A stretch of DNA of 64,000 bases. Origin: Candidatus Geothermincolia bacterium (lineage in GTDB: Bacteria > Actinomycetota > Geothermincolia > Fen-727 > Anoxymicrobiaceae). The notes beneath the pieces were generated by a model. That model ran no database searches, had not been told where the DNA came from, and was given only the letters and a program-made list of their open reading frames with translations. Position 1 is the stretch's first letter; every line of letters starts with the position of its first letter. This document shows positions 1 to 64,000 of the stretch, piece by piece. Location of the stretch: contig JBBQKJ010000009.1 in assembly GCA_038326775.1 (NCBI GenBank), positions 9,457 to 73,456 of the forward strand, written 5' to 3'. The position numbers were made by a program, and so were the translations under genes.

Positions 1-1002
1 GTGGATAGACGGCACCATCAACGGCACCGGGACGGCTTCCTTGAAGTTCGCCGCCTCGTCGAGCATCGTCCCGTCTTTGTCCGGGAAGAAGTACTTCAGC
101 GCCTCGTAAGAGCCGTCGGAGAGATGGATGTAATCGACGCCCAGCTGTGACATCACCCGCGCGACCTCGAGCGCCTCCTGGTGCGTGAATCCGTCGGGCA
201 TGTGCTCGTCGGCCGAGATACGCATGCCCACCAGGTAATCCTGGCCCACCGCCTCGCGCACCTTGAGGTAGACCTCGACCAGGAAGCGCATGCGGTTTTC
301 GAGGCTGCCGCCGTACAGGTCGGTCCTCTTGTTGGTGCGGGGGGAGAGGAACTGGTGCTCGAGGTAACCGTGGGGCGCGTGCAGCTCTATCCCATCGTAC
401 TGCGCCATCATGGCGAAGATACACGAGTTGGCGAACTCGTCCTGCTCCGAGCGTATCTCGGCGATGGTCATCTCGTAAGGGAGGCTCCCAGTGGCCATCG
501 GGATGAGCACCGGGTACTTCACGAGGACCTCGGGAAACCCGGTCGCCAGCAGCTCGAACGGGACATTGTACGGGATCGCCGAGGGTGCCGGCGGCCGCGA
601 GCCGTCGTGCGCGTGGCCCTGCCTCCCGAAGCCGATGGACATCTGTATGAAGGTGCGCGCCTCGAAGGCGTGAATGGTCTCCGACAGCTCCAGCAGCCCG
701 GGCGCGAACGACACGTCGTAGCCGTGCAGGTTGGAGGTAAACGGGAACTTCGCCGCGAGCTTCGTGCCGAGCACGCACTCGGTGATGATCAGGCCGCATC
801 CGCCTTTGGCCCGGGCGGCGTAGTAGGCGAGTATCTGCTCGTTGACATACCCGCGGTTGTCGAGCGACATCACCGTGTTCATCGGCGCCATCACGATACG
901 GTTCTTTATCTCCACGTCCTTTATCTGGATAGGGGACAGGAGGTTCTTGAACTCCTTTTTCGGGTCGATTTTCTTTACGGCTTTCGTTGACTTCTGCGCC
1001 AT
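1..1002 (-). CDS. NADH:flavin oxidoreductase (Old Yellow Enzyme / enoate reductase family), 3' end outside window
   Basis: Manual translation (not in ORF track because it runs off the edge): ATG at 1002 with GGAGGT RBS; motifs KNRIVMAPM, YYAARAKGGCGLIITE, DGIELHAPHGYLEHQFLSPRTNKRTDLYGGSLENRMRF. Confidence 0.9.
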   Translation of the reverse strand, partial: MAQKSTKAVKKIDPKKEFKNLLSPIQIKDVEIKNRIVMAPMNTVMSLDNRGYVNEQILAYYAARAKGGCGLIITECVLGTKLAAKFPFTSNLHGYDVSFAPGLLELSETIHAFEARTFIQMSIGFGRQGHAHDGSRPPAPSAIPYNVPFELLATGFPEVLVKYPVLIPMATGSLPYEMTIAEIRSEQDEFANSCIFAMMAQYDGIELHAPHGYLEHQFLSPRTNKRTDLYGGSLENRMRFLVEVYLKVREAVGQDYLVGMRISADEHMPDGFTHQEALEVARVMSQLGVDYIHLSDGSYEALKYFFPDKDGTMLDEAANFKEAVPVPLMVPSIH

Positions 1003-1015
1003 CGTGCGTTACCTC

Positions 1016-2023
1016 CTACGCCTTTTTCACAGGCTCTATCTTGAGCAGCTTCGCCATGTTCAGCCCGAAGATGTTAGCACGGTCGGCATCGGTGAGCTGC
1101 GGGTACCCGTACCCCTCGCACATGTCCTCGGGGATCTCGAACTCGCGCAGGCCCTGCACGGCGCCCCTCACCTGGGCCCCGAACCCCGCGCAGTCGGTGC
1201 CCCAGACAATCCTCTCCGAGCCGACCCAGCGGAGCGCCTCACCCAGTATCTCCCCGAACCGGCGCGGCGCGGTGGCGGCCCACGGCACGAGCAGGTTCAG
1301 CCCGAAGTGGATGTTAGGATGGACCGCCGCGGAAAGCGCGAGGTCGAGGAAGTTGGGGTAACCGGCGTGGAAGGCGATAAAGTCTACCTCGGGGAAGTCG
1401 CTCGCCACCTGGTCGAGCAGCACCGGGAGGCAGTTATAGCTGACGCCGGGGGGCACCCAGCACCAGCCCAGGTGGATGGCCACCGGGATGCCGAGCTCGC
1501 CCGCCTTCTCGTAGAGCGGGTACATCTCCGGGTCGTTCAGGGGCAGGTCCTCCGGCGGGTACACCTTGACCATGCGCGCGTTGTGGTTGGCGACGAGGTA
1601 CTCGAGTTCCCAGAGGGCGTTCTTCATCCCGCGCTTCTTGATGGGGCCCACGTTGGGGGTCAGGACCAGGCGGTCCGGCCAGCGCTCGCAGACAGCCGCG
1701 GCCTGCCCGTTGGTCACCCAGCGGGTCGCGTAACCCGTCGTGTCCATCATGGACTCGGGGATGATGCACGCCACGTCGATGCCGTAGGTGTCCATCCAGT
1801 CGATGATCGCCTCCGGCTCCGTGCGCTTGGTCATCTCCTCGACGGTGAGCACGTACTGGGGCGGTATCCCCATCAGGAACTGCCGGGTGACCCCGGCGAT
1901 CCCCTGCCACCAGGCCTGCACGCCGGGGAAGTAATCTATGGGGCCCATGTCCCCGATGATGTGCATCTCGATGTCCACTTTGAAAAAGTCATCCTTCTCG
2001 AACGCATTCTTCTCTTCAGCCAT
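1016..2023 (-). CDS. Amidohydrolase_2 family metal-dependent hydrolase
   Basis: Start refined to MAEEKNAF after an AGGAGG RBS; DxExH metal motif (DIEMH), YPLYEKAGELGIPVAIH, FHAG, RIVWGTD. Confidence 0.85.
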   Translation of the reverse strand: MAEEKNAFEKDDFFKVDIEMHIIGDMGPIDYFPGVQAWWQGIAGVTRQFLMGIPPQYVLTVEEMTKRTEPEAIIDWMDTYGIDVACIIPESMMDTTGYATRWVTNGQAAAVCERWPDRLVLTPNVGPIKKRGMKNALWELEYLVANHNARMVKVYPPEDLPLNDPEMYPLYEKAGELGIPVAIHLGWCWVPPGVSYNCLPVLLDQVASDFPEVDFIAFHAGYPNFLDLALSAAVHPNIHFGLNLLVPWAATAPRRFGEILGEALRWVGSERIVWGTDCAGFGAQVRGAVQGLREFEIPEDMCEGYGYPQLTDADRANIFGLNMAKLLKIEPVKKA

Positions 2024-2028
2024 CTTCG

Positions 2029-2508
2029 CTACCCCCTCCTGGACTCGTCGACCGGGCGCCACCTGGGAAGTGTCACCTCGTCGGTGACGTCGTCGAAGAC
2101 CACCTCGAGCTCCATCCCGTTTTCCAGTTTCTCGTGGTCGCATTCGACCACGTTTGATATCATGCGCACTCCCTCGGGCAGCTCCACCACCGCAACCACG
2201 TACGGCAGGTCGACCCAGAACGGGAACGGAACCCCGAAGATGTTGATGGCGTAGGCGGCCAGGGTGCCTTCGCCCGAGGCCTCCACCCACTCGTGCTCGT
2301 CGGCCGAGCAGTTGGTGCAGTACAGGTACGGGGGGTGGTCCACGTTGCCGCATTTGGAGCACTTCCTCAGTACAAACCTGTGCTGCTTGGCGGCATCCCA
2401 GAACGGCTGGGACCAGCTTGTGGGTATCGGCATCGGCTTGACGAGGTCTTCGTCGGTGAGGTTCAGCATTGACTTCACCACGTTAATGTCTATCGGTTCC
2501 TGGGCCAT
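2029..2508 (-). CDS. DUF35 Zn-ribbon/OB-fold acyl-CoA-binding protein
   Basis: PFWDAAK, CSKC...HPP...CTNC, PYVVAVVELPEGVRMISNVV; adjacent to a thiolase-family gene. Confidence 0.9.
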   Translation of the reverse strand: MAQEPIDINVVKSMLNLTDEDLVKPMPIPTSWSQPFWDAAKQHRFVLRKCSKCGNVDHPPYLYCTNCSADEHEWVEASGEGTLAAYAINIFGVPFPFWVDLPYVVAVVELPEGVRMISNVVECDHEKLENGMELEVVFDDVTDEVTLPRWRPVDESRRG

Positions 2509-2564
2509 GTCCTTCTCCTCCTTCTCATTCGCGCGGTAACGTGCAGGGCGGAAAAGACGGCAGT

Positions 2565-3770
2565 CTATCCCGGTATCTCGTTCCCCATAACGGTGAAGTG
2601 GCAGTCCATGAAAGCGCCTCCACCGCAGTTCTCTATGGCGAATTTCGCCCCCGGCACCTGGGCCTTGCCCGCTTTACCCTGGAGCTGCCTGACCGTCTCG
2701 ACCAGTATCGCGAACCCGCACCCGGTGCCGGTGTGGCCGAAGCTCATCGCCTCCCCGTTCGTTGAGCAGGGGTACTTTCCCCCGGGGCTCGTCTCTCCGT
2801 CCTCAACCAGGGCGCCCGCCTTGCCCGGCCCGGCTACCCCCAGGGAATCCAGGATCATCAGGTTGATGGTCGGATACGAACCGTATATCTCGAACATGTC
2901 CATGTCCTTCGGCCCGAGGCCCGACTTCTCGTACGCCTCGTTGGCGATGGGAGACAGGAACCTGGTCAGCTGGTTGAAATCGCTGATGTTCGCCCTGGTG
3001 ATGGTGCGATGGGAGTAGTCCGAGCCCTCCCCCAGGAAGTAGACGGGCCTGTCGCACACCTTGCGAGCCTTCTCGGCGGTTGTCATCACGAACGCGCTGC
3101 CGCCGTCGCCGAGCACGTTGCACATCAGGGTGGTCAGAGGGTAGGAGACCATCCGCGCGTTCACGACTTTCTCGATGGTGATCTCCTTGTTGTTGAACAT
3201 GGCGTTCGGCTGGAGCATCGCCCACCTGCGGCAGGCCACGCAGACCGCGGCGACCTGCTCGATGGTCGTACCGGTGTAGGCCATGTACGCCTGGGTTATC
3301 ATGGCGGCCAGGGAGTTGTAGGTCATGCCGTAGGGATACTCCCACTCCACGTCGCAGCCCGCGATCGAGAAGTACTTGGCCTGCTCGTTGGCGGTGAACT
3401 GGGAGAACCGCTGCGCGTGGACCACCAGCACGGTGTCCGTCTCTCCAGAGCGGAGTATCCCCTCCGCCGTCTTGCGGATGGAGTAACTCGAGGCGCCTCC
3501 GGAGCTGGTCATGCAGGTGACCTTGCACCCCTTTGCCCCGATCGCCTCCGGCAGCCGGCCGAACACCATCTCGGTGTTGTAGTCGTTGTCAGGGTTGGAC
3601 ATGATGTGCTGGGCACATAGGACCGCCCCGACACTGTCCTTGTCTATGCCCGCGTCCTGGATGGCCATCCTGGCCACGGTGTAAGCGATCTCGAACTCCG
3701 ACCTCTCCGGGAAGTTGCCGGTTGGCACTTCGCCCGTGCCTATTACAGCGAATTCACCTGCGCTCATCAT
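2565..3770 (-). CDS. Thiolase-superfamily (SCP2/Ltp2-like) protein lacking the N-terminal catalytic Cys; possible aldolase
   Basis: AVIGTGE, SSGGASS at the usual Cys site, DGGSAFVMT, FEIYG, TNGEAMSFGH, VRQLQGKAGKAQV. Confidence 0.85.
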   Translation of the reverse strand: MMSAGEFAVIGTGEVPTGNFPERSEFEIAYTVARMAIQDAGIDKDSVGAVLCAQHIMSNPDNDYNTEMVFGRLPEAIGAKGCKVTCMTSSGGASSYSIRKTAEGILRSGETDTVLVVHAQRFSQFTANEQAKYFSIAGCDVEWEYPYGMTYNSLAAMITQAYMAYTGTTIEQVAAVCVACRRWAMLQPNAMFNNKEITIEKVVNARMVSYPLTTLMCNVLGDGGSAFVMTTAEKARKVCDRPVYFLGEGSDYSHRTITRANISDFNQLTRFLSPIANEAYEKSGLGPKDMDMFEIYGSYPTINLMILDSLGVAGPGKAGALVEDGETSPGGKYPCSTNGEAMSFGHTGTGCGFAILVETVRQLQGKAGKAQVPGAKFAIENCGGGAFMDCHFTVMGNEIPG

Positions 3771-3835
3771 CAACTCCTTTCTAGAAATCCGGGCTGGAAA
3801 ACCCGCGGCCCTCATCCATCAATATCCCTTGATTA

Positions 3836-3851
3836 GAATGACTGGTCATTC
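3836..3851. promoter_or_regulatory. Palindromic operator GAATGAC-TG-GTCATTC, likely a TetR-family site
   Basis: Perfect 7-2-7 inverted repeat in the divergent intergenic region, about 65 bp upstream of the thiolase operon. Confidence 0.65.
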
Positions 3852-3949
3852 CCATAAGCCTGTTGCCTGACTGTGGCGTGACAGGATACCGATTGCGTAA
3901 TTCCCGCAATTCTAAACATATATGGAAGCATAAATCAAGAGGAAGAGAC

Positions 3950-3979
3950 TTGACAGTTGAAAAAGATTATTGATATAGT
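3950..3979 (+). promoter_or_regulatory. Sigma70-type promoter of the MerR-TetR gene
   Basis: TTGACA (3950-3955), 18-bp spacer, TGnTATAGT extended -10 (3974-3979) in an AT-rich stretch. Confidence 0.65.
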
Positions 3980-4012
3980 CACTCAACAGTTGGTTGGTAC
4001 AAGAGGAGGGTC

Positions 4013-4921
4013 ATGAAGCCGGAGATGGACAGGCCGCTCAGGATGTCGGACCTGGAAAAGATCAGCGGGGTCGGACGCAGCACCATACATTATTACCTTC
4101 GGGAAGGCCTGATGTCGCCCCCGAAAAAGACTGGCCGTACGATGGCTTACTACGACGCCGCGCACGTCCGGGAGCTCGAGGAGATAAAGGGACTCCAGGG
4201 CGAAGGGTATCCGATCTCCTACATAAGGGAGATGCTCGGCCCCGGCAGGCCGGCGGGCAGGAAACGCCATGCGGGCGAGGCCGAGGCCCCCCGGTCTGAC
4301 CGGCGCCAGCAGATAATGGACAAGGCGGTCGAGATATTCGCCCGCAAGGGGTATCACCAGACTAACGTGACGGAGATAGCCAGGGCGGTCGGGGTCGGCC
4401 ACAGCACCTTCTATGTCTATTTCCCGAGCAAGATGGCTCTCTTCACGGAGTGCGTCGACCGGGTGTTCCAGGAGATGTTTTCCGATGTCTGGGAAGAGAT
4501 AAAGGGCGAGAAGAACCCCATCGCCAGGCTCCAGAAGAGGGGTGAGGTCGTGCTCAAGAGCCATCCGCAGTTCATCGACATGATGAACGTGCTCAAGAGC
4601 ATCGAGGAAGACGACCCCCCGCTCGAGGCCAAGAAACGCGAGATGTACGCCTCCATTGTGGAGCCCGTGAAGCGCGACCTGAAGCGGGCCATAGAGATGG
4701 GCCTTATCCCGGACATAGACATCGAGGTCGCCGCGTTTCTCATCGTGGGCTTCCTGGAGTCGGCCTGGCTGCTCATGAACATGAACGAATCCTACACGGC
4801 GGACCGGGTCCTTGACGTCATGGCCGCCATCTCTTTCCCAATCGCGGCGAGCGCACCCGTGAAGAAGGCTGCCGGGAAGAAAAATAAGAAAGCGCCGAAG
4901 AAGAGCGGCCCGTCCTCCTGA
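4013..4921 (+). CDS. MerR-HTH / TetR fusion transcriptional regulator
   Basis: N-terminal MerR HTH (MSDLEKISGVGRSTIHYYLREGL), linker, then TetR HTH (RRQQIMDKAVEIFARKGYHQTNVTEIARAVGVGHSTFYVYFPSK) and TetR C-terminal domain. Confidence 0.88.
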   Translation: MKPEMDRPLRMSDLEKISGVGRSTIHYYLREGLMSPPKKTGRTMAYYDAAHVRELEEIKGLQGEGYPISYIREMLGPGRPAGRKRHAGEAEAPRSDRRQQIMDKAVEIFARKGYHQTNVTEIARAVGVGHSTFYVYFPSKMALFTECVDRVFQEMFSDVWEEIKGEKNPIARLQKRGEVVLKSHPQFIDMMNVLKSIEEDDPPLEAKKREMYASIVEPVKRDLKRAIEMGLIPDIDIEVAAFLIVGFLESAWLLMNMNESYTADRVLDVMAAISFPIAASAPVKKAAGKKNKKAPKKSGPSS

Positions 4922-4989
4922 TCCGAACCCGCGCATGGGATCCACTTGCCCCGCGACTGTCTGTCGGGTATAAAGGTTGCAGTCAGACC

Positions 4990-5065
4990 GGGGGTATAGC
5001 TCAGTTGGGAGAGCGCTGGCTTTGCAAGCCAGAGGTCGGCGGTTCGAGCCCGCCTACCTCCACCA
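4990..5065 (+). tRNA. tRNA-Ala(TGC)
   Basis: 76 nt; acceptor stem GGGGGTA/TACCTCC with G3:U70; anticodon arm CTGGC-TTTGCAA-GCCAG; GGTTCGA T-loop; encoded CCA. Confidence 0.97.
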
Positions 5066-5386
5066 GTCAAATCGTCTGAACAACCATCCATCACGCTGTG
5101 TTTGATTGCGTGAGATCAACGGATCGAACCGCCGGCCAGGGGGGTCGTTCTTCTCCGCGGGGGGAAGGTCCCCCGCCCTCAACCGCGATACGACCGGCAT
5201 CTCACAGCTCAGCCGGCGAGCATGCCGCAGAATCCGGGCAACCGTGTTTGAAGGGCTCGAAAGTTGTTAGAATATGGGCGTTGGAGGAGTCATATGTGGA
5301 ACACCGGTTCAGCTTATGAGCAAAGAGAACGAATGTGAGAGTGCCGCACAGTCGAGCGGAAGCTGTACTGCTGAAGGGTTGCGAGC

Positions 5387-7876
5387 TTGAAAGCGGCAAG
5401 AGTTGAGCGATCGGAACAGACCGGGTGGAAGCTCGACTATTCTGAGACCGCGGATGCCGTGCAACGGTTGTTCGCGTGGAAACAGGGCCTGTTCTCCTCG
5501 CTGCTGGTCAAAGCTTTTTCGTGGGTTCTGCACCCTCTCGAACAGGGCACTTACAGGGGCAGAGCTCTTGCCGGAGAACCCCACCGCTCTAGCCGCGTCA
5601 TAGCCTCGCCCCTTACGGTATTCGTGATTCCCGAGGGACGCCGGCATAAACTGTTTCTCGCGGCAAGGCTCAGGGTGAGAAGCCCCATCAATATAATCCA
5701 CGACCCGGCAGCCGACGCGAAACCGGAAGCGTCACAAAGTGCGGATAAAGACAAGAAACGGGAAGCTCGGGCCGAGCCGGGAGACGAGGGCCGGAAGAAA
5801 ACAAGCGAGGAGTCCAGAGCGGACGGTCCTGCCGACGTGGATTGCCGTGGACCTGTCTGCGGTGGCACCGACTTCTGCCTGGAGGAGCTCATCGCTATCC
5901 AGCGCGCGAGCGCCGAGGAGCTCATGGTCGTGCCGGTCACTCGCGCCTTTCATCAGCACAACCCCGAAGCCCCGCCGACAACGTTCTCCGCAAAAGTCTA
6001 CTGGTTCAGGCCGATGCATCTCATGAGGAGGACGGCGAGCTTCGCGAGGACGGTCCATACCGCGAGCGTCAAGAACTGCAGGCCGCTGAACCTGTCGAGC
6101 TGGCTGGAAAGCAACCCGCGACCGGACCTGCGCTCCCAGGCGCACGCCCTGCGCCTCGAGGTGATCAGCAACATAGAATCCGAGCGCCGCGCCTGCACCG
6201 GGCCGCCGCTCGCGCCGCACCGGGAGGTCAGGAAGCTCGTTCTCGAGGACCCGGTCCTGAGCGACTACATAAAAGAGTACGCCCAGCAACTGGGAGTGAC
6301 TACCGAGGAGGCGTTGAAGGAGGCCCGGCAATACATGGGTGAGATCGCCTCGAATCTCAGGGTCGGAGTGGTCAGGTACGTCGGCCTGCTGCTTAACAAG
6401 GGATTTGACCGTCTGCTGACAGGATTTGAAGTCGATCCACAGGGGATAAGGTTCCTCTCGGAGTGCGACAGCCGATCGCGCATAGTACTCGTCTGCTGTC
6501 ACAAGAGCTACCTGGACCCGTTAATCATCGCGTACGGGATATGCCGTTCGGGCCTTACGCCCCCCCAACAGGCCGCTGGCATCAATCTGAACATATGGCC
6601 GCTCGGGTGGGTGCTCAGACACTGCGGCGCGTTCTACCTTCGACGCACGTTTGCAGGCGAAACCCTCTACAAGGAAGTGTTCAGCGCTTACGTCAGGCGC
6701 CTGCTGGCTGACAACTTCATCACGGCGTTCTACATCGAGGGGACGAGGAGCAGGGACGGAAAGCTCCAGAAGCCCAAGACGGGGTACATGGGCATACTCG
6801 ATGAAGCTTTGCGTATGGGCGTCTGCGACGACATCACCCTGGTGCCCGTCTATCTCGGTTACGACAGGGTCCCCGAGGAGGACGGTCACGTCCGGGAGAT
6901 GGCTGGCGGATGGAAGATCTCCGAGACGCTGAAGCTGTTTTCGCGAATATACGAGTCTATAACCACCACCCTGGGCCGGGCTTATGTGAAGTTCGGAGCA
7001 CCCATGAGCTTCAGGGCGCTGGTGGAGGAGCACGGCATCGACGCCGCGGCCAACATTATCTGCGATGAAATAAACAGCATCACCGTCATCACCGCCAGGT
7101 CTGTGGCGGCGTGCGCACTGCTTGCGTCGGGGCGGACGTGGGTTTCGTCCGGGGATTTCGATAAATCGGCGGGGGATATACTCGAGTTGTGTCGGCGCAT
7201 GAGACTCCCAATGGCAACTGATGCCGATCGGCAGGGTGTGCGGGCCGCCGCCGACTGGTTTGCTGTAGAACGACGCGTTGTTCCCAAGGCTGACCAGGGA
7301 GTTGACGGCTTCCGCGTGGAAGGGTACGGGCGTCGTTTCCTCGAGTACAACAAGAATATCCTGCTCGCGCATCTGCTCAAACCCTCAATGGCGGCGGTAG
7401 CGGGGCGCCTCGGCGGCGGCGACCGGGCGGAGGAGTCGCTCCTCTTTCTCAAACGCTTGTTGGCCGGGGAGTTCGTGTTCGGCCTCGACCGGGCGGACGA
7501 GGCCTGGAAGCCTGTGGATCACGCCGGCGCGGAAGTGCTCGGCTCGCTTCTGGACTCCTTCCTTGAGGGTTACCTGGTCGCCTGCCTGGCGATCGGCTCG
7601 CTCACTGCCGAAGAGCCGGTCGTCGTGGCGGAATTAGTCGCACTCTGTTTTGCGGAAGGTGAAAGGATGCTCGATGAAGGCTCCATACGGCGCGAAGAGT
7701 CGCTTTCGCGGATCCTGTTCAAGAACGCGGTAAAGAACTATCAGGAAATGGGGCTCCTCGCCGAGTTGCAGCGGAACGGCGAGGCCGGCAGGGAAGAAAC
7801 CGCGCTGATCCCGGGCGAGCGGTTCGATGAAAGGGGCGACGTGGAGAATCGTATTGACGGTTTTCTGAAAGGATGA
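5387..7876 (+). CDS. plsB: Glycerol-3-phosphate acyltransferase (PlsB-like); start uncertain
   Basis: Acyltransferase blocks HKSYLD (HX4D), GAFYLRR, YIEGTRSRDGK, LVPVYLGYD; PlsB-like length. Confidence 0.8.
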   Translation: MKAARVERSEQTGWKLDYSETADAVQRLFAWKQGLFSSLLVKAFSWVLHPLEQGTYRGRALAGEPHRSSRVIASPLTVFVIPEGRRHKLFLAARLRVRSPINIIHDPAADAKPEASQSADKDKKREARAEPGDEGRKKTSEESRADGPADVDCRGPVCGGTDFCLEELIAIQRASAEELMVVPVTRAFHQHNPEAPPTTFSAKVYWFRPMHLMRRTASFARTVHTASVKNCRPLNLSSWLESNPRPDLRSQAHALRLEVISNIESERRACTGPPLAPHREVRKLVLEDPVLSDYIKEYAQQLGVTTEEALKEARQYMGEIASNLRVGVVRYVGLLLNKGFDRLLTGFEVDPQGIRFLSECDSRSRIVLVCCHKSYLDPLIIAYGICRSGLTPPQQAAGINLNIWPLGWVLRHCGAFYLRRTFAGETLYKEVFSAYVRRLLADNFITAFYIEGTRSRDGKLQKPKTGYMGILDEALRMGVCDDITLVPVYLGYDRVPEEDGHVREMAGGWKISETLKLFSRIYESITTTLGRAYVKFGAPMSFRALVEEHGIDAAANIICDEINSITVITARSVAACALLASGRTWVSSGDFDKSAGDILELCRRMRLPMATDADRQGVRAAADWFAVERRVVPKADQGVDGFRVEGYGRRFLEYNKNILLAHLLKPSMAAVAGRLGGGDRAEESLLFLKRLLAGEFVFGLDRADEAWKPVDHAGAEVLGSLLDSFLEGYLVACLAIGSLTAEEPVVVAELVALCFAEGERMLDEGSIRREESLSRILFKNAVKNYQEMGLLAELQRNGEAGREETALIPGERFDERGDVENRIDGFLKG

Positions 7877-8055
7877 CCGGGGTCAGGCCCCGGCCTTCTC
7901 GCAGACAGCGGGTAAAGACGCGCCCTCCCATGGCGGGCAAGGAACGCGCTGCGAGGACCCCGAACCCGGAAGTCAACATCGAGGATATGAACCTCTGCTC
8001 GGAGGTCGACCCCAAGCGATTCGACTCCCGCCGCCGCGCCCCTTGCCGGCCGTCT

Positions 8056-9435
8056 TCACGGGGCGTCCGGCGTCTCCCAGGCGGGTGAGACCGCGTCCTT
8101 CAGTATCGCCGGAAAGACGATTATCACCGCGGACAGCCCCAGGCAGACCATGGCTCCGACGAACAGGGCGAACGGGGTCGACCTTACGTCGGCCACGTAA
8201 CCCAGCAGCAGCCCCCCGATCGGCGCCGTCCCCTGGAAGAGCAGGATGTAGAAGCTCATTATCCTTCCCCTCATGTTGCGCTCAACACGGGACTGGAGCA
8301 CCGTGTTCATCGACGCGGCCACCATAAGGAAGCTCAGGCCGATGCCCACCGACGCGAGGATAGAGAGCCAGTAAGCGCGGGAGACGGACAGCACGAGCAG
8401 CCAGATCGAGGTCGCGAGCAGGGCGAACTTTATGATGTCCTTCTCCTTGACACTGCGGTGCAAAACCGTAACCAGCGGAGCCCCGATCACGGCCCCCAGG
8501 CCGAGGCCTCCCAACAGCCACCCGTAAGCCCAGGGGCCCTTGTGGAGCACGTCCCTTGCGACCGCGGGGAGCAGCACCACGTAAGAAAGGCCGAAGAATG
8601 CCGATATTCCCAGTACGGTCAGAAGGTTCCTGGCCCAGCTGTTTTCCTTTACGTACCGCAGCCCTTCCACCATCTGGAACCACACATTCTCCGTCGGCAG
8701 GGCGGCGGCCGGGGGCCTGAACCTGATGAGCAGGAGCGCGACCAGGACCGTCAGGAAGCTGGCGGCGTTGATATAGAACGCCGCGGCGACGCCCGAGCGC
8801 AGATTGCGCGCCGGTTCTCCAAAAGCGAAGACGTTGATGATCAGGGCGCCCAGCGCGGGACCGACGAAGCGGGCCATGTTATACCCGGCAGCGTCCAGCG
8901 CCACGCCGTTCATGAGTTCCTCCGGCGGCACGAGGTCGGGCACCATGGCGCGCCAGGCCGGGAAGGTGAAAACAAAGGCAAGGCCCATCAAGACGGTCAG
9001 GCTCATGATCATTGACATGGACGACCAGCCTGCGGAGGTCGCAACCGCCAGGGCCAGGGCTGCGAGCATCATCACCGCCTGGGTCACCAGTATGAGCTTC
9101 CGGCGGTCGATGCGGTCGGCCAGCGACCCGGCATACAGAACGAAAAGGATTATCGGCACGAAGTTCGCGAAGTTCACTGCCGCCACCCAGGCGCTCGAAT
9201 GTGTGATTTCGCTCACGTACCAGAGAAGAGCGGTGTTGTGGATGAGGGTGCCCAGGTTCGAGAGGAACGCTCCGGACCACAGCAGGCGGAAATCGCGGTA
9301 ACCGAACGCCGAGAGGACGCCCCCGTGGAACAGGGATTTGTCCACCAGCTCCGTGGTCGGCGCGGCCACGTCGGCCTCGAACTCGCAGGTCCTGCTGTAG
9401 CTATCCTGTTCGCCGGGCTTCTTCTGCTCTGCCAT
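8056..9435 (-). CDS. MFS transporter (DHA3/EntS-like)
   Basis: About 12 hydrophobic segments, DFRLLWSG, motif A (GSLADRIDRRK), MRGRIMS; start refined to MAEQKK. Confidence 0.88.
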   Translation of the reverse strand: MAEQKKPGEQDSYSRTCEFEADVAAPTTELVDKSLFHGGVLSAFGYRDFRLLWSGAFLSNLGTLIHNTALLWYVSEITHSSAWVAAVNFANFVPIILFVLYAGSLADRIDRRKLILVTQAVMMLAALALAVATSAGWSSMSMIMSLTVLMGLAFVFTFPAWRAMVPDLVPPEELMNGVALDAAGYNMARFVGPALGALIINVFAFGEPARNLRSGVAAAFYINAASFLTVLVALLLIRFRPPAAALPTENVWFQMVEGLRYVKENSWARNLLTVLGISAFFGLSYVVLLPAVARDVLHKGPWAYGWLLGGLGLGAVIGAPLVTVLHRSVKEKDIIKFALLATSIWLLVLSVSRAYWLSILASVGIGLSFLMVAASMNTVLQSRVERNMRGRIMSFYILLFQGTAPIGGLLLGYVADVRSTPFALFVGAMVCLGLSAVIIVFPAILKDAVSPAWETPDAP

Positions 9436-9543
9436 GCGCCTCTCAGTCCCGCGGGCCCCTGCCGTCCAGGCCGGCCCAATTGTGCTATATTCTTGTGCGG
9501 CCTCCGGTTGACGGCCACGCGAACAGGTTAACAAGTCGGGGTG

Positions 9544-10044
9544 ATGATGGCTAATCCTGAACACGTGAAAGTACTGAAGAAGGGCGTCAAGGTCTGGAAC
9601 GAGTGGCGCAAGAGCAACATGGGCGTAAGGCCCGACCTCTCTGGCACCAGGCTCAGGGGCAAGGAGCTTACTTATGCCAATTTCATGGTCACCGACCTCT
9701 CCGGCTGCGACCTCTCCGGCTGCAACCTCAAGCAGGCCTACATGACACACGCCAACCTCTCTGACGCGAACCTCGAAGGCGCGACGCTCGCGCGAGCGGA
9801 CATGCGCAACGCTAACCTCGCAAACGCGATTCTGCGAAAGTCCGACCTCTTCGAGGGGCTGTTCGTGAGGTCGATGCTCTACCGGACCGACCTCACCGAC
9901 TGCGACCTGCGCGACTCCATCTTCATCGGCGCGTTCCTGCAGGAGGTCGATTTCTCCGGCTCAGACCTTACCGGCTCTGATTTCACCCGGGCGAAGCTGA
10001 ACGGCGTGAAGGCCCTGGGCGCGACGGGCTTCAAGACGCACTGA
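9544..10044 (+). CDS. Pentapeptide repeat protein
   Basis: MANPEH..LK.GV..WNEWR cap followed by tandem A(D/N)Lxx repeats. Confidence 0.9.
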   Translation: MMANPEHVKVLKKGVKVWNEWRKSNMGVRPDLSGTRLRGKELTYANFMVTDLSGCDLSGCNLKQAYMTHANLSDANLEGATLARADMRNANLANAILRKSDLFEGLFVRSMLYRTDLTDCDLRDSIFIGAFLQEVDFSGSDLTGSDFTRAKLNGVKALGATGFKTH

Positions 10045-10284
10045 AGGCGCATGCGGCCCGCGGGGTGCCTACCGCCGCGCGATGCCGGCGGTCTGCCGCT
10101 CTTCGACGCCCCGCTCACCGGTGGACAGACGCCGCCGGAGGCCTTTTAATAAAGCGGTCAGCCCGAGGTTGCCGGTGCCTCGGGTGAAGACGCACGCGAG
10201 CGCGAGTGATTCGGACGGAGGATTGCCGGCTCGGCCTGAGCGGTCCTGCCGGGCGCGGAATAATCTGGTGAAACAGGGGGTGGC

Positions 10285-10641
10285 ATGAAAGGCAAAGCGT
10301 TCGTTGTTGACTGGGACGTGGTGACGATTGATGAGCACTGCAAGCTCCTGTTCGAGGACGGGTGGGAGGTGGAGAGCGAGTCGGTGGACGGCCGCAAGGC
10401 TTTCGACCTTATCAAATCCTACATTCCTGACGTGGTGGTGATATATCTCTCCCGCCTGCCGGCTTACGGCCGCGCGCTGGCGGAAGACCTGCGTGCCAGT
10501 ACGCAGACGAGCGAGTTGCCCATCGTCTTCGTGGACGGCAAGGAGAAGGTGGTCAAGAAGGCGATGGCCGAGGTTCCGGACGCTATATCCACAACTCAAG
10601 AGGACATCCTGGGCGAGCTGCTGAGGTTCCGCAGGAGATGA
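10285..10641 (+). CDS. Stand-alone atypical receiver (REC-like) domain
   Basis: REC pattern (FVVDWD, DGRKAFDLIK..PDVVVIYL, LPIVFV) with Tyr at the phosphoacceptor position. Confidence 0.7.
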   Translation: MKGKAFVVDWDVVTIDEHCKLLFEDGWEVESESVDGRKAFDLIKSYIPDVVVIYLSRLPAYGRALAEDLRASTQTSELPIVFVDGKEKVVKKAMAEVPDAISTTQEDILGELLRFRRR

Positions 10642-10683
10642 CCGGGACCGCCGGGCACGGGCGTCAGCGGGCGGGCACAGAGA

Positions 10684-11142
10684 ATGGCATCCGATAGCAG
10701 CCGCGGCGTGAGGATCCGGGATTGCGGAGAGGATGACTTCGAAAGCGTACTTGTGCTCTTGCGCCAGCTCTGGCCCGAGCTCGAGCTCGATCCGGTCGCC
10801 CTGAAAGAGATCTACCGGGAGTGCCTCACGCGGGACACCTGCCATGCGCTGTGCGCGGTGGCGGGTGGAGGGGTCGTAGGGTTCTGTGATTTTACCCTCA
10901 AGCAGAGCCTCTGGCATCGGGGAAAGCTCGCCTACGTCGATGAGCTCATCGTAAAGGAGGGGATGCGCGGAATGGGCATCGGTACGATGCTCCTCGAGCG
11001 CGCCACCGGCATGGCGGAGGACCTCGGCTGCAGGCACATCGGGCTCGACTCGGCTTTCCAGCGCGGGGAGGCCCACCGCTTCTACGATGACCGGGGCTTC
11101 AAGGGGCTCGGCTATATCTTTGGCAAGGACATCGGCAAATAA
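10684..11142 (+). CDS. GNAT family acetyltransferase
   Basis: YVDELIV, RGMGIG acetyl-CoA motif, AHRFY..GF. Confidence 0.9.
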   Translation: MASDSSRGVRIRDCGEDDFESVLVLLRQLWPELELDPVALKEIYRECLTRDTCHALCAVAGGGVVGFCDFTLKQSLWHRGKLAYVDELIVKEGMRGMGIGTMLLERATGMAEDLGCRHIGLDSAFQRGEAHRFYDDRGFKGLGYIFGKDIGK

Positions 11143-11283
11143 GCCGGTCGGGCAGACTCTCCGTGTTGCATCACCCGTTCGTAGAATTGACAAGCTGCTG
11201 GTGGGGCCATACGATTGCGTGAAATGGCGTTTGATGGCGGCACTGGGCGAAGAAAACCGCTGTTGAAGCATGTATTCCAGATT

Positions 11284-11356
11284 ACCGGGGGCTTTGAAGC
11301 CGGGCAAAGAAAATGGTCACCGCGGCCCGGTGGAGCCAGTGGTGAAACCGACCGGT
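11284..11356 (+). ncRNA. c-di-GMP-II riboswitch aptamer
   Basis: P1 ACCGG/CCGGT; GGC/GCC stem; kink-turn TTTGAA...GGA; GCCGGGC/GCCCGGT stem; pseudoknot GGTCACC with GGTGA-AA-CC; conserved 3' AGT..GTG.AACCGACC. Confidence 0.85.
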
Positions 11357-11378
11357 TGAGCGGTCGGTTTTTGTTTTT
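11345..11378 (+). terminator. Intrinsic terminator forming the riboswitch expression platform
   Basis: AAACCGACCG-GTTGAG-CGGTCGGTTT followed by TTGTTTTT; its 5' arm overlaps the aptamer 3' strand. Confidence 0.8.
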
Positions 11379-11429
11379 CAAGGGAGTGGCCGCCTCGTTT
11401 GAGCGGCCCTTAGCACGGGGGGAAAAGGA

Positions 11430-14162
11430 ATGTCGCAGTTACGTACGACTTCGCGGAAGGCTCACGGCCCTGAGTTGAAAGCGCTTGCCGCGTGCCTGGC
11501 CCTGGCGCTTGCGGCGCTCCTGATGCTGGTCCCCTCGGGGGTCACCCGCGCTCAGGAGTTCGCACCCTCCGGCTCGCTTCCCGAGGTGGCCAAGAAGATC
11601 AACCAGCTCATCTACCCCACCCTGGGGAACCCGGCGATAGTCCGGCGCGGGGGCGAGCTCGTGATCGAGTGGGACTGGCGCTTGAGCAACACCGCTATCC
11701 CGACCGCTGCCCTGCCGGGCGGCGGGCCGGCCAAATGGAACGTCTACCTGACAACCTCCGTCGCGGCCAACGTCCAGCATTACAATGGCAGCACCAACGA
11801 CGAGAAGCAGTGGTACCGCTATTCCAACGCGGCCGACCCGTACGGCTACGGAACCTACGACCGCCCCGTTCATACAGTGGTCAACACCCGCAGGCTCCAG
11901 GTCACGAAGGTCAGGAGGGAGGCGAGCTGCGCATGGCCGGAGGTGTTCGGGCAGGCGGGCTACGTCGTCGACCGGATCACGGTGAAGGTGCCCGCGAGCG
12001 TTCCGCTGGACCTCTACGACCTCCACGTCGAGTTCAAGGGCTGGGTCCCGCCCTGGTACTCCCCGCTGCTCCCGCAGGGACACGAGGGCAGCTTAAAGGC
12101 TGACTTACAGCCGCACGCCCTGCAGGTGGTGGACGGTTACAAGAAGGACATGAAGATCGTCCAGATCTCCGACACCCACGTGTACGGTCCTGAGATACAG
12201 AACGCCTTCGGCATCAACTACGACTCCTTCGAGCTGCGCGAGCCCAGGCCCGGGACGCCCGACCGCAAGCTCGACCCGGTCGAGAGGCTCTGGCTCAAGT
12301 ACGACGACTTCCCCCTCGACAAGGACGCCGATGGGAAGGCCAACGAGGGAGCGATCTACCTCCAGGAAGAATTGCAGGCCATAAACCTCATCAACCCCGA
12401 CTTCGTGGTGTTCACCGGCGACTCGGTGTTCGCCCAGAAGAACTGGAACACCTATCCAAAGGACGCGCCGCCCTTCGAGGGCACGACGGGCGACGTCGGC
12501 TCCGAGTACAGGTTCGAGATGAACTGGTGGTATGACGAGCTGCTGGCCCTGAACGTCCCGGTCTTCTGTGTCCCAGGCAACCACGACGGCTACTGCTGGG
12601 ACGGGCACGAGGCAGAGGGAGGCCTCGCCCATGACGACGGCCTGGAGATATGGCAGGACCTTTTCGGGCCGCTCTACCGCTCGTGGAATTACGGAGACTA
12701 CCATTTCCTCGGGGTCAATACCATGGACTGGCCAAAGAAAGACGCCGACGGCCCAGACCCGTTCCCACTTTTCCCGGATTACAAGGACCGCAACGGCGTC
12801 AATTTCTTCGGATACGTGACAAACCCCAACAAGTGGCACGGCCAGGTCCGGGGCAACGGAGACAAGTGGGCCACGGGAGTTGCGCCCCCGGGCTCGGAGC
12901 TCCGCTGGGACCCCGGCAACCCGGCTGCCTATGAAGGCCAGCTGGGCTGGGTCAAGCGCGACCTGGAAGCCAACCAGGGCAAGAAGCTGCGCGGAGTGTT
13001 CATGCACCACGATCCGCTGGAACCGATCGGCGCCGACCCCGGGATGTGGGACAACGCCAAGCAGTTCGGCCTCAATATGCCCGCCGGCCGCGGCGAGGGC
13101 TCCCAGGCGCTGGTCTACCTGATGAGGAGCCTGAACGTGAACTTTGAAGCGTCGGGGCATGCCCATAGCGACTGGGTTGGAAAGGTCCGCTGGTACGACA
13201 ATACCGGCGACCTGATGGCCATCAACACCACCGCCGCTTCGATTCCGGTGGGTGACGAGGCGCTGATCAGCAAGGCGTCTGCGGAGTACGCTGGCTATCG
13301 GCTGCTCAGCATCAGCGACGGCAGCCTGGCCGGCTGGGGGCTGCCAGGCGCCGATGGCGACCCGATGACCAGGTGGTCCATACCGGGATGGCAGGGGATC
13401 GGAGTGGGCACCGCCTCGCCGGAGAACCCAACCCCCAACGGGTTCGAGGTCTACCGCCAGAACAGGCCCGCCCTGCAGTGGATGGAGCAGGATAAGGCCG
13501 CCAAGCGCCCGCCTGTTACAAACGGCGAGGGCACCTTCAGCACCCCCGGGCTGCCGGGCGCGCTGCCCCTGCCGCTCAACAGTCGCGGCATCGGCGGGCC
13601 GTTCGAGGATGTCACCTGCAAGGTTAAGAACACGCTGGACGGGACGGGCGGCGCGAAGCTAGACCTGGCCGGCTGCCGCGTCGAGTTTCCCATGAAGCCG
13701 CTCACCGGCGGCCGTTATTATGTTGTGGACAACGGCACCATCCTCGAGCAGTACGACACCGACTCCGGCGAGCGCATGGTGGTGGTCATCGCGGACGTCC
13801 CGGGCGCCGCGGGGTTCCTGCCGGTGCGCGTCCATGCCGCCGCCGGGGCTGACCTCGCCGCCCCGGTGGTCGACTCGTTCACCATCAATGGTGGCGCGCC
13901 GAACACAAACGCTCTCGGCGTGACGCTCTTCCTTCAGGCACACGACCCGGGAGGCGCGGGGGTCAAAGATCTCAGGGTAGCGAACAGCGTGCCCGCGCTC
14001 CTGGCCGCCGAGTGGCTGCCTTACACGGGCCCGGCCGCCTGGAACTGGATCCTGAAGGCGGGCGCCGCCGGGACGCGAAAGGTCTACATGCAGTTCAGGG
14101 ACGCCGCGATGCCGGCCAATGTCGGAAGCCCCGGGTCGGCGACCATAACTTACGCGCCCTGA
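11430..14162 (+). CDS. Large secreted calcineurin-like metallophosphoesterase
   Basis: Signal peptide (..LALALAALLMLVPSGVTRA); motifs SDTH, TGD, GNHD, HHD, GHAH; C-terminal beta-rich Ig-like module (FTINGGA...VYMQFRDAA). Confidence 0.82.
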   Translation: MSQLRTTSRKAHGPELKALAACLALALAALLMLVPSGVTRAQEFAPSGSLPEVAKKINQLIYPTLGNPAIVRRGGELVIEWDWRLSNTAIPTAALPGGGPAKWNVYLTTSVAANVQHYNGSTNDEKQWYRYSNAADPYGYGTYDRPVHTVVNTRRLQVTKVRREASCAWPEVFGQAGYVVDRITVKVPASVPLDLYDLHVEFKGWVPPWYSPLLPQGHEGSLKADLQPHALQVVDGYKKDMKIVQISDTHVYGPEIQNAFGINYDSFELREPRPGTPDRKLDPVERLWLKYDDFPLDKDADGKANEGAIYLQEELQAINLINPDFVVFTGDSVFAQKNWNTYPKDAPPFEGTTGDVGSEYRFEMNWWYDELLALNVPVFCVPGNHDGYCWDGHEAEGGLAHDDGLEIWQDLFGPLYRSWNYGDYHFLGVNTMDWPKKDADGPDPFPLFPDYKDRNGVNFFGYVTNPNKWHGQVRGNGDKWATGVAPPGSELRWDPGNPAAYEGQLGWVKRDLEANQGKKLRGVFMHHDPLEPIGADPGMWDNAKQFGLNMPAGRGEGSQALVYLMRSLNVNFEASGHAHSDWVGKVRWYDNTGDLMAINTTAASIPVGDEALISKASAEYAGYRLLSISDGSLAGWGLPGADGDPMTRWSIPGWQGIGVGTASPENPTPNGFEVYRQNRPALQWMEQDKAAKRPPVTNGEGTFSTPGLPGALPLPLNSRGIGGPFEDVTCKVKNTLDGTGGAKLDLAGCRVEFPMKPLTGGRYYVVDNGTILEQYDTDSGERMVVVIADVPGAAGFLPVRVHAAAGADLAAPVVDSFTINGGAPNTNALGVTLFLQAHDPGGAGVKDLRVANSVPALLAAEWLPYTGPAAWNWILKAGAAGTRKVYMQFRDAAMPANVGSPGSATITYAP

Positions 14163-14170
14163 GCGAGGAA

Positions 14171-16885
14171 TCAACGCTCGCTGGCGCGCCAGGTGTTGAA
14201 AGCCTTTATGCGGTCGATCAGCAGGATGGGCACGAAGGCGCAGAGCAGGATCAAGAGCCACGCGGAGGCGCTGGGGGCACTGGTCTTGAACGCCTTCTGC
14301 ATGAACGGCAGGTAGAGCACCCCCATCTGCAACCCGACGGAGAGGACGAACGATCCCAGAAGGTAGCGGTTTTCCCAGGGCGCCGACAGGAAGAACGAGC
14401 GTGTCTCCGAGCGCATGTTGAAAGAATGCAGCACCTGCGAAAGCACCATCGTGGTGAAAAGCACCGTGCGCGCCATGTCCAGGTACTCGTTGCGCGAAGA
14501 GGCCGCGGCCGCGTTCCAGTCGTATCCGAGCAGGTAGTTGCTGAGCACGAAAGCGGCAAGCGCGCCACAGGTGATGAGAAGCCCCTGCCACGCAAGCCAC
14601 ACCTGCTTTCGGACGGCCAGGATGTTCTCCCCCAGGCGGCGCGGGGGGTGATCCATGACGTCCTTTTCGGGCGGGTCCACACCCAGCGCGAGCGCCGGCA
14701 GGCCGTCGGTGACCAGGTTTATCCAGAGTATCTGGACCGGCAGCAGCGGAAGCGGGAACCCCACCAGCATGGCTATGAAGACCGTCAGGACCTCGCTGAT
14801 GTTGCAGGAGAGCAGGAAGTAGATGAATTTCTTGAGGTTGCTGAAGATGATGCGCCCCTGCCGGACCGCTTCCACGATCGTCGCGAAGTTATCGTCGGCG
14901 AGTATCATGTCGGCCGCTTCCTTGGAGACGTCGGTGCCGGTTATCCCCATGGCTATGCCGATATCGGCGCGCTTGAGGGCCGGGGCGTCGTTGACCCCGT
15001 CACCGGTCATGGCCACCACGTGGCCGCGCTCCTTAAGCGCCTCGACGATCCTCACCTTGTGCCTGGGTGAGACCCGGGCGTAGGCCCGGATGTCCTCCAC
15101 CTGCCCGGCAAGCTGTTCCGTCGTCATCTTCTCGAGCTCGGTGCCGTCGATCAGCCGCTTGCCGCCGGCGAGTATACCGAGCTCCCTGCCGATCGATTCG
15201 GCCGTCGCCCGGTGGTCGCCGGTTATCATCGCCACGTCTATCATCGCTCCGCGGCAGAGCTCGAGCGCTCGCTGCGCCTCCGGGCGGGGCGGGTCCTTCA
15301 TGGCCAACGCGCCGATGAAGGTGAGCCCCGACTCGAGCGTGCTCATCTCGTCGTGCGGGGGCACCGACTCCAGGCGCTTGAAGGCAACACCGATGGTACG
15401 GAGCGCCCGCGACCCCAGGCCCACCGTCTCTTCTGAAATCAATGCCCGGTCGGCGTGCTCCAGTGGCCGGGCGCCTTCAGGCAGGAGGAGGCTCTCACAG
15501 CGCTCGAGCAGGGCCTCCACGGCGCCCTTGGTATAGACGATGTAACCGCCGTTGTCGCGGTGGACGGTGGTCATCATCTTTCGATCGGAGTCGAACGGTA
15601 TCTCGGCGACCCTGGTGTGCTCGGCCTCCAGGTCGGCCTTGTTCAAACCGGCAGCCTCCGCCGCGTCCAGGAGCGCCACCTCGGTCGGGTCGCCCAGGCT
15701 CGTCCCCGCCGCCGCCCGACGGGCGTCGTTGCACAGCGCGGCCGCCCCCGCCATCCTCTTGAGGACCGCGGGCTCGCTCCCATCGCCGGCGAGCGCGTCC
15801 TCGAAGGGGCACTGTCGCCCATCGGCGAAGAGGACGTCGGTCACCTTCATCCGGTTGAGCGTAAGGGTGCCGGTCTTGTCGCTGCAGATGTAGTTCGCGC
15901 AGCCCAGGGTCTCGACGGCGGGCAGGTTGCGGATGATGGCGTTCTGCTTCGCCATCGCCTGGGTGCCCTGCGCGAGCGTTATGGTGACGATGGCTGGAAG
16001 CCCCTCCGGTATCGCCGCCACCGCGAGGCTGACCGCGACGAGCATCATGGAGGCGAACGCGTTGCCGCGGATCATCCCGACAGCGAAGACCGCCGCCACT
16101 ATCAGCAGGCAGAGGTACACTATCCTCTTGCCCACGTCGCGCAGCTCGATCTGCAGGGGAGTGGGCTCGGGCTCCGCCTCCCCGAGCATGCTCGCTATCA
16201 GGCCAAGCTGGGTTCGCTGCCCGGTCTCCACCACGACCGCCCTGCCCCGCCCGTACTCCACGTGTGTGCCGGCGAATATCATGTTGCGGCGGTCGCCCAG
16301 CGCGGAATCGGCCGCGCAGGTCTCGCCGGAGGCCTTGTCCACCGCCGTGGACTCGCCGGTGAGGCTCGACTCGTTCACCATGAGGTTCACGGCCGAGACG
16401 AGGCGCGCGTCGGCAGCGACGAGGTCGCCGGCCTCGAGCGTGACCAGGTCGCCGGGTACCAGGTCCCGGGCGGGCACCTCCGATTCCACCCCGCCCCGGA
16501 CCACCTTGACCATGGGAGCGGCGAGCTCTTTCAGCTTGTCTATGGCCCTGTCGGCCCGCGCCTCCTGCGCAAAGCCCAGCACCGCGTTGAGCAGGACTAT
16601 GACCAGGATCACCGCGGCGTCCAGGTATTCCTTGAGCCAGAGGCCGCTTATGAGGACCGCGGCGAGCAGGACCCAGATCATGAAGTCGTTGAACTGCTTG
16701 AGGAACCGGACCACCGCGGGCGTTTTCTTCTTCTCGTGAAGACGGTTGTGCCCGAACCGCGAAAGGCGGTGCCTGGCCTCGTGGCCGTCCAGGCCCGCCT
16801 CGCCGTCGGTGTGCAGCTTTTCAACCGTCTCGGCGGCTCCAAGCGCGTGCCAGTCAACTGGCTTTTCAGCCGGTCTTTGTTCCAA
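14171..16885 (-). CDS. Cation-transporting P-type ATPase (P2A, Ca2+-type)
   Basis: LTGES, PEGLP, CSDKTGTLT, KGA, TGD, GDGVNDAPALK, WINLVTD. Confidence 0.95.
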   Translation of the reverse strand: MEQRPAEKPVDWHALGAAETVEKLHTDGEAGLDGHEARHRLSRFGHNRLHEKKKTPAVVRFLKQFNDFMIWVLLAAVLISGLWLKEYLDAAVILVIVLLNAVLGFAQEARADRAIDKLKELAAPMVKVVRGGVESEVPARDLVPGDLVTLEAGDLVAADARLVSAVNLMVNESSLTGESTAVDKASGETCAADSALGDRRNMIFAGTHVEYGRGRAVVVETGQRTQLGLIASMLGEAEPEPTPLQIELRDVGKRIVYLCLLIVAAVFAVGMIRGNAFASMMLVAVSLAVAAIPEGLPAIVTITLAQGTQAMAKQNAIIRNLPAVETLGCANYICSDKTGTLTLNRMKVTDVLFADGRQCPFEDALAGDGSEPAVLKRMAGAAALCNDARRAAAGTSLGDPTEVALLDAAEAAGLNKADLEAEHTRVAEIPFDSDRKMMTTVHRDNGGYIVYTKGAVEALLERCESLLLPEGARPLEHADRALISEETVGLGSRALRTIGVAFKRLESVPPHDEMSTLESGLTFIGALAMKDPPRPEAQRALELCRGAMIDVAMITGDHRATAESIGRELGILAGGKRLIDGTELEKMTTEQLAGQVEDIRAYARVSPRHKVRIVEALKERGHVVAMTGDGVNDAPALKRADIGIAMGITGTDVSKEAADMILADDNFATIVEAVRQGRIIFSNLKKFIYFLLSCNISEVLTVFIAMLVGFPLPLLPVQILWINLVTDGLPALALGVDPPEKDVMDHPPRRLGENILAVRKQVWLAWQGLLITCGALAAFVLSNYLLGYDWNAAAASSRNEYLDMARTVLFTTMVLSQVLHSFNMRSETRSFFLSAPWENRYLLGSFVLSVGLQMGVLYLPFMQKAFKTSAPSASAWLLILLCAFVPILLIDRIKAFNTWRASER

Positions 16886-17782
16886 TCAATCGTCCTTTGT
16901 TCCGGTGAGCGATTCCGCCAGCCTGATGAACTCCGCGGGCGAGAGGTCCTCGGCCCGGACCCCGGGGTCCTTTCCGAGGTCTTCCAGGGCGCTCCTGACG
17001 CTACCCGCCTCCAGGGAAAGCCCCACCGCGGCCGAGAGCGAGTTGGCGAGCTTCTTCCTGCGCTGGCCGAACGCGCCGGTCACCACCCGGTCGAAGTACC
17101 CGGAGCGTACGACCCCCGGAAGGCCCTCTGCCTCCCGGCGCGCGAGATGCAGTATGGTGGAGTCGACCCCGGGCTTTGGGTAGAAGCAGTTCCTGGAGAC
17201 GCTTGCCACCCTGCGGATCTCCGAGCGCGCCTGCACCTTGACGCTCGCTCCCGAGTAGTCCCGGCTGCCGGGGCCGCAGGCCAGCCTGTCGGCAACCTCC
17301 CGCTGGACCATCACCGTGTAGGTCTCGAGCCACGGATATCGCTGCAGGCAGTCCACCACCAGGGTGGCGGCAATCTGGTAGGGCAGGTTGGAGACCATCT
17401 TGACCCCGGCGGGTGGCTCGGCCTCCCACAGGGTGGCGAAGTCGAAGCGGGCGGCGTCGGCCTCGACCAGCTGCAGGTTGGTGGCGTATCCGAGCTCGTG
17501 CTCGAGTATGCGCAACAGCCGCCGGTCGGATTCGAGCGCGTAGACCTTTCCGCCCTCCTCGACGAGCGCCTGCGTAAGGGCGCCCAGCCCGGGCCCCACC
17601 TCGATGACGGCGTCGTACGGCTGGAGATCCGCCGCCTCGGCGATGATGCGAAGGATGTTCGCGTCCACCAGGAAGTTCTGCCCCATCGAGCGGCTGGGAC
17701 GGATTCCCGCGGAGTCGAGGAGCGTCCTCGCGGCCGCGGGCGAGGCCAGCATCCTGGGGGCTGCTCCCGCTGCCACCCTCAT
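16886..17782 (-). CDS. rsmA: 16S rRNA m6,6A dimethyltransferase
   Basis: GQNFL, EVGPGLGALT, SNLPY, MVQREVADRL, QRRKKL; ATG overlaps the tatD stop. Confidence 0.95.
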   Translation of the reverse strand: MRVAAGAAPRMLASPAAARTLLDSAGIRPSRSMGQNFLVDANILRIIAEAADLQPYDAVIEVGPGLGALTQALVEEGGKVYALESDRRLLRILEHELGYATNLQLVEADAARFDFATLWEAEPPAGVKMVSNLPYQIAATLVVDCLQRYPWLETYTVMVQREVADRLACGPGSRDYSGASVKVQARSEIRRVASVSRNCFYPKPGVDSTILHLARREAEGLPGVVRSGYFDRVVTGAFGQRRKKLANSLSAAVGLSLEAGSVRSALEDLGKDPGVRAEDLSPAEFIRLAESLTGTKDD

Positions 17783-18555
17783 CCCTCCGTCAGGTCGATG
17801 CCGAAGACCCTGGCCGTGTTCGCCTCGAGGACACACTCCATTTCTTCGAGCGAAACGTTTTTTGCCGTTGCGAGAGCCTCGGCGACCAGGCGGACGCGTC
17901 CGGGGAAGTTGGGCTTGCCGCGGAACGGCTCGGGCGACAGGAACGGGGCGTCGGTCTCCACCAGGAGCTTCTCCATGGGCGCGAGCGAGGCAAGCCTCCT
18001 GGCCTCATCGTTCTTCTTGAACGTCAGCGGCCCGGCGAAGGATACGTAGTAACCGCGCGCCACGCACTCCGAAAGGACGTCCTCGCCGCCAGAGAAACAG
18101 TGCATGATGACCGGCGGGTCGCCCGCGCCCTCGTCGGCCAGCACCTCGAGAACGTCGCCGTGGGCCTCGCGGTCGTGGACGATAAGGGCCTTGCCCAGCC
18201 TGCGGGCCATCCGCACGTGCTCTCGCAGCGCCCACTTCTGCCGTTCCGCCGGGCTGCGGTCGCGGTAATAGTCGAGCCCGGTCTCGCCGATGGCCACCAC
18301 GCGTGTGCTCGAGCCGGCGATCTCCTCCAGGCGCTCAAAATCATCCGGCGTCGCGCCCGTGGTGTCGTTAGGGTGGATGCCCACCGCCGCGAACACTCCC
18401 TCGTGTGTGGCCGCGGCGCGAACCGCCTCGACGCTCGAGTCGATGGTTATGCCGATGGTGATCACCGGTGACACGCCCGCGGACCTGGCCTCGGACAGGA
18501 CCTCTGGCGTGTCGCGCTCGATGAGGTCCAGGTGCGCGTGGGAGTCAGGTATCAA
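17779..18555 (-). CDS. tatD: TatD family hydrolase
   Basis: DSHAHL, GIHP, IGETGLDYY, HDREAH, HCFSG, ETDAPFL; TTG start overlaps the metG stop. Confidence 0.95.
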   Translation of the reverse strand: MIPDSHAHLDLIERDTPEVLSEARSAGVSPVITIGITIDSSVEAVRAAATHEGVFAAVGIHPNDTTGATPDDFERLEEIAGSSTRVVAIGETGLDYYRDRSPAERQKWALREHVRMARRLGKALIVHDREAHGDVLEVLADEGAGDPPVIMHCFSGGEDVLSECVARGYYVSFAGPLTFKKNDEARRLASLAPMEKLLVETDAPFLSPEPFRGKPNFPGRVRLVAEALATAKNVSLEEMECVLEANTARVFGIDLTEG

Positions 18556-20096
18556 CTGTCCTCCGTTGAATCCATCTTCCTGGGGAAGAGCGCCTCGCCG
18601 CGGATGGTTGCGCCGCCGGATGGCAGCCCGCCCCACGCGGCCGACTCCGGCAGCCTGGCGCCCCAGATTTCGGGCAGGCCCAGGCGCTCCCATATCTTTT
18701 CCGCCGTCGATGGCATGAAAGGGGCGATCGACAGCGCTATCTGGCGCAGGCACTCGAGGCAGTTGTAGAGGACGCGGTCCAGGTCGGCGGCGCGGGCCTC
18801 GTCCTTTGCGAGGGACCAGGGAGCGGAAACGTCCACGTACCGGTTCACCGCGTGGACGAACTCCCATATCTCGGCGAGCGCCTCGTTGAACGCGGGCGCC
18901 GCGAGCCTGGCTTCGACGGATAACGTCAGCGCCGCGCACCGTTCGACCAGCGTGTTTTCCTCATCCCCGGGCGCGCCGGGCCCGGGGATGAAGCCCTCCC
19001 GGTACTTGTGCACCATGGTGAGCACGCGGCTCTCCAGGTTGCCGAGGTCGTTGGCGAGCTCGGCGTTGTAGCGCTTCAGAATAGTCCTCCTGGAGAAGTT
19101 GCCGTCCACCCCGAACGAGAACTCGCGCATGAAGTAGTAGCGGTAGGCGTCGACCCCGTACTCGTCGACCAGCTCACCGGGCCGCACGACGTTGCCGAGC
19201 GACTTGGACATCTTCTGCCCCTCGACCGTGAGCCAGCCGTGAGCGAAGACGCGCCTGGGCAGCGGGAGGCCGGCCGCCATCAGCATCGCCGGCCATATCA
19301 CGGCGTGGAACCGCAGTATCTCTTTTCCCACCAGGTGCCAGTCGGCCGGCCAGGTGCTTTCGAAGCGCGCCGGGTCGGTGCCGTAGTCGATGGCGCTCAC
19401 GTAGTTGAGCAGGGCGTCGAACCAGACGTACATGACGTGGCGCTGGTCGAACGGCAGGGGAATGCCCCAGGTGAAGCTGGTGCGCGAGATGCTCTGGTCC
19501 GAGAGCCCGGACTTTATGAAGCTCGTGACCTCGTTGCGCCGAGACTCGGGCTGGACGAACTCCGGGTGGTCCTCTATGTGCTTCAGGACGGCATCGGCGT
19601 ATTTCGACATGCGGAAGAAGTAGTTCTCCTCCTTTACCCAGTCGACCGGCCGCCTGCAATCGGGGCAGTTGCCGTCCACCAGCTGGCTCGAGAGCAGGAA
19701 CGACTCGTCGTGCACGCAGTACCAGCCCTCGTACGAGCCGAGGTAGACGTCGCCGGACTCCATTAGCTTCTCGATGAACAGCTGGGCGACCTGGGTGTGG
19801 CGGTTCTGGGTGGTGCGGATGAAGTCGTCGTTGGAGATGTTGAGCAGCTTCCAGTCGTCCAGGAAGTGCGCGACCATCTCGTCGGCCCAGCTTTGCGGGC
19901 TCTCATTTCTCTCGGCGGCGGCCTGGGCGACTTTCTGGCCGTGCTCGTCGGTGCCGGTGAGGAAGAAGACGTCCCGCCCGCGCAGTCGCTGATAGCGCGC
20001 GATGACGTCCGCCGCGAGCGTCGTGTACGCGGTGCCTATGTGAGGCACGTCGTTAACGTAGTAGATCGGCGTCGTTATGTAGAAGACCTCGCCCAA
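18552..20096 (-). CDS. metG: Methionine--tRNA ligase (short form)
   Basis: YITTPIYYVN, HIGT, GTDEHG, YVWFDAL, KMSKS. Confidence 0.97.
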   Translation of the reverse strand: MGEVFYITTPIYYVNDVPHIGTAYTTLAADVIARYQRLRGRDVFFLTGTDEHGQKVAQAAAERNESPQSWADEMVAHFLDDWKLLNISNDDFIRTTQNRHTQVAQLFIEKLMESGDVYLGSYEGWYCVHDESFLLSSQLVDGNCPDCRRPVDWVKEENYFFRMSKYADAVLKHIEDHPEFVQPESRRNEVTSFIKSGLSDQSISRTSFTWGIPLPFDQRHVMYVWFDALLNYVSAIDYGTDPARFESTWPADWHLVGKEILRFHAVIWPAMLMAAGLPLPRRVFAHGWLTVEGQKMSKSLGNVVRPGELVDEYGVDAYRYYFMREFSFGVDGNFSRRTILKRYNAELANDLGNLESRVLTMVHKYREGFIPGPGAPGDEENTLVERCAALTLSVEARLAAPAFNEALAEIWEFVHAVNRYVDVSAPWSLAKDEARAADLDRVLYNCLECLRQIALSIAPFMPSTAEKIWERLGLPEIWGARLPESAAWGGLPSGGATIRGEALFPRKMDSTEDS

Positions 20097-20151
20097 TCAG
20101 TCAACACCTCCTATTGATGCCAACTGAAATAATAACGCAAATCTCATGCCG

Positions 20152-20198
20152 GGGTCAGGCACCTTGACATGAATTATTCATGTCAAGGTGCCTGACCC
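20152..20198. repeat. Perfect 23-bp inverted repeat (REP/MITE-like copy 1)
   Basis: GGGTCAGGCACCTTGACATGAAT-T-ATTCATGTCAAGGTGCCTGACCC between the divergent metG and pmbA. Confidence 0.9.
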
Positions 20199-20249
20199 GA
20201 CCGGGCCCCGCCTCTTTTGGTCTACGGCGTGTTCTGATAGGTTTAACGC

Positions 20250-21632
20250 ATGCGACCCGACTTTGAGACATTAGACCTGGCCCTTCACAAGGCGAGCTCC
20301 GGCGGGGCGACCGAAGCGGAGGCTTATCTCGAGCGCGAGCTCGGGCTCACCATCAAGGTCTTCGACGGCCTGGTGGAGAGGTTTTCCTACGCCGAGACGC
20401 GCGGCATCGGCCTGCGCCTGTATGTCGGCGACCGGCAGGGCAGAGCTTACACGTCCGACCTCTCGCCCGTGGCGATCGAAGAGACCGTTGCCGCCGCCCT
20501 GGCGAGCGCCGGGGTCTGCCCGCACGACCCCGACCGCTTGCTCCCGGACCCGTCGCTTTTCCCACCCGGGGCCGGCGAAAGCGCCTACCTCGGCGATGAC
20601 CTCGAGATACTCGGCGAGGACCTCCAGACCGTCTCCGCCGGCGAGAAGATAGAGTTCACAATGGGGCTCGAACGCCTGGCGCGCGATTACGACCCGCGGA
20701 TCACCGGCGTCGAGACTTCCACATACAGCGAGTCGACCGCGGAGGTGCTGCTCGCCAGCACCGCCGGGTTCCGCTCAGGCTTTCGCTCGTCGGTTTGCTA
20801 CGGCTACCTTGTGGCCATCGCCGGGCGGGACGGGGAGTCTCAGACCGGCTTCGGCTTCACCGCGGGGCGCTCGTTCGCCTCGCTCGACCCGAAGGCGGCC
20901 GCCGGGGAGGGGGCCTCCATGGCGGTCGACCTGCTGGGCGCCAGGCAGGTCGCCTCGGCCCGGGTGCCGGTCCTCATGGACAACCTCTCCACCGCGGAGA
21001 TGATGGCAGTGCTGGGCGCGGCGGTCTCGGGCGAGTCGGTGAGCAAGGGACGTTCCTATCTCACCGGTCGCCTCGGCGACACCGTCGCCTCGGAGCGCGT
21101 TACGATAGTCGATGACGGACGGATGTCGGGCGGCTTTGGCACCGCCCCGTTCGACGGGGAGGGCGTAGCCGCCGCGCGCAAGACCATCGTCGAGGAAGGC
21201 GTCCTCAAGAGCTTCCTTCATAACTGCTGCACCGCTTCCCGGATGGGCGCGGCCACCACCGGCAACGCGTATCGGCCCTCGTTCCGGGCACAGGTCGGGG
21301 TATCGCCTACCAACATCGTTCTGGAGCCGGGGAGAGATACCCCCGAGGCGTTGAGGTCCGGCATGGGGACAGGTTTCGAGGTGCTCGAGCTGCAGGGCGT
21401 CCACGTTGGCTTGAACCCGGTAACGGGCGAGGTGTCGGTGGGCGCCAGGGGCCGCTGGATCGAGAACGGCAAGCCCGCCCACGCGGTCCGCGAGGTGACC
21501 ATCGCCGGGACGATAGACGGCATCTTGAAGGGCATCGCCGGGATAGGAAACGACATCAGGTTTACGCCTCTTCTGGGGGGCATCGGTGCCCCCTCCATCC
21601 TTATCGAAGGCCTGGCGGTCAGCGGCAAGTAG
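20250..21632 (+). CDS. pmbA: TldD/PmbA family protein (PmbA/TldE-like, non-catalytic)
   Basis: GIGLRL, APFDGEGV, TTGNA, G.WIENG, EVTIAG, APSILI; no HExxGH motif. Confidence 0.85.
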   Translation: MRPDFETLDLALHKASSGGATEAEAYLERELGLTIKVFDGLVERFSYAETRGIGLRLYVGDRQGRAYTSDLSPVAIEETVAAALASAGVCPHDPDRLLPDPSLFPPGAGESAYLGDDLEILGEDLQTVSAGEKIEFTMGLERLARDYDPRITGVETSTYSESTAEVLLASTAGFRSGFRSSVCYGYLVAIAGRDGESQTGFGFTAGRSFASLDPKAAAGEGASMAVDLLGARQVASARVPVLMDNLSTAEMMAVLGAAVSGESVSKGRSYLTGRLGDTVASERVTIVDDGRMSGGFGTAPFDGEGVAAARKTIVEEGVLKSFLHNCCTASRMGAATTGNAYRPSFRAQVGVSPTNIVLEPGRDTPEALRSGMGTGFEVLELQGVHVGLNPVTGEVSVGARGRWIENGKPAHAVREVTIAGTIDGILKGIAGIGNDIRFTPLLGGIGAPSILIEGLAVSGK

Positions 21633-21692
21633 CGCCGCCAGGGCAATATGAAGAACGCGGGACAGGCAGTTGGACTAACAGGAGGGGTCTCC

Positions 21693-23270
21693 ATGCTGAT
21701 CCATGAGCTGCTCGAAAGCGACGCCGAGCGCGCGCCCGACAAGGAGGCGATCGTCCTGCGAGACCGCCGCGTCAACTACGGCGAGTACCTCGAGGCGGTG
21801 AACCGGGTGGCCGCCAACCTGTTGAAGTTGGGCGTCAAGCGGGGCGACAAGGTCGCGCTCTATATCGGCAACCGCCCCGAATACGTTTTCTGCTATATAG
21901 CCGCTGTCTCGATCGGAGCGGCCGCGGTCCCGGTGTCCACGCGTTTCGCGGATATGGAGGCGCAGTTCGTGGTGGAGAACTCGGACTCCAGTCTCATGGT
22001 GGTGGCGCCCGGTTTCGCTGGAATCGACTTCCTGGAGATCGCCGGCAAGATCCTGCCGGACTGCCCCGAGGTAAAGACGGTGGTGGTTATGGGCACGCCC
22101 GAAGATGTGGCGAAGGTGCCGGGGGCGCTTGGGGAGGAAGCAGTGTTCGCCGATGTAAGCGCCGCCGATCTCGAGGCCCTGAAGAACGCGCGCGCCGGGG
22201 TCGACGCCGACGACACCGCCTTCCTCTGTTACACGTCGGGGAGCACCGGTGTGCCCAAGGCCGCCGAGCTCACCCACAAGAACATCGTGGCTTACTCGGA
22301 GGGGCAACTGGACGCCGCCGACATCTCTCCGGACGACCGGCTGCTGCTGGATATCCCGGTAAACCACGTCGGTGGGAACGTGATGGCCATAATCTCCATG
22401 CTCCAGGCCGGGGGGACCCTGGTCATGCTCGACCAGTTCGTGCCCCAGGAGGTGCTCGAGACCATCCAGAAGGAGAAGATCACGGTCATGGGCCAGGTCC
22501 CGGCGCAATATATTATGCTGCTGATGATGCCGGACTTCGATTCCTACGACCTTTCCTCCGTGCAGAAGGCGGTGGTGTCGGCGGCGCCGACGCCGAAAGA
22601 GGTCTTCGGGCAGGTCAAGGAGAAATTCGGCATCTACCTGACCAACGGCTACGGGCTTTCCGAGGTCAGCGGCGCCATTGCATTCACCAGGGTGGACGAT
22701 GACTCCTTCGAGCGCCTTTCCAGCAGTATCGGCAAGGCCAACAAGGGCATAACAATGAGCATCATAGATTCCTCGGGCGAACACCTGCCGCAGGGGAACG
22801 AGGGCGAGATATGCATAAAGGGCGACGCGGTGATGAAGGGCTATTACAAGAAGCCCGAGGAGACCGCGCTGGTGATGACCGACGACGGCTATTTCAAGAC
22901 CGGTGACATGGGCCGCCTCGACGAGGACGGCTACGTCTATATCCTCGGCCGCAAGAAAGAGATGTATATCCGCGGTGGGGAGAACGTCTATCCGCCCGAG
23001 GTCGAGGAGGTGCTCACCCTGCACACCGGTGTCCTCTTCGCGGCGGTCATAGGCGTCCCCGACCCGGTGATGGGAGAAGAGGGGAAGGCCTACATCGTGC
23101 CCATGCCCGGCAGCGAGCCCCCCACCGAGGACGACATAAAGCAGTGGTGCGCCGGGAGGCTCGCGAAGTTCAAGATCCCCAGGTTCGTGGAATTCCGCGA
23201 CGCCCTGCCTCTGACGCCGCTCGGCAAGGTCATGAAAAGAGCCCTCTACGACGAGCTTGCCGGCGACTAA
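21693..23270 (+). CDS. AMP-binding acyl-CoA synthetase
   Basis: YTSGSTGVPK, GYGLSE, FKTGDMG, GRKKEMYIRGGENVYP, LPLTPLGK; GGAGG RBS before ATG 21693. Confidence 0.92.
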   Translation: MLIHELLESDAERAPDKEAIVLRDRRVNYGEYLEAVNRVAANLLKLGVKRGDKVALYIGNRPEYVFCYIAAVSIGAAAVPVSTRFADMEAQFVVENSDSSLMVVAPGFAGIDFLEIAGKILPDCPEVKTVVVMGTPEDVAKVPGALGEEAVFADVSAADLEALKNARAGVDADDTAFLCYTSGSTGVPKAAELTHKNIVAYSEGQLDAADISPDDRLLLDIPVNHVGGNVMAIISMLQAGGTLVMLDQFVPQEVLETIQKEKITVMGQVPAQYIMLLMMPDFDSYDLSSVQKAVVSAAPTPKEVFGQVKEKFGIYLTNGYGLSEVSGAIAFTRVDDDSFERLSSSIGKANKGITMSIIDSSGEHLPQGNEGEICIKGDAVMKGYYKKPEETALVMTDDGYFKTGDMGRLDEDGYVYILGRKKEMYIRGGENVYPPEVEEVLTLHTGVLFAAVIGVPDPVMGEEGKAYIVPMPGSEPPTEDDIKQWCAGRLAKFKIPRFVEFRDALPLTPLGKVMKRALYDELAGD

Positions 23271-23298
23271 TAAATGAAATCAGATCTGACCCCATCTA

Positions 23299-23904
23299 TT
23301 AATCTATTAGTATTTCTTCGAGGGGTTTGCGGGGGCGGGCGGGCGGCGACTGGGCCGGGTAGCCGAGGGTCAGAAGGACGAGCACCTTGCAGGTCTCCGG
23401 GATCTCCAGCAGCTCCTCGACCCTGGCGGCCTCGAAAGCGCGGACCCAGCAGGTCGCAAGGCCGAGCGCTGTCGCCGCGAGCGCCATGTGCTCGGTGGCG
23501 ATGGCCACGTTGATAGCCCCGTTCACGATAACGCGCTCGGGGTCGAGTTCTTTGTCTTTGCTACGTCGCACCTGCCGGAGCATCATCTCGAGGCCGGGCC
23601 TGACCTTTCCCTTGAGCACCAGTTCCAGGGTGCGCTTGCCCCTTTCGGCGAACGCCTCGAAGTCGAGACAGCAGGCTATCACCACCGGAGCCTCCTCGAC
23701 GAACTTCTGCCCGTAGGCGAACCCCCTCAACTGTTTCTTCGTCTCCGGGTCGGTAACGACGTCGAACTTCCAGGATTGAGTGTTGCTGGTGGAGGGCGCG
23801 ACGCGGGCCGCTTCCAGCACCCTGTCGATGAGCTCCCGCGGTACGGCCTCATCGCGGTATTTGCGCACCGAGCGCCTCGTCTCTATCGCTTCGAAAAGGT
23901 CCAT
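23299..23904 (-). CDS. Nitroreductase family protein
   Basis: RRSVRKY, APSTSNTQSW, ATALGLATCWV, RPRKPLEEI. Confidence 0.92.
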   Translation of the reverse strand: MDLFEAIETRRSVRKYRDEAVPRELIDRVLEAARVAPSTSNTQSWKFDVVTDPETKKQLRGFAYGQKFVEEAPVVIACCLDFEAFAERGKRTLELVLKGKVRPGLEMMLRQVRRSKDKELDPERVIVNGAINVAIATEHMALAATALGLATCWVRAFEAARVEELLEIPETCKVLVLLTLGYPAQSPPARPRKPLEEILID

Positions 23905-23993
23905 CTGGTAACCTCCTGAATATCAGAAGCACCGGGCGCGAGCTTCTGACGTTAGATTATCACGAAGGGCGTTGTTCCGCGGAAAGGAAGCGC

Positions 23994-26372
23994 TTGAGCA
24001 ATCTCAACAGGAAGCTCGTCCGCGACCTGCTCACGCACTGGGCGCAGGTCGGGGCGATAATAGTGGTGATGGCGCTGGGGATAATCATGTTCTCGGGGCC
24101 GCTGCTCGCGCAGCGCGACCTGAGGGACTCCGTTGATGACATATACAGGCGCACCCGCTACGAGGATTTCGGCGCCACGGTCGAGTCGGCGCCCCGGGCG
24201 GTGGTCGCCCGGGTGGCCGGCCTGCGGAATGTGTTGGCCGTGGAGGGACGGCTCTCGGCTGACCTACAGGCGAGCGTCAAGGGCCGCGGGCTCACTATCA
24301 GGATGATCTCGCTGCCCGAGACCGGCAGGCCGACGGTCAACGACGTACTGTTGAAGTCCGGCAGCTTCCTGGCGCCCGGGGCGGCCGGCGAGTGCCTCGC
24401 GGAGCATCACCTGGCAACGGAATACGGCCTCGAACAGGGCGATACCGTCTCGATCACAACCGTGGGGGGCGAGGTGCCGTTGCGCGTGGCCGGCTCGGTG
24501 GTGAGCCCGGAGTATCTCCGGCTCGTCCGCAGCCGCGCCGAGTACGTCACCGACCCGGCTCAATTCGGCGTCGTCTTCGTGAGGTACGGCGAAGCCGCAA
24601 GGCTCCTCGGCCTTGCGGACACCGTCAACGACATCGCCGCACGGGTCCGCAACAAAGACGCCCTCGCGGCTACCATGACCGAGACCAGGAAGCTTCTGGA
24701 GCCTTACAACGTGACCGGCCTGAGCGCCGGGAGCGACGAGCCGGGGGCGGCGACTCTCGACCTGGAGATAAACGACATAGGCAAGCTGGCGCTGTTTTTC
24801 GCTGTCCTGCTTCTGGCGGTGGCCTCGCTCGCCCTTTACATAACCATGACCCAGATCGTTTTCTCGCAGCAGCGCGAGATAGGGGTGGCCCGCGCCCTGG
24901 GTTACGGCAAGGGCGTCATCATCAAACATTACCTCGGCTACGGCGCTTTGCTCGGGGCCGCGGGAGGCGTGCTGGGCGTGGTCGCCGGTTACTTCCTTTC
25001 ACGCCTTTTCATCGGCATCTACGCGGGCACCTTCGAGCTTCCCTTTGTCCGAGTCTCGCTCTACCCCTGGATAGCGATAGCCGGGGTCGCGGTTGCCGTC
25101 CTCTTCTCGACAGCCGGCGCGCTGGTCCCGGCAAGGCACGCAGTCCGCATGAAGCCAGCGGAGGCGATGAGGGTAGAGACCGGGCTTATCCTGGGAAAGG
25201 TCAGGCACGCCCGCGGGCACGGGATCACCGGCAGGCTCGGCTTCCCGGCGTGGCTGCGGTTCACTTTTCGCAACCTCGCGCGCAACCGCAGGCGGACGTT
25301 TTTCACCTGCCTGGGCGTCATCGGCACATTGTGTCTCCTGATTACCGCCGCCGGTGGCCGGGACTCGCTCGGCTACGCAGTCGACAAGTACCTGAACGGC
25401 GTCCTCCTCTGGGACGTGGGAGCACTCTGGCAGAGCGGCCCCGCCGGGCCCGACACGCTTGCGCGGGTGCGCGCAATCGATGGCGTCACCGCGGTGGAGC
25501 CTTTTATCGAAGCGCCTGCCATGGTGGTATTCCGCGGCAGAGCGGCGGACGTCCAGGTGCAGGCGTACAGCTCGGACACGACTATGCGTGGTGACTACCC
25601 TACCCCCGGCTCCCGCGCCCGGCCTGGCCCGGTGGAGGTGGTCCTGAACCGGGGCATCAAGAAGAAGCTCCCCGTAAAGGTGGGCGACCGGGTCACCTTG
25701 AGCACCCCCCTGGGCTCACTGCCTTTCAAGGTAGCGGGCTTCGTGAGCGAGCCGTTCGGTGGGGTCTCCTACGTGGACCTGGGCTATATCCAGAGACTGT
25801 TCTCAGCGGCCACCGGCGTTCCCGGGGCGTTCAACGGTGTGGTGGTAAAGACGGAGGCAGGAAGCACCGCCCGGGTCGCGGACGCGCTTCGAGAGCTCCC
25901 GGTTGTCTCCCAGGTGGTGACCAAGGCTGGCATCCTCAGGGTCTTCGACGAGCTGGTGGGCGCGGTAAGGACCCTGTTCGTCATGTTCTATTTCATGGCC
26001 TTCGCCATGGGGTTCGCCATCCTGTTCTCGATGACAACGGTCAACCTGCTCGAGAGGGGGCGCGAGGTCGCCACTATCAGGACGATGGGGGCCGGCAGGG
26101 CGAGGATATTCTCCTTCGTGACCGTGGAGACCATGGCCGTGGTGGCACTGGCGCTTGTCCCGGGCATCCTCCTCGGCCGCCTGTTGGAGTGGGTCGTCAT
26201 CGAGAAGCTATTGAGCTCTGACAGGCTAGCCCCGGACGCGGTCATATCAGGAGTGACGTTGGTTCTCGTGATAGTCGCTGCGCTGGTGGTCCTGGTGCTC
26301 TCAGAGTTGCCCTCCGTCAGGCGCCTCTGGCGCCTCGACCTCGCGACGGCAACCAGGGAGCGCGCCGACTAG
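23994..26372 (+). CDS. ABC transporter permease with tandem FtsX/MacB-like domains
   Basis: LNRKLVRDL, QQREIGVARALG, RNLARNRRRT, ERGREVATIRTMG; two TM bundles. Confidence 0.88.
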   Translation: MSNLNRKLVRDLLTHWAQVGAIIVVMALGIIMFSGPLLAQRDLRDSVDDIYRRTRYEDFGATVESAPRAVVARVAGLRNVLAVEGRLSADLQASVKGRGLTIRMISLPETGRPTVNDVLLKSGSFLAPGAAGECLAEHHLATEYGLEQGDTVSITTVGGEVPLRVAGSVVSPEYLRLVRSRAEYVTDPAQFGVVFVRYGEAARLLGLADTVNDIAARVRNKDALAATMTETRKLLEPYNVTGLSAGSDEPGAATLDLEINDIGKLALFFAVLLLAVASLALYITMTQIVFSQQREIGVARALGYGKGVIIKHYLGYGALLGAAGGVLGVVAGYFLSRLFIGIYAGTFELPFVRVSLYPWIAIAGVAVAVLFSTAGALVPARHAVRMKPAEAMRVETGLILGKVRHARGHGITGRLGFPAWLRFTFRNLARNRRRTFFTCLGVIGTLCLLITAAGGRDSLGYAVDKYLNGVLLWDVGALWQSGPAGPDTLARVRAIDGVTAVEPFIEAPAMVVFRGRAADVQVQAYSSDTTMRGDYPTPGSRARPGPVEVVLNRGIKKKLPVKVGDRVTLSTPLGSLPFKVAGFVSEPFGGVSYVDLGYIQRLFSAATGVPGAFNGVVVKTEAGSTARVADALRELPVVSQVVTKAGILRVFDELVGAVRTLFVMFYFMAFAMGFAILFSMTTVNLLERGREVATIRTMGAGRARIFSFVTVETMAVVALALVPGILLGRLLEWVVIEKLLSSDRLAPDAVISGVTLVLVIVAALVVLVLSELPSVRRLWRLDLATATRERAD

Positions 26373-27769
26373 CTCGCGGGGATCGAGAAGCAGAACGTGG
26401 TGCCCCCACCCTTGTGGCTTTCCACCCATATGCGGCCGCCGTGAGCCTCGACTATCCCCTTGGATATCGCGAGCCCGAGCCCGACCCCCTGCTTGCCGCC
26501 CCTCGACTCGGTGTCCAGGCTGAAGAATTTTTCGAAGACTTCCCGGTGAAGCTCGGGGGGTATGCCCGACCCCGTGTCCGCGACCGAGAAGATAGTGTTG
26601 TCCGTGTTGGAGACCACCTTCACCGTGACCTCGCCCTCGTCGGTGAACTTCAGCGCGTTATCCACCAGGTTGGTGAGCACCTGCTCGACGCGGCCCGGGT
26701 CGAACCTCCCGGGGCCCCGCCCGTCGGGGCTTTCAAGCGTTATCCCGAGGCCCTTTGCCGCGAACGCGACCTCGAAATTCCGCACAACCCGCGAGGCGAG
26801 GTCGACCGCGTCCGCCTCCTGCGGTTCCAGCTTGAGCTGGCCGGACTCGATGCGGGTCATGTCCATCAGGTCGTCGACCAGGTTGGTGAGCCTGGCCACG
26901 CCGCGGTCCAGTATCCTGATGAGCTCCTCTCGCTCCCCGGGGGAGCCGTCGGCCTGCAGCGACCGCATGGCGCTGAGGCTGCTCTCGATGGCGCCGAGCG
27001 GCGCCCTCAGCTCGTGGGATACCATCGACACAAGCTCGGTCTTCAGGCGGTCGAGCTCATGCAGGCGGTCGTTTGCCTGCTCGAGGCGCACTATTGTCTG
27101 TCGCATGAAGCTCTCGTACTGGACACGCTCGCTCATGTTTCGGACCATTGCCCACGCGCCGCTCGGCTCACCGCCGGCGTCGTAGACGACCCAGGCGCGC
27201 GTGCTTACCGGGAGCCGCGAGCCATCCTGCCTAAGGTATTCTTTCATGTACTCGTCGGAGTATCCGGAGTTCTTCATCTGGCTGTCCACGATGTCCTCGT
27301 CCACCTGGTGCCAATCGGCCGGGGTCAGCTCGCGGTAGGTCATCTCCTTGAGGTCTTCGCTCTCATAGCCGAGCATGCCGGCGAACGCCTGGTTGCACTC
27401 CAGTATCCGGCCGGAGTTGTCGGTGTAGACGATGCCGTCGGCCGAGCTCTGGAAAAGGGCCCTGTAGCGCTCCTGCGACTCGTGCATCTTATCTTCCAGC
27501 AGCGCTTGACCGGCGCTCGCCCGCAGCAAGGCGCCCCTGGCGTACAGGTAGGCGGCGGCGACAATGACCAGGATAAGGGTGGTGAAGATGAGAAAAGCGG
27601 TCAGAAAAAGCCCGCGGTTGATGTCGCCTATCCACAGGTAGATGATGCCGGTGACCGACATCGCCAGCTCGGCGGTGATGAAGGTGATGATGGCCAGCCA
27701 CTTCAGGTTTCGTGCGACCTCGTAACCGGGCGCCCCGGGAAGCGATGAGCTTTCGTTCTTTTCGCGCAT
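26369..27769 (-). CDS. Membrane PAS sensor histidine kinase
   Basis: Two N-terminal TMs, PAS domain, H-box SHELRAPL, NLVDNALKF, DTGSGI, GLGLAI. Confidence 0.92.
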   Translation of the reverse strand: MREKNESSSLPGAPGYEVARNLKWLAIITFITAELAMSVTGIIYLWIGDINRGLFLTAFLIFTTLILVIVAAAYLYARGALLRASAGQALLEDKMHESQERYRALFQSSADGIVYTDNSGRILECNQAFAGMLGYESEDLKEMTYRELTPADWHQVDEDIVDSQMKNSGYSDEYMKEYLRQDGSRLPVSTRAWVVYDAGGEPSGAWAMVRNMSERVQYESFMRQTIVRLEQANDRLHELDRLKTELVSMVSHELRAPLGAIESSLSAMRSLQADGSPGEREELIRILDRGVARLTNLVDDLMDMTRIESGQLKLEPQEADAVDLASRVVRNFEVAFAAKGLGITLESPDGRGPGRFDPGRVEQVLTNLVDNALKFTDEGEVTVKVVSNTDNTIFSVADTGSGIPPELHREVFEKFFSLDTESRGGKQGVGLGLAISKGIVEAHGGRIWVESHKGGGTTFCFSIPAS

Positions 27770-27849
27770 TATCACTCGATTCGACGACAGTCACAGAGTT
27801 CGTTAGCGAGACCAAGTGCCCCCGGGGCCAGGCCCCTCCAGCGATCTCC

Positions 27850-30567
27850 CTAGCGGTCTTTCATGGAAAACTCGAAGCAGGCGCCGGGCTTTCCGCTGGC
27901 TTTCACCGACCCGTCGTACAACTTGATTATCCTGTCCACGATGGCGAGCCCGATGCCGGTGAAACCGTTCTCGCCCTTGAAGAAAGGCAGGAAGATGTCC
28001 AGCGCGTCCTCGGGGGCTATCCCCGGCCCGTTGTCCTTCACGACATATGCGTGGCCGTCAGGCCCACAACCCAGGTAACTGATCTCTACCACGGGGTCGC
28101 GATCGTGGTTGTGCTTGATGGCGTTGTCTATGAAGTTACTGAACAGCTGATAAACATGTGTCTGGTTGGCTCTTACTTTGCCGAGGTCGCCAGCCACACG
28201 CACCACCGCGTTTCTATCCTGAATCAAGGCGGCGCGCTCCTCGATTATCCGGGCCACGGTCGCGGAGACGTCAACCTCGGAGATGTCCTCAGGCTCGCGC
28301 CCCGCCATGGCGAGGGCGAGCAGGTCCTTGATGAGCTCCTTCGCCTGGACTACGCTCAAACCGATGATTTCGGCTATCCTCCGTATTTCCGCCCCGATGT
28401 CGGATACCTCGTCGCGCTTTTCCCACAACCGGGTAAGGGTGTCCGAGGCGAGCTTGATGGCGGTAAGGGGGCTCTGGAGATCGTGGGAAACGGTACGCGC
28501 GTAACCCTCGAGCTCGCTGTTCAGACGCCACAGGGCGTCATCCGCCAGCTTGCTCTCGGTTATGTCCCGGCTCGCTATGACCGCCCCTGTCAGCATGCCG
28601 CCATCGTCCGTAAGCGGCACGCCTACGGACTCCAACCACAGGTAGTGACCGTCGGCGTGCCTCAAGCGGTAGGTGACCCTGGCCGGCTCGAAAACGCGGA
28701 GCACCTCCGCCAGCGATTCCATGTAGACCTCGATGTCGTCGGGATGGACCAGGTCGAGGAACTCGAACGCCGACCTGCCGAGGGCTTCGGCGGGGTCGTA
28801 GCCGAGTAGCCTGCCGTATGAAGGGCTGACGTATTGGTAAGCGCCATTGACGTCGATAAGGGCAATGACGTCTTCCATGTTATCGGTGATCATGCCCAGC
28901 TGCTGCTCTCGCTCGCGAAGCTGCTCCTCTGCACGGATGCGGTCGGTTATGTCTATCGCGGTAACCGCGACATACGCGTCATCCACCTCGTTGCTCGTGA
29001 TGAGCACACCGTTCATGAGCATGGGGAAGACGGAACCGTCTTTGTGCAGGTGCCACACCTCCCGGGCGCTGAAGCTTCCCTCGGTTGACAGCTCGTCGGC
29101 GAGCGCAAGCAGCCCTTCCGCCTGCTCCTCGGTGTCGTGCAGGAGGATCAGGTTCTGACCGAGCAGCTCTTCGGGTTCGTAGCCGTGGACCCGTGCCATA
29201 TAAGGGTTAATGTAGATAAGCTCGTAGTCCATGTTGCTCATGCCGATTCCGTAGTTGGCGTTGTCGGCAATCGTCTTGAACTGCTTTGTCTCCGCCTCGG
29301 CTTTTCTGCGGCGGGTGATGTCGCGCGCGTTTACCACCACCCTCAGCTCTCCGGCGGCGTCCGTGAAGCTCTTGGCGGCGGCTTCCAGGGTGCGCCAGGA
29401 CCCGTCCTCGTGCAGGAATCTGCACTCCAGGACGCCCACCGGCTCACCGCCGCTCGCGACCTGCCGGTGCGTCTCGAGCAGGGCGGCCTGGTCGTCGGGG
29501 TGGACCATGTCGAAAATTGTCTTGCCCATGAACTCGTCGAGTGTGTAACCAAGGACGTGCTCGCTGGCGCTGTTGCTGTCCAGGAAGGTGCCCCTGCTGT
29601 CGAAGATCGCTATTATGTCCATGGAATTCTCGAAGACGGTGCGTAACTGCTCCGTGCTGGCCCGCAGGGCCTCCCGCGCCAGTTCGAGCTCTGCCGCCTC
29701 CTGCTGGAGCCTGGCGTAAGCGTATGCCAGTTCGGACATGGGCTCCTCGACGATTTCCTCCAGCTTGTCGCGGCGAGGATCTTGATCGTCCCGGGCGCCC
29801 CCCCGCCCCCCCGCCAGGCGCCCGATCCCGCAGAAGCCTATCGGGACCCCGTCGCGGTTGCGCAGCACCTGCCCGGAAAGCTCGCAGGGCTTCTTTTCGC
29901 CGGTCCTGGTGAGCAAGGTCAACTCGTCGAGAGCCGCGACGCCCCCCCCTTTCATTTTCGCCAGGCTCGAGGTGAGCACGTCCGCTTCCTCGGGCGCGAA
30001 CAGGTCGAGGACGTTCATGGACGCGAGCTCGGTATCGCCGTAGCCGGTCACCTCGCCCAATCTGCGGTTCCACCTGAACAGGTTGCCTTCGATGTCGAGC
30101 ACCACGAACAGGTCGGGCAGGGAGTTGAGCGAGTCCTCGATGAACGTCTTCTCGTCGAGCAGCTCCTTCTCTACGCGCTTGAGGGAGACTTCGGACAGGA
30201 CCTCCTCGACCGCGTCGGCCAGGTTGGCGGGGAGGAGGGAGCCTTTGACCACGTAACCGGATGCGCGTGACCGGAAGGAGCGGGCGGCAGTCTCCTCGTC
30301 GCCGTGGCCGGTGACCATTATCACCGGCGGGTGCTCCAGCTTCTCGGTTATCTCGTCCAGCAGGTCCAGGCCCGCGCCGTCCGGAAGCCTGTAGTCGAGG
30401 GTGATTACGTCGTATTGGCGAGATGTCATCATCCGCCGCGCCGATGCGCAGTCGGGGGCTATCTCGGAGTTCATTTCGAACTTCGTGCGCAGTAGCTTTT
30501 TGACCAGGCCGGCCATTTCGGCATCGTCTTCGATTATGAGAGCCCTCATCTTCGCGCCAGTTTCCAT
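27850..30567 (-). CDS. Cytoplasmic hybrid kinase: REC + four PAS + HisKA/HATPase
   Basis: REC (IEDD, LDYRLPD, TGHG, K); PAS repeats ending in DIT; SHDLQSPL; NFIDNAIK; DNGPGI; GIGLAI. Confidence 0.92.
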   Translation of the reverse strand: METGAKMRALIIEDDAEMAGLVKKLLRTKFEMNSEIAPDCASARRMMTSRQYDVITLDYRLPDGAGLDLLDEITEKLEHPPVIMVTGHGDEETAARSFRSRASGYVVKGSLLPANLADAVEEVLSEVSLKRVEKELLDEKTFIEDSLNSLPDLFVVLDIEGNLFRWNRRLGEVTGYGDTELASMNVLDLFAPEEADVLTSSLAKMKGGGVAALDELTLLTRTGEKKPCELSGQVLRNRDGVPIGFCGIGRLAGGRGGARDDQDPRRDKLEEIVEEPMSELAYAYARLQQEAAELELAREALRASTEQLRTVFENSMDIIAIFDSRGTFLDSNSASEHVLGYTLDEFMGKTIFDMVHPDDQAALLETHRQVASGGEPVGVLECRFLHEDGSWRTLEAAAKSFTDAAGELRVVVNARDITRRRKAEAETKQFKTIADNANYGIGMSNMDYELIYINPYMARVHGYEPEELLGQNLILLHDTEEQAEGLLALADELSTEGSFSAREVWHLHKDGSVFPMLMNGVLITSNEVDDAYVAVTAIDITDRIRAEEQLREREQQLGMITDNMEDVIALIDVNGAYQYVSPSYGRLLGYDPAEALGRSAFEFLDLVHPDDIEVYMESLAEVLRVFEPARVTYRLRHADGHYLWLESVGVPLTDDGGMLTGAVIASRDITESKLADDALWRLNSELEGYARTVSHDLQSPLTAIKLASDTLTRLWEKRDEVSDIGAEIRRIAEIIGLSVVQAKELIKDLLALAMAGREPEDISEVDVSATVARIIEERAALIQDRNAVVRVAGDLGKVRANQTHVYQLFSNFIDNAIKHNHDRDPVVEISYLGCGPDGHAYVVKDNGPGIAPEDALDIFLPFFKGENGFTGIGLAIVDRIIKLYDGSVKASGKPGACFEFSMKDR

Positions 30568-30716
30568 CGTCCATTTCCTCGTCAGCAAACAGGGTTACCG
30601 AGAGAGCACATTTCAGTTTAAACCGCTCCGCCGCCGCTCCGCCCCCTCATATTACCATTTAACGGGGTATTAACAAAGAAGAGCAGGAGTCCCTGACCCC
30701 GCCAGGAATTCACCCC

Positions 30717-30795
30717 GGGGTCAGGCACCCTGACATGAATTCTTGGCCGCATCCGTGTGTTACGGATGCAAATTCATGTCAGGGTGCCTGACCCC
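30717..30795. repeat. REP/MITE-like copy 2: perfect 25-bp inverted repeats with an internal hairpin
   Basis: GGGGTCAGGCACCCTGACATGAATT ... AATTCATGTCAGGGTGCCTGACCCC enclosing GCATCCGT-gtgtt-ACGGATGC. Confidence 0.9.
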
Positions 30796-30838
30796 AACAT
30801 GAAAACGCGATAAGGCGGCTTCACGGCGACGGCCTCGC

Positions 30839-32173
30839 TCAGCGATTCAGCAGGCGCTCGGCGGCCTTTACGCCGGAGGTGAGTGCCGCCTCCACCGAGG
30901 GCATGCCGAAGTACTCGCCCACCAGGAGCAGGCTGCCGTAGTCGCGCAGGGCGACCTTGAGCTTCTGCACGTCGCGGATCTGTCCCGGAGTAGAAAGGCA
31001 TACCGCCTCCGGCCAGCGGAATATCTCGCAGAACAGCGGGTCGGGGAACGAGGGCACCAGCGTCTTTATCTCGCCTACGACTCTGTCCTTCACCTCGTCG
31101 TCGCTCATCTCCAGCATCTGGCGCGCGTGGTCCGCGTACGTGTAGGCGTGGATGATACCCCTGTCGGCGGGCGCGTACCCGGGGGCCTTAACGGCGTTGT
31201 CCGTGATGCCGGAGAAGCTGAAGTTTCCTTCCTTGCGAGGGGGGACGATGGCGTACAGCTTCCCGAGCGGCCTGTCCGGCACTGCAAGCATCACGTGCGT
31301 GCAGGCGCTGTAGCTGAGGCCGGCGAGCGTATCCAGCATAGACTGCGGCAGGCCGGGAAGCAGCGCGGCGGCTTCACCGGCGAGAGTTGCGCAAACGACG
31401 GAATCGGCCTCTATGAACCCTGTCTTTCCACCGTCCTCGAACTCGACTCCTTTGACCTTCTTGCCCTCCAGGACTATCCGCTTGACCGCGGTGTTGAGCC
31501 TGATGTCCTTTACCCTGCTAGACAGCGACTCTGCGAGGAAGCCAATACCCTTGTTGAAAGTGGACAGACCTGGGGCAAAATACCAGGACAGTGCCAGGCC
31601 GTACGCGGCCGAGATATCCTCGGGCATGCCGAGGGTCAGCGCGCTCGCCACAAGCTGGGCGATGTACTCCAGTATCTCGTCGCCGAAATCCTGCCTTACG
31701 TAGGTCGCGAAATCGATGTCGTCGAGCTCGACCGCCTTCAGGGGATCGTTGAAATCGAGTTTCTTTCCCAGCAGGGCCGTCCTGGCGCCGAACTTCATGA
31801 GATTGAGGCGGCCGCGGTGTGACAGGAGTTTGATGCCTTTCATGGCATCCAGGGGGTGCAGGATGTTCTCCTTCGGGTCCATGGAAGCCACGTGTATGGT
31901 GCCGTCCCTCAGCACTCCCGCAAATGGACGAAAAGTGACGAGCTCGTCCCTTATGCCCATTTTGTCGAGGAGGTCGAACATGGTGTGGTAGCGCGAGAAA
32001 AGGAACTGCGCACCGAGGTCGAGCGTTATCCCGTCCCTCACGGAGCCGTGTATCCTGCCTCCGCTGAACTCTCTTTTCTCGAGCACCGTATAATCGGCGC
32101 CCGCCATCTCGAGAGTGTAGGCGGCAGCGAGTCCCGCGGCGCCTCCGCCGACGATGACCGTCTTTCCCATCAT
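30839..32173 (-). CDS. FAD-dependent oxidoreductase (amine oxidase / HemY-like family)
   Basis: GGGAAGLAAA, E...GGR, DLGAQF, GEY..SVEAALTSG. Confidence 0.85.
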   Translation of the reverse strand: MMGKTVIVGGGAAGLAAAYTLEMAGADYTVLEKREFSGGRIHGSVRDGITLDLGAQFLFSRYHTMFDLLDKMGIRDELVTFRPFAGVLRDGTIHVASMDPKENILHPLDAMKGIKLLSHRGRLNLMKFGARTALLGKKLDFNDPLKAVELDDIDFATYVRQDFGDEILEYIAQLVASALTLGMPEDISAAYGLALSWYFAPGLSTFNKGIGFLAESLSSRVKDIRLNTAVKRIVLEGKKVKGVEFEDGGKTGFIEADSVVCATLAGEAAALLPGLPQSMLDTLAGLSYSACTHVMLAVPDRPLGKLYAIVPPRKEGNFSFSGITDNAVKAPGYAPADRGIIHAYTYADHARQMLEMSDDEVKDRVVGEIKTLVPSFPDPLFCEIFRWPEAVCLSTPGQIRDVQKLKVALRDYGSLLLVGEYFGMPSVEAALTSGVKAAERLLNR

Positions 32174-32303
32174 GACCTCCTCGTTGGGTAATTGAGCCCG
32201 CCCCGGCGGTCCTGCTCGAGCCGCGCGTGCGGCCGGGGGCGAATGGGCCTACAGGAGTATACCAGAAAGCCGCGGCCTGGAGTCACAACTATTGACCGTG
32301 CGT

Positions 32304-34697
32304 TCAGGGCGTATAGCCGATCGAGTCGTGCGCCCACGTGCGCCCGTTGCCGTACATCGCACGCTCGCAGACGACCTCGCCGGAGGTGGCCTTCACCCTG
32401 GTGCTCACGTTGTAGCTGTCAACGTAGTCGCGGGCGTTGTAAGTCTTGCGCGAGCGGGCCGGGATGGTCTCCCGCGGGCCCGGGACCTCTCCGGAGTCGG
32501 TCTGGAAGACCATTTCGATGTCGGCTGGTTCGCTTCCCGGGTTCTGCACCAGCACCCAGGTCTCGTAGCCGTCGGCGGTGCAGCCCTCGGCCAGATACCA
32601 GGTGGGGGCGGGGGCGGTGACACCGATCGAGTCGTGCGCCCACGTGCGTCCCGACCCGTACATCGCCCGTTCGCAGACGACCTCGCCGGAGGTGGCGGTA
32701 ACCCTCGTGGAGACGGACGGCTGGTTCGGGGCGGTGTCGGCGACAAAAAACGTGCGCCTGGAGTTCGGTGGCATCAGCGCCGACGGCCCGGGTACCGCCC
32801 CGCTTTCAGTCATGTAGGTCAGGGTGACCCGGGCCTCGACAGAACCCGGGTTCTGCACCAGCACCCAGGTCTCGAAGCCACCCGCCGTGCACCCCTCGGC
32901 CAGGTACCAGGAAGAGGCGGGCGACGTGGCCCCGATGGACTCGTGCGCCCACGACCGCCCGTTTCCGTACATCGCCCGCTCGGCTATGACCGGGGCGTCG
33001 CTGCTCACCCGTGTCGACACCGACCACTCATCAGGCACGGTGTCCGCGGCGAAGAACGTCTGCCGCGAGTTGGCCGGCACGTCAACGGCGGGCCCGGGCA
33101 CCGGCCCGCTTCCAGTCATGTATGTCAGAGTCACGTGCGCCGGCGCCGGGTTGGGGTTCTGCACCAGCACCCACGTCTCGAAATCACCCTTCGTGCATCC
33201 CTCGGCCATGTACCAGTTCGTCGACGGGTTGGTCGTTCCGATAGAGTCGTGCGCCCAGGCGCGGTTGATGCCGTACATCGCCCGCTCGCAGACCACGTCA
33301 CCCTCGGCGTTCACCTTGGTCGACACGTTGAAGGAGGTCACGTAGTCGTTCGCGCGGTATGACTTCCGCGTTCCCGGCGCCACCTGTTCCTGAGGGCCGT
33401 GGACCTCGCCCGAGTCGGTCTGGAATATCATGTCGATGTTGGCGGGGTCACTGCCGGGGTTCTGAACCAGCACCCAGGTCTCGAAGGAGCTTTGCGCGTT
33501 GGTGCCGGTGCAGCCTTCGGCAAGGTACCAGGTCTGGTTGGCGATGGTGAACGTCGCGATGGGGCTGGTTCCGCTTCCGGTTGTGACGGTGACGTTCCCC
33601 GTCGTCGCGCCCACCGGCACGTAACATACGATGCGGGTATCGCTCCAGGAGTCGTAGTGAGTCGCGTGGGTGCCGTTGAACGCGGCGTAGGAGCCGCCGC
33701 GCGTGGGGCCGAACCCGCTCCCGTTGATGGTGACCCGCTCCCCCGTCGGCCCGGAGGTGGGCCATATCGAACTGACCCCGGTGTTGAACCTGTTATAGGC
33801 GACGTTCAGGAGCGAGGAGAACTCGGCTGTGGCTTTCCGGTTGCCTGCCGACGAGGGATGGTCGTCGCCGGTGGGGTAGGCCAGGACGTTCGAACCGCCG
33901 TCGGTCTTGTGCTGGACCGCGCCGTTCCACCAGCGGTGGTGGTTGCCGCCCTCCTGGCCCAGGTCGTTCACGCTCGCGCTGCCGCCGTTGCTGGTGAGAA
34001 CGTCGTAGAAGTCGAAGACGAACACGTTGTTGTGCGCGTAGCCGTCAAGCCAGTCGTTCACCAGCCAGTTGTTGAAGGCGCGGTCGGGTGCGCCTCCACC
34101 CGGAAGACTCCGCATGGGCGGCGCAGTGATGATGACGAACATCTTGTCAGCCCTGGTCTGGAAGTAGTTGAGCAGGTCCATGTAGATGCCCCGGCAATTC
34201 GCCACGCTCAGCGGGCCCGAGTTTCCGGCCAGGGGGTTGCTGCCGATCGGCGGAACCGGGTCGCTCATGCTGCCGGTAAGCGAGGAGTTCGGGTAGCAGG
34301 ACTTGAACATCACTATCTTGTTCTGGCCGCCCGGGTCGGAGGCGCGCCTGGAGTAGTCGCAGTTCTGATTGTACTCGGTGTAGAGCGCGTCCAGGTAGGT
34401 GGCGCTGTTCGGGCCGCGGAACCAGGTCCACCAATGCCCGATGTCGGTCGAGCTCCCTATGCCGTCCGGCCCCCAGTCGTAGTTGGTGTCGCTCACGAAG
34501 TAGTTGTTGTCGCGCAGCGCCACACCAAGCCCTCCGTTGCCGTCGGCGAGCCAGTTCTGTCCGCAGGAGTGATGGATGAAGACGAGCTTGGCGGTGCCGG
34601 ACGGCGGACTGGGGTCGTCGGCCCCGAGCGCGAGCGGCGCGAAGAGCAGGGCGGCAAGAGTAAGGAACCAGATGATCGCGATGCTCTTCTTGAACAT
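32304..34697 (-). CDS. Secreted protein: putative SGNH-like hydrolase domain + IPT/TIG + four DUF5719-like repeats
   Basis: Signal peptide; FIHHSCG ... DDHPSSAG; VTINGSGFG...SWSDTRI TIG domain; four WY(L/M)AEGCT..ETWVLVQNP..ERAMYG..WAH(D/E)SIG repeats. Confidence 0.8.
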   Translation of the reverse strand: MFKKSIAIIWFLTLAALLFAPLALGADDPSPPSGTAKLVFIHHSCGQNWLADGNGGLGVALRDNNYFVSDTNYDWGPDGIGSSTDIGHWWTWFRGPNSATYLDALYTEYNQNCDYSRRASDPGGQNKIVMFKSCYPNSSLTGSMSDPVPPIGSNPLAGNSGPLSVANCRGIYMDLLNYFQTRADKMFVIITAPPMRSLPGGGAPDRAFNNWLVNDWLDGYAHNNVFVFDFYDVLTSNGGSASVNDLGQEGGNHHRWWNGAVQHKTDGGSNVLAYPTGDDHPSSAGNRKATAEFSSLLNVAYNRFNTGVSSIWPTSGPTGERVTINGSGFGPTRGGSYAAFNGTHATHYDSWSDTRIVCYVPVGATTGNVTVTTGSGTSPIATFTIANQTWYLAEGCTGTNAQSSFETWVLVQNPGSDPANIDMIFQTDSGEVHGPQEQVAPGTRKSYRANDYVTSFNVSTKVNAEGDVVCERAMYGINRAWAHDSIGTTNPSTNWYMAEGCTKGDFETWVLVQNPNPAPAHVTLTYMTGSGPVPGPAVDVPANSRQTFFAADTVPDEWSVSTRVSSDAPVIAERAMYGNGRSWAHESIGATSPASSWYLAEGCTAGGFETWVLVQNPGSVEARVTLTYMTESGAVPGPSALMPPNSRRTFFVADTAPNQPSVSTRVTATSGEVVCERAMYGSGRTWAHDSIGVTAPAPTWYLAEGCTADGYETWVLVQNPGSEPADIEMVFQTDSGEVPGPRETIPARSRKTYNARDYVDSYNVSTRVKATSGEVVCERAMYGNGRTWAHDSIGYTP

Positions 34698-34816
34698 TGT
34701 TCAGCTCCCTTTCGCGGGTCTACGGAAGTCTCCTTATGTATCGGTCTTATGCCCGCGGCATGTTTAGTGGATAAGACGTCCGGCGAGATATATTTCCTAC
34801 AGATCGCAAACACGAC

Positions 34817-36277
34817 TCAATATTTTATCCAGTCGGGCTGCCAGCGGCCCTCGGCCCGGCTCGCGACAGCGTCGAACAGGCGGCGCCTGAGGTCGGAGGG
34901 GAGGCGCCTCGAGAGCACCAGGGAGTCGAGGGCGCGCTCCGCGAGCCGCGACAACGCGGGGTTCTCGATGTCGTCGATGCGCGCGTAGGTGTAGGCGAGC
35001 GTGTGGAAGTTTCTCTTGACCGCCTCCGGCTCCCAGCCCGCCTCGGCGGCTTTGAGCGGCGACTGCACCCCGAATATGGAGTCGACACGCCCACCTGTGA
35101 TGAGCCCCTTCTCCTCGCAGAGCCGGTGGAGTTTCGTACCGGGGTAGGGGATGAACGTCGAGACCTGGATGGTGTCGGGGTGGCACAGGCCGTTGACCTT
35201 GATGGTGTCCAGTACCATCGACGTCTCCTCGAGCGGGAGCCCGAACATGTTGGTGGAGACCGTCTTAATGCCCGCCTCGCGGCACGCCGCGAACGCTTCG
35301 ATAATCTGCCGGTTGCTCATGTGCCGGTTTAGCACCTTTTCTCGCAACCAGGGGTTTCCACTCTCGATACCCATACAGGCGACGGTGCAACCCATTTCGG
35401 CGAGCGCGCTCGCCATAGAACGGTCCATGAAGTTCACCCGCGAGTTGCAGATGAACGGCATTCCCACCCGCGCGCGGTACAACTCGGAGAGGCGGGCCAG
35501 CCACTCGCGGTCGGTGGTGAGGATGTCGTCGTCGAAGCGTATGAACTCAATCGCCGGGTCGGCGGCCACCATCTGCTCGATCTCGGCGACCACGTTCTCC
35601 GGGCTCCGGAAGCGCACATACTTTGACGGGTCGGGATAGACGCTCTTCTGGGCGTGGTTGGAGCAGTAGGTGCAGTCAAACGGGCAGCCCCGGCTTGCCA
35701 TGAGAGTGCCGCGCGGGTGCTGCTCGGCGCAGAAGAGGGCCGCGTCAAACAGGGTGCGGTCCGGGAACGGCAGGGAGTCGAGGTCGGTTTGAAGCGCCCG
35801 GGCCGGGTTGCGGAAGACCTCCTCGCCCCTTCGCGCCCAGAGGCCCGGTATAGACGTAGTGTCCGCCCCCGCCTCGAGCGCTTCGCAAAGCTCGAGGAGC
35901 GTGGCCTCGGCCTCGCCGAGCGCCGCGAAGTCTATCCCCGGCGTGCCGATGACCTCCTCGGGGGCGATTGTCGGGTGCACCCCTCCGCAGACGACCGGCA
36001 GGCCCGACTCCTCGCGCAGCCAACCGGCCCACCGTGCGACGTGTCGGTACATGTGGGTGGTGCTGGAGAAGCCGATGAGGTCGGGAGCTTCGGCGGCGAC
36101 CCTCTCGACGAGCCACTCGCGCCCGGGTGGCTCGACCACGTGGATGAGCGAGGTCTGGTGGCCGGCTTCCTTGAGCACCGCGGAGAGGCAGGCGATGCCC
36201 AGGTATATCCGCCCCTCGGGCATGAACGAGCCGTCCGCGTACTGGAAGAAGTCGGGGTAGATAAACGTTACCTTCAA
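34817..36277 (-). CDS. Cobalamin-binding radical SAM protein
   Basis: N-terminal B12 domain (LGIACLSAVL, GGVHPT, GEAE); SRGCPFDCTYC; DDD; GIESG; PYPGT. Confidence 0.92.
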   Translation of the reverse strand: MKVTFIYPDFFQYADGSFMPEGRIYLGIACLSAVLKEAGHQTSLIHVVEPPGREWLVERVAAEAPDLIGFSSTTHMYRHVARWAGWLREESGLPVVCGGVHPTIAPEEVIGTPGIDFAALGEAEATLLELCEALEAGADTTSIPGLWARRGEEVFRNPARALQTDLDSLPFPDRTLFDAALFCAEQHPRGTLMASRGCPFDCTYCSNHAQKSVYPDPSKYVRFRSPENVVAEIEQMVAADPAIEFIRFDDDILTTDREWLARLSELYRARVGMPFICNSRVNFMDRSMASALAEMGCTVACMGIESGNPWLREKVLNRHMSNRQIIEAFAACREAGIKTVSTNMFGLPLEETSMVLDTIKVNGLCHPDTIQVSTFIPYPGTKLHRLCEEKGLITGGRVDSIFGVQSPLKAAEAGWEPEAVKRNFHTLAYTYARIDDIENPALSRLAERALDSLVLSRRLPSDLRRRLFDAVASRAEGRWQPDWIKY

Positions 36278-36287
36278 GGCGGGCCGC

Positions 36288-37460
36288 CTAGTGCCTCAGG
36301 TACATGAGCGCCCTGATGAGGTCCTCGCGGGACCGTTGTCGTTTCGAGACCACCGCCAGCAGCGGCCTCATGAACGAGCTGCGGTTGCCCCACTTGATGC
36401 TCAGGATCCCCATGCGGAAGTAATGCTCGTACCGCTCCGCCAGCCTGGCACGGAACGAGTCCTCCGCCGGGTCTATATGCAGGCCCCTTCCGCTCATGCG
36501 GCTGTCCAGGATGTGATCGGCGGCCATCTCGCCGGTCTCGAGCGCGTAAGTGATGCCTTCACCGCTCACCGGGTTGGTCATGCTCGCGGCGTCGCCCACC
36601 AGTATCATGCCGGGGCATTCCACCTTGCTCGCGCCCAGCCCGACGCGGAGCAGCTCCCCGCGTAGCGGGGTAACCGGCCGGGCGTTCCTGAGCTTTGGCG
36701 CCACGTGGGGCGCGTCGTTTATAAGCGAGTCCATGAAGCGGCGCAGGTTTATCCTGTCGCGCTTGATGTGGTAGAGCATCGCTCCGACGCCCACGTTCGC
36801 CAGGCCCTCCCTGTTCACCGGGAAAATCCAGCCGCTGCCGGGGCTTATGACCTTCTCCGGGTAGACCTCGAGGAAGTCGCCGATGTCCTCTACCCCCTCG
36901 AAGTACTGGCGGACGGAGACTCCCAGGTAGAGCGGGTCGTCGACCAGGAGCCCCATGGCCCTGCCCAGGGGTGAGTGCGGGCCGTCGGCCCCGACGACCA
37001 CGTCGGCGGTGAGGTCGACCTCGCGCCCGTCGCGCACGGCTTTCACCCCGACCACACGGCCGCCCTCGACCAGCGGCCCGGTGACCTTGCAGCCTTCCCG
37101 GACCTCGGCGCCGCTTTCCCGCGCGTGGTTCATGAGTATGTCGTCCAGGTCGATCCGCCTTATGATGTATCCGTGGTCGGGGAAGCGGGGGGTCGGCGGT
37201 ATCTTGTTTTCGACCAGCGCCCTGCCTGCGCCGGCGAACCTGAAGCCGTGAAACTTGTTGAACTGCCCGTTCAGGCGCTCCTGCAGGCCCATCTTATAGA
37301 GGGTGCGGACCGCGCGCGGCGCTATGCCGTCGCCGCAGATCTTCTCCCGTGGGAAAACGGCCTTGTCCAGGAGCAGAACGCGAACGTCTCGCTTGGCGAG
37401 ATGAAAGGCGGTCGAGGAGCCCGCGGGCCCCGCACCAACAACGATAACATCGTAATCCAT
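36288..37460 (-). CDS. Geranylgeranyl reductase family flavoprotein
   Basis: GAGPAGS, FPREKICGDG, GADG, WIFP, LVGDAA..NPVSGEGI. Confidence 0.9.
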   Translation of the reverse strand: MDYDVIVVGAGPAGSSTAFHLAKRDVRVLLLDKAVFPREKICGDGIAPRAVRTLYKMGLQERLNGQFNKFHGFRFAGAGRALVENKIPPTPRFPDHGYIIRRIDLDDILMNHARESGAEVREGCKVTGPLVEGGRVVGVKAVRDGREVDLTADVVVGADGPHSPLGRAMGLLVDDPLYLGVSVRQYFEGVEDIGDFLEVYPEKVISPGSGWIFPVNREGLANVGVGAMLYHIKRDRINLRRFMDSLINDAPHVAPKLRNARPVTPLRGELLRVGLGASKVECPGMILVGDAASMTNPVSGEGITYALETGEMAADHILDSRMSGRGLHIDPAEDSFRARLAERYEHYFRMGILSIKWGNRSSFMRPLLAVVSKRQRSREDLIRALMYLRH

Positions 37461-37778
37461 CTAACCTCCAGCTCAGGCGAAAAACCCGGATCTAATTATA
37501 CCGTGCAACATCTCAGGTCAGGTCACTTTCTTGCGTTTTACGTGCCCTGTCATTCAGGATGATCGGTCCTGGCCCCCATCCTTACTGAAAACCGCGAGCC
37601 GGCAGCCGCTGGCGGCGCAGTGGTGTCCGGCGGTCAGGTCGCGGACCAGCGCGGTCCCGGAAGCTTCTCGCGCCCCGCGGGTTCGTTCCTGGTTTCGTCC
37701 ATCCGGCTCCTTTTGTTGTCTGGTATTATAAGCCAAGGCGCGGATGTCTCGATTCACCCTCTCGGGAAGGAGGTCCAG

Positions 37779-38855
37779 GTGTCGAAACTGGGCGTGGGAT
37801 TCATCGGATGCGGCAGGATAATGGACCTCAACATCCTCGGTTACCTGGACCGCGACGACGTCGAGGTCGCCGCCTTCTGCGACGTTAAAGACGAGACGTT
37901 GAAGAAAAGGGCCGAGGAGTTCGGCGGCTACGGCCCGGCTAAGACCTACACAGACCACATGGACATGCTGAACGACCCGGCGGTCGACATCGTCGAGGTC
38001 CTTACGCCCCATTACCTGCACAAGCAGATGGTGCTCGACTCGCTTGCCGCCGGCAAGCACGTGAGCCTCCAGAAGCCGCCCGCCATCAGCCTTGAAGAGA
38101 TGGACGAAATGATAGCCGCCGCCGCGAAGGCCGGCACCAAGTTCAAGGTCTTCGAGAACTTCGTTTTCTACCCGCCGTACCTGAGGGCGAAGGAGCTTTT
38201 CGAGGCGGGGGAGATAGGTGACCCGGTGGCTTTCCGCTACAAGCTGGCCTCCAGCCTGGCGCCGAGCGGTTGGGAGGTTCCGCTCGAGTCCTGGGCCTGG
38301 CGCATCGTGGAGGATATGTGCGGCGGAGGCCCGTGCCTCTGGGACGACGGCTACCACAAGTGGTCGGTGGCCATCGACCTTCTGGGCGAGGTGGAGAAGG
38401 TGTTCGCCTGGATAGGGTCCAAGGATGTCCTGCCTGGAATCCCGGTGGACGCTCCCGGCGTAGTTGCCTGGCGATACAAGAGGGACCAGGACGTCTTCGG
38501 TGTCTGCGACTCCATGCTCTGCCGCGACCTTTTCATCGACAGCAAGTACTACGCGGTGGACGAGAGGTTTGAGCTCACCGGCGAGAAGGGCGTCATCTGG
38601 GTCATGAAGTGCACCGCCGACATGCTCAAGGTTCCCGCGGTCATGATGTACAAGGACGGCAAGCTCTCCAGGTACGACGACATGCCGCAGGACTGGGGAG
38701 ACTCGTTCCACGACTCGACCCACCACTTCATCGACTGCATAATAAACGACACCGAGCCCCACCTGACGGCAGAGCGCGGGCGCGAGGTGCTGAAGTTCGG
38801 GCTGGCCATGATGCGCTCGGCGCGCGAAGGCCGCGAGATCTACCTCAACGGCTAG
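37779..38855 (+). CDS. Gfo/Idh/MocA family oxidoreductase
   Basis: GTG start after GGAGG; GFIGCGRI, TPHYLH, GKHVSLQKP, GGGPCLWDDGYH. Confidence 0.9.
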   Translation: MSKLGVGFIGCGRIMDLNILGYLDRDDVEVAAFCDVKDETLKKRAEEFGGYGPAKTYTDHMDMLNDPAVDIVEVLTPHYLHKQMVLDSLAAGKHVSLQKPPAISLEEMDEMIAAAAKAGTKFKVFENFVFYPPYLRAKELFEAGEIGDPVAFRYKLASSLAPSGWEVPLESWAWRIVEDMCGGGPCLWDDGYHKWSVAIDLLGEVEKVFAWIGSKDVLPGIPVDAPGVVAWRYKRDQDVFGVCDSMLCRDLFIDSKYYAVDERFELTGEKGVIWVMKCTADMLKVPAVMMYKDGKLSRYDDMPQDWGDSFHDSTHHFIDCIINDTEPHLTAERGREVLKFGLAMMRSAREGREIYLNG

Positions 38856-39736
38856 ATAGTGTCCATCAAACCGGTCTGACCACCGTCGGGAGGCGGCGGG
38901 GGAGGTTCCGACGCGCTGGTAGGCGACTGCTCGTGGAGGAAGTCGATGCCCGAGGCGCTGAACTCGGTCAGCAGCTTCTCGGTGATGTCGGAGACCAGCT
39001 TCAGGCCGCGGTTCCTGTCGGAATCTCGCCAGAAGCGCAGGACCAGTACGACGTGTTCCTCCTCGGATTCGACCAGGATCACCGGCTCAGGCTGCGCCAT
39101 GACCCCTCCGACGCCCACCAGGGTCTCCAGAGCGATTCTCCTGGCTTTTTCTGTTTCGGAAGCGAACTTTATGCCGATGCGGAGGTCGGTGCGCAGCGTC
39201 GGGGTCGAGGAGTAGTTGATGATCGGGTTTGAGAAGACAGTCCTGTTCGGGATGAACACCCGTTCCCCGTCGTAGGTCAGTATCTGGGTGTCCCTGACCC
39301 TGACGTTCTCGACCACGCCTTCCTGGTCGCCCACTCGCATCTGGTCGCCTATGGTAAACGGGTGCTGCACAAGGAGTATCACACCCGCGAAAAGGTTGGC
39401 CAGGATGTCCTGCAACGCGAAGCCTATGCCGACCGAGGCGAGCCCCAGGGTGGCCAGCGCCGCGGACAGGCTCATGCCCACCTCGCTCAGTGCGAGTATC
39501 ACACCGAGCAAGATGATAAGGGCTGACGCGCCCCGGCCGACGAGTATGTCGATATGCCCCTGCGTGCTGGTGCGTCCCACCGCTTTCTGGACGAGCCTGC
39601 CTACCATCTTCGCCACAAGGTAGGAGACGACAATGATGGCGAGGGCCGCAAGCCACTTGGGGCCCGCGTCCTTTATCTTGTTCCACAGGTCGGTGAACGG
39701 CTTGCTCACCGGCACTGCTGCAGCCAGGAAACCCAA
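38852..39736 (-). CDS. Small-conductance mechanosensitive channel (MscS family)
   Basis: Three TMs, IGFALQDILANLFAG, PFTIGD, IPN, IINYS. Confidence 0.92.
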   Translation of the reverse strand: MGFLAAAVPVSKPFTDLWNKIKDAGPKWLAALAIIVVSYLVAKMVGRLVQKAVGRTSTQGHIDILVGRGASALIILLGVILALSEVGMSLSAALATLGLASVGIGFALQDILANLFAGVILLVQHPFTIGDQMRVGDQEGVVENVRVRDTQILTYDGERVFIPNRTVFSNPIINYSSTPTLRTDLRIGIKFASETEKARRIALETLVGVGGVMAQPEPVILVESEEEHVVLVLRFWRDSDRNRGLKLVSDITEKLLTEFSASGIDFLHEQSPTSASEPPPPPPDGGQTGLMDTI

Positions 39737-39870
39737 ATTGCACCTCCAGCCTTCGGGCGACGGCTACCTATTATACCGGACTCCCCAACGAGCGAAGCCC
39801 CTCCCGCCTTCGACGCGCGGAAGGGGCCGCGTTTTCTGCCTGCCGGCGCACGGCCGGCGCGGTGCTAATG

Positions 39871-42045
39871 TCAGGTCGGGCACTGGCCGTACATCGAGCG
39901 CTCGAGGATGATGGGCCTGGTGGACGCTGCCCTCACCCCGAAGCGGTAGTATGCGATATAGTCGTCCGCGTTGAACGTCCGCCGCGACTGTGGCGGCACG
40001 CTCACGGTGACGACCGGGCCCCGGCCCGCGGGCGTCAGAAAAGTGAAGGTGACGTTTGCCACCTCGACCGTGGGGTTCTGCACCAGGAGCCACGTCTCGA
40101 CGTTGTCGCCGGTCTCGCCCTCTGCCAGGTACCAGTTGGATACGGCCCCGGTTATGCCGATGGAGTCGTGGGCCCACCTGCGGTCGCTCCCGTACATCGC
40201 CCTTTCCGCGACCACCGGTCTGTCGGACACGATTCGGGTGGACACGTCCCACGTATGGACCGTCGCTCCGACATCGAACGTCTGCCGCGTGTTGGGGGCG
40301 AGGGTGGCGGTCGGGCCGACCAGCGGCCCGGACGCGGTCTGGTAGGTGAGCTGCACGTGGGCGGGCTCGGTCCCCGGGTTCTGCACCAGTATCCAGGTTT
40401 CGAACTCGGGCCCGGTGCACCCCTCCGCCAGGAACCAGTTGGTGCCAGGCGCGTTGAGGCCGACGCACTCGTGCGCCCAGGCGCGGCCGTTGCCGTACAT
40501 CGCCCGCTCGGCTATCACCGGGTGGTCGGAGGAGACCAGCGTGGAGACGCTCCACGCACCGGGTAGAGTGTCGGCCACGTCAAAGGTCTGACGGCTGTGG
40601 GGCTGCATGGCGGCCGAGGGCCCGGTGACAGGTCCCGAGGGGGTCATATAGGTGAGGTTGACGTTGGCGACCGCGGCCCCCGGATTCTGCACCAGCACCC
40701 ACGTCTCGAAGCCGGGTCCGGTAGAGCCCTCGGCCAGGTACCAGGTCGTCTGCGGAGCGGAGACTCCGATGGAGTTATGCCCCCAGGTCATGGCGTCGGA
40801 ATACATCGACCTCTCGACGACGACCCCTACATCGGAGTGCAGTCGCGTGGACACCCCCCACTCATCGTCCATGTAACCCGCCACGTTCAGAGTCGCCCTC
40901 GATTGAGCGGGCACAACGAACGCCGGAACGACGCTCACGCTATCATCGGCCATAAACGTCAGATTGACTGTAGCGGCGGCGGCCTGCGGATTCGCGATCT
41001 CAATCAAGGTCACGAAGCCCGGCCCGGTGCACCCTTCGGCCAGGTACCAGTTGGTCTGCGGGGAGGTCATCCCGCGCGAGTCGGTGCCCCAGTCCCGGTT
41101 CGTAGCAGGCGGCTCGAACTTGTGGCCGTACATTATCCTTCCGCCGGCCCCCACGGCCCAGACGTTCCCAGTATCCGCCGCCGAGATGTCCATCAGGGCC
41201 GGGTCGGCGTATGACTCGAACTGCCACTCGGTCCCGTCGTAGAAGATGACCATTCCCTGGTTTGTGCAGGCCCAGACATGGCCCGCGCTTGCCGCCGATA
41301 TCCCGCTGACCTGTTCGTCCCCGGCGAGAGGTGGGGTCGCCTGGTTTACCCAGTTCAAGCCGTTGAAATAGGATACTCGGCCGTTTTGTCCAGACGCCCA
41401 GAAGTTCGTTGCGTTCAGCGCCGACACCGAGGAGAAATCATCCGTGGTGGCCCCCATGGAGGCCCAGCCGGTCCCGTTGTTGAAAAGCCTTACACCCGAT
41501 CCGACCGCGATGACATGGTTGGCGTCGGCTGCCTCCACCGACTGCAGGGGCTGCGCGGTGCCGCTTGCCTGCTCCTGCCACACCACGCCGTTGAAGTGCC
41601 GGATGGTCCCGCCGGCGCCCACCGCCCAGACGTGCGTGCCGCTAAGAGCGAATACGCCGTGGAGGGCGCGGGTCGTCCCGCTCGACTGCGCGCTCCAGCT
41701 CGAGCCGTTGTAGAAGAGCACGATGCCGTGCCCCCCGACCGCCCACACGTGGTTCGCGTCAAGGGCGCTGACCTCGTAGAGTGTCTCCAGGGTCAGGCCG
41801 CTCGCCTGCCGGGTCCATGTCGAGCCGTCATAGAACAGAACGGCACCGCCCGTTCCCACCGCCCAGACGTGGTTCGCGTCAAGGGCGTCCACCCCGTAAA
41901 GGTCGCTGGTGGTATCGGGAAACTGCCGGTCCCAGACGAACGTCCACTTGTCGTGGGCGGCTGCCCTGGGGACCGTGGCGAACGCCATCCCCATAGCAAG
42001 CACGACAACCGCCGCCCAGAGCGCCAGTATCTTTAGACGTCTCAT
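39871..42045 (-). CDS. Secreted protein: beta-propeller + DUF5719-like repeats
   Basis: Signal peptide; about 40-aa repeats (LY.V.ALDANHVWAVG..G.VLFY.GS.W); three full and one partial WYLAEG repeats. Confidence 0.82.
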   Translation of the reverse strand: MRRLKILALWAAVVVLAMGMAFATVPRAAAHDKWTFVWDRQFPDTTSDLYGVDALDANHVWAVGTGGAVLFYDGSTWTRQASGLTLETLYEVSALDANHVWAVGGHGIVLFYNGSSWSAQSSGTTRALHGVFALSGTHVWAVGAGGTIRHFNGVVWQEQASGTAQPLQSVEAADANHVIAVGSGVRLFNNGTGWASMGATTDDFSSVSALNATNFWASGQNGRVSYFNGLNWVNQATPPLAGDEQVSGISAASAGHVWACTNQGMVIFYDGTEWQFESYADPALMDISAADTGNVWAVGAGGRIMYGHKFEPPATNRDWGTDSRGMTSPQTNWYLAEGCTGPGFVTLIEIANPQAAAATVNLTFMADDSVSVVPAFVVPAQSRATLNVAGYMDDEWGVSTRLHSDVGVVVERSMYSDAMTWGHNSIGVSAPQTTWYLAEGSTGPGFETWVLVQNPGAAVANVNLTYMTPSGPVTGPSAAMQPHSRQTFDVADTLPGAWSVSTLVSSDHPVIAERAMYGNGRAWAHECVGLNAPGTNWFLAEGCTGPEFETWILVQNPGTEPAHVQLTYQTASGPLVGPTATLAPNTRQTFDVGATVHTWDVSTRIVSDRPVVAERAMYGSDRRWAHDSIGITGAVSNWYLAEGETGDNVETWLLVQNPTVEVANVTFTFLTPAGRGPVVTVSVPPQSRRTFNADDYIAYYRFGVRAASTRPIILERSMYGQCPT

Positions 42046-42357
42046 CCTGCCACCCCCTCGTGCTCACCCCGTATAGGGTGCCTTATCGTTTCACGGGCTC
42101 TTACGTGGAACAGACGAAACAGTAAGCGGAGTCCTTACAGGTTGGGGTGCCGGCTTTCCCCTGGTCGAACTTAAGCGCGTGGCACGCCATTTCTACCACT
42201 GATCTCATGTTAGCACGCGGCGCCTGGGCACTTCAAAGCACTGCCTATATTGCTTAAAGCGGCCTCCGGCCCGTTGGGCGGGTCTGCCTGCCCCAGGTGG
42301 AAGGTATAACGGGGGCGGGGGGGTAATATTTCATGCAGGGCAAATCTGGTGGGACAC

Positions 42358-42720
42358 ATGTCGTTCTCTGAAAAGGAAATGCGGGAGGACCTGCGAAAGG
42401 TCCGGTTCCGCAAGTACATCTACTTCCTGGGCGGGCTGGGAATACTCGGGCTTTCGATAGCACTGGTGGTCATATTCTTCGCCAAGCGCGACTGGCCGGC
42501 CCTCCTGCTGGCCGCCGTAGGCGCATTCTGGAGCGTGGTACTGTTCTACCAGGCCTGCCGGACGCGCGGGCTGGGAGGCCTTCTCAAGAGCCGGCTGGAA
42601 GAGTCTCTCGGAGCGGAGCCCCCGGAGGCGCCGCTGGCACCAGCCGAAGGTGACGGCGAAGCCGGCATGGGCATAGGGGACGATGAGCCCCCTCGAGGGG
42701 GTGCGCCCGGTGAACCATGA
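42358..42720 (+). CDS. Small membrane protein (2 TM)
   Basis: Two hydrophobic helices and an acidic tail; overlaps the downstream methyltransferase; start uncertain. Confidence 0.6.
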   Translation: MSFSEKEMREDLRKVRFRKYIYFLGGLGILGLSIALVVIFFAKRDWPALLLAAVGAFWSVVLFYQACRTRGLGGLLKSRLEESLGAEPPEAPLAPAEGDGEAGMGIGDDEPPRGGAPGEP

Positions 42721-43612
42721 GCACCTGGCGCAGCTCCTGCGCTGTCCCGCCTGCGGGGGTGAGATGCGCTACCGCCCGCGGGTCTACTCCTATTGCTGCG
42801 GCGGACGCGTTCTCCACACCTACCGGGTAAAAGACCAGATTGCCGACCTCGTCCACGGCGAGCCGGAGGGCCGGCAGAAGAGGGTCAACCGGGCGTTCGG
42901 GCGGATCGCGGGCAGGATGTACGAAAAGAACGTGACCGCGGCCACCCCGTTCGACCGCTTCGTCACCTGGCTGATGTGGGGGACCACAAAGTTCATCCCG
43001 CTGCTCTTCGAGCTGTTGGAGAGCGTGGCCTCCGACTGCGACCCCGGCTACTTCCTGGACATCCCCGTTGGAACCGGGGTTTTCACGGCGGGGGAGTACA
43101 GCCTGCAGCCGAACCTCGAGTTCATCGCGGCCGATTACAGCAGGGAAATGCTCGATCGGGCACAAGAGAAAGTGCTCGCCGAGGACTACGGCAACGTCAT
43201 GCTGGTTCGCACCGACGTCGCGAGCCTTCCCTTCGTGGACGGAACGTTCACGGGCGTGCTGACCATGAACGGCTTCGGCTCTTTCCCGGAGCCGGCGCGC
43301 GCGCTCGATGAGCTCGTGCGCGTCTTGAAGCCGAACGGAAAGCTGGCAGGCTCGATGTACGTTCGGGGCGAGCGCTTGATGTCAGATATTCTCCTCCGCC
43401 GCGTACTCTCCCGGCTGGGCCTTTTCTCGCGCTCGGTTTACACCGAGGAGGAGTTCGTCGCCGAACTCGCGTCCCGCGGCGTCAACAAGGTGGTCACCAG
43501 GAAGGTCAAGTCGCTCATGTTCTTCTCGGGCCGCAAGTGCGCTCCCGAGCCCGAACCGCCGGCTGAGCCGAAGGCCGAGAGCGAGCGCGAACCGGAGACT
43601 TTGAGTGTCTGA
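42710..43612 (+). CDS. Class I SAM-dependent methyltransferase with an N-terminal Zn-ribbon
   Basis: LRCPACGG, LDIPVGTG, ADYSREML, DVASLPF, RVLKPNG; start uncertain. Confidence 0.85.
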   Translation: MNHEHLAQLLRCPACGGEMRYRPRVYSYCCGGRVLHTYRVKDQIADLVHGEPEGRQKRVNRAFGRIAGRMYEKNVTAATPFDRFVTWLMWGTTKFIPLLFELLESVASDCDPGYFLDIPVGTGVFTAGEYSLQPNLEFIAADYSREMLDRAQEKVLAEDYGNVMLVRTDVASLPFVDGTFTGVLTMNGFGSFPEPARALDELVRVLKPNGKLAGSMYVRGERLMSDILLRRVLSRLGLFSRSVYTEEEFVAELASRGVNKVVTRKVKSLMFFSGRKCAPEPEPPAEPKAESEREPETLSV

Positions 43613-43624
43613 ACCCGTCCGGCA

Positions 43625-44061
43625 GCTGCCCGAGTGAGAAGCTGGTGCAGCCGTGCTTGCGGCTACGTCCCAGATCCGGCTCCTGGTGAAGCGCTGGCTG
43701 ATGACCACCGGCAGGCGCATGGCCAGGCCGGTGTGGAGCCGGTCGTCAGGCTGGTAGTCCCGGACCAGGAATCCGAGCAGGCAATACATGGTGTTACGCA
43801 GGGAGTCCCGGCCCATGTTGGAGATGCCCCGCTTGTCACCGAGGATGATTATCAGGGACGGCGCCCCCATGAGCACTTAGGCCGTATAGCCTTCCTGACG
43901 CCCACCACCACCCGCTGGTCGGTGAGCCGTGGCATGGCCACCGAGGCCGGCGACCACCAGGCCCGCATGAGCAGGTTCTCCTTATCGAATCTGAACTCCT
44001 GGTTGGACCAGACGTCCGGGAGTGCGGGAAGATAGGCTTTGCGCAGGTGCTCAAGGATCAT
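43625..44061 (-). pseudogene. Composite relic: nitroreductase-like fragments fused to a CaiC-like acyl-CoA ligase fragment
   Basis: Good RBS and ATG at 44061, then frameshifted pieces GAPSLIIILGDKRG and YQPDDRLHTGL..VISQRFTRSRIWDV/RKHGCTSFSL. Confidence 0.55.
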
Positions 44062-44093
44062 CAGTCACTCCCCCTTCTCGACTTTCCCCCCAT

Positions 44094-45344
44094 TCAGGTT
44101 TTTTCCAGTATGTGTATGCACATCGCGGCCTCGCCTGCGCCGATGAAGCCGCCGCCGTTCTCGGCCAGGGCTACGCGAGCCCCCTCCACCTGGCGCTTGC
44201 CGGCGTCACCCCGCAATTGGGTCACCAGCTCCAGTAACTGTGCTATGCCGGAGGCGCCGATGGGGTGGCCGCGGCACTCCAGGCCGCCGCTGGTGTTCAC
44301 GGGTAGTCTCCCGCCCACCCTGGTGGCGCCCGACTCGGCGAAGGGGCCACCTTCACCGTCGGGGCAGAAACCCAGCTCCTCGCACTGCAGAAGCTCTCCG
44401 AAGGCGGTGGCGTCGTGCACTTCGGCGAGGTCGACATCCCCGGGCCCCAGGCCGGACACCTCGTAGGCCTTGCGTGAGAGGCGCTTGCCGATCAGCTCCT
44501 GGTCCGGGCCGAACTTGAGGCTGCCCGAGGCAAGGACAGATGCCCTCACCTTTACCGGACGGGCGTCCGGGAACCGTTTCAGGGCCCGTTCGGAGCAGAC
44601 CAGGGCGGCGGTGGCCCCGTCCCCGATGGGGGCGCACATCGAGCGGGTGAGAGGGTAGGCCACCGGGCGGTCGTTCATGACCTCGTCCACGCTCATGTCC
44701 ATCTGGTACTGGGCGAGCGGGTTCATCGAGCCGTGCCAGTGGTTCTTGGCGGCGATGACCGCGAGCTGGCGCTGGGTGGTCCCGTACTGCTGCATGTGCA
44801 TGCGGGCGCCCATGGCGTAGAAATCCATGAAAGGCGAGTGGCCGCCCCCGCCACCGTCGCCCTCTTTCACCGCCCCGGCCTCTTTCGCCTTCTTCTGTGC
44901 GTCGGCCTGGAAGGCGGCGATGATCTGGCGGGTAAAATCGACATCGGTGTTGGAGATGAACATCTCGAAAGAGGCCTGCTTGTCCGCGGGGTTGTAAACT
45001 TTTTCCGCCCCGACGGCCAGGGCAACGTCGTAGAGGCCTGACTTTATCCCCATCCAGCAGCCGTTCACCGCGCTGGAGGCCCCCGCGCATGCGTTCTCCA
45101 CGTTCATCACCGGGACGCCCTCGATGCCCAGGGGTATCAGTGCCACCTGCCCGCGGATGGAGTGCTGGCCGGTGTTGATGCCCCAGAACGAGTTCGAGAA
45201 CCAGGCGGCCTCGACGTCCTGCGTTCGCGCCCCGGCGTCCCGGAGAACCAGACCCAGGACCTCGGAGCTCATGTCCTTGATGGTCCGCTCCGCGTACTTG
45301 CCGAAGCGCAGCATACCCACGCCGATGATATAGACTTCATCCAT
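44094..45344 (-). CDS. Thiolase (SCP2-type)
   Basis: ENACAGAS with catalytic Cys, AEVHDA, VNTSGGL..GHPIGASG, ENGGG. Confidence 0.92.
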   Translation of the reverse strand: MDEVYIIGVGMLRFGKYAERTIKDMSSEVLGLVLRDAGARTQDVEAAWFSNSFWGINTGQHSIRGQVALIPLGIEGVPVMNVENACAGASSAVNGCWMGIKSGLYDVALAVGAEKVYNPADKQASFEMFISNTDVDFTRQIIAAFQADAQKKAKEAGAVKEGDGGGGGHSPFMDFYAMGARMHMQQYGTTQRQLAVIAAKNHWHGSMNPLAQYQMDMSVDEVMNDRPVAYPLTRSMCAPIGDGATAALVCSERALKRFPDARPVKVRASVLASGSLKFGPDQELIGKRLSRKAYEVSGLGPGDVDLAEVHDATAFGELLQCEELGFCPDGEGGPFAESGATRVGGRLPVNTSGGLECRGHPIGASGIAQLLELVTQLRGDAGKRQVEGARVALAENGGGFIGAGEAAMCIHILEKT

Positions 45345-45389
45345 GTAAAAGCTCCTTCATTTTATACGCGGAGTCATTCCGCCGGTCGG

Positions 45390-45902
45390 TTAGCCGTTTT
45401 CCATCAGGCTCAGCAGCTTCAGCCTGGATTCCTCGTTCGTCCTTGGATAGATCTGGCAGTACGTGGCGTCGCGCACGAGACGCTCCATGCCGTAATCCTC
45501 AGTGTAGCCATAGCCGCCGTGGATCTGCAACCCGTCGGTGGCCGAGCGAAGCGCCCTGTCGGTAGCCTCCATGCGGCAGGATATAGCCTGTGCCAGGTTC
45601 CCGTTCAGACACGCCGCGCGGAGCATTGCCCGGGCCATCTCGATACCCGAGGCCATGTCAGCAAGGAAGAGCCGCATCTGCTGGTGGTTGATGATGACGG
45701 CCCCACCCTGGTAGCGCTCGGAGGCGTACGCGTGGGTGGCCTGCAACGACTTGCGGGCAATGCCGGTGGCGACGGCGGCGAACCCCAGGTCGAGGGAGGC
45801 CGACCGGGCCGCGGAGGGCTTGATGGAAGCGGTGCTGCACGCGACACCTCCAGGAACGGATATCCGGGCGTTCCTGAAGGTGACCCAAAGGAACTTGCTC
45901 AC
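45390..45902 (-). pseudogene. Acyl-CoA dehydrogenase C-terminal fragment (5' truncated)
   Basis: YASERYQGG, LADM, LQIHGGYGYTEDYGMERLVRDA; only about 170 aa, N-terminal domains absent. Confidence 0.75.
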
Positions 45903-46203
45903 TTATCTCATGGAACACCCGTACAAGGTCAAAGCGTCGATATCACCGATGGCTCCGAGATGAAGAAAGAGCCGGGCGGCGTTGTACAGGGATTGTACTG
46001 TATCTTCTTCCCGGTAATAGAAGACGCGCAAGAACGCATAGAGACGCGACGGAACCTGCCGGTGGGAACCGAGGCTATATATCCTCGGCTTCAACAGAAT
46101 AGTCGGAGTGGTCAAACTCCCGGACCTCGACGCGTTCGCTCTCGAGATAACCGCCCGGCAGCACGGGCCCTGGCCGCAAGCAACGGAGGCTTCTCAAACA
46201 GAA

Positions 46204-46228
46204 GAAGGCGGGCATCGAGCCCGCCTTC
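46204..46228 (-). terminator. Intrinsic terminator after the hdr-etf-flx operon
   Basis: GAAGGCGGGC-atcga-GCCCGCCTTC hairpin followed by TTCTGTTT on the minus strand, 25 bp after the flxA stop. Confidence 0.7.
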
Positions 46229-46253
46229 AAGCGATTTGTCTGTTTTTCTCTTG

Positions 46254-47102
46254 TCAGGCGAACGCCTCGGGGATCTTCTTCAGCGTCTCGTAGCTGAACA
46301 CCGGACCGTCCTTGCAGACGTAGAGGTGGCCCACGTTGCAGCGCCCGCATTTGCCGATGCCGCACTTCATGCGCTCCTCGAGCGTGGTGTAGATCTGCTC
46401 GGGCGCGAACCCCAGCTTCAGGAGGTTCTGGGTCACGAACTTTATCATGATAGGCGGGCCGCAGGTGACCGCGATCGCGTTTTCCGGGCTCGGTGAGACC
46501 TCCATCAGCAGGTTGGGCACGAACCCCACGAAGTGGGGCCATTTCTCCTCTTCGACGTCCACCGAGAGGTGGCACGAGGTCCCCGACTCGGTCATGAACT
46601 CGCCCAGCTCGTCCTGGAAGCAGAGGTCCTCGGAGGTGCGCGAGCCGTATATGACCTGCAGTTCGCCGTACTTGTCGCGGTTCGCCCTGACGTAGTTGAT
46701 GACCGGCCGCAGAGGGGCCTGGCCGATGCCGCCGCCGACGGTCACGATGTTCTTTCCTTCCCACTCCTCCATCGGGAACGAGTTGCCGAGCGGCCCCCTG
46801 ACGGTCATGGTGTCACCGGTCTCCAGCTCGTGGAGGGCTCGAGTGACCTTGCCCATCTTCATTATCGAGAAGCGCAGGTAGCCCTCCTCGGTCGGCGAAG
46901 ACGAGATGCAGAACATGGCCTCGCCAACGCCCAGCCGGCCGACCATGGCGCAGTTCCCGGGGCTGTGGCTCCAGGTGTCCCAGACCTTATCGTCGGCGAA
47001 GGTCACCCTGAACGTCTTGATGGCCCTGTCGCCCGGGGTCTCGTAGCGCGCGTCCTCGATGTTGACTATATAAGGAAGATAAGGGTTGCTTTCGTCCATC
47101 AT
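46254..47102 (-). CDS. flxA: FAD/NAD-binding [2Fe-2S] subunit (FlxA/AsrB-like)
   Basis: VRGPLGN, GGGIGQAPLR, CGPPIM, ERMKCGIGKCGRC...CKDGPVF. Confidence 0.85.
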   Translation of the reverse strand: MMDESNPYLPYIVNIEDARYETPGDRAIKTFRVTFADDKVWDTWSHSPGNCAMVGRLGVGEAMFCISSSPTEEGYLRFSIMKMGKVTRALHELETGDTMTVRGPLGNSFPMEEWEGKNIVTVGGGIGQAPLRPVINYVRANRDKYGELQVIYGSRTSEDLCFQDELGEFMTESGTSCHLSVDVEEEKWPHFVGFVPNLLMEVSPSPENAIAVTCGPPIMIKFVTQNLLKLGFAPEQIYTTLEERMKCGIGKCGRCNVGHLYVCKDGPVFSYETLKKIPEAFA

Positions 47103-48133
47103 GCCGTCTTTGCCTCCTTGGCTTCAGCCTGCTTGGACTTATCCAGGATGTCCAGTATGTCGATGTTGACCGGGCAGTGGTTGATACAGCGCCCGCAGCC
47201 GACGCAGGCTATCACGTCGAACTTCTCCGGGAAGTACGAGTACTTGTGGCTGATGCGGTTGCGCGTGCGCTCCTTGCGCGTCGGCCTGGGGTTGTGCCCG
47301 GACGTGTGCAGCGAGTACTCGGAGAACATGCAGGTGTCCCACATGCGCGCGCGCCTGGCGTCGAACGCCTCGGCCTCGTCCTGGATGTCGAAGCAGTGGC
47401 AGGTGGGGCACAGGAACGTGCATATCCCGCAGCCCAGGCACCTGTCGGAGAACTGCTCCCAGAACGGGTGGTCGTAGAGCGACGGGAGCTTCTCGGGTAT
47501 GCCGGCGGTGTCGATGGAACGCGCCACCTTCTTCAGGGCGTCCTCACCCTGTTTCGCCGCCGCCTTCGCGTCCGCGTCGCCGGCGGCCTCGAGTCCCGCC
47601 GCCTTCGCGAACTCCTCGCCCTTGTCGGTGAGGGAATTAACGTAGTACGCGTCGCCCAGGTCGAACATGAGGGCGTCCAGCCCCTTCTCTGAAGCCGGCC
47701 CGCCGCCCACCGACGGGCAGAAGCAGTTAGCGCAAGGTTCCGCGCAGGCGAGCCCGACGAGGGTGGTGCCCTCACGGCGCTTCTGGTAGTAGGGGTCCGC
47801 GAAGTCCCACCCGTAGAGGTTGTCCACGATGCTGTAGGCATGCGCGTCACACGGCCTTATCCCGAACACCATCCTCTTCTTGGAGGCATCCGGCACTGAC
47901 GGCTCGACCTCCGTTGAGCCCAGGCGGTACTTGAAGAGCGTCTCGGTCTGGGGGAACATCAGCTCCTTGGGCGGGACGGTGGTGTTATCGTAGTCGAGGC
48001 TGACGTTGGCGGGGTCGGTGACCTCCTTGAACCTCAGCACGTCACCGACCGCAGCCGGCGCGAAGACCTGATACTCTTTGAGACTGGTTAGCACATCTGC
48101 GAGCTTGTCTCTTGCGAACTTGTAATCTCCCAT
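47099..48133 (-). CDS. flxB: 4Fe-4S dicluster protein (FlxB/AsrA-like)
   Basis: PPKELMFP, GIRPCD, CLGCGICTFLCPTCHCF, CVGCGRCINHCP. Confidence 0.85.
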   Translation of the reverse strand: MGDYKFARDKLADVLTSLKEYQVFAPAAVGDVLRFKEVTDPANVSLDYDNTTVPPKELMFPQTETLFKYRLGSTEVEPSVPDASKKRMVFGIRPCDAHAYSIVDNLYGWDFADPYYQKRREGTTLVGLACAEPCANCFCPSVGGGPASEKGLDALMFDLGDAYYVNSLTDKGEEFAKAAGLEAAGDADAKAAAKQGEDALKKVARSIDTAGIPEKLPSLYDHPFWEQFSDRCLGCGICTFLCPTCHCFDIQDEAEAFDARRARMWDTCMFSEYSLHTSGHNPRPTRKERTRNRISHKYSYFPEKFDVIACVGCGRCINHCPVNIDILDILDKSKQAEAKEAKTA

Positions 48134-48142
48134 AGCCTCCAC

Positions 48143-49126
48143 CTACATTATGTATTCTTCGGGGTCCTGCGGGTTGTAGCAGGCGAGCATCGGCTCGGCC
48201 TCGACGTCCACCCCCGGCTCGTACTCGAACATCTCTTTAACGTCACGGGTCATCTTGCGATTGAGCGTCATGATGGGGATGTCCACAGGGCAGACCCGCT
48301 GGCACTCCATGCACTCGATACAGCGCCCCGCCAGGTGCCACGCGCGCTGCACGTGGTAGACGGTGTTCTCGCTGATGTCGGTCGACCGGCGCGTCCACTG
48401 GGGGCGCAGCTTGCTGACCACGCACTCCACGCAGTAGCACATCGGGCAGACGTTCCGGCAGGAGTAGCAGCGGATGCACTTGGAGAACTGCTCATCCCAG
48501 TGCTTCCACTTATCCTCCGGGCTCATCTTCTCGAACTCGTCGACGTCGGCGAAGTCGTCGTCGGCCCACTTCTCGACCTCCTCGCCCAGCAGGAAGTCGC
48601 TCACGAGCGGGTTGGGGTAGCGACAGCGCAGGCACTTGTCCATGAGGATGTTCGACCGGTCAACCGTCTTGACATCGCCGCCGATATCGAGGGCCACCTT
48701 CTCCTTGTCGACCTTCGCGGAGACCTGCGCGCCGGTCTGGCCGAACAGCTTCTCGGCTTTGCGCCGGTCGACGACCCCGAGGCAGGGGATGCCCAGGACG
48801 ACCACGTCCTCACGAGCGTACGCCTTCTCGACGAGCTGCTGGACCACGGCGCGCGAGTCGCAGCCCTTGACCATGACAGCCACCTTGCGGGTGTCAGGCT
48901 CGGCGCCGCGCGGCACCGGCTTCTTTTCCTCGATAGCGATAAACGAGGCCGGGTTCGCGACGCAGGTGGCGTCGAAGATGAGCTGCTCGGCCTGGGAGGC
49001 GTCGGTCACGACCGCGGGAGCGGCTTCGAAGCCGTAGGTGCCCCGCTTCCAGCCGATGAGGCGCCTCACGTCATCGCGTATAAGAGTCTCCCTGGCCTTT
49101 TCCTGGAGTTTTTTCTCGTCTACCAA
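48143..49126 (-). CDS. flxC: 4Fe-4S dicluster protein (FlxC-like)
   Basis: KGCDSRA, CIRCYSCRNVCPMCYC, HLAGRCIECMECQRVCP. Confidence 0.82.
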   Translation of the reverse strand: MVDEKKLQEKARETLIRDDVRRLIGWKRGTYGFEAAPAVVTDASQAEQLIFDATCVANPASFIAIEEKKPVPRGAEPDTRKVAVMVKGCDSRAVVQQLVEKAYAREDVVVLGIPCLGVVDRRKAEKLFGQTGAQVSAKVDKEKVALDIGGDVKTVDRSNILMDKCLRCRYPNPLVSDFLLGEEVEKWADDDFADVDEFEKMSPEDKWKHWDEQFSKCIRCYSCRNVCPMCYCVECVVSKLRPQWTRRSTDISENTVYHVQRAWHLAGRCIECMECQRVCPVDIPIMTLNRKMTRDVKEMFEYEPGVDVEAEPMLACYNPQDPEEYIM

Positions 49127-49551
49127 TTTATCTGCCTCCGTCTGAATTGGTCCATGGGACCCGCTTCCTTGGCCTTGGCAACCGTCTCCTCGACGACGTC
49201 GGCGAACTTGGCGCCCTCGGAGGCGGATACCCAGCTCATGTTGACGCGGCCGGGGTCTACCCCGACGTGCTCCAGGAGCTTGCGCATCAGCATGAATCGG
49301 CGCCTGGCGTAGAAGTTGCCCTCGAGGTAGTGGCAGTCACCCGGGTGGCAGCCCGAGATGAGCACGCCGTCCGCGCCCTGCTGCAGGGCGTTCAGGAGGA
49401 ACAGCGGGTTAACGCGTCCCGAGCACATCACCCTGATTATCTTGACGTTCGGCAGATAACGCATCCTCGAGGTCCCCGCCAGGTCGGCTCCGGCGTACGA
49501 GCACCAGTTGCACAGGAAAGCGACTATGTTGGGCTCGAATTCTTCACTCAT
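49120..49551 (-). CDS. mvhD: MvhD/FlxD [2Fe-2S] subunit
   Basis: FLCNWCSYAGAD, RVMCSGRV, GCHPGDCHY, WVSASEG; ATG overlaps the hdrA stop. Confidence 0.92.
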   Translation of the reverse strand: MSEEFEPNIVAFLCNWCSYAGADLAGTSRMRYLPNVKIIRVMCSGRVNPLFLLNALQQGADGVLISGCHPGDCHYLEGNFYARRRFMLMRKLLEHVGVDPGRVNMSWVSASEGAKFADVVEETVAKAKEAGPMDQFRRRQINW

Positions 49552-51575
49552 TACGGCTTCACTCCTAGTACAGCTATTTGTGGCAGTATCTGTTCGTCCT
49601 TGAAGGACCTGGGCTGTATGGCACCAGACAGACAGGCCGCCGCGCAGCTGCCGCAGCCCTTGCATAGCGCCTCGTTCACAAACGCCACCTGGACTATGTT
49701 GCCCATGCGGTTTTCCTCGACCAGCTCGATGGCGCCGAACGGGCACACCTCCACGCAGAACCCGCAGCCCCGGCATTCATCCGGCGATACCACGGAGACC
49801 ATGGCCTCGACCTTGACCTTCCCGTAAGCCATCAGTATGAGCGCGCTGGAAGCGGCGGCCTTCGCCTGGGCCACAGTATCGGGGATGTCCTTGGGACCCT
49901 GGCAGCATCCGGCGAGGAACACGCCGTCGGAGGCGGTGTCCACGGGGCGCAGCTTGGGGTGGGCCTCGAGGAAGAAGCCGTCGGTGGACTGCGAGAGCTT
50001 GAACAGGTCGATGATCTCGCGGATGTCCTTGCGCGGCTCGAGGCCGACGCCGAGGACGACCATGTCAGCCTCGTATTCCATCGGGGTGCCGGTGAGGGTG
50101 TCCTCGACCTTCACGACCACGGTGTGGTCGTCACCCTTGCGGTAGATCTCCGAGGGGTTGCCGCGCACGTAGCGCACCCCTTCACGCCTCACCCTGTCGT
50201 AGAACTCCTCGAAGCCCTTGCCGAACGCGCGCATGTCCATGTAGAAGACGGTGATCTCGGCCTCGGGCAGCTTGTCGCGGATGAGGTGGGCCTGCTTGGC
50301 CAGGTACATGCAGCACACTCGCGAGCAGTACTCGTTGCCGACCGACTTGTCGCGGGAGCCCACGCAGTGGATGAAGGCCACCTTCTCGGGGAGGTAGCCG
50401 CCCTCGCCCTTCTTGTCGCGGCCGAGGACAGGCTTGCCCCCGGTGGGGCCGGACGAGGACACCAGGCGCTCGAACTCGAGCCCGGTTATCACGTTATCGT
50501 TCTCTGCCCAGCCGTACTCGGGCTTTTTCTCCATGGGGAAAACGTCGAAGCCCGTGGCAACGATGACGGTGCCGATCTCTATCTCGACCATCTCGTCTTC
50601 CTGCTCGAAGTTGATGGCTCCAGGGCCGCACGCGGCCACGCAGGCCGGGCCTTCCTTGCCGCACTTCCCCTTGGACAGTTGCAGGCAACGCTCCGGGTCG
50701 ATGGTGTACTTGGCCGGGACCGCCTGCGGGAACGGCAGGTAAATGGCCCCGCGATTGCCGATAAGCTCGTCGAACTCGCTGGGGATGCGCCCCGCCAGCC
50801 GGCAGTTCTCCGCGCAGACGCCGCAGCCGGTGCACTTATCGAAGTCCACGTAGCGCGCCTTCTTGCGGATCTTGGCCTTGAAGTTACCCACGTAGCCGGA
50901 GATCTCCTCGAGCTGGGAGTAGGTCATGAGCTCGATGTTGGGGTGGTTGGCCACGTCCACCATCTTGGGAGTCAGGATGCAGGCCGAGCAGTCGAGGGTG
51001 GGGAAAGTCTTGTCGAGCTGGGCCATGTGGCCTCCCACAGACGGGGTCTTCTCCACCAGGTACACCTTGAACCCGGCGTCCGCGATATCGAGCGCGGCCT
51101 GGATGCCCGCGATCCCCGCGCCGATGATGAGACAGGAGGGGATGACGTCGACCTCCTTCTCCTCGAGCGCCTCGAGCAGAAGTGCTTTGGCAACGGCGGC
51201 CTCGACCAGTTTCTTGGCCTTCTCGGTAGCCTCGGCGTGGTCCACTGTCACCCAGGAGACCTGCTCTCGGATGTTGGCCATCTCCAGGAAGTAGGGGTTC
51301 AGCCCGGCTTCCCTGATCGCCTTGCGGAATGTCGGCTCGTGCATGCGGGGTGAGCATGAGGCCACGATGACGCGGTTGAGCTTCTCGTTGGCTATGTCTT
51401 CCTTGATCAAGTTCTGGCCCGGGTCCGAGCACATGTAGGTATACTCGCGCGAAACCGCGACCCCGGGCAGCTTCGAGGCGAACTCGACGACCGCCGGCAC
51501 GTCGATAACCGAGGCTATATTGATGCCGCAGTCGCAGACGTACACGCCTATCTTGGGTCTGTAGCTTTCAACCAT
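49551..51575 (-). CDS. hdrA: Heterodisulfide reductase subunit A-like flavoprotein
   Basis: GVYVCDCG, CSPRMHEPTF, ANIREQ, GAGIAGI, DKTFPTLDCSAC, CVGSRD..YCSRVCC, GCCQGPKDI, C-terminal ferredoxin. Confidence 0.95.
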   Translation of the reverse strand: MVESYRPKIGVYVCDCGINIASVIDVPAVVEFASKLPGVAVSREYTYMCSDPGQNLIKEDIANEKLNRVIVASCSPRMHEPTFRKAIREAGLNPYFLEMANIREQVSWVTVDHAEATEKAKKLVEAAVAKALLLEALEEKEVDVIPSCLIIGAGIAGIQAALDIADAGFKVYLVEKTPSVGGHMAQLDKTFPTLDCSACILTPKMVDVANHPNIELMTYSQLEEISGYVGNFKAKIRKKARYVDFDKCTGCGVCAENCRLAGRIPSEFDELIGNRGAIYLPFPQAVPAKYTIDPERCLQLSKGKCGKEGPACVAACGPGAINFEQEDEMVEIEIGTVIVATGFDVFPMEKKPEYGWAENDNVITGLEFERLVSSSGPTGGKPVLGRDKKGEGGYLPEKVAFIHCVGSRDKSVGNEYCSRVCCMYLAKQAHLIRDKLPEAEITVFYMDMRAFGKGFEEFYDRVRREGVRYVRGNPSEIYRKGDDHTVVVKVEDTLTGTPMEYEADMVVLGVGLEPRKDIREIIDLFKLSQSTDGFFLEAHPKLRPVDTASDGVFLAGCCQGPKDIPDTVAQAKAAASSALILMAYGKVKVEAMVSVVSPDECRGCGFCVEVCPFGAIELVEENRMGNIVQVAFVNEALCKGCGSCAAACLSGAIQPRSFKDEQILPQIAVLGVKP

Positions 51576-51598
51576 TTACTCCGGTCCTCCTTGGGCGC

Positions 51599-52561
51599 CT
51601 ACCCCTTCATCTCCTTCAGCTTGTCGATAAGGGCGGGAACCACCTTAAGCAAGTCATCTGCTATTCCGTAGTCCGCGTACTGGAATATGGGGGCGTCCGG
51701 GTCCTTGTTGATGGCAACGACCAGGTCCGCGCCCTTCATCCCGGTCACATGCTGGAACGCGCCGCTGATGCCCAGGGCCAGGTACAACTTGGGCTTCACG
51801 GTCTTGCCCGAGATTCCCACCTGGCGGTCGGCCGGGAGCCAGCCGGCGTCCACAACGGCCCGGCTTCCGGATACGTCCGCTCCGATGAGCCCGGCGAGCT
51901 CCTCGACCATCGGCATGTTCTTGTCCTCGCGGAGACCGCGGCCGACGGAGACGAGCATCGAGGACTGGGTGATGTCAACGTCGCCGACAGGGGGCTGCTC
52001 GTACTCGAGGAATTTGCGGGCGGTCGCCTCCGATGCGACCGGGTTGTCCACTTTCTCGATCGCGCCGGACTTGCCACCCTCCGCGGCCGGGACCGCGCCC
52101 TCGCGGAGCCCGACCACGTACAGCTCGGCGTCCTTGAACTCGATGCGGCCGTTGATCTTGCCGCCGTAATACGCGCGGGTCGCGACCGGCTTGTCGCCCT
52201 CGATGGCCAGGCCGATGATGTCGGAGGTGAACGACGCCCCGAGCTCGAGAGCGAGCGACGCCAGTATGTCGGCGCCCTGGCCGGTGTTCGGGATTATCAC
52301 CAGGTGGGGCTTGTCCTTGTTGATCAGCGCGACCAGGGCAGCCTGGAAGTTGATGGCGTTCCAGTTCGCGAACATCGGGTCGTCGACTACGATGACCCTG
52401 TCCGCGTATGACGCGAGCTTGCCAGCGAAATCGTCCATCCCGCTGCCGAGCAGGACCGCCGTGACCTTGCCTTCGAGCTGGCCGGCGAGAGTCAGCATCT
52501 CCAGGGTGACGTCTCGCAGCTCGCCCTGCCTGTGCTCCGCCAGTACGAATATCTCGTGCAT
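51599..52561 (-). CDS. etfA: Electron transfer flavoprotein alpha subunit
   Basis: SRAVVDAGW, QVGISGKTV.P.LY.ALGISGAFQH, AINKDPDAPIF. Confidence 0.95.
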   Translation of the reverse strand: MHEIFVLAEHRQGELRDVTLEMLTLAGQLEGKVTAVLLGSGMDDFAGKLASYADRVIVVDDPMFANWNAINFQAALVALINKDKPHLVIIPNTGQGADILASLALELGASFTSDIIGLAIEGDKPVATRAYYGGKINGRIEFKDAELYVVGLREGAVPAAEGGKSGAIEKVDNPVASEATARKFLEYEQPPVGDVDITQSSMLVSVGRGLREDKNMPMVEELAGLIGADVSGSRAVVDAGWLPADRQVGISGKTVKPKLYLALGISGAFQHVTGMKGADLVVAINKDPDAPIFQYADYGIADDLLKVVPALIDKLKEMKG

Positions 52562-53359
52562 CTATACCAGCCCCTTTTCCTTGAGTATGCCGGCGAGCTT
52601 GCCCGCGGTCTCACCAGGGTCGCCCTCGAGGATCTCCGCGAGGTCACCAACCACTGGAACCGAGTACTGGACCATCACTGCCACTGAACCGGCCTCGCCG
52701 ACCTGGTCCTCCGAGAGGCCGGTCGCCGCCAGGTCCATGACCTTGATCTCCTTCTTGGAAGCCTCGCGGATGCCTTTGAACGAGGCATAGCGGGGCTCGT
52801 TGCCGCCGGTCTGGATGGTGAGCACGCAGGGCGTGTCGATCTCGTCCATCTCGAGCAGGCCGCCCTCGAGCTCGCGCCCGATTTTCAGCTTGCCCTCGCC
52901 GATGACCTCGACGGTCTTGACGTACGCCGCGTGAGGCACGCCCATCAGGCTTGCCAGCGCCACGCCGACCGCGCCGTAGCCGTCATCGGAAGCCAGGCAT
53001 CCGGTCATCACGATGTCGCAGGACAGGTCCTTGATGGCCGACTGAAGTATGCGGGCAAGGGCCACCGGGTCCGAGCCGGCGAACTTCTCGTCGTCCAGCC
53101 TGATCGCGCCGTCGCCGCCCTTGGCGAGAGCCATTCTGATAACCTGGTTGGCCGCTTCGGACCCAACGTTAACAACCGTTACTTCTCCTTCGTGCTTCTC
53201 CTTGAGCAGGATCGCCTCTTCCACCGCGTAGTTGTCCGCGTCGTTGATCACGAAGCTGAACTTCCCCTGATCAACGCCCTTCCCACTGGAGTCTATGTGG
53301 ACTTCAGTGTCGGGATCGGAAGTGTCCGGCACCTGCTTCACGCAGACCACAATTTTCAT
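52562..53359 (-). CDS. etfB: Electron transfer flavoprotein beta subunit
   Basis: MKIVVCVKQVPD, D.YAVEEA, RELEGG, NEPRY. Confidence 0.95.
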   Translation of the reverse strand: MKIVVCVKQVPDTSDPDTEVHIDSSGKGVDQGKFSFVINDADNYAVEEAILLKEKHEGEVTVVNVGSEAANQVIRMALAKGGDGAIRLDDEKFAGSDPVALARILQSAIKDLSCDIVMTGCLASDDGYGAVGVALASLMGVPHAAYVKTVEVIGEGKLKIGRELEGGLLEMDEIDTPCVLTIQTGGNEPRYASFKGIREASKKEIKVMDLAATGLSEDQVGEAGSVAVMVQYSVPVVGDLAEILEGDPGETAGKLAGILKEKGLV

Positions 53360-53430
53360 ACCCGGTTCACCTCACTTCTTTTCGAGCTGCCTTTACTGGT
53401 CAAATGTCCGATCGTTTCCTTATTCCCCTT

Positions 53431-54564
53431 CTATAGAGCCTCGTCCAGGAGTTCCAGGATGTCCTTTACCTGCATCTCTTCCTCGAAGCCTTTGGCCTTG
53501 ATGGCGTCCTCGATGGTCAGCCAGCAGAACGGGCAGGCCACCGCTATGGTCTGCGCGCCAAGGTCGTGCGCGTCCGCGACACGGGTCTCGGCGAGACGAG
53601 GCGCCTTTGACTCGGACTCTACCCACATCTTGCCGCCGCCGCCTTCGCAGCAGAGGCTGCGCTCCTTTGAGCGGTAAAACTCGGTGAGCTCGACCCCCTT
53701 GATCTTGCCGAGCACGTAGCGCGGCTCGTCGAAGACAAGGTTCTTCTTGCCGAGGTAGCAGGGGTCGTGGAAGACGACCTTCGAGGAGATCTCTTTAGTG
53801 AGCTCCAGCTTGCCGTCCTCGAGCAGCTCGGCGATGAGCTGTGTGTAGTGCTGCACTGGCAGCGCGAGGTTGGTGTACTCGTTCTTGAAGGAGTTGAAGC
53901 AGTGGGGTGAGAGGGTCACCAGGCGCTTGACGTCGTACCGCCCGAAGAGCTCGGTGTTCTCCTCGTCGAAGTACTCGAAAAGGCCTTCCTCGCCGAGCCT
54001 GCGGGCCTCGGAACCGCAGTGCTTCTCCTCCGTGCCGATGAACCCGAAATCGACGCCCGCCGCGTTGAGCACGCGCACGAGCTTCTTCACGATCGGCATG
54101 ATCTTCGGATCGTAGGCGCCGGTGCAGCATATATGCAGCAGCACGTCGGCCTTCTCACCCTCCTCGAGCACGCGGACGTTTTCGAGCCCCTCAGCCCAGT
54201 CCATCCGCTTCGCCGCGGCCTTGCCCCATGGGTTGCCGTTGTTGAACATGCTTTCAAGAGCGGTGATGGCGGTCTGCTCGATGTTGCCCTCTTCGGCCCT
54301 CATGGCCCGGAGGCCGAGCAGGACCTCGAACGGCTCCAGCCCCTTGGGACAGCGGATGGCGCAGGTGTTGCACGTGGTGCAGTCCCAGATGTCAGGACTC
54401 TCGGAGAGCTCCTCGAGCCGGCTGTCGTCAACCGTGTCGTAGACGAAGCGGCGGACGTTGAGGGCGGTGCGCTCAGTGACAGGGCAACCACCGGTGCACC
54501 TGCCGCACTGGATGCAACCCAGGAGGTCGTATTTCTCCACGAAAACTCCGTGTTCAATGCTCAT
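53431..54564 (-). CDS. HdrD-like Fe-S / CCG-domain oxidoreductase
   Basis: CIQCGRCTGGCP, CTTCNTCAIRCP, GNPWG, HDPCYLG, CCEGGG, ACPFC. Confidence 0.88.
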   Translation of the reverse strand: MSIEHGVFVEKYDLLGCIQCGRCTGGCPVTERTALNVRRFVYDTVDDSRLEELSESPDIWDCTTCNTCAIRCPKGLEPFEVLLGLRAMRAEEGNIEQTAITALESMFNNGNPWGKAAAKRMDWAEGLENVRVLEEGEKADVLLHICCTGAYDPKIMPIVKKLVRVLNAAGVDFGFIGTEEKHCGSEARRLGEEGLFEYFDEENTELFGRYDVKRLVTLSPHCFNSFKNEYTNLALPVQHYTQLIAELLEDGKLELTKEISSKVVFHDPCYLGKKNLVFDEPRYVLGKIKGVELTEFYRSKERSLCCEGGGGKMWVESESKAPRLAETRVADAHDLGAQTIAVACPFCWLTIEDAIKAKGFEEEMQVKDILELLDEAL

Positions 54565-54649
54565 CTTCCACTCCATTGTTTGGTTGCTGACATGAATCGG
54601 CGCACCCTGAAGGGGCGCACCGCGACTCACATCCAATTTAAGCCCTTGA

Positions 54650-54679
54650 ATTCTATACACAACTATTTGTAAATTTCAA
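54650..54679 (-). promoter_or_regulatory. Candidate sigma70 promoter of the hdrD-etf-hdrA-flx operon
   Basis: Minus-strand TTGAAA-N18-TAGAAT in an AT-rich island. Confidence 0.45.
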
Positions 54680-54904
54680 ATGGTTTTCATTACAGCATCG
54701 AGCAATTCGCCGTGCCGCGCTTCATATTTGCCGCAGCCTGCGAAACCAGTGCGCAGGGGTGGTGTCGCGGGGGCGCGCTGGGAGATTGGACTGCTCAGAA
54801 AATCGAGGCTTGCGAGGGGCCTTTACAGCGCCGATTATCGCGGTAAGAAGGGATAGCCGCGAAATGATGAAAGTCCTCAAGGGTGGCTTGATTATGGAGG
54901 TGGG

Positions 54905-56233
54905 ATGATGAAGGTTGTCGTTGTCGGGGCCGGACCGGCCGGGCTTGCCGCGACCTACGCTTTAAAGAAGAAGGGCGTCGACGTCGTGACGTTTGAGCGT
55001 TCGGACAACGCCGGCGGGAGGGCTCTTTGCGTCACGAAAGACGGTTTCACCTGTGACATGGGCGCCCAGTTCCTGGGCAAGTTCTATGAAACGACTTTTC
55101 GTTTCTGCGAGGAGCTCGGCATGTCACGGGACATCATCCCGTTCAACTTCAAGGCGGCCACCTGGAGAAACGGGAAGTTCCACGTTATTTCCGACGACAC
55201 GAGCGCGGTCAACCGGCTGAAAGCGCTTCCCGGCCTTTTCACTGGAGTGCCGCCGATGGCGATGCTCCAGGCGGCCAGGATGGGGCCTCGTATCTTGCGC
55301 AGGCTTCCGGCGGTGCTAAAAGTCGATTTCGACAGGTTGCGCGGTGTCGATCACCTGAGTTTTGCCGATTTCGTTTTGAAGTGCGGCGGAAAGGAAGCTC
55401 TGGAGAGCATCTTCCAGCAGTTCTGCGCAGGTTTGACCCTCGGTGAGCCTGAAGATATCGGAACCGCCCATGCGCTCTCTCTTTTCAATTTCGCCAGGGG
55501 CCTTCTCGCCCTCAGGGGCGGTTTCGGATCGCTGACCGACAGGCTGCACGAGGAATGCTCTGACGAGGTGAGGCTCTCCTCACGCGTGAAGAGGGTTGTC
55601 CTCGACGGCAAGGCAGTGAAGGGTGTCGAAACGGATGAGGGCTTTGTCGAAGCGGACGCGGTGATATGCGCCACGACCGCGGGTGTCGCCCGCGACATCA
55701 TCGGCGACCTGCCAGACGGAATGCGTAAAGCGCTCGAAAAGGTGAGATACAGCAAGTGCCGGCACGTATGCTTCTGCCTCGAGGAGCGCCTGCTGCCGCG
55801 CGGTTGGTACGCGGGGGCGATACCGAGAAAGGCCGGATCGTTCCTTCCCGCCATAGTCGACAGCTCCGAGAAATCTCCGGACCACACTCCACGGGGCGCC
55901 GGACAGGTCCATTGCTTCACCTATGGCCGAAAGGCCTCGGAATACGACGATCTGCCTGACGGGAAGCTCGCCGAACTCATGATCGAAGAAGTCAGGAGAT
56001 TCGTTCCGTCGATGCCCGGCAAACCGCTGTTTTATCTGCACTGCCGATGGGACGAGGCGATCTGCCTGGAACCGCCGGGCATGCTGGCCGCGATGGAGGC
56101 TTTGAGGTCGGGGGATTGCGGAAAGGTCGGCGGCTTGTATCTCGCCGGGTCTTACATGCGCCTTCTTTCCTCGGTCGAGGGCTCGCTTCGAAGCGGTGAA
56201 GAAGCCGCCATGGACGCGTTGAGATACTCCTGA
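54905..56233 (+). CDS. FAD-dependent oxidoreductase (amine oxidase / HemY-like), paralogue of 30839-32173
   Basis: GAGPAGLAA, GGR, DMGAQF, LTLGEPEDI, RWDEAICL, SVEGSLRSG. Confidence 0.85.
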   Translation: MMKVVVVGAGPAGLAATYALKKKGVDVVTFERSDNAGGRALCVTKDGFTCDMGAQFLGKFYETTFRFCEELGMSRDIIPFNFKAATWRNGKFHVISDDTSAVNRLKALPGLFTGVPPMAMLQAARMGPRILRRLPAVLKVDFDRLRGVDHLSFADFVLKCGGKEALESIFQQFCAGLTLGEPEDIGTAHALSLFNFARGLLALRGGFGSLTDRLHEECSDEVRLSSRVKRVVLDGKAVKGVETDEGFVEADAVICATTAGVARDIIGDLPDGMRKALEKVRYSKCRHVCFCLEERLLPRGWYAGAIPRKAGSFLPAIVDSSEKSPDHTPRGAGQVHCFTYGRKASEYDDLPDGKLAELMIEEVRRFVPSMPGKPLFYLHCRWDEAICLEPPGMLAAMEALRSGDCGKVGGLYLAGSYMRLLSSVEGSLRSGEEAAMDALRYS

Positions 56234-56318
56234 GCGATAGACTCACCGCCTTGTCCGGCGCAAGCGTCGGTCAAACCACGCGGGTTGCGGATCCGGCAAG
56301 TTCCGGATGAACGCGGGC

Positions 56319-57080
56319 TCACTGGCCCAGGATGCCCCCCAGGATGCCCCCCGCGCCACCGCCGCCGCCCTGCTGGCCTGCCATGCTGGTGGTGGGGGCG
56401 ACCTCGCTCGGCTGGACGATGACGTAGCCCTGCCCCTGGAACACCAGCTGGAAAGTCTCGCCGCTTGTCATCGAACCGAACATGCCCTTCAGGCTCTTCA
56501 GGTTGGCGTCCACGTTCACCGACGGCTCGAGGCCGTAGGACCAGGCGATCGTCGCGTTGGGGTCGGTGTAGGTCGGCGAGTCCGGGGTGACGGTCAGAGC
56601 CATGGGCGTGCCCTTGCTGATGAGCGCCAGGTAGCCGGTGCCCTGGAGCTCCAGCGTCCACAGGCCTCCCGACATCATGCCGGCCGCGCCTTTTATCATC
56701 TTGATGTCCCAGGAGATGCTCGGGGTGAAGGCGAGCAGGTTCAGCGACTCGACCCCGATGGCTTCGTTATCCAGGTACAACAGGATTATGTCGTTGGCCG
56801 CGTCCGCCAGGAACAGGTCGCCCTCCCCGTTGACCTCCATGAGGGTAAACTGCTCGCCGGAGACCTGCTTTTTCAGCCATTTGCCCGCTCCGCCGCCTTT
56901 CTTGGCGAAGTTCATCTGGCCCTGGTAGGCTATCATGGCGCCCGCCTTGGTGAGCACCTGGCCTCCCGCCGCGGCCATGTTGACCTTCAGCAATTTCCCG
57001 TTCTGGAGCACGAAAGCGTCGGGGATGTCGGTCTCCCTGGACTGCTCCAGCAGCGTTGAGAGCATTATTGCCCGTTCCAT
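56319..57080 (-). CDS. AIM24 family protein
   Basis: KAGAMIAYQG, GEGDLFLAD, NLLAF, TDPNATIAWS, SGETFQL.F.GQGYVIVQPSE. Confidence 0.88.
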   Translation of the reverse strand: MERAIMLSTLLEQSRETDIPDAFVLQNGKLLKVNMAAAGGQVLTKAGAMIAYQGQMNFAKKGGGAGKWLKKQVSGEQFTLMEVNGEGDLFLADAANDIILLYLDNEAIGVESLNLLAFTPSISWDIKMIKGAAGMMSGGLWTLELQGTGYLALISKGTPMALTVTPDSPTYTDPNATIAWSYGLEPSVNVDANLKSLKGMFGSMTSGETFQLVFQGQGYVIVQPSEVAPTTSMAGQQGGGGGAGGILGGILGQ

Positions 57081-57156
57081 GTCGCTTCCTCCTGTTCGGC
57101 TGTCGTTTCCAGCTACGGGTGAGTCCGCGGGGAGCGGCCGCGCGAGCAGCACGTCT

Positions 57157-58968
57157 TCAGGGAGCGGCCCCGACGCGGATCTTGACCGCGCTGCCGGCGG
57201 GGGCTTCGCTCAGCGCCGGCGGGTCCTGGCTGATGACCCGCCCCACCCTGGTCGGGTCGGGCGTTGCTTCGCTGATGACCGTGACCGTGAACCCGGCGCT
57301 CACAAGGGCGTTCTCCGCGTCGGCCTTCAACATGCTGACCACGTCGGGCACCTTTGGCGGCGTCTTGGCCACGGTTATGGTCACCTTGGACCCCTTGGGC
57401 GCGGAGTCGCCGCCGGCCGGGGACTGCGAGATGACGCTGCCCTCGGGCACGGTGCTGGAGGCCGCCGTCTGGACCTGCGCCTGCAGGCCCGCGTCAGAGA
57501 GCCTCTGGGTGGCGACTGCCTGGCTCGAACCGACGACATTGGGGACGGTGACCGTCTCCGGCCCCCTGCTGACGACGATGGAGACCGGACTGCCCTTCGA
57601 GGCCTGGGTGCCGGCCTGCGGGTCCTGGGACGAAACGGTCCCCTTGGCGACCGAGGTGCTGTACGCCTCGGTCACGTTCCCGAGCTCGAACCCGGCAGCC
57701 TTCAGTGCACCTTCGGCGTCCGTCCGGGACTGGCCGACGACCTCGGGTACCGCGCCGAGGTTCGGGCCCTTGCTCACCACCACCTCCACCGTTTCGCCCT
57801 TGTCGATTCTGGTCCCCGGGCCCGGGGACTGGCTGATCACGATGTCTTTGGGCTTTTCCGGGTCTATCACCGTTTTGGCGACCTTCATCTTGAGCCCGGC
57901 GTCAGCCAGGACCTGCTGGGCCTCGGTGACGGATTTTCCCATGATGCTCGGGACCGACACGCCCCCGGTGTTCCGCACGATGGCCCAGACGCCCACGCCG
58001 ATACCGGCGAGGATGACTATCACGATGATGGAGATCCAGAGCCAGGCGAGCGAGCGCCTTCCAGGTGGAGCGCCCGCGACCGCGGGATATGCCCGGGTGG
58101 CGCCCGGCGCCGCTTCGTCCCTGGGGAGCACCGGGGTCGCGTACACAGGGGTGCCCTCGAGGGAGCGCTCGAGGTCTCGGCGCATTTCCACGGCGTTCTG
58201 GTAGCGGTTCTGGGGGTTCTTGGCGAGGGCTTTCATGACCACGGCTTCGAGCCCCGGCGAGACATCGGGGTTGATCATCGAGGGAGGAAGGGGGTCTTCC
58301 CGCACGTGTTTGTAGGCTATGGAAACGGGGTTGTCGCCGTCGAAGGGCACCCTGCCCGTGAGCATCTCGTAGAGCACGACCCCGAGAGAGTAGAGGTCGG
58401 AACGCGGGTCAGCGGCGCGGCCCTGGGCCTGTTCGGGGCTTATGTACTGGGCGGTGCCCATGATGGTCCCGGTCTGGGTCATGGCCGAGCCGCCCGCGGT
58501 GCGGGCGATGCCGAAGTCCATGACCTTGGTCTGGTTGTCGTAGGTGACAATGGTGTTCTGCGGCTTTATGTCGCGGTGAACGATGCCCTGGGCGTGGGCC
58601 GCCTCCAGCGCCAGGCAGATGGACATGGCGATCTCGACCGCCCTTTCAGGGAGAAGGGGGCCGCCCTGGAGGATGATGTCCTTGAGGTCGCGCCCCTGGA
58701 CGTATTCCATCACCAGGTAGTAGGTGCCGTCCTCGATGCCCCAGTCGTAGACGTTGACGATATTGGTCTGGTTGAGGTTGGCGGCGGCCTGCGCCTCCTG
58801 GCGGAACCTGGCGATGAACACCTCGTCTTTGGCGAACTGGGGGTGGAGTAGCTTCACCGCGACTGTGCGGCCGAGCAGGTTGTCGCTGGCCCTGTAGACA
58901 TCGGCCATGCCGCCCGTGCCGATCAACTGTTCGAGCTCATACCGGGAATTCAGTATCCTGCCGACCAT
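57157..58968 (-). CDS. pknB: PASTA-domain Ser/Thr protein kinase
   Basis: GTGGMADVY, VAVK, HRDIKPQN, DFGIAR, SPEQA; one TM; four PASTA repeats. Confidence 0.95.
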   Translation of the reverse strand: MVGRILNSRYELEQLIGTGGMADVYRASDNLLGRTVAVKLLHPQFAKDEVFIARFRQEAQAAANLNQTNIVNVYDWGIEDGTYYLVMEYVQGRDLKDIILQGGPLLPERAVEIAMSICLALEAAHAQGIVHRDIKPQNTIVTYDNQTKVMDFGIARTAGGSAMTQTGTIMGTAQYISPEQAQGRAADPRSDLYSLGVVLYEMLTGRVPFDGDNPVSIAYKHVREDPLPPSMINPDVSPGLEAVVMKALAKNPQNRYQNAVEMRRDLERSLEGTPVYATPVLPRDEAAPGATRAYPAVAGAPPGRRSLAWLWISIIVIVILAGIGVGVWAIVRNTGGVSVPSIMGKSVTEAQQVLADAGLKMKVAKTVIDPEKPKDIVISQSPGPGTRIDKGETVEVVVSKGPNLGAVPEVVGQSRTDAEGALKAAGFELGNVTEAYSTSVAKGTVSSQDPQAGTQASKGSPVSIVVSRGPETVTVPNVVGSSQAVATQRLSDAGLQAQVQTAASSTVPEGSVISQSPAGGDSAPKGSKVTITVAKTPPKVPDVVSMLKADAENALVSAGFTVTVISEATPDPTRVGRVISQDPPALSEAPAGSAVKIRVGAAP

Positions 58969-59010
58969 AGATAGACTTACCCCTTTGAAGTTGATTTCCG
59001 GATTATACTT

Positions 59011-59520
59011 TCACCTGGCCTCGAAAAATACCTTCGCCGGGCTGCCGCAGACGGGGCATTTTTCCGGGATGCTGCCGTCGGTGACGTACCCGCACACCTC
59101 GCAGATGTAGTAAGTGGGGTCTTCCTCGGCGAGAAGGTGCTCCAGGGCTTTTTCGTAGAGCTTGGCGTGGACCTCCTCCACATCGCGGGCCCAGGTTAAC
59201 ATCCGGGCGGTGTTCTCGTCTCCGGCCTCTTCGGCCCTGGCTATGAAGTCGCTGTAGTGCACCTGGGCGATCCTGGTCTCCCTCGCGAACGATTCGGACA
59301 GGTTGGTCTCGGTATCCTTGACCTCGCCCAGCAGCCGCAGGTTGTTGCGACCGTGTATCGCCTCAGACTCCGCTATGGCGCGAAAAAGCTTTGCGACGCT
59401 GGCGTAATCCTCCTTGTCCGCGTGTTCCGCGTAGACCTTTAGTCTGACGCTGGCCTTGGCCTCGCCCTCGTATGCCTGGTGCAGACCGTCCTGAATCGAT
59501 TCATCCGCCAAATCATTCAC
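59011..59520 (-). CDS. Rubrerythrin
   Basis: Di-iron ExxH motifs (EAIH, EEVH) and C-terminal rubredoxin CEVC...CPVC. Confidence 0.92.
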   Translation of the reverse strand: MNDLADESIQDGLHQAYEGEAKASVRLKVYAEHADKEDYASVAKLFRAIAESEAIHGRNNLRLLGEVKDTETNLSESFARETRIAQVHYSDFIARAEEAGDENTARMLTWARDVEEVHAKLYEKALEHLLAEEDPTYYICEVCGYVTDGSIPEKCPVCGSPAKVFFEAR

Positions 59521-59540
59521 CCCCGAGCAGTCTTATACGG

Positions 59541-59774
59541 TCAATCCTTCTTTTTCCTGACGTAAACCTTTATCTCGCCCTGGTCCTCCTCGACGGCGAC
59601 GCAATCGTTGCCGGTCTTGTCGCACCAGGCGCGCATGTCGCTCTTGATGCCTGCGTCGTCGGCGATGACCTCGAGGACCTCTCCCGCGGAAAGCTCCTTG
59701 ATGGCCTGGGAGGTCTTGACGATTGGCATCGGGCAGTACAGCCCCACGCAGTCGATCGTGTGGTCCGCTTCCAT
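59541..59774 (-). CDS. tusA: TusA/SirA sulfur carrier
   Basis: IDCVGLYCPMP, LEVIADD, W.DKTGN. Confidence 0.92.
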   Translation of the reverse strand: MEADHTIDCVGLYCPMPIVKTSQAIKELSAGEVLEVIADDAGIKSDMRAWCDKTGNDCVAVEEDQGEIKVYVRKKKD

Positions 59775-59802
59775 GTCACACCTCCGTGGCGGGGCCCGAC
59801 CC

Positions 59803-60282
59803 CTATATGAACAGGTTTACCTTCGCGTCAGAGGCGATGCCAAGGTAGGTGGCGGCCCCGGCGACCTCCTCCACCTCGTCGATGAAGTCATCTTTACTCA
59901 GGCCCATCAACGCCATAGAGGTCGTGCAGGCGATGAACTTTACGCCCTGCTCCCTGGCGAGGGCTATCATCTCCTCGAGCGACGGCATCCGGTACGTCTT
60001 CATCATCGACTTCATGGCGCCGGTCCCCATGCCCAGCATGTTCATTTTGGACATCTTCAACCGCCGGGCGCTCCCGCGCTTCATGAGCCCCATCATCCAC
60101 TGCATGAAGCTCTTGCCGCCCCTGGCCACCCTCTTCTTCTTGATGACGCCGAGCCCCCAGAACGTGAAGAACATGGTGACGTCCATGCCCATGGAGGCGC
60201 CCGTGTTGGCGAGGTTGAACGCGGCCAGCGCCCGGTCCAGGTCGTCGCTGAACACGATAAGGGTCATCTTTTCTTCACTCAT
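59803..60282 (-). CDS. DsrE2-like (DsrE/DsrF/DsrH family) sulfurtransferase
   Basis: FSDDLDRA, MFFTFWGL, IACTTSM.LMG, GAATYL, NLFI. Confidence 0.9.
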   Translation of the reverse strand: MSEEKMTLIVFSDDLDRALAAFNLANTGASMGMDVTMFFTFWGLGVIKKKRVARGGKSFMQWMMGLMKRGSARRLKMSKMNMLGMGTGAMKSMMKTYRMPSLEEMIALAREQGVKFIACTTSMALMGLSKDDFIDEVEEVAGAATYLGIASDAKVNLFI

Positions 60283-60363
60283 GTCACCTCTCCTTGCTCC
60301 TCCGGCGGGTGGGTTGGGAATCGGGTGGCCGCTTTTCCGCCCGAGTGGAGGAGGCCGGCCACG

Positions 60364-60555
60364 TCAGCGCGGAGGCTCCCCGCAGGACGGGCAGGTCTCC
60401 ACCCCTTCCCGCACGGGCTTGCCACAGCGGACGCATTCGATTATCACCGTCTTGCAAGCCACACAGAAGACCGCCTCTTCCCGGACATCTTCTATCTCGA
60501 CGTCGCAGTAAGGGCAGTGGCACGCATCAACCCTTTCTTCGCCTGCTCCTCCCAT
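60364..60555 (-). CDS. Small Cys-rich double zinc-ribbon protein
   Basis: 63 aa with four CxxC pairs (CPYC, CVAC, CVRC, CPSC); starts 2 bp after the iscU stop with a GGAGG RBS. Confidence 0.75.
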   Translation of the reverse strand: MGGAGEERVDACHCPYCDVEIEDVREEAVFCVACKTVIIECVRCGKPVREGVETCPSCGEPPR

Positions 60556-60557
60556 GC

Positions 60558-60956
60558 TCAGCCCTCCTTCGCGGTCTTCTTGCTCTTGTAGTCCTCGATG
60601 GCGATGTGCAGCGCGTCCGCCCCCAGGTTGGAGCAGTGCATCTTGTTTTCGGGCAGCCCGCCGAGCTGCTCCGCGACGTCTCCGCGCGATATCTGAAGGG
60701 CCTCGTCGAGCGTCTTGCCCTTCGCCATCTCGCTCACCATGCTCGAGACCGCGATGGCGGCCCCGCACCCGAACGTCTTGAACTTGACGTCCTCGAGACG
60801 GTCGTCGTCCCCGACCTTGACGTAAAACGTCATCATGTCGCCGCAGACGGGGTTTCCGACCTCGCCTACCCCGTCAGCGTCCTCGATCTCGCCGACGTTG
60901 CGGGGGTTCATGAAGTGGTCCATGACCGTGTCGCTGTACTGCGCTATCTCAACCAC
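60558..60956 (-). CDS. iscU: Fe-S scaffold IscU/NifU-N (MisU-like)
   Basis: DHFMNPRNVG, GNPVCGD, FGCGAAIA, LPENKMHCSNL. Confidence 0.95.
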   Translation of the reverse strand: MVEIAQYSDTVMDHFMNPRNVGEIEDADGVGEVGNPVCGDMMTFYVKVGDDDRLEDVKFKTFGCGAAIAVSSMVSEMAKGKTLDEALQISRGDVAEQLGGLPENKMHCSNLGADALHIAIEDYKSKKTAKEG

Positions 60957-62130
60957 CTCCCTGCTTAAGGAACTTATCGTATAGCGGAGACATCTGCCGC
61001 AGCCTCTCCACTATTGGCGGCAGTGTCTCGATGACATAATCTACGTCCTCGGGCTTGTTGTCGAGCCCGAAGCTGAACAGCAGCGAGCCCTGTGCTATCT
61101 CCGCCGGGATTTCGCAGGCGGTAAGAACGTGCGAGCCCTTGAGCGCGCGCGAAGTGCAGGCTGAGCCGCTCGAGACCGCGATCCCCAGCTGGTCCAGGAA
61201 GAGAAGCATCCCCTCACCTTCTATGAACTCCACCACGAAGCTCGCGTTCCAGGGGAGCCGCTGGTCGGGATGGCCCGTGGCGGTAAGCCTGGGAATGGCC
61301 GCCGGCAGCCTCTCGAGCAGTGCCTGGCTCATAACGCGGAGGTGTTCGGCCCGTCGCTCCATGTCCGTCACGGCGAGCTCGGCCGCTTTGCCCATACCCA
61401 CGATCCCCGGCATGTTCTCAGTGCCACCCCGCCGGCCGCCTTCCTGGACACCTCCGTCCAAGAGCGGCATCAGCCGCCGGCCTTTCTTTACCCAGAGGGC
61501 CCCGACGCCCTTGGGGCCGTAGAGAAGGTCGGAGGCGATCGACATGGCGTCGGCGCCGACGTCCTCGACATCGATCGGAACGCAACCGGCGGCGGCCACC
61601 GCGTCCGTATGGAACGGGATTCCCTTTTCGCCGGCCACCGCGGCTATCTGCCTGACCGGCTGGATAGTCCCGACCTCGCCGTTCGCGACCATCACCGAGA
61701 CCAGCACCGTTTCGGGCGTGATCGCGTCACGCACCGCCTCCGGGTCGACCATCCCGGAGGAGTCCACGGCGACCTCGGTGACCTCCATTCCGAACTTCTC
61801 CAGTGTCCTCGCGGCATGCAGCACCGAGAAGTGCTCAACCGCCGACACCACCACGTGGTTACCTTTCTTCCTGGCGGCCCAGGCGATGCCCTTGACCGCC
61901 AGGTTGTTGGCCTCGGTGCCGCCCGAGGTGAAGATTATCTCCTCGGGCCGGGCCTTGATGAGCGCGGCCACCTTCTCGCGCGCCTCATCGAGGGCCAGCC
62001 TGGCGACGTCTCCCCACCCGTGCAGGGAAGACGGGTTGCCGAAGCTCTCGGTGAAATACGGCCGCATCGCCTCCACGACCTCGTGGAGTACCGGGGTCGC
62101 CGCGTAGTGGTCCAGGTAGACTTCGGGCAT
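60949..62130 (-). CDS. iscS: IscS/NifS-like cysteine desulfurase homologue lacking the PLP lysine
   Basis: GNPSS.H, FTSGGTEANN, EH.SV, SSGSACTS present; the canonical SxHKxYGPKG reads ASDLLYGPKG. Confidence 0.9.
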   Translation of the reverse strand: MPEVYLDHYAATPVLHEVVEAMRPYFTESFGNPSSLHGWGDVARLALDEAREKVAALIKARPEEIIFTSGGTEANNLAVKGIAWAARKKGNHVVVSAVEHFSVLHAARTLEKFGMEVTEVAVDSSGMVDPEAVRDAITPETVLVSVMVANGEVGTIQPVRQIAAVAGEKGIPFHTDAVAAAGCVPIDVEDVGADAMSIASDLLYGPKGVGALWVKKGRRLMPLLDGGVQEGGRRGGTENMPGIVGMGKAAELAVTDMERRAEHLRVMSQALLERLPAAIPRLTATGHPDQRLPWNASFVVEFIEGEGMLLFLDQLGIAVSSGSACTSRALKGSHVLTACEIPAEIAQGSLLFSFGLDNKPEDVDYVIETLPPIVERLRQMSPLYDKFLKQGGG

Positions 62131-62151
62131 TCTTTTTCCTCCAGTCGACCG

Positions 62152-62844
62152 TCAAATGGAATCGAAGTAACCGGCCAGTGCGTCCTGGTCCAGCACCACC
62201 AGGTGCTTGTCCCGGGTCCCCATGATGCCCTCTTTCTTAAGCCGGCTCATAACCCGGGAGACTGTCTCCTCGGTGGAGCCGATGAGCCCGGAGATGTCGC
62301 GGTTCGTGAGCGGGGTGTCGAGCTTCTCGGCGCAGTTCTTGTAGATGCCTCGCTCCTGGTCCAGGGTCTTCATAAGGATGCAGGCCACCCTCTTCTCTAC
62401 CCTCTCGCCCGCGATGCAGCGCGCCTTCATGTACGAGGAGTCGAGTTTCTGCCCGACGAGCTTCAGCAGGTGTCTCTCGAAAGCCGGGTCGGCGGCGATG
62501 ACGGAGAGCAGGTCTTCCCTGGGCACTTTCCAGACCTGGGACTCTTTCCTGGCAACCGCGGAGAACGGGTAGTAGTCCTGGCCGTACGCCACCCCTTCCC
62601 CGAACACGTCCGAGGGGAAGATGAAGTGGAAGATATATACCTTGCCGTCACCGTGGACGACGTTGGCCTCGATGACCCCGGACTCGACGACGTAGAGGAA
62701 AGCGGCCTCATCGCCCTCGAAGAACACGAACTGACCCCGATCGAGGCTCTGAGAAGTGAACCGGTCCTTCAGCTTGCCCCTCAGGTCTTTCCTGGCCTGC
62801 GAGACAAAATCGTCAAGGACGTCATGTTTGACCACTGCTTCCAC
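62152..62844 (-). CDS. Crp/Fnr family transcriptional regulator
   Basis: cNMP-like domain (FFEGD, FGEG), VEKRVA, HTH LTNRDISGLIGSTEETVSR. Confidence 0.92.
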   Translation of the reverse strand: MEAVVKHDVLDDFVSQARKDLRGKLKDRFTSQSLDRGQFVFFEGDEAAFLYVVESGVIEANVVHGDGKVYIFHFIFPSDVFGEGVAYGQDYYPFSAVARKESQVWKVPREDLLSVIAADPAFERHLLKLVGQKLDSSYMKARCIAGERVEKRVACILMKTLDQERGIYKNCAEKLDTPLTNRDISGLIGSTEETVSRVMSRLKKEGIMGTRDKHLVVLDQDALAGYFDSI

Positions 62845-63014
62845 CTTTCCTCACCGGCACCCGCTGCCAACTGCCGTCTTCAGCATATTGTACAACCATC
62901 ACCCCACGCGTCGCGCTCCTGTTTTGCACCTAGCAGGTATCGTTATTCGTTATCGAGGCGCGAAATCATCTTTTCTACGCCGGTGGACGCCTTTAGCATG
63001 GAAGGCACGTTGAG

Positions 63015-63695
63015 CTAGCGGCCCGCAAGCCTGCGCTGGACCGCCTCTCCCTCCAGCTCCTTCAAGGCGGTGGAGGCCACCCACCGCGCCGCCCTGGTGT
63101 CGAGTGCCAGTATCTCCTTCGCGGTCCGGATGGCCAGCCGGTTCAAGGCCACGTTCCTCTTACCTATCTGCCGGAGTGCCCAGTTGACGGCCTTCTTCAC
63201 GAAGTTTCGCTCGTCGCTGGCCTCCCTCTTGATGAGGGGAAGGAACTCCGCGATGCGCTCGTCGGTAGCCCCCTTGTCGCTCCACGCGAGGCGGGCCATC
63301 AGCGCGAAGGCGGCGCGCTTGACGAACTCCTCGGGGCGGGCGCTCCACTCGAAGCACTTGTCATAAGCGAACGGGGTCAGCCAGAAGAGGTTCATGCAGA
63401 CCTGGTCGCAGACGTCCCAGGAGTCAAAGCCGGCTACCCACGCCTCCATCTGCCGCTCTGTCACCATCCCGGGGTCGTCAACCATGCCGGCAAGGATTCG
63501 CGCCTCGTGAACGCCAGAGTCCCAGAGCTCCAGGGCGAGTCCGTGGTCTCTTCCGGCCTCCTTCGCAAGCTTCCTCAGGTTTGCGATTGAGACACCCAGC
63601 GTCTTTTCGGGGTTGATGCCGTAGCGAGCCATGCCCTCGAGGGCTTTTGGGTCCGAGAGGGCCTCAAGCCGGTTCATGGTTTCACCGCATTCCAC
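63015..63695 (-). CDS. DNA alkylation repair protein (AlkD-like HEAT fold)
   Basis: LALELW, HEARILA, DSWDVCDQ, DERNFVKKAVNWALRQIGKRN. Confidence 0.9.
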   Translation of the reverse strand: MECGETMNRLEALSDPKALEGMARYGINPEKTLGVSIANLRKLAKEAGRDHGLALELWDSGVHEARILAGMVDDPGMVTERQMEAWVAGFDSWDVCDQVCMNLFWLTPFAYDKCFEWSARPEEFVKRAAFALMARLAWSDKGATDERIAEFLPLIKREASDERNFVKKAVNWALRQIGKRNVALNRLAIRTAKEILALDTRAARWVASTALKELEGEAVQRRLAGR

Positions 63696-63844
63696 GAGGC
63701 TCTCCTTCCCCCATTATCTTCCAGGCTAAGGCCACCGAGTAGATGATACCGCTGTTCGGCGCGACTCGGCGACAGATGGAGAGGCGGCCGCGCCGGCCGC
63801 GCCGGCAATTATTCGCCGACTCCTACGGCCGCGTAGCCCGCTGG

Positions 63845-64000
63845 TCAGTCGAAGGAGACCAGCATCCAGTCTGCGACCCGGGCAAAGCCGATCCGCCGGT
63901 AGGCCCGGTACGCCGCCTGGTTGTCGGGCTCGACGCTCAAAGTGACCGCGCCCACTTCTTCGAGCAGGCGCCGGCAGAGAGCGGCCACGCAGGCCGTGGA
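63845..64000 (-). CDS. GNAT acetyltransferase, C-terminal part (5' end outside window)
   Basis: Manual translation STACVAALCRRLL..VTLSVEPDNQAAYRAYRRIGF. Confidence 0.75.
   Translation of the reverse strand, partial: STACVAALCRRLLEEVGAVTLSVEPDNQAAYRAYRRIGFARVADWMLVSFD

Follow-up and report, generated by a model that had tools for sequence, protein, structure and literature searches.

The window, the whole 64,000-nucleotide stretch of DNA analysed here, comes from an anaerobic actinobacterium and carries on its minus strand a run of seven genes that opens with a regulator and closes with a rubrerythrin. In the order in which they would be read, the features are:

62887 to 62892, minus strand: TACAAT, candidate operon promoter resembling a -10 element, 43 nt before the start of crp
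62152 to 62844, minus strand: Crp/Fnr-family regulator (crp), 230 aa, Pfam cNMP_binding and HTH_Crp_2
60949 to 62130, minus strand: IscS*, an IscS/NifS homologue of the class-V aminotransferase fold, full-length match to PF00266 (E 4.6e-75)
60558 to 60956, minus strand: IscU scaffold, 132 aa, PF01592 (E 8e-51)
60364 to 60555, minus strand: double zinc-ribbon protein, 63 aa, matches to Pfam DZR and Zn_ribbon
59803 to 60282, minus strand: DsrE2-like sulfur carrier, 159 aa, PF13686 (E 6e-53, 179 bits)
59541 to 59774, minus strand: TusA-family sulfur carrier, 77 aa, PF01206 (E 1.8e-25)
59011 to 59520, minus strand: short rubrerythrin, 169 aa, PF02915 and PF21349

The first-pass annotation had described seven co-oriented genes with gaps of about 80 bp or less, and the coordinates agree: from crp to the rubrerythrin gene the ORFs are spaced by 21 nt, an 8-nt overlap of the IscU start with the IscS* stop, and then 2, 81, 28 and 20 nt, the widest gap being 81 nt. 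The seven gene identities that it gave are likewise matched by Pfam and NCBIfam domains. The co-oriented run extends past these genes on both sides: a PASTA Ser/Thr kinase gene (PknB) starts 42 nt downstream and is followed by an AIM24-like gene, and on the upstream side an AlkD-like gene stops 170 nt short of the run, all three neighbours being conserved in the closest family only. Of 25 window-type Actinomycetota loci, 19 show the same seven-gene order and six are interrupted by contig ends; this arrangement is far beyond chance. Judged by eye, about 7/11 close relatives have a TAnAAT-like word aligned with TACAAT, and a consensus promoter scan placed no promoter at this position; on this weak evidence, the element is a candidate operon promoter.

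The central protein of the run, IscS*, departs from its catalytic relatives at a small number of positions. When residue columns were compared between 48 lysine-bearing and 75 lysine-less homologues, exactly three, Gln179, Lys202 and Arg351, separated the two groups. At these positions IscS* has Ala179 in place of the pocket Gln (Gln in 46/48 lysine-bearing homologues), Leu202 in place of the PLP Lys (48/48 and, by definition, 0/75), with Asp-Leu standing where the lysine-bearing homologues have His-Lys, and Leu351 in place of an Arg found throughout the lysine-bearing group and missing from the other (48/48 and 0/75). We take this last column to be the substrate-carboxylate Arg354 of E. coli IscS. 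The protein retains His100, Asp176 and Thr237 of the cofactor pocket (His100 in 74/75 and Asp176 in 75/75 lysine-less homologues), as well as the mobile-loop Cys325 within SSGSACTS, which is present in 74 of the 75, the remaining row being a gap. IscS* lies under the NCBIfam equivalog cut-offs for both NifS (488.6 versus 530.75 bits) and IscS (359.8 versus 643.2 bits), and its PDB matches include the 9WEP series and A. fulgidus IscS2 (4EB5, E 3.6e-112). Judged by its residues, IscS* is a class-V fold with a loop Cys that lacks the residues of a catalytic type I cysteine desulfurase, and the predicted catalytic loss is better founded than in the first-pass annotation because three residues are gone together.

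The partner proteins keep the residues on which their putative roles would depend. IscU scores 200 bits against NCBIfam NifU_clost (cut-off 187.9) and has the three Cys and the Asp, in columns conserved in 80-83 of 84 homologues. The ATG of the zinc-ribbon gene at 60555, 2 nt past the IscU stop, is the start of the conserved part of the protein; in a 38-sequence alignment this part shows four CxxC pairs whose eight Cys are invariant and a ninth Cys that is nearly so. At nine loci the zinc-ribbon domain forms the C-terminal end of a fused IscU. The AF2 model of the 63-aa protein (pLDDT 71) gave no significant fold match when searched against the PDB. That TusA and DsrE2 keep their conserved Cys, as had been noted before, holds across the families: the CPxP Cys14 of TusA is conserved in 62/63 homologues (a second, Cys9, in 51/63) and the Cys of the DsrE2-like protein in 42/43. 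TusA exceeds the PF01206 cut-off (89 versus 28.6 bits), stays under that of the E. coli-type NCBIfam TusA equivalog (51.5 versus 78 bits) and matches 1PAV and E. coli TusA (3LVJ) in the PDB. Because the other carrier does not reach the NCBIfam DsrE2 equivalog (91.5 versus 210 bits), it is best called DsrE2-like; its closest solved DsrE-type structure is 3PNX (E 1e-25, full length). The rubrerythrin combines the diiron four-helix domain PF02915 with a C-terminal rubredoxin-like PF21349, both above their cut-offs. The regulator has Cys only at positions 143, 155 and 171, all three invariant in 22/22 orthologues. Its gene immediately precedes IscS*, at a distance of 200 nt or less, at 11 Actinomycetota loci, and at further loci it precedes IscS* by 2-3 kb. 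It was rejected as Fnr proper, since it has no N-terminal Cys cluster for [4Fe-4S], and all its NCBIfam Crp/Fnr equivalog scores were far under the cut-offs.

The association of the carriers with IscS* extends well beyond this lineage. We surveyed 153 IscS-family genes in two samples, of which 90 lysine-less and 48 lysine-bearing genes were evaluable, and a TusA and/or DsrE-type gene adjoins 84/90 of the former but only 1/48 of the latter. That single lysine-bearing gene (L128) itself abuts a lysine-less cassette, lying directly upstream of it. Equal linkage of the carriers to lysine-containing IscS, named with the first-pass annotation as an outcome that would refute its proposal, is contradicted by the counts, and the proposal survives this test. 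In the first sample, a same-strand TusA and/or DsrE2 gene no more than 2.5 kb away was present at 63/68 lysine-less and 1/40 lysine-bearing loci, the lysine-less loci with no carrier in range being L042, L044, L048, L052 and L119; a Pfam scan of 150 small ORFs near the lysine-bearing genes and the five exceptions detected TusA or DsrE nowhere except at L128. In the second sample, the best 30 loci of 151 Halobacteriota genomes, a carrier was present at 21/22 lysine-less loci (the other, L154, has a flank of only 1.5 kb) and at 0/8 lysine-bearing loci. Among 25 genomes with both IscS types, the carriers adjoin the lysine-less gene only, again with the exception of L128.

Synteny is conserved in at least ten phylum-level groups, and the linkage survives rearrangement of gene order: the carriers follow IscS* in Actinomycetota, Chloroflexota and Elusimicrobiota and precede it in Nitrospirota and Archaea. 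The partner present most often is TusA (59/68 lysine-less loci), DsrE is absent from some cassettes, and IscU adjoins IscS* at 60/68. Other companions vary with the lineage. Nine Nitrospirota-type cassettes have an Rrf2 (IscR-like) regulator, a DUF255 thioredoxin gene precedes IscS* at Solincola-type loci, and the IscU of Methanoperedens forms a fusion with a thioredoxin-reductase-like flavoprotein and has a flavodoxin gene beside it. Of the lysine-less loci, 34/68 have a same-strand rubrerythrin gene no farther than 3 kb away, compared with 0/40 lysine-bearing loci.

These counts have to be read together with the phylogeny. The FastTree reconstruction places the IscS* of the window in a well-supported bacterial clade (64 rows), separate from a well-supported archaeal-type clade with Lys replaced by Asp (10 rows). 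The tree needs only 3 state changes for the lysine-less state, and a single origin is conceivable; the number of independent pairs is 1 when supported branches alone are counted and 3 when all branches are. Because the association reduces to one to three evolutionary events, the Fisher p of 1e-22 for the first-sample linkage overstates the evidence. With lysine lost only one to three times, the linkage reflects long retention and not repeated origin. That the carriers accompany IscS* through shared descent from one ancestral gene order only, with no functional coupling, is compatible with so few countable origins, but it is highly improbable, as the linkage has been kept across the phylum-level groups, in both Bacteria and Archaea, while gene order and regulators changed and DsrE was gained and lost, and the PknB, AIM24 and AlkD neighbours have been lost outside the closest family.

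Lysine-less IscS proteins are already on record from Archaeoglobus and Methanosarcina. Like the window, A. fulgidus IscS2-IscU (PDB 4EB5, 4EB7 and 4HVK; D199K variant 4R5F) combines an IscS fold without the PLP Lys, a retained loop Cys and an adjacent IscU, and the window has the gene features of this type: the Lys replaced, the loop Cys kept and an adjoining IscU with three Cys and Asp. Two papers describe the A. fulgidus IscS as a ligand of the IscU cluster that is devoid of desulfurase activity, and call its sulfur source an open question (PMC8918507, PMC7585200). TusA is encoded immediately upstream of L137 (580 bits), which is closely related to 4EB5. The window differs in belonging to the separate bacterial clade, in having Leu in place of Lys where the archaeal type has Asp, and in its downstream carriers, zinc ribbon, rubrerythrin and Crp regulator. 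Methanosarcina acetivorans isc1 (IscS1 MA0808 and IscU1 MA0807) is likewise a known lysine-less IscS-IscU pair, and the four further genes drawn in the supplement of its paper are neither named nor studied there; in a Methanosarcinales MAG (L036), a DsrE gene abuts lysine-less IscS. The minimal ISC system MIS (MisS-MisU), like the window, has a core of one IscS-type and one IscU-type gene that includes neither chaperones nor A-type carriers; the window departs from it in the loss of the desulfurase residues and in the fixed presence of persulfide-carrier genes beside the pair. The earlier designation of a candidate new system is too strong for the core, a lysine-less IscS-IscU having been published; no description of the carrier linkage was found in the literature searched. 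The IscU-zinc ribbon fusion, the rubrerythrin and the Crp regulator with three invariant Cys are specific to this variant.

Protected persulfide hand-over is an established principle, exemplified by E. coli IscS-TusA and the SufS-SufE/SufU relays. E. coli IscS-TusA (PDB 3LVJ) resembles the window in setting a TusA-family CPxP Cys beside an IscS-family loop Cys; in these systems the PLP enzyme is the donor, whereas in the window the carrier would have to be. TusA also pairs with a conserved-Cys protein of the DsrE family in the Rhd-TusA-DsrE2 and DsrE3-TusA relays, which, in work from the Dahl and Jiang laboratories, reportedly feed dissimilatory sulfur oxidation; the partners in the window are instead IscS* and IscU.

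We propose that the operon may be an auxiliary Fe-S cluster assembly line. With the PLP Lys, pocket Gln and Arg lost, IscS* would be unable to form persulfide from cysteine, and by analogy with the A. fulgidus enzyme it has presumably lost desulfurase activity. It would most likely be a structural partner of IscU, lending its loop Cys to the nascent cluster as the A. fulgidus protein does. Sulfane sulfur would arrive as persulfide on the conserved Cys of DsrE2 and TusA and pass from there to the IscS* loop Cys and IscU; with moderate confidence, we favour such transfer from the carriers to the IscS*-IscU scaffold. On this reading, the near-constant partnership of lysine-less IscS with sulfur carriers suggests a testable answer to the question of where inactive desulfurases may get their sulfur. 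We infer this direction of flow and the roles of the remaining proteins: the zinc-ribbon protein would be an IscU accessory domain and may be a rubredoxin-like metal centre giving electrons for the reduction of persulfide to sulfide, rubrerythrin would shield the process from peroxide or otherwise assist it, and the Crp-family regulator would control the operon in this lineage. A reductant theme fits the IscU-zinc ribbon fusions, the flavoprotein fusion and flavodoxin of Methanoperedens and the DUF255 thioredoxin. As to the ultimate sulfur source, inorganic sulfide or polysulfide is a tentative candidate. Cysteine may remain the source, since a lysine-bearing IscS/NifS is also encoded in 25/26 cassette genomes and the L128 copy lies directly upstream of the cassette; supply through such a separate desulfurase appears a little more doubtful still. 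The operon may also be a stress-responsive repair module, an idea whose only basis is the recurrent rubrerythrin and the Cys-bearing Crp regulator. Its proposed service to the nearby Hdr-Flx complex was not sustained: the HdrA/MvhD/Etf/HdrBC-like cluster (47099 to 54660) is three unrelated genes away and is absent from the related loci examined.

Sulfur could instead flow in reverse, with IscS*-IscU receiving clusters that are damaged or in surplus and the loop Cys passing their released sulfur as persulfide to TusA and DsrE2 for re-use or detoxification, in which case the operon would be an oxidative-stress clean-up module and not a biosynthetic one. The frequency of rubrerythrin at lysine-less loci and its absence from controls would suit such a role, as would a regulator whose invariant Cys could sense oxidation, and IscS to TusA is the known direction in E. 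coli (PMC13066941). We nevertheless regard this as unlikely: Nitrospirota-type cassettes stand under IscR-like Rrf2, as ordinary biosynthetic operons do, fusions of IscU with reductant modules suit a step in which persulfide is reduced while clusters are assembled, and no precedent for such cluster salvage was found in the literature examined.

Somewhat less probable is sulfur trafficking outside Fe-S metabolism, in which IscS* would be an adaptor that docks TusA and DsrE2 so that tRNA, molybdopterin or another thio-cofactor can be thiolated, IscU being a neighbour by descent. TusA, the most constant partner, serves tRNA and Moco thiolation in E. coli (PMC13066941), and at five loci (L065, L072, L073, L079 and L064) IscS* and DsrE2 and/or TusA occur with no adjacent IscU. 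In WOR-3 and some Thermodesulfobacteriota, IscS* stands with DsrE2-TusA and no adjoining IscU, so that general sulfur trafficking fits there as well as Fe-S assembly. However, IscU adjoins IscS* at most loci and is the very protein that carries the fused zinc ribbon, a desulfurase-dead IscS would have no obvious sulfur to give such pathways, and no genes of thiolation enzymes (MnmA, ThiI, MoaD/MoeB) were seen in Pfam scans of the neighbours.

It is very unlikely that IscS* is still a desulfurase, acting through non-covalent PLP or PMP or another nucleophile, with TusA and DsrE2 as ordinary downstream acceptors. Some cofactor-dependent activity is conceivable because the pocket residues His100 and Asp176, like Thr237, are kept and the A. 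fulgidus protein binds PMP or PLP non-covalently, without the Lys (PMC8918507). Yet that protein is reported, by the title of Pagnier et al. 2015 and the discussion of PMC7585200, to have no desulfurase activity, its D199K variant still held PMP (PMC8918507), and the Arg invariant in lysine-bearing homologues is missing from every lysine-less one.

A run of seven same-direction genes occupies 59011-62844 (-) according to the gene calls of the window, and Pfam and NCBIfam searches bore out the identities that the first-pass annotation had given to all seven. These genes and the two that follow them on the same strand are:

62844-62152, minus strand, Crp/Fnr-family regulator (Crp)
62130-60949, minus strand, IscS*, a class-V aminotransferase-fold IscS/NifS homologue without the PLP lysine
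60956-60558, minus strand, IscU
ATG at 60555, minus strand, ZnR, a double zinc-ribbon protein of 63 conserved amino acids
60282-59803, minus strand, DsrE2-like PF13686 protein
59774-59541, minus strand, TusA
59520-59011, minus strand, short rubrerythrin
57157-58968, minus strand, PASTA Ser/Thr kinase (PknB), 42 nt downstream of rubrerythrin
56319-57152, minus strand, AIM24-like gene, 4 nt past the PASTA kinase

The ZnR start is placed at an ATG for which many relatives have Met in the same alignment column. From 5' to 3', the operon junctions measure 21 nt, an 8-nt overlap, 2 nt, 81 nt, 28 nt and 20 nt, and an AlkD-like gene ends 170 nt upstream. The kinase, AIM24-like and AlkD-like genes were considered as operon parts and rejected because their conservation does not extend beyond the closest family; read-through transcription from rubrerythrin into the kinase and the AIM24-like gene is possible.

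IscS* reads Ala-Ser-Asp-Leu where catalytic homologues have Ser-x-His-Lys. We aligned the active sites of 123 of 127 HMM matches, namely the IscS-family ORFs of at least 300 aa (48 lysine-bearing and 75 lysine-less), leaving out four shorter fragments, those of loci L043 and L054 among them. Exactly three columns of this alignment separate the two classes. The PLP lysine is present in 48/48 lysine-bearing proteins and is replaced in the 75 others by Gln (30), Leu (21), Asp (9), Glu (5), Met (4) and other residues; a pocket Gln is found in 46/48 lysine-bearing proteins, against Ala in 67/75 lysine-less ones; and an Arg, presumably the substrate-carboxylate Arg354 of E. coli IscS, occurs in 48/48 and 0/75, respectively. 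Retained in the lysine-less set are the loop Cys (74/75, with one gap), His100 (74/75) and Asp176 (75/75). Judged from this alignment, the loss of catalytic residues is coordinated and ancient, and sequencing error is ruled out. In one WOR-3 genome, tandem lysine-bearing IscS genes (L116, G160:C17, 5995-8428 (-)) nevertheless have Ala at the pocket Gln position.

According to passages of one study, A. fulgidus IscS still binds PMP or PLP non-covalently (PMC8918507), and by analogy the partly preserved pocket of IscS* would fit such binding. In the PDB, IscS* is matched best by a 'cysteine desulfurase' of 406 aa for which a series of variants has been deposited (9WEP, 9WER, 9WEW, 9WF8, 9WFB, 9WFE and 9WFY); one of these, 9WFY, has Leu at the lysine position together with further pocket changes; a literature search with the codes 9WEP, 9WFY, 9WEW and 9WER returned no relevant paper.

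A search of genome contigs for related loci gathered 80, of which 72 carry a lysine-less and eight a lysine-bearing IscS. The nearest come from MAGs labelled Actinomycetota, 'Candidatus Anoxymicrobiaceae', Solincola and Geothermincola. As controls we added 20 regions around other IscS homologues in Actinomycetota genomes, as well as 20 paralogue regions from 15 cassette-bearing genomes of other phyla plus two further Actinomycetota regions. Carriers (TusA and/or DsrE2) were sought within 2.5 kb on the same strand with HMMs built iteratively from the proteins of the window, and a gene was taken as evaluable if it had at least 2 kb on both flanks or a carrier already found. By these measures 63 of the 68 evaluable lysine-less genes have a carrier (TusA 59, DsrE2 40, both 36), compared with one of the 40 evaluable lysine-bearing genes. 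That single gene lies in L128 (G020:C11, 4662-8419 (-)), where a lysine-bearing IscS stands directly upstream of, and abuts, a lysine-less IscS-IscU::ZnR-DsrE2-TusA cassette. No other locus has the two IscS types side by side, and L128 hints that a catalytic desulfurase could feed the carriers.

Five lysine-less genes of this sample are without a carrier in range (L042, L044, L048, L052 and L119). L044 does have a TusA-DsrE2 pair, but on the opposite strand and 4.4 kb upstream. L119 (G157:C4, 5926-7215 (-)) is a second IscS paralogue of a Thorarchaeota genome on a very long branch, with Lys changed to Arg and His100 to Thr; IscU adjoins it and carriers do not. As the HMMs derive from cassette proteins, the controls were re-examined with Pfam. 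Small ORFs no more than 2.5 kb from a lysine-bearing gene or from one of the five lysine-less exceptions numbered 152; in the 150 of them that were scanned, no TusA or DsrE family was found except at L128, the usual neighbours being Rrf2 regulators and IscU. In a Nitrospirota MAG, a DsrC-like gene (L127, G163:C46, 3859-4194 (-)) is situated about 1.8 kb from a divergent lysine-bearing IscS.

For a second sample, the lysine-less L036 protein served as query against 151 Halobacteriota genomes, and in the best 30 loci, with 1.5 kb flanks, a carrier accompanies 21/22 lysine-less and 0/8 lysine-bearing genes. One of the lysine-less proteins gathered (L137) is closely related to A. fulgidus IscS2, for which there is a crystal structure (4EB5, 580 bits), and a TusA gene abuts its own. 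When both samples are pooled, the second being represented by its best 30 loci, a carrier is linked to 84/90 lysine-less vs 1/48 lysine-bearing genes; the dsrE2 and tusA genes are thus not equally linked to lysine-containing IscS, one of the comparisons on which the first-pass annotation had staked its proposal. The synteny that it had likewise called for is conserved: all seven genes stand in unchanged order in 19 of the 25 window-type Actinomycetota loci, the other six being cut by contig ends, and in other phyla the linkage is kept through rearrangement, as listed here.

Gene orders of cassettes, by lineage
IscS*-IscU-ZnR-DsrE2-TusA: Actinomycetota, some Chloroflexota, Elusimicrobiota
IscS*-IscU-ZnR-TusA: Dehalococcoidia
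Rrf2-TusA-IscS*-IscU: Nitrospirota
IscS*-DsrE2-TusA: WOR-3, one Thermodesulfobacteriota MAG
TusA-DsrE-IscS*-IscU: Archaea

The partnership spans Actinomycetota, Chloroflexota, Nitrospirota, Aminicenantes, Elusimicrobiota, WOR-3, Thermodesulfobacteriota, Halobacteriota, Asgard archaea and others, and neighbours other than the carriers show no comparable retention. A FastTree tree of the IscS-family proteins, calculated with the trait columns taken out, places the lysine-less sequences in a bacterial clade of 64 rows to which the window protein belongs, a 10-row clade of archaeal type (Lys to Asp) that also holds one WOR-3, one Desulfatiglandales and one Coriobacteriia sequence, and one long-branch singleton. 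The tree requires a minimum of three state changes, and on these sequences the lysine-less state may have had a single origin. Fisher's test on the first sample gives p = 1e-22, a value that overstates the case because only one to three phylogenetically independent contrasts, too few for testing, are available. What the data do support is retention of the linkage across very deep divergence and rearrangement.

The other members of the operon recur to different extents. ZnR has four CxxC pairs, that is, eight invariant Cys, and forms the C-terminal domain of IscU in nine loci (L039 (partial), L044, L045, L046, L048, L049, L052, L058 and L128), Rosetta-stone evidence that ZnR probably acts together with IscU. 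An AF2 model of ZnR (pLDDT 71) had no PDB match at E <= 0.001, the similarities being limited to generic zinc-knuckle and rubredoxin-like fragments, so that its metal may be either Fe or Zn. In a Methanoperedens MAG (L051, 7228-9022 (+)), a thioredoxin-reductase-like domain takes the place of ZnR: downstream of the lysine-less IscS, IscU continues into a thioredoxin-reductase-like flavoprotein (444 aa), and a flavodoxin gene follows. Persulfide-derived sulfur would require a supply of electrons, a need that such IscU-borne appendages would suit.

A same-strand rubrerythrin gene is present within 3 kb at 34/68 lysine-less vs 0/40 lysine-bearing loci, the former including 21/25 in Actinomycetota, 5/8 in Chloroflexota and 3/4 in Aminicenantes, besides others. 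Crp is confined to Actinomycetota (19/25), and its three Cys, none of them at the Fnr position, are invariant in 22/22 orthologues. Its distance from IscS* is at most 200 nt in 11 loci; it lies 2-3 kb upstream in Solincola-type loci, where a 600-aa DUF255 thioredoxin-domain gene intervenes; in two Solincola/Geothermincola-type loci this gene of about 600 aa (DUF255, Thioredox_DsbH) between crp and iscS* spans 4212-6017 of L016 and 4176-5999 (+) of L038. An Rrf2 regulator is present at 9/68 lysine-less loci, in Nitrospirota-type cassettes, vs 10/40 lysine-bearing ones.

A consensus scan of the operon strand found neither a terminator within the operon nor a promoter ahead of crp, with counts at the level of shuffled sequence. 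A TACAAT word lies 43 nt upstream of crp, with similar words aligned in about 7/11 relatives, and no perfect palindrome that could serve as a Crp box is common to the crp upstream regions of 21 loci. In metatranscriptome X20, contigs of a relative (88-97% alike) span, singly, the pknB/rbr, tusA/dsrE2, dsrE2/ZnR/iscU and iscU/iscS* junctions, and the bin upstream of crp is uncovered. These contigs give a faint hint of expression; a single transcript is beyond their reach, and the library may contain DNA.

Besides the cassette, the source assembly (114 contigs, 95% complete) contains genes for a lysine-bearing NifS/IscS, located at the end of a contig (C2), for an EF2568-type class-V protein (C33), for one SufB/D-like protein and for a second NifU_N protein; therefore, the cassette is not the only Fe-S machinery of the organism. 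A lysine-bearing IscS-type gene likewise occurs in 25/26 cassette genomes checked for paralogues, the exception being Thorarchaeota G157. We did not accept the other TusA-domain gene of this genome as a part of the system, as it encodes a YedF-like TusA::DsrE fusion between selD and selA in a selenium-metabolism cluster (L130, G000:C34, 492-3186 (+)). We found no support for the earlier suggestion that the operon serves the nearby Hdr genes, which are 4.3 kb away with three unrelated genes between. Those genes form a co-oriented block at 47099-54660 (-):

53431-54660, minus strand, HdrBC-like CCG protein
51599-53359, minus strand, EtfBA
49551-51575, minus strand, HdrA-like
49120-49776, minus strand, MvhD/FlpD
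47099-49126, minus strand, ferredoxin-type genes, two 4Fe-4S proteins

The block looks like an Hdr-Etf electron-bifurcation-type system rather than a classical Flx-Hdr. Elsewhere in the window are paralogous amine-oxidase-family flavoproteins of 442-444 aa (30839-32173 (-) and 54905-56233 (+)) and two large proteins that contain DUF5719, one of them together with a TIG domain (32304-34697 (-) and 39871-42045 (-)).

We slightly favour a scaffold fed by relay, in which DsrE2 and TusA would bring sulfane sulfur to the loop Cys of IscS* and to IscU, ZnR would aid IscU, possibly by donating electrons, and rubrerythrin and Crp would link the operon with redox conditions. Where the sulfur ultimately comes from is a separate matter: inorganic sulfur is a tentative candidate, and cysteine, delivered through a separate lysine-bearing enzyme, is put forward with a little more reserve, being plausible given the arrangement in L128. 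Sulfur might instead flow in reverse, for salvage, although we think this unlikely, and it is more doubtful still that the genes traffic sulfur outside Fe-S assembly. Residual enzymatic activity of IscS*, in which the loop Cys persists and the PLP lysine and Arg do not, seems improbable, and we give hardly any credence to an absence of functional coupling.

Lysine-less IscS proteins are on record from A. fulgidus and, as IscS1, from M. acetivorans in PMC8918507 and PMC7585200, where the origin of the sulfur is treated as an open question; the former describes Archaeoglobus-type IscS-IscU as devoid of desulfurase activity and calls its route of cluster formation unknown (PMC8918507). Excerpts of another study describe the ancestral minimal ISC system (MIS) as carrier-less (PMC12192291). 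A full-text search of literature other than subscription journals yielded no paper treating IscS, DsrE2, TusA and IscU together, and, with the same coverage, the matches for carriers with IscU or a cysteine desulfurase consisted of Allochromatium work and papers that, judged by title and first lines of the abstract, are unrelated.

The near-obligate partnership with TusA/DsrE provides concrete candidate sulfur donors for lysine-less IscS, and the bacterial variant in the window adds three testable parts, namely a ZnR that in some loci is a domain of IscU, a rubrerythrin that recurs and a Crp with invariant Cys. More speculatively, the whole may constitute a cysteine-independent Fe-S route common among anaerobes, in which sulfide or polysulfide would yield persulfide on DsrE2/TusA, pass to the loop Cys of a dead IscS and be reduced on IscU by a built-in donor. 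That donor would be the zinc-ribbon/rubredoxin-like domain here and the thioredoxin-reductase-like fusion in other lineages, and in the lineage of the window a thiol-sensing Crp and rubrerythrin would bind the pathway to redox stress. If true, this would explain the sulfur supply of the Archaeoglobus-type IscS-IscU and would give the ancestral MIS, supposedly carrier-less, a set of fixed sulfur carriers; and if inorganic sulfur is indeed the source, the cassette would represent a second cysteine-independent Fe-S pathway, beside SMS.

Follow-up and report, generated by a model that had tools for sequence, protein, structure and literature searches.

Canonical group I cysteine desulfurases (IscS/NifS), represented by E. 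coli IscS (1p3w, 3lvl) and by MisS of the minimal ISC system (MIS) of anaerobes, have an Aminotran_5 fold with dimer-type architecture, a mobile loop that carries a Cys residue, and IscU as the pairing partner. Loss of desulfurase activity has been reported for the E. coli IscS variants H104Q, D180G, Q183E and K206A (PMC9978102), and MIS has been described as having a cysteine desulfurase (PMC12192291). IscS-family proteins that lack the Schiff-base Lys have been described in archaea. According to PMC8918507 and PMC7585200, Archaeoglobus fulgidus IscS (IscS2; 4eb5, 4eb7, 4hvk, 4r5f) is inactive, and PMC8918507 describes it as binding PMP or PLP. This cofactor content and the role of Cys as a cluster ligand are known from the archaeal A. 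fulgidus protein only. A review on cysteine desulfurases raises the question how [2Fe-2S] clusters can be assembled on A. fulgidus IscS-IscU when desulfurase activity is absent (PMC8918507). Methanosarcina acetivorans IscS1 is also reported to be without the catalytic Lys, and it is encoded together with IscU1 and four genes of unknown function (PMC7585200). In the open-access literature we found no description of a Lys-less IscS in bacteria or of its linkage to TusA/DsrE2.

The bacterial gene described here lies in a stretch of 64,000 nucleotides of Candidatus Geothermincolia bacterium DNA (the window). The encoded protein, referred to below as the Geothermincolia IscS, has the fold, architecture, Cys loop and IscU pairing of the canonical enzymes in common.

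A Lys-less IscS encoded next to IscU

The gene and its neighbours are located in the window as follows:

62152..62844, minus strand: Crp/Fnr-family regulator, directly upstream of the IscS gene (Pfam cNMP_binding and HTH_Crp_2)
60949..62130, minus strand: Lys-less IscS/NifS-family protein, 393 aa, ATG start (Pfam Aminotran_5, 4.6e-75)
60558..60956, minus strand: IscU/NifU-type scaffold, 132 aa (Pfam NifU_N, 8.3e-51)
60364..60555, minus strand: zinc-ribbon protein, 63 aa, nine conserved Cys (Pfam zinc-ribbon and DZR matches)
59803..60282, minus strand: DsrE2-like sulfur carrier, 159 aa (Pfam DrsE_2, PF13686, 6e-53)
59541..59774, minus strand: TusA-family sulfur carrier, 77 aa, CPxP motif (Pfam TusA, PF01206, 1.8e-25)
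59011..59520, minus strand: rubrerythrin, last gene of the conserved Geothermincolia-type row (Pfam Rubrerythrin and a rubredoxin-like domain)

The PF00266 match spans residues 4-366 of the Geothermincolia IscS. Its best NCBIfam model is NifS (TIGR03402), with 488.6 bits under a cut-off of 530.75, and the IscS model TIGR02006 gives 359.8, which is below the cut-off of 643.2. The motif stretch GADAMSIASDLLYGPKGVGALWVKKG was read from the translation of the open reading frame 60949..62130 (minus strand). The original prediction had claimed that the motif reads ASDLLYGPKG, with Asp201 and Leu202 at the positions of His and Lys, and that the DAxQ motif reads DAVA; a script confirmed the key codons. 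Two further losses had been missed, Gly151 and Leu351, so the list of changed positions was correct in what it named and incomplete. The five replacements and the retained loop Cys are:

61528-61530, minus strand: Asp201 (GAC), replaces E. coli His205 in the alignment
61525-61527, minus strand: Leu202 (CTT), replaces E. coli Lys206, the Schiff-base Lys of SxHK
61594-61596, minus strand: Ala179 (GCC), replaces E. coli Gln183, the PLP contact in DAxQ
61678-61680, minus strand: Gly151, replaces E. coli Asn155
61078-61080, minus strand: Leu351, replaces E. coli Arg354, the substrate-carboxylate Arg
61156-61158, minus strand: Cys325 (TGC), retained mobile-loop Cys in SSGSACTS, equivalent to E. coli Cys328

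E. coli numbering of these positions was taken from a residue alignment, and Asn155 and His205 of E. coli IscS are presumably involved in PLP contact or catalysis. Compared to canonical IscS/NifS, the Geothermincolia IscS is thus without Lys206, His205, Gln183, Asn155 and Arg354, and it scores below the equivalog cut-offs. Loss of five PLP or substrate positions together makes the sequence case for a desulfurase-dead partner stronger. We considered whether Lys207 of the GPK motif could act as the replacement Schiff-base Lys and rejected it: YGPKG also follows the catalytic Lys in aligned canonical relatives, and several members of its own clade read GPQG instead.

The reading frame, the loop Cys and His100 are intact, as had been stated before. 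His100 (CAC) corresponds to the PLP-stacking His104 of E. coli, Asp176 corresponds to the pyridine-N Asp180, and Thr72 and Thr237 on the phosphate side correspond to Thr76 and Thr243. As the residues equivalent to His104, Asp180, Thr76 and Thr243 are retained, non-covalent binding of PLP or PMP is possible, and the protein may possibly have some unusual PLP chemistry. It is nevertheless very unlikely that it is still an enzyme, either a non-canonical desulfurase or a protein with another PLP/PMP activity using, for example, external aldimines of free PLP. Retention of His100, Asp176, Thr72 and Thr237 speaks for such an activity, and E. coli IscS K206A is reported to bind some PLP (PMC9978102) and A. 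fulgidus IscS to carry PMP or PLP (PMC8918507); however, the losses affect five catalytic or binding positions at once, the E. coli variants K206A, Q183E and H104Q are described as inactive (PMC9978102), and the inactive A. fulgidus IscS held PMP rather than PLP when Lys was restored in its D199K variant (PMC8918507).

The pattern of losses matches A. fulgidus IscS (phmmer E-value 3.6e-112 with the Geothermincolia IscS). In the 4eb5 alignment the archaeal protein has lost Lys, has a changed His205, and has Gln183 replaced by Ala and Arg354 by Leu, as in the Geothermincolia IscS. Both proteins retain the loop Cys, His104 and Asp180, and both are encoded beside IscU. The original prediction had pointed to A. 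fulgidus IscS as a protein with Asp at the Lys site and reported to be without desulfurase activity, and this is correct (Asn-Asp in 4eb5; PMC8918507). There are also differences: the His-Lys positions are Asn-Asp in A. fulgidus and Asp-Leu in the Geothermincolia IscS, Asn155 is retained in A. fulgidus and replaced by Gly here, and the host is archaeal in one case and bacterial (Actinomycetota, Geothermincolia-type) in the other. The AlphaFold2 model of the Geothermincolia IscS has pLDDT 92.9 and pTM 0.91, with loop 324-329 below pLDDT 50, in keeping with its expected mobility. Its best Foldseek match is the A. fulgidus structure 4hvk (TM 0.92/0.98, rmsd 1.1, 46% identity), and against IscS/NFS1 structures the TM values are 0.92-0.96. 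As far as its residues tell, the gene represents an already known kind in a bacterium.

The IscS gene, with its TGA stop codon at 60949-60951, runs into iscU, which starts with GTG at 60954-60956; 8 nt (GTGGTTGA) are common to both genes. The overlap had been noticed before; the Geothermincolia IscS is translationally coupled to a complete IscU. The latter scores 200.2 with the NCBIfam model NifU_clost (TIGR03419), above the cut-off of 187.9, and at least 95% of 71 aligned copies share its residues Cys38, Asp40, Cys64, His107 and Cys108. Scanning the open reading frames nearby with Pfam gave no hscBA, iscA or fdx in the iscS-iscU gene row; besides IscS and IscU the row contains zinc ribbon, DsrE2, TusA, rubrerythrin and Crp domains only. 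By lacking hscBA, iscA and fdx the pair fits the minimal ISC system, but the residues needed for desulfurase competence are missing.

Conservation and lineage of the Lys-less state

Lys is absent in 104 of 104 close homologues with a readable motif (the pattern could be read in 104 of the 120 closest), so close orthologues do not keep it. Gln of the DAxQ motif is found in 0 of the 120, and SSGSAC with the loop Cys in all 120. Inside the clade the Lys position varies between L, M, I, Q, R and A, which indicates an unconstrained site and not a new catalytic residue. The earlier description of a bacterial version with a different substitution therefore holds in that the protein is bacterial and Lys-less; the substitution as such carries no weight. 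Homologue sources, according to record titles and run labels, are anoxic sediment, groundwater and permafrost-type metagenomes.

The losses go together also on a wider scale. Gln183 is retained in 121/126 Lys-containing rows versus 1/25 Lys-less rows (the query and 24 representatives), and Arg354 in 125/126 versus 2/25; the loop Cys and Asp180 are present in all 25 Lys-less rows. In the pooled alignment Asn155 is retained in 131/132 canonical rows versus 9/94 Lys-less rows, of which 93 have the loop Cys. Comparison with seven orthologues gave dN/dS values of 0.11-0.19, with dS near saturation. Judged from these rates, the Lys-less state is under purifying selection.

Sequencing error, already argued against in the original prediction, can be ruled out by the 104/104 Lys-less homologues together with contigs from two other runs that show no differences at the Asp201 and Leu202 codons: X4 (record 23, 61474-62900) and X5, a run of an independent study (record 28, 61312-61556). 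The only observation that would speak for a pseudogene in decay, a lesion confined to one strain or a faulty assembly is the loss of the catalytic residues itself. Such an explanation is hardly credible given the intact frame, the low dN/dS (0.11-0.19), the confident fold prediction, the identical codons in other runs, and the Lys-less state of all readable close homologues and of 69 out of 80 fetched loci, which come from many phyla. The Geothermincolia IscS is best explained as a stable, selected pseudo-enzyme that has presumably lost desulfurase activity. The earlier claim of a desulfurase-dead partner in Fe-S assembly is supported by the five losses, the selection, the coupling to IscU and the likeness to A. 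fulgidus IscS.

On the trees, the fewest changes to the Lys-less state are 3-4. In the FastTree tree, which has no outgroup root, the Asn-Asp clade of A. fulgidus falls among Lys-containing rows (support 82-87) and is separated from the Geothermincolia IscS. The IQ-TREE quick tree, also without outgroup root, places both proteins on the same side of a split between 42 and 27 rows (branch with SH-aLRT 88). The 42-row side consists of 40 rows with Lys, P0172 and the Lys-less P0166; the 27-row side consists of 26 Lys-less rows, including the Asn-Asp clade, and P0122, which keeps Lys. On this evidence the Geothermincolia IscS belongs to a broad, multi-phylum Lys-less lineage and does not look like a separate bacterial invention.

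The search for a second IscS found a canonical desulfurase paralogue with the HK, Q and R residues on contig C2 of the same genome, to which the Geothermincolia IscS is 54% identical. A canonical paralogue accompanies the Lys-less copy in 6/6 genomes checked (this one and five others).

Sulfur-carrier genes at Lys-less loci

Downstream of iscU, the zinc-ribbon protein has the Cys pattern CxCPxC...CxxC...CxxC...CxxC; in an alignment of 41 copies, each of the nine Cys columns reaches at least 85% conservation. IscU carries this zinc ribbon as a C-terminal fusion in loci of the Aminicenantes type (L043-L045, for example). The DsrE2-like protein scores 91.5 with the NCBIfam DsrE2 model (cut-off 210), and at least 95% of 34 copies keep its Cys119. 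Similarly, the TusA neighbour scores 51.5 on the TusA equivalog, under the cut-off of 78, and none of 30 operon-linked copies deviates at Cys14, Pro15, Met16 or Pro17. Rubrerythrin is syntenic in most of loci L012-L034. The Crp/Fnr regulator is directly upstream in most of L012-L022, the closest relatives, and about 2-3 kb apart in L023-L034. A promoter/terminator scan gave nothing above shuffled expectation. In the metatranscriptome run X19 only contigs of 90-95% similarity cover the operon; they belong to a relative and may stem from carried-over DNA.

IscU is encoded within 3 kb of the IscS-like gene in 59/69 Lys-less loci. TusA and/or DsrE2 occurs within 3 kb at 42 of the 46 well-flanked Lys-less loci, compared to none of the 8 canonical ones, and the gene for the nine-Cys zinc ribbon is often also present at Lys-less loci. 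Among 20 further canonical Actinomycetota loci two have a nearby carrier gene, one of the two adjoining a Lys-less operon. At the canonical locus L135 TusA is directly upstream. Taken over all distinct canonical loci, carrier linkage is found at 2/50, one of the two being beside a Lys-less operon. In the archaeal phylum sample a carrier is found within 1.5 kb at 11/14 Lys-less loci (at three it is not) versus 0/23 canonical ones. At the Archaeoglobus-like locus L181 the IscS gene is flanked by TusA and a DsrE2-like gene, and the encoded protein is by eye roughly 85-90% identical to A. fulgidus IscS. It is important to note that the Lys-less loci are not independent in these counts, because the number of origins of the Lys-less state is small; the Fisher p-value therefore makes the evidence look stronger than it is. 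There are two gene orders: Nitrospirota and archaea have the carriers upstream, Actinomycetota and Chloroflexota have them downstream. The gene context, with TusA and/or DsrE2 linked to the Lys-less copies, is what looks new here.

The tie of TusA and DsrE2 to the Geothermincolia IscS rests on gene neighbourhood. It is conceivable, but unlikely, that the IscS serves as a scaffold only, stabilising IscU and lending a Cys ligand, with inorganic sulfide as the sulfur source; TusA and DsrE2 would then serve tRNA thiolation, Moco synthesis or sulfur detoxification and be merely co-regulated. A sulfide hypothesis exists for A. fulgidus IscS-IscU (PMC8918507), and sulfide is reported to be able to feed minimal Fe-S systems (PMC12192291). 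The anoxic sediment, groundwater and permafrost-type origin of the homologues would fit it, and four of the 46 well-flanked Lys-less loci have neither carrier within 3 kb. Nevertheless, linkage over many phyla and in two gene orders is hard to explain without shared function. Moreover, DsrC was not found in the Geothermincolia genome (94.9% complete), so the carriers here appear to be outside any Dsr pathway.

An association of an IscS-family protein with a TusA carrying the CPxP Cys is known from E. coli (3lvj), where active IscS gives sulfur to TusA for tRNA thiolation, and where IscU and TusA are reported to compete for IscS (PMC11302665). For the Geothermincolia pair we propose the opposite. 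Since its IscS should be unable to make persulfide, any transfer would run from TusA to IscS. The complex prediction for this pair weakly supports contact: the score is 0.42, the best of three controls reaching 0.00, the runs agree in at least 91% of contacts and the partner pLDDT is at least 89. Of 80 solved complexes, 58 reach the mark used, as do 2 of 110 mismatched pairs; at scores up to 0.60 only 7 of the 80 solved complexes do so, and both passing mismatches fall there. As E. coli IscS-TusA is an already solved complex, the pass may reflect likeness only. When the E. coli residues that contact TusA were mapped onto the family, no clear signal emerged; neither Trp45 nor Glu49 is conserved in the Geothermincolia IscS or even among canonical relatives.

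Proposed role in Fe-S cluster assembly

Our results point to the Geothermincolia IscS being probably a PLP-dead partner of IscU that acts as a Cys ligand or persulfide acceptor and is fed by a TusA/DsrE2 relay. Cluster ligand and persulfide relay had both been proposed before, when the downstream genes had gone unnoticed; the TusA, DsrE2 and zinc-ribbon neighbours favour the relay half. As the genes overlap, IscS and IscU would be made together and, by analogy with A. fulgidus, would form an (IscS-IscU)2 complex that brings the loop Cys325 to the assembly site of IscU. At this site Cys325 could be a cluster ligand, a persulfide carrier, or both. If the protein is unable to produce persulfide from cysteine, its sulfur has to come from elsewhere, and the most likely route would be through the co-operonic TusA and DsrE2-like carriers. 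These may be loaded by the stand-alone canonical desulfurase of the genome or from sulfide or polysulfide. For electrons or metal, the conserved nine-Cys zinc-ribbon protein is a candidate donor. What Cys325 does (ligand or relay), which way the sulfur flows and what the zinc ribbon contributes are our inferences.

More tentatively, PLP-dead IscS, IscU, nine-Cys zinc ribbon, DsrE2 and TusA might together make up a widespread and so far undescribed relay-fed minimal ISC module in anaerobic bacteria and archaea, with the zinc ribbon supplying electrons or metal. Such a module would split sulfur mobilisation and cluster assembly between paralogues: TusA/DsrE2, charged by an active stand-alone desulfurase or by sulfide or polysulfide of the environment, would hand persulfide on to the loop Cys of the dead IscS while it is docked on IscU.

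Based on the results obtained, Lys-less IscS appears to be a conserved lineage in many bacterial phyla and not an archaeal oddity, which suggests that the name "cysteine desulfurase" given by annotation pipelines is wrong for a sizeable group. Linkage to TusA/DsrE2 and the presence of a canonical paralogue turn the question of the sulfur source into a concrete test of persulfide transfer. If the proposal is true, a relay-fed module would answer how A. fulgidus IscS-IscU obtains its sulfur.

Active-site residues of the Lys-less IscS

The Lys-less IscS/NifS-family protein of the window (hereafter the query; it has no Schiff-base Lys, Lys206 in E. coli) is encoded by a full-length gene. The four residue codons below were checked by script.

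60949..62130, minus strand: gene of the query, 393 aa, ATG start, full-length class V aminotransferase fold (PF00266, 4.6e-75)
61594-61596, minus strand: codon of Ala179
61528-61530, minus strand: GAC, codon of Asp201
61525-61527, minus strand: CTT, codon of Leu202
61156-61158, minus strand: TGC, codon of Cys325
60949-60951, minus strand: TGA stop, 8-nt overlap with the gene that starts at GTG 60954-60956

Translation of the ORF gives the motif stretch ...SIASDLLYGPKG.... The original prediction described an IscS homologue with Asp201 and Leu202 for His and Lys, an altered DAxQ, an intact loop Cys and an overlap with iscU, and it was correct on each point: the codons are GAC and CTT, Ala179 stands at the position of E. 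coli Gln183, Cys325 aligns with E. coli Cys328, and 8 nt are shared at the stop and start. Residues are numbered in E. coli terms by alignment with E. coli K-12 IscS. In this alignment Thr76, His104, Asp180, Thr243 and Cys328 are retained; Asn155 is replaced by Gly, Gln183 by Ala, His205 by Asp, Lys206 by Leu and Arg354 by Leu. As Asn155 and Arg354 are changed, there are two active-site losses beyond those predicted. For E. coli IscS, PMC9978102 describes His104, Asp180, Gln183, Lys206 and Cys328 as indispensable for activity; Arg354, conserved in the active site, is also studied there. The query has lost catalytic and substrate residues and kept the loop Cys.

Of the NCBIfam models NifS (TIGR03402) scores best, with 488.6 bits, short of its cut-off of 530.75. 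The best PDB sequence matches are 406-aa 'cysteine desulfurase' chains (9wep, 9wer, 9wew, 9wf8, 9wfb, 9wfe and 9wfy), which vary at active-site positions (AHLMY, DAAPS and VVFSF in 9wfy versus AHKMY, DAVQS and VRFSF in 9wep). The series looks like engineered variants at exactly the residues lost in the query; our literature search found no paper for it.

Conservation and lineage

The Lys-less state is neither an artefact nor decay. Contigs from two sequencing runs, X4 (record 23, 61474-62900) and X5 (record 28, 61312-61556, a separate study), are identical to the window at codons 201 and 202. We collected 120 homologues with 68-100% identity, whose source names indicate Actinomycetota, class Candidatus Geothermincolia, family Candidatus Anoxymicrobiaceae. 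The motif pattern could be read in 104 of them (16 were missed by the pattern), and in each of the 104 the His is replaced by Asp and the next residue is not Lys; the Lys position is occupied by L (48), M (45), I (4), R (3), Q (3) or A (1). The Gln of DAxQ is absent from 120/120 and SSGSAC is present in 120/120. Sequencing error, against which the original prediction had argued, is thereby excluded, and the homologue survey that it proposed leaves 0/104 close homologues with the Lys. The gene is under purifying selection, with pairwise dN/dS of 0.11-0.19 against seven orthologues at a dS of about 0.9-1.1, which is near saturation. The fold is intact according to the AlphaFold2 model (pLDDT 92.9, pTM 0.91, built from 46 Lys-less sequences); the sole region with pLDDT <50 is the Cys loop 324-329, which fits the mobile loop of IscS.

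The closest named locus, L012 (record DYIU01000002.1, 84% identity), has the complete gene row. It is labelled as a MAG of Acidimicrobium ferrooxidans; the other close relatives are Anoxymicrobiaceae, Geothermincolia or unclassified Actinomycetota, and the label may be erroneous. In metatranscriptome run X19, contigs from a relative match the DsrE2, zinc-ribbon, IscU, IscS and Crp genes (59500-62900) at 90-95% similarity, a faint hint of expression.

Among 1.84 billion cluster representatives, the best 150 (40-54% identity) were aligned: 125 have the Lys, 24 do not and one is a fragment. Losses were counted in 126 Lys-containing and 25 Lys-less rows, query and paralogue included.

Residues kept in Lys-containing and Lys-less rows
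Gln183: 121/126; 1/25
Arg354: 125/126; 2/25
Loop Cys: 125/126; 25/25
Asp180: 126/126; 25/25

His104 is kept in 21/25 Lys-less rows, with two gaps. Loss of Lys, Gln183 and Arg354 goes together across the rows.

The phylogeny suggested with the original prediction places the query among Lys-less proteins. In the FastTree tree (160 rows) it lies in a 13-row clade (support 100), nested in a larger clade of 30 rows (support 96), all Lys-less except P0122. This row keeps His-Lys and has Ala for Gln183, Leu for Arg354 and Ile for Thr243; it may be an intermediate or have reverted. A separate Lys-less clade of four rows (support 99) includes P0158, the closest representative of Archaeoglobus fulgidus IscS (phmmer 1.9e-128 to 4eb5). 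In the IQ-TREE quick tree (69 rows) a branch with SH-aLRT 88 divides 42 rows (40 Lys-containing, P0172 and the Lys-less P0166) from 27, which are P0122 and all 26 remaining Lys-less rows, among them the A. fulgidus-type clade. The fewest state changes are four in the former tree and three in the latter; the trees disagree at a deep point, with strong support in neither. A single origin of the Lys-less state is possible.

In the proposed alignment with A. fulgidus IscS (4eb5), that chain has Asn-Asp at His-Lys, Ala for Gln183 and Leu for Arg354. Its loss pattern is that of the query: Schiff-base Lys, Gln183 and Arg354 are gone in both. Foldseek also ranks A. fulgidus IscS (4hvk) first for the query model (TM 0.92/0.98, rmsd 1.1, 46% identity). 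As reported in PMC7585200 and PMC8918507, A. fulgidus IscS is inactive, holds PMP or PLP non-covalently and supplies Cys as a ligand of the IscU-bound [2Fe-2S] cluster; IscS1 of M. acetivorans is likewise described there as being without the Lys. The query gene is a bacterial representative of a kind already known from the inactive A. fulgidus IscS paralogue.

Gene neighbourhood and canonical paralogues

The genes around the query gene are as follows.

62152-62844, minus strand: Crp/Fnr regulator, upstream of the query gene, no N-terminal Cys cluster
60558-60956, minus strand: IscU, NifU_clost above cut-off; three Cys, Asp and His all present
60364-60555, minus strand: zinc-ribbon protein, 63 aa, nine Cys (CxCPxC, then three CxxC)
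59803-60282, minus strand: DsrE2-like protein, downstream of the query gene
59541-59774, minus strand: TusA, downstream of the query gene
59011-59520, minus strand: rubrerythrin, downstream end of the gene row
57157-58968, minus strand: Ser/Thr protein kinase-like ORF, 603 aa, just downstream of rubrerythrin; C-terminal repeats extracellular-type, PknB/PASTA-like by eye

The query gene is coupled to IscU. The CPxP Cys of TusA is invariant in 30 copies, Cys119 of the DsrE2-like protein is kept in at least 95% of 34 copies and the nine Cys columns of the zinc-ribbon protein in at least 85% of 41 copies. The zinc ribbon, possibly a rubredoxin-like electron or metal donor, is joined to the IscU C-terminus in Aminicenantes-type loci, e.g. 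L043-L045; sites of interest for it are 60364-60555 (minus strand) of the window, L043-L048 and L051. Synteny of rubrerythrin and the Crp/Fnr regulator extends to most Geothermincolia-type loci (L012-L034) and hints at control by redox state or oxidative stress. Across loci L012-L091, IscU mostly reads GCGAAIAVSS and HCSNLGA[DQ]AL beside Lys-less IscS and GCGAAIATSS and HCSNLA.EA beside most canonical copies (His-Lys, Gln183 and Arg354 present); exceptions include L087, L088 and L091. This split may reflect co-evolution of the partners.

Linkage was followed in three sets of loci. Set 1, a scan with one genome per species, has 80 loci, labelled Actinomycetota, Chloroflexota/Dehalococcoidia, Smithella, Aminicenantes, Nitrospirota, Elusimicrobiota, WOR-3, Latescibacterota, Zixibacteria, Bathyarchaeia, Methanosarcinales and others.

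Genes within 3 kb in set 1 (69 Lys-less loci; 11 Lys-containing loci)
IscU: 59/69; 11/11
TusA: 54/69; 0/11
DsrE2: 33/69; 0/11
TusA or DsrE2: 56/69; 0/11
Zinc ribbon: 32/69; 0/11

When only well-flanked loci are counted (at least 1.5 kb upstream and 2.5 kb downstream), 42/46 Lys-less versus 0/8 Lys-containing loci have TusA or DsrE2 (Fisher p 4.8e-7, which is overstated because the loci are related). Set 2 is a same-phylum sample of 20 canonical loci, flanked by about 4.5 kb, from which three unpublished genomes were excluded; Lys, Gln and Arg are present in 20/20, and TusA/DsrE2 were not found within these flanks near 18/20. The sole canonical Lys-containing locus with TusA immediately upstream is L135 of this set (G060:C7, 4027-5922), where Asp180 is replaced by Asn (THNQHKCR). 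At L132 (G020:C11, 3147-6829; Actinomycetota) a Lys-less (His-Leu) copy comes immediately after the canonical gene and is followed by IscU, zinc ribbon, DsrE2 and TusA; this row seems to contain both an active and a dead paralogue. Set 3, an archaeal phylum sample plus four genomes already seen, has 37 loci with 1.5 kb flanks (4 already in set 1). Within these flanks TusA and/or a DsrE2-like gene is present in 11/14 Lys-less loci and was found in 0/23 canonical ones. Among the 11 is L181, flanked by TusA on the upstream side and by a DsrE2-like gene on the downstream side; by visual estimate its product shares roughly 85-90% identity with the A. fulgidus IscS chain. In Actinomycetota and Chloroflexota the carrier genes are downstream of the Lys-less gene, and in Nitrospirota and archaea TusA precedes it. 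Linkage of TusA, DsrE2 and zinc ribbon to Lys-less IscS persists despite this differing gene order.

A canonical desulfurase coexists with the query in its own genome (114 contigs, 94.9% complete). The genome search for a second canonical iscS or a suf system, proposed earlier, yielded a NifS/IscS-type paralogue on contig C2 (84-1397; motifs SISGHKLYGPKG, DAVQT and RFSLGR; 54% identity to the query) and one SufB-like gene. The paralogue is 83 bases from the contig end, which truncates its downstream neighbourhood; its orthologue in one genome of the same class (L122) stands alone among unrelated genes. A further class V protein (contig C33), a second, stand-alone NifU_N protein, two TusA-family genes and one rhodanese domain are also present; DsrC was not found in these 114 contigs. 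Each of five further genomes with a Lys-less copy has at least one canonical copy, and IscU was found within 1.5 kb of 0/6 IscS/NifS-like canonical copies there.

Proposed role of the Lys-less IscS

It is likely that the query is without desulfurase activity, judging from E. coli variants and A. fulgidus IscS. The residue losses, the kept loop Cys and the coupling to IscU favour the pseudo-enzyme reading of the original prediction. The query would dock on IscU as the A. fulgidus protein does, Cys325 would serve as ligand and/or persulfide acceptor, and sulfur would reach it via TusA/DsrE2. Structure prediction weakly favours pairing with TusA: the pair scored 0.42 (best of three controls 0.00), runs agreed in at least 91% of contacts and partner pLDDT was at least 89. 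The mark used was reached by 58/80 solved complexes and 2/110 mismatched pairs; at scores of 0.60 or under it was reached by 7 of the 80 solved complexes and both passing mismatches. It is important to note that E. coli IscS-TusA is a solved complex, so the pass may show likeness and not binding.

In the main rival explanation the query would act only as a scaffold and sulfur would come from free sulfide. Several points count against a relay from TusA/DsrE2 over Cys325 to IscU. In E. coli, sulfur is described as flowing from IscS to TusA, opposite to the proposed direction, and IscU and TusA as competing for IscS (PMC2854127; PMC11302665). Moreover, the residues of E. coli IscS that contact TusA are not conserved in the query, and a minority of Lys-less loci in sets 1 and 3 have no carriers nearby.

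In the open-access literature we found no paper on the breadth of the bacterial Lys-less lineage, on joint loss of Asn155, Gln183, Lys206 and Arg354, or on linkage with TusA, DsrE2 and the nine-Cys zinc-ribbon protein; earlier mention is possible. The gene neighbourhood seems to be the new part of the finding. Its TusA/DsrE2 context makes an open question on A. fulgidus IscS directly testable by experiment.

Follow-up and report, generated by a model that had tools for sequence, protein, structure and literature searches.

Organization of the gene cluster

The window analyzed here is a 64,000-nt stretch of contig JBBQKJ010000009.1 from a Candidatus Geothermincolia bacterium. It contains a gene cluster in the order iscS*-iscU-Cys-rich zinc ribbon (DZR)-dsrE2-tusA-rubrerythrin, at the head of which lies iscS*, a type-I cysteine-desulfurase homologue without the Schiff-base lysine. 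The preliminary description of this gene needs correction as to strand, because iscS* lies on the minus strand. The genes are as follows.

62152..62844, minus strand, Crp/Fnr-family regulator directly upstream of iscS* (Pfam cNMP_binding and HTH_Crp_2)
60949..62130, minus strand, iscS*, Lys-less type-I cysteine-desulfurase homologue, 393 aa, open reading frame without internal stop
60558..60956, minus strand, iscU scaffold, 132 aa from GTG, start uncertain (Pfam NifU_N, 8.3e-51; NCBIfam TIGR03419, 200.2 bits, above the cut-off of 187.9)
60364..60555, minus strand, Cys-rich double zinc-ribbon protein, 63 aa, nine invariant Cys (Pfam DZR / Zn_ribbon on a longer frame)
59803..60282, minus strand, DsrE2-like sulfur-carrier protein, 159 aa (Pfam DrsE_2, 6e-53)
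59541..59774, minus strand, TusA-family sulfur carrier, 77 aa, CPMP motif (Pfam TusA, 1.8e-25)
59011..59520, minus strand, rubrerythrin (Pfam Rubrerythrin and RUBY_RBDX)

The order from iscS* to rubrerythrin was kept in 20/20 fetched relatives, all of which retain the double zinc-ribbon protein and a syntenic rubrerythrin; DsrE2 was detected in 19 of them. In relatives from the same family the Crp/Fnr regulator likewise adjoins iscS*, whereas in the other families of the class the distance is 2-4 kb. The overlap of iscS* with iscU, noted before, measures 8 nt if the GTG at 60956-60954, which opens the iscU frame, is the start. In family-level relatives the IscU match starts 4-5 nt before the iscS* match ends, and IscU adjoins iscS* in 20/20 loci of the class, with reading frames that overlap or abut.

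Residues Cys38, Asp40, Cys64, His107, and Cys108 of IscU are invariant in 21 sequences, as are Cys9, Cys14, Asp40, Asp46, and Lys53 of TusA, whose Cys14 aligns with Cys19 of E. coli TusA. The DsrE2-like protein has an invariant Cys119 and scored 91.5 bits with the NCBIfam DsrE2 model, below the cut-off of 210. Two other phyla have fusions of the zinc ribbon with IscU. A promoter and terminator scan of 58800-63100 returned one promoter-like and five terminator-like sites, no more than in shuffled sequences and none usefully placed. Contigs from an RNA library (run X19) cover the whole cluster at ~90-95% likeness and bridge the gene junctions; they derive from a relative and are not counted as proof of transcription or of one common transcript.

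Active-site residues of IscS*

Pfam Aminotran_5 (PF00266) spans residues 4-366 of the iscS* product (4.6e-75), and full-length PDB matches were obtained with 9wep (2.4e-132), A. fulgidus IscS2 (4eb5, 3.6e-112), and E. coli IscS (6.3e-79). The scores with the NCBIfam NifS (TIGR03402, 488.6 bits) and IscS (TIGR02006, 359.8) models fall below the respective cut-offs of 530.75 and 643.2. Read on the minus strand, the motif (atg tcg atc gcc tcc gac ctt ctc tac ggc ccc aag ggc) ends in ASDLLYGPKG, and a MAFFT alignment with E. coli IscS confirmed the earlier assignment of Asp201 and Leu202. The sequence also bears out the remaining features described earlier, namely DAVA in place of DAxQ, the loop Cys within SSGSACTS, the His of EH.SV (His100, in VEHFSV), and the intact frame. 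The relevant positions are listed below.

61525..61530, minus strand, codons of Asp201 (gac, 61530-61528) and Leu202 (ctt, 61527-61525), columns of E. coli His205 and Lys206
61594..61596, minus strand, codon of Ala179 (HTDAVAA), column of E. coli Gln183, a PLP O3' contact
61678..61680, minus strand, codon of Gly151, column of E. coli Asn155, a pocket residue
61078..61080, minus strand, codon of Leu351, column of E. coli Arg354, binder of the substrate carboxylate
61156..61158, minus strand, codon of the retained mobile-loop Cys325 (tgc), column of E. coli Cys328
62008..62010, minus strand, codon of Asp41, column of E. coli Trp45, the main TusA contact
60951-60949, minus strand, stop codon TGA of iscS*

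In 123 Lys-bearing rows, 82 columns reach a conservation of at least 85%; exactly six of these are changed in IscS* (Lys206 to Leu, His205 to Asp, Gln183 to Ala, Asn155 to Gly, Arg354 to Leu, and Thr12 to Ala), and the remaining 76 are kept. Four of the six (Asn155, Gln183, Lys206, and Arg354) are documented PLP- or substrate-pocket residues. According to the accessible portion of one study, Lys206 of E. coli IscS forms the Schiff base, Gln183 bonds PLP O3', Arg354 binds the substrate carboxylate and, like Asn155, belongs to the pocket, and the Q183E and K206A variants are inactive, K206A still holding some PLP (PMC9978102). The loop Cys325 is invariant in alignments A1 (21/21) and A3 (48/48). 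The other PLP contacts, E. coli His104, Asp180, Thr76, and Thr243, are kept in IscS* as His100, Asp176, Thr72, and Thr237; because of these contacts and the PLP held by K206A, PLP or another ligand could still bind noncovalently. Lys331 in the loop was considered as a replacement lysine specific to the Lys-less forms and was rejected, as the Lys-bearing 9wep protein has Lys331 too.

As judged from these residues, it is the PLP and cysteine pocket as a whole, not the lysine alone, that is remodeled in IscS*. The changes at Thr12, Asn155, and Arg354, which had not been listed earlier, together with an invariant Asp at the TusA contact, further support the earlier reading of the protein as desulfurase-dead.

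Conservation of the Lys-less signature

Lys is absent at position 202 in 120/120 closest database homologues (68-100% identity), which have Leu (64), Met (45), Ile (4), Arg (3), Gln (3), or Ala (1) in its place. Asp201, Ala179, Gly151, and Leu351 are each found in all 120. The close orthologues do not keep the lysine either, since it is missing from 20/20 sequences read from relatives' genomes, and an iscS* orthologue is present in 33/41 genomes of the class. In runs from two studies, possibly the source data, the whole 3.9-kb stretch is contained without any difference in single contigs. The codon at the Lys position is also covered by a 245-nt contig (61312-61556) from a third study, again with no differences.

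The homologues, the spread of the orthologue, and the identity of the third-study contig at the motif therefore indicate that iscS* is not a product of sequencing error or decay, in agreement with the earlier argument against error. We found nothing in favor of a sequencing or assembly error or of a decaying pseudogene of this strain, and either has a negligible probability given Leu in the contigs of three studies, an intact frame, a signature fixed down to 68% identity and in all 20 relatives, and 76/82 conserved columns kept.

Lys-less relatives of IscS are found in many phyla of bacteria as well as in archaea, A. fulgidus IscS2 among them. The gene had been described as a bacterial pseudoenzyme version with a substitution of its own. 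The second part of this description holds, in that Asp-Leu differs from the Asn-Asp of A. fulgidus, but the protein belongs to a widespread family of Lys-less forms, the A. fulgidus protein included, and is not an isolated bacterial oddity.

Linkage of Lys-less IscS to TusA and DsrE carriers

The new element with respect to the preliminary description is the link to the sulfur carriers TusA and DsrE2. In a named-genome sample, a TusA and/or DsrE-like gene adjoins 10/13 Lys-less and 0/67 Lys-bearing loci; in an archaeal phylum sample, the corresponding counts are 20/21 and 0/9. Pooled, this amounts to 30/34 Lys-less versus 0/76 Lys-bearing loci, although the counts could be nonindependent and the linkage a single inherited event if the Lys-less loci represent one old lineage. 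The neighbor search gave no weaker matches up to E = 10, and 12/12 sampled neighbors were confirmed by Pfam. Neither gene was present at four of the 34 Lys-less loci, two of which are on short or cut contigs. An A. fulgidus-type locus (L157, protein 381/382 identical to 4eb5) has a DsrE-family gene directly upstream and no TusA within 1.5 kb.

IscU is adjacent in 20/21 Lys-less loci of the archaeal sample and in only 5/13 of the bacterial sample, in which loci L061, L081, L088, L114, and L127 have TusA, with or without DsrE2, and no adjacent IscU. Because of this low bacterial count, the core pairing of Lys-less IscS may be with TusA rather than with IscU.

In E. coli, Trp45 of IscS stacks on Phe58 of TusA, and TusA and IscU cannot occupy IscS simultaneously, as stated in the available part of the structural report (PMC2854127). 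The iscS* clade has two other invariant residues at these contact positions, Asp41 of IscS* (120/120 closest homologues; mostly Arg or Gln in Lys-bearing relatives) and Lys53 of TusA (21/21), suggesting a possible salt bridge. This pairing was not seen in alignments of the archaeal clade. Given the mutually exclusive binding of TusA and IscU in E. coli, any relay between them must be sequential.

Unconstrained trees split the iscS* clade from the archaeal Lys-less clade (96-97% local support; 97% SH-aLRT branch), and an AU test under LG+G4 did not reject a single Lys-less clade (p = 0.512). The shared DsrE/TusA neighbors favor common descent of the bacterial and archaeal Lys-less IscS proteins.

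Other Fe-S genes of the genome

A search of the genome for a second, canonical iscS or a suf system identified a separate Lys-bearing desulfurase, with the motif SGHKLYGPKG, and a SufC plus SufB-like pair. The canonical paralogue scores 556 on NCBIfam NifS, above the cut-off of 530.75, and in one relative the canonical desulfurase has no IscU neighbor. An A-type carrier (PF01521) and HscB (PF07743) were not found in this genome, which is 94.9% complete.

Proposed role of IscS* and alternative explanations

We propose that IscS* would be a functional, conserved paralogue of the type-I desulfurases (IscS/NifS/MisS type). That it is desulfurase-dead and under selection is very probable, a conclusion that we infer from the roles of the changed residues and from analogy. 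As stated earlier, A. fulgidus IscS2 has Asp at the Lys site, which our alignment confirms, and the accessible text reports that it has no desulfurase activity (PMC7585200) and that it contributes a Cys ligand to the cluster on IscU (PMC7585200, PMC13066941). With the Schiff-base Lys and the neighboring PLP and cysteine contacts lost, IscS* would make no persulfide from cysteine, while the fold, the mobile-loop Cys325, and the C-terminal region appear to be kept.

Like A. fulgidus IscS2, IscS* would most likely serve as a structural and thiol partner of a co-translated IscU, and we consider a partnership in Fe-S assembly probable. Cys325 may carry sulfur to the nascent cluster, ligate the cluster, or both. 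Persulfide would probably be passed to Cys325 from the operon carriers, through Cys119 of the DsrE2-like protein and Cys14 of TusA, which implies that IscS* would bind TusA as well as IscU; judged from the conserved residues and gene linkage, we give this supply route slightly less than an even chance. The sulfur source of the carriers could be sulfide, polysulfide, or the separate canonical desulfurase, and free sulfide or the canonical paralogue could also provide the sulfur independently of TusA. Accessory redox, metal, or protection functions would fall to the Cys-rich zinc-ribbon protein and rubrerythrin.

Taken as a whole, we favor with moderate confidence an IscS that binds no PLP, is dead as a desulfurase, works as a partner of IscU, and probably obtains its sulfur via TusA/DsrE2. 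IscS* had earlier been suggested to act as a cluster ligand or a persulfide relay. Either role is conceivable, and the conserved linkage to TusA, DsrE2, and the Cys-rich zinc ribbon, missed at the time, favors the relay.

An alternative explanation is that IscS* is a scaffold partner only, stabilizing IscU and lending Cys325 as a ligand, with sulfur coming from free sulfide or the canonical desulfurase, and with TusA and DsrE2 serving another pathway (tRNA or cofactor thiolation) and being merely co-regulated. This is how the accessible literature reads A. fulgidus IscS2 (PMC7585200), and it agrees with the canonical desulfurase of this genome, with the lack of a nearby TusA at L157, and with the use of sulfide by minimal Fe-S systems, documented for SMS in the available text of PMC12192291. 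However, co-regulation does not easily explain the pooled linkage to TusA and/or DsrE across many phyla, and Asp41 is invariant at the TusA-contact position, so that we regard this explanation as unlikely. The bacterial loci with TusA and no adjacent IscU would instead fit a sulfur-relay hub not dedicated to Fe-S assembly, in which IscS* carries persulfide or acts as an adaptor in TusA/DsrE trafficking (thiolation, sulfur metabolism), with IscU as one client of several. The adjacency of IscU throughout the class and in nearly all archaeal loci, together with the IscU-DZR fusions that tie the cluster to the scaffold, makes this quite improbable.

It is very improbable that IscS* is a still-active desulfurase or another PLP enzyme, working with noncovalent PLP or with some other lysine, for instance that of the GPK motif (Lys207). 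The kept equivalents His100, Asp176, Thr72, and Thr237 and the PLP retained by E. coli K206A speak for residual binding, but K206A and Q183E are inactive (in the accessible part of PMC9978102), and six pocket positions have changed together, including the substrate-binding Arg and the Asp beside the Schiff-base position. The GPK lysine, which had been raised before as a possible stand-in, is equally conserved in the Lys206-bearing enzymes and is present in the inactive A. fulgidus IscS2.

Beyond this genome, Lys-less IscS, TusA, a DsrE-family carrier, and IscU, with the zinc ribbon in many lineages, might constitute an ancient cysteine-independent Fe-S assembly line common to anaerobic Bacteria of many phyla and to Archaea. 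Sulfane sulfur or sulfide would enter via DsrE/TusA and pass to the loop Cys of IscS; this IscS, free of PLP, would both relay sulfur and ligate the nascent cluster on IscU. We consider this broader proposal rather doubtful; if true, it would explain the sulfur source of the A. fulgidus-type "dead" IscS. Until now, such proteins have been treated as a peculiarity of archaea (A. fulgidus IscS2 and M. acetivorans IscS1), but uncultivated anaerobic bacteria also have the Lys-less form, as a large and strongly conserved family. Public records label it plain "cysteine desulfurase," and genome-based inference of cysteine-dependent Fe-S assembly is therefore overstated in these lineages. That the Lys-less forms alone travel with TusA and DsrE carriers in our samples provides a concrete, testable hypothesis on how these systems are fed. 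Literature searches for a bacterial Lys-less IscS or a tusA-dsrE-iscS-iscU module returned nothing relevant within a coverage that excluded subscription-journal TusA reviews and Garcia et al. 2022; they found no paper mentioning 9WEP, and those on "Geothermincolia" gave nothing relevant to the iscS* gene.

Comparison with known systems

IscS* is homologous over its full length to the canonical type-I desulfurases (E. coli IscS, 1p3w; NifS; the 406-aa 9wep protein), and the 76 common columns include His104, Asp180, and Cys328. It differs from them in lacking Lys206, His205, Gln183, Asn155, Arg354, and Thr12, in scoring below both NCBIfam cut-offs, and in its neighbors, TusA/DsrE never being adjacent to the canonical loci sampled. 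The minimal ISC system (MIS; MisS-MisU), as presented in the available text of PMC13066941 and PMC12192291, resembles the iscS* locus in pairing a desulfurase-like with an IscU-like protein without carrier or chaperones. However, MisS is described there as a cysteine desulfurase, whereas IscS* is without the catalytic residues and is accompanied by four further conserved genes.

With the E. coli IscS-TusA relay (PDB 3lvj), the cluster has in common the IscS-family loop Cys and a TusA with the CPxP Cys and conserved Asp residues, and, as in TusA/DsrE sulfur trafficking, it encodes this TusA together with a DsrE-family carrier with a conserved Cys. In E. coli, sulfur runs from an active IscS to TusA. 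In the iscS* cluster, where Asp41/Lys53 replace the Trp45/Phe58 contact, flow must run toward IscS* or IscU if the proteins interact, because IscS* would be unable to make persulfide.

A close known counterpart is A. fulgidus IscS2 (PDB 4eb5, 4eb7, and 4hvk; Asp-to-Lys variant 4r5f), which is homologous to the type-I desulfurases and likewise has no Schiff-base Lys. Both proteins have Ala for Gln183 and Leu for Arg354, keep the loop Cys, and have iscU next door. They differ at the His-Lys positions, which are Asn-Asp in A. fulgidus IscS2 and Asp-Leu/Met in the iscS* clade, and at Asn155, kept in the former and Gly in IscS*. A. fulgidus IscS2 is archaeal, identity between IscS* and the archaeal clade is roughly 45%, and the gene order iscS*-iscU-DZR-dsrE2-tusA-rbr contrasts with tusA-dsrE-iscS-iscU in most archaeal loci. 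Methanosarcina acetivorans IscS1, also archaeal, is reported in the accessible part of PMC7585200 to be without the catalytic Lys and is suggested there to act like A. fulgidus IscS.

The IscS homologue lacks the Schiff-base lysine

The first gene of the cluster is an open frame whose product belongs to the Aminotran_5 family (Pfam PF00266, residues 4-366, 4.6e-75).

60949..62130, minus strand: Lys-less IscS homologue (hereafter the window iscS), 393 aa

The codons on the minus strand, ...gcc tcc gac ctt ctc tac ggc ccc aag ggc, confirm the ASDLLYGPKG motif of the preliminary description, with Asp201 at 61530-61528 and Leu202 (ctt) at 61527-61525. When aligned with Escherichia coli IscS (sequence from NC_000913), Leu202 occupies the column of Lys206, the PLP Schiff-base residue, and Asp201 that of His205. 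The DAVA, EH.SV and loop motifs described earlier were likewise found, as HTDAVAA, VEHFSV and SSGSACTS.

We collected the best 120 homologues from 5.8 billion clustered proteins (68-100% identity, 386-419 aa). Where a source is named, it is Actinomycetota, 'Candidatus Geothermincolia' or 'Candidatus Anoxymicrobiaceae'. By alignment column, position 201 is Asp in all 120, and position 202 is Leu (64), Met (45), Ile (4), Arg (3), Gln (3) or Ala (1). An orthologue at 65-100% identity is present in 33 of the 41 genomes of the class, including the window's own; all 33 also carry a second copy at 43-53% identity, whose Lys was confirmed in the own-genome copy only. The Lys-less signature was seen in 20 of 20 relatives' orthologues, from the 20 of 32 relatives' loci that were retrieved. 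Furthermore, a 3.9-kb stretch was recovered in one contig with no differences in runs of two studies, both possibly the sources, and a 245-nt contig from a third study spans the motif, again with no differences. The earlier argument against sequencing error is thus borne out by the contigs of three studies together with the 120 homologues, and the contrary case, in which close orthologues keep Lys, was seen in none of the 120 homologues and none of the 20 relatives' orthologues. The motif is neither an error nor a product of decay.

The cofactor pocket is remodeled at six conserved positions

We searched 1.84 billion cluster representatives and took the best 150 matches; the Schiff-base column holds Lys in 125, another residue in 24, and a gap in one. 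We then compared 123 Lys-bearing rows (122 representatives of 330-560 aa and the own-genome paralogue) with 12 rows of the window's own clade. Of 82 columns conserved at 85% or more in the Lys-bearing rows, the own clade holds 76 and alters exactly six: Thr12 to Ala, Asn155 to Gly, Gln183 to Ala, His205 to Asp, Lys206 to Leu, Met or Ile, and Arg354 to Leu (E. coli numbering). His205 presumably contacts the PLP phosphate. The catalytic Lys and the PLP/substrate contacts are missing from the window IscS; strong constraint acts on the rest of the protein, on its loop Cys, and on the operon. PMC9978102 places Asn155 and Arg354 among the residues lining the pocket. It describes a bond from Gln183 to the PLP phenolate oxygen, an internal aldimine made by Lys206, and binding of the substrate carboxylate by Arg354; desulfurase activity is absent from the Q183E and K206A variants.

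Further residues are fixed in the own clade and not in the Lys-bearing relatives: Tyr9, Asp41, Phe101 (which adjoins His100), Trp294, and Arg328, three residues past Cys325. Because the equivalents of His104, Asp180, Thr76, and Thr243 are retained, some ligand may still occupy the former cofactor site.

The gene is encoded with a scaffold and two sulfur carriers

Downstream of the window iscS, on the same strand, are iscU, a zinc-ribbon gene, and genes for a DsrE2-like protein, TusA, and rubrerythrin. IscU matches NifU_N (8.3e-51) and passes the NCBIfam NifU_clost cut-off. The DsrE2-like protein (DrsE_2, 6e-53) has an invariant Cys119, and TusA (1.8e-25) an invariant Cys14 in its CPMP motif. 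The partners encoded with the window IscS comprise a scaffold and two Cys-based sulfur carriers. This gene order recurs in all 20 relatives' loci retrieved, with a DsrE2 match in 19. The RNA evidence consists of contigs from a relative.

60364-60555, minus strand: double zinc-ribbon protein, 63 aa, nine invariant Cys across 21 orthologues
62152-62844, minus strand: Crp/Fnr-family regulator, upstream of the window iscS

The zinc-ribbon gene starts 3 nt past the iscU stop, and no NCBIfam family was found for its product. The longer ORF listed at 60364..60768 overlaps iscU and is unlikely to be genuine. The two genes are separate in the window; IscU and the zinc ribbon share one frame in an Aminicenantes MAG (L059:4931-6742) and a Desulfatiglans MAG (L075:3522-4058), and this fusion ties the zinc-ribbon protein to the scaffold.

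The overlap of the window iscS with iscU noted in the preliminary description holds on one condition: the TGA stop (60951-60949) lies within the iscU frame if the GTG at 60956 is the start. That start is uncertain, since the GGAGG directly 5' of the GTG is too near to serve it. In same-family relatives, the IscU match opens 4-5 nt ahead of the end of the IscS match.

The regulator has three Cys between its nucleotide-binding and HTH domains and no N-terminal FNR-type Cys cluster; it adjoins the window iscS only in the own family and lies 2-4 kb off in other families. At the other end, a Ser/Thr kinase-like ORF of 603 aa (57157-58968, minus strand) lies directly 3' of the rubrerythrin gene and is syntenic in same-family relatives.

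A canonical desulfurase is present elsewhere in the genome

The genome (3.2 Mb) also encodes a Lys-bearing enzyme elsewhere.

G000:C2:84-1397: canonical type-I desulfurase (L002) with SGHKLYGPKG, DAVQ, and the loop Cys

This protein clears the NifS cut-off (556 vs 530.75); the window IscS scores below it, at 488.6. It and a SufB-like gene (G000:C45, L009) bear on the search, proposed earlier, for a second canonical iscS or suf system. The genome further encodes an EF2568-type class-V enzyme. The canonical gene lies at the very start of its contig; in a same-genus relative it has no IscU neighbor and stands alone among B12-binding, URO-D-like, DnaE-like, and ImuB-like genes. The SufB-like gene is beside an ABC-ATPase ORF, SufC-like by eye; no further suf genes are seen nearby, and the pair looks SMS-like. 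A second IscU-like gene (146 aa, G000:C3:3995-4342, L011) lies beside two ORFs, one Cys-rich (221 aa) and one peroxiredoxin-like. This genome, which is 94.9% complete, gave no match to an A-type carrier or an HscB domain.

Lys-less forms are linked to TusA and DsrE carriers in two samples

An alignment of 21 Lys-less proteins was scanned against a one-genome-per-species collection; at least 600 stretches matched, and 80 loci were kept (67 Lys-bearing, 13 Lys-less). Same-strand neighbors up to 3.5 kb away were scored with profiles from the Geothermincolia operon proteins. In this small, non-random sample, TusA was adjacent at 9 of 13 Lys-less vs 0 of 67 Lys-bearing loci, a DsrE2-like gene at 6 vs 0, the zinc-ribbon gene at 4 vs 0, and IscU at 5 vs 32. 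TusA and/or DsrE2-like genes occur at 10 of the 13, in MAGs labeled Deltaproteobacteria, Aminicenantes, Saganbacteria, Anaerolineae, Nitrospira, Nitrospirota, Planctomycetia, Syntrophaceae, Actinomycetota, and Thorarchaeota. The three Lys-less loci without carriers are from Dehalococcoidia, Desulfatiglans (IscU and zinc ribbon only), and one cut contig.

A second sample, likewise small and non-random, comprised the best 30 loci from 251 genomes of one archaeal phylum, reached via locus L132. Twenty-one were Lys-less, all with Asn-Asp as in Archaeoglobus fulgidus, and nine Lys-bearing. TusA and/or a DsrE-like gene was adjacent at 20 of the 21 (TusA in 16) vs 0 of 9, and IscU at 20 of 21 vs 8 of 9. 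There were no weaker TusA or DsrE2 matches up to E = 10 in any locus of either sample, and Pfam agreed on the family of 12 of 12 sampled neighbors. One archaeal locus, L157, encodes a protein identical at 381 of 382 residues to A. fulgidus IscS2 (PDB entry 4eb5); a DsrE-family gene (66.8 bits) lies directly upstream of iscS2-iscU, with a Gate-domain membrane protein ahead. The latter (L157:1-288) is FeoB-like by eye and scores 27.4 bits in Pfam, just under the 29.6 cut-off. The IscU beside the Lys-less IscS in archaeal loci L142 and L146 and in a Thorarchaeota MAG (L101) is extended at its C terminus by about 130 aa, unlike the window IscU.

As the loci are kin, what these counts document is that the linkage has been kept in very distant organisms, rather than that it arose independently many times; should all Lys-less forms share one lineage, it may go back to a single old event that was retained.

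In the two His-Lys columns, the 24 Lys-less representatives show varied pairs (NQ, QQ, HR, HT, ND, GR, and others), and 16 have Ala for Gln183. Named clusters ('Proteobacteria'/BMS3Abin14 MAG, Nitrospirae, Latescibacteria, Gemmatimonadota, Zixibacteria, Odinarchaeota) are all annotated as cysteine desulfurase. In a FastTree of 156 rows, the clade of the window IscS (support 100) falls in a 29-row group with 28 Lys-less members (support 96), and four Lys-less rows form a clade of their own (support 100); one of them is representative P0158, whose best match is A. fulgidus IscS2 (1.9e-128). An IQ-TREE quick tree (61 rows, six trait columns removed) again split the two groups, by a branch with 97% SH-aLRT, and requires four state changes, at least three forced by starred branches. 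Holding 25 Lys-less rows together, with the singleton P0166 left out, gave a log-likelihood 1.61 units above the free search and a p-AU of 0.512 under the simpler LG+G4 model, so a single origin is not rejected. P0166 (His-Met, Gln for His104) sits beside E. coli-type IscS; its Lys could have been lost separately and recently, or the entry could be in error. Another representative, P0122, keeps His-Lys with Ala for Gln183 within the mostly Lys-less clade.

A proposed role as a sulfur relay

The roles of the altered residues, and the precedent that PMC7585200 and PMC13066941 report for A. fulgidus, suggest that the window IscS would be incapable of cysteine desulfuration. It would bind IscU as its homologues do; Cys325 would carry sulfur and/or serve as a ligand to the cluster, and TusA/DsrE2 may pass sulfur to it. 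In E. coli, TusA Phe58 is stacked against IscS Trp45, and the W45R change abolishes TusA binding (PMC2854127). The Trp45 column is Asp in 120 of 120 best homologues and mostly Arg or Gln in Lys-bearing relatives, and the Phe58 column of the operon TusA is Lys in 21 of 21 sequences; this fixed pair hints further at sulfur supply from TusA/DsrE2. Because E. coli TusA and IscU cannot occupy IscS simultaneously (PMC2854127), such a relay would have to alternate. More speculatively, the zinc-ribbon protein could be an electron or metal donor.

Comparison with known systems

In the open-access literature, our searches turned up neither an account of a bacterial Lys-less clade nor one of a tusA-dsrE-iscS-iscU module. 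A 2026 review (PMC13066941) describes MisS as a cysteine desulfurase and MIS as the least studied system. The known Lys-less proteins reported in PMC7585200, A. fulgidus IscS and Methanosarcina acetivorans IscS1, are of the same kind as the window IscS. The closest solved structures are the 9wep-9wfy series (PDB entries 9wep, 9wer, 9wew, 9wf8, 9wfb, 9wfe, and 9wfy), a Lys-bearing desulfurase of 406 aa with six variants, for which no paper was found in the open-access literature. In the 9wfy variant, Lys to Leu is combined with alterations in the DAxQ and NNE motifs; the window IscS differs naturally at these same positions.
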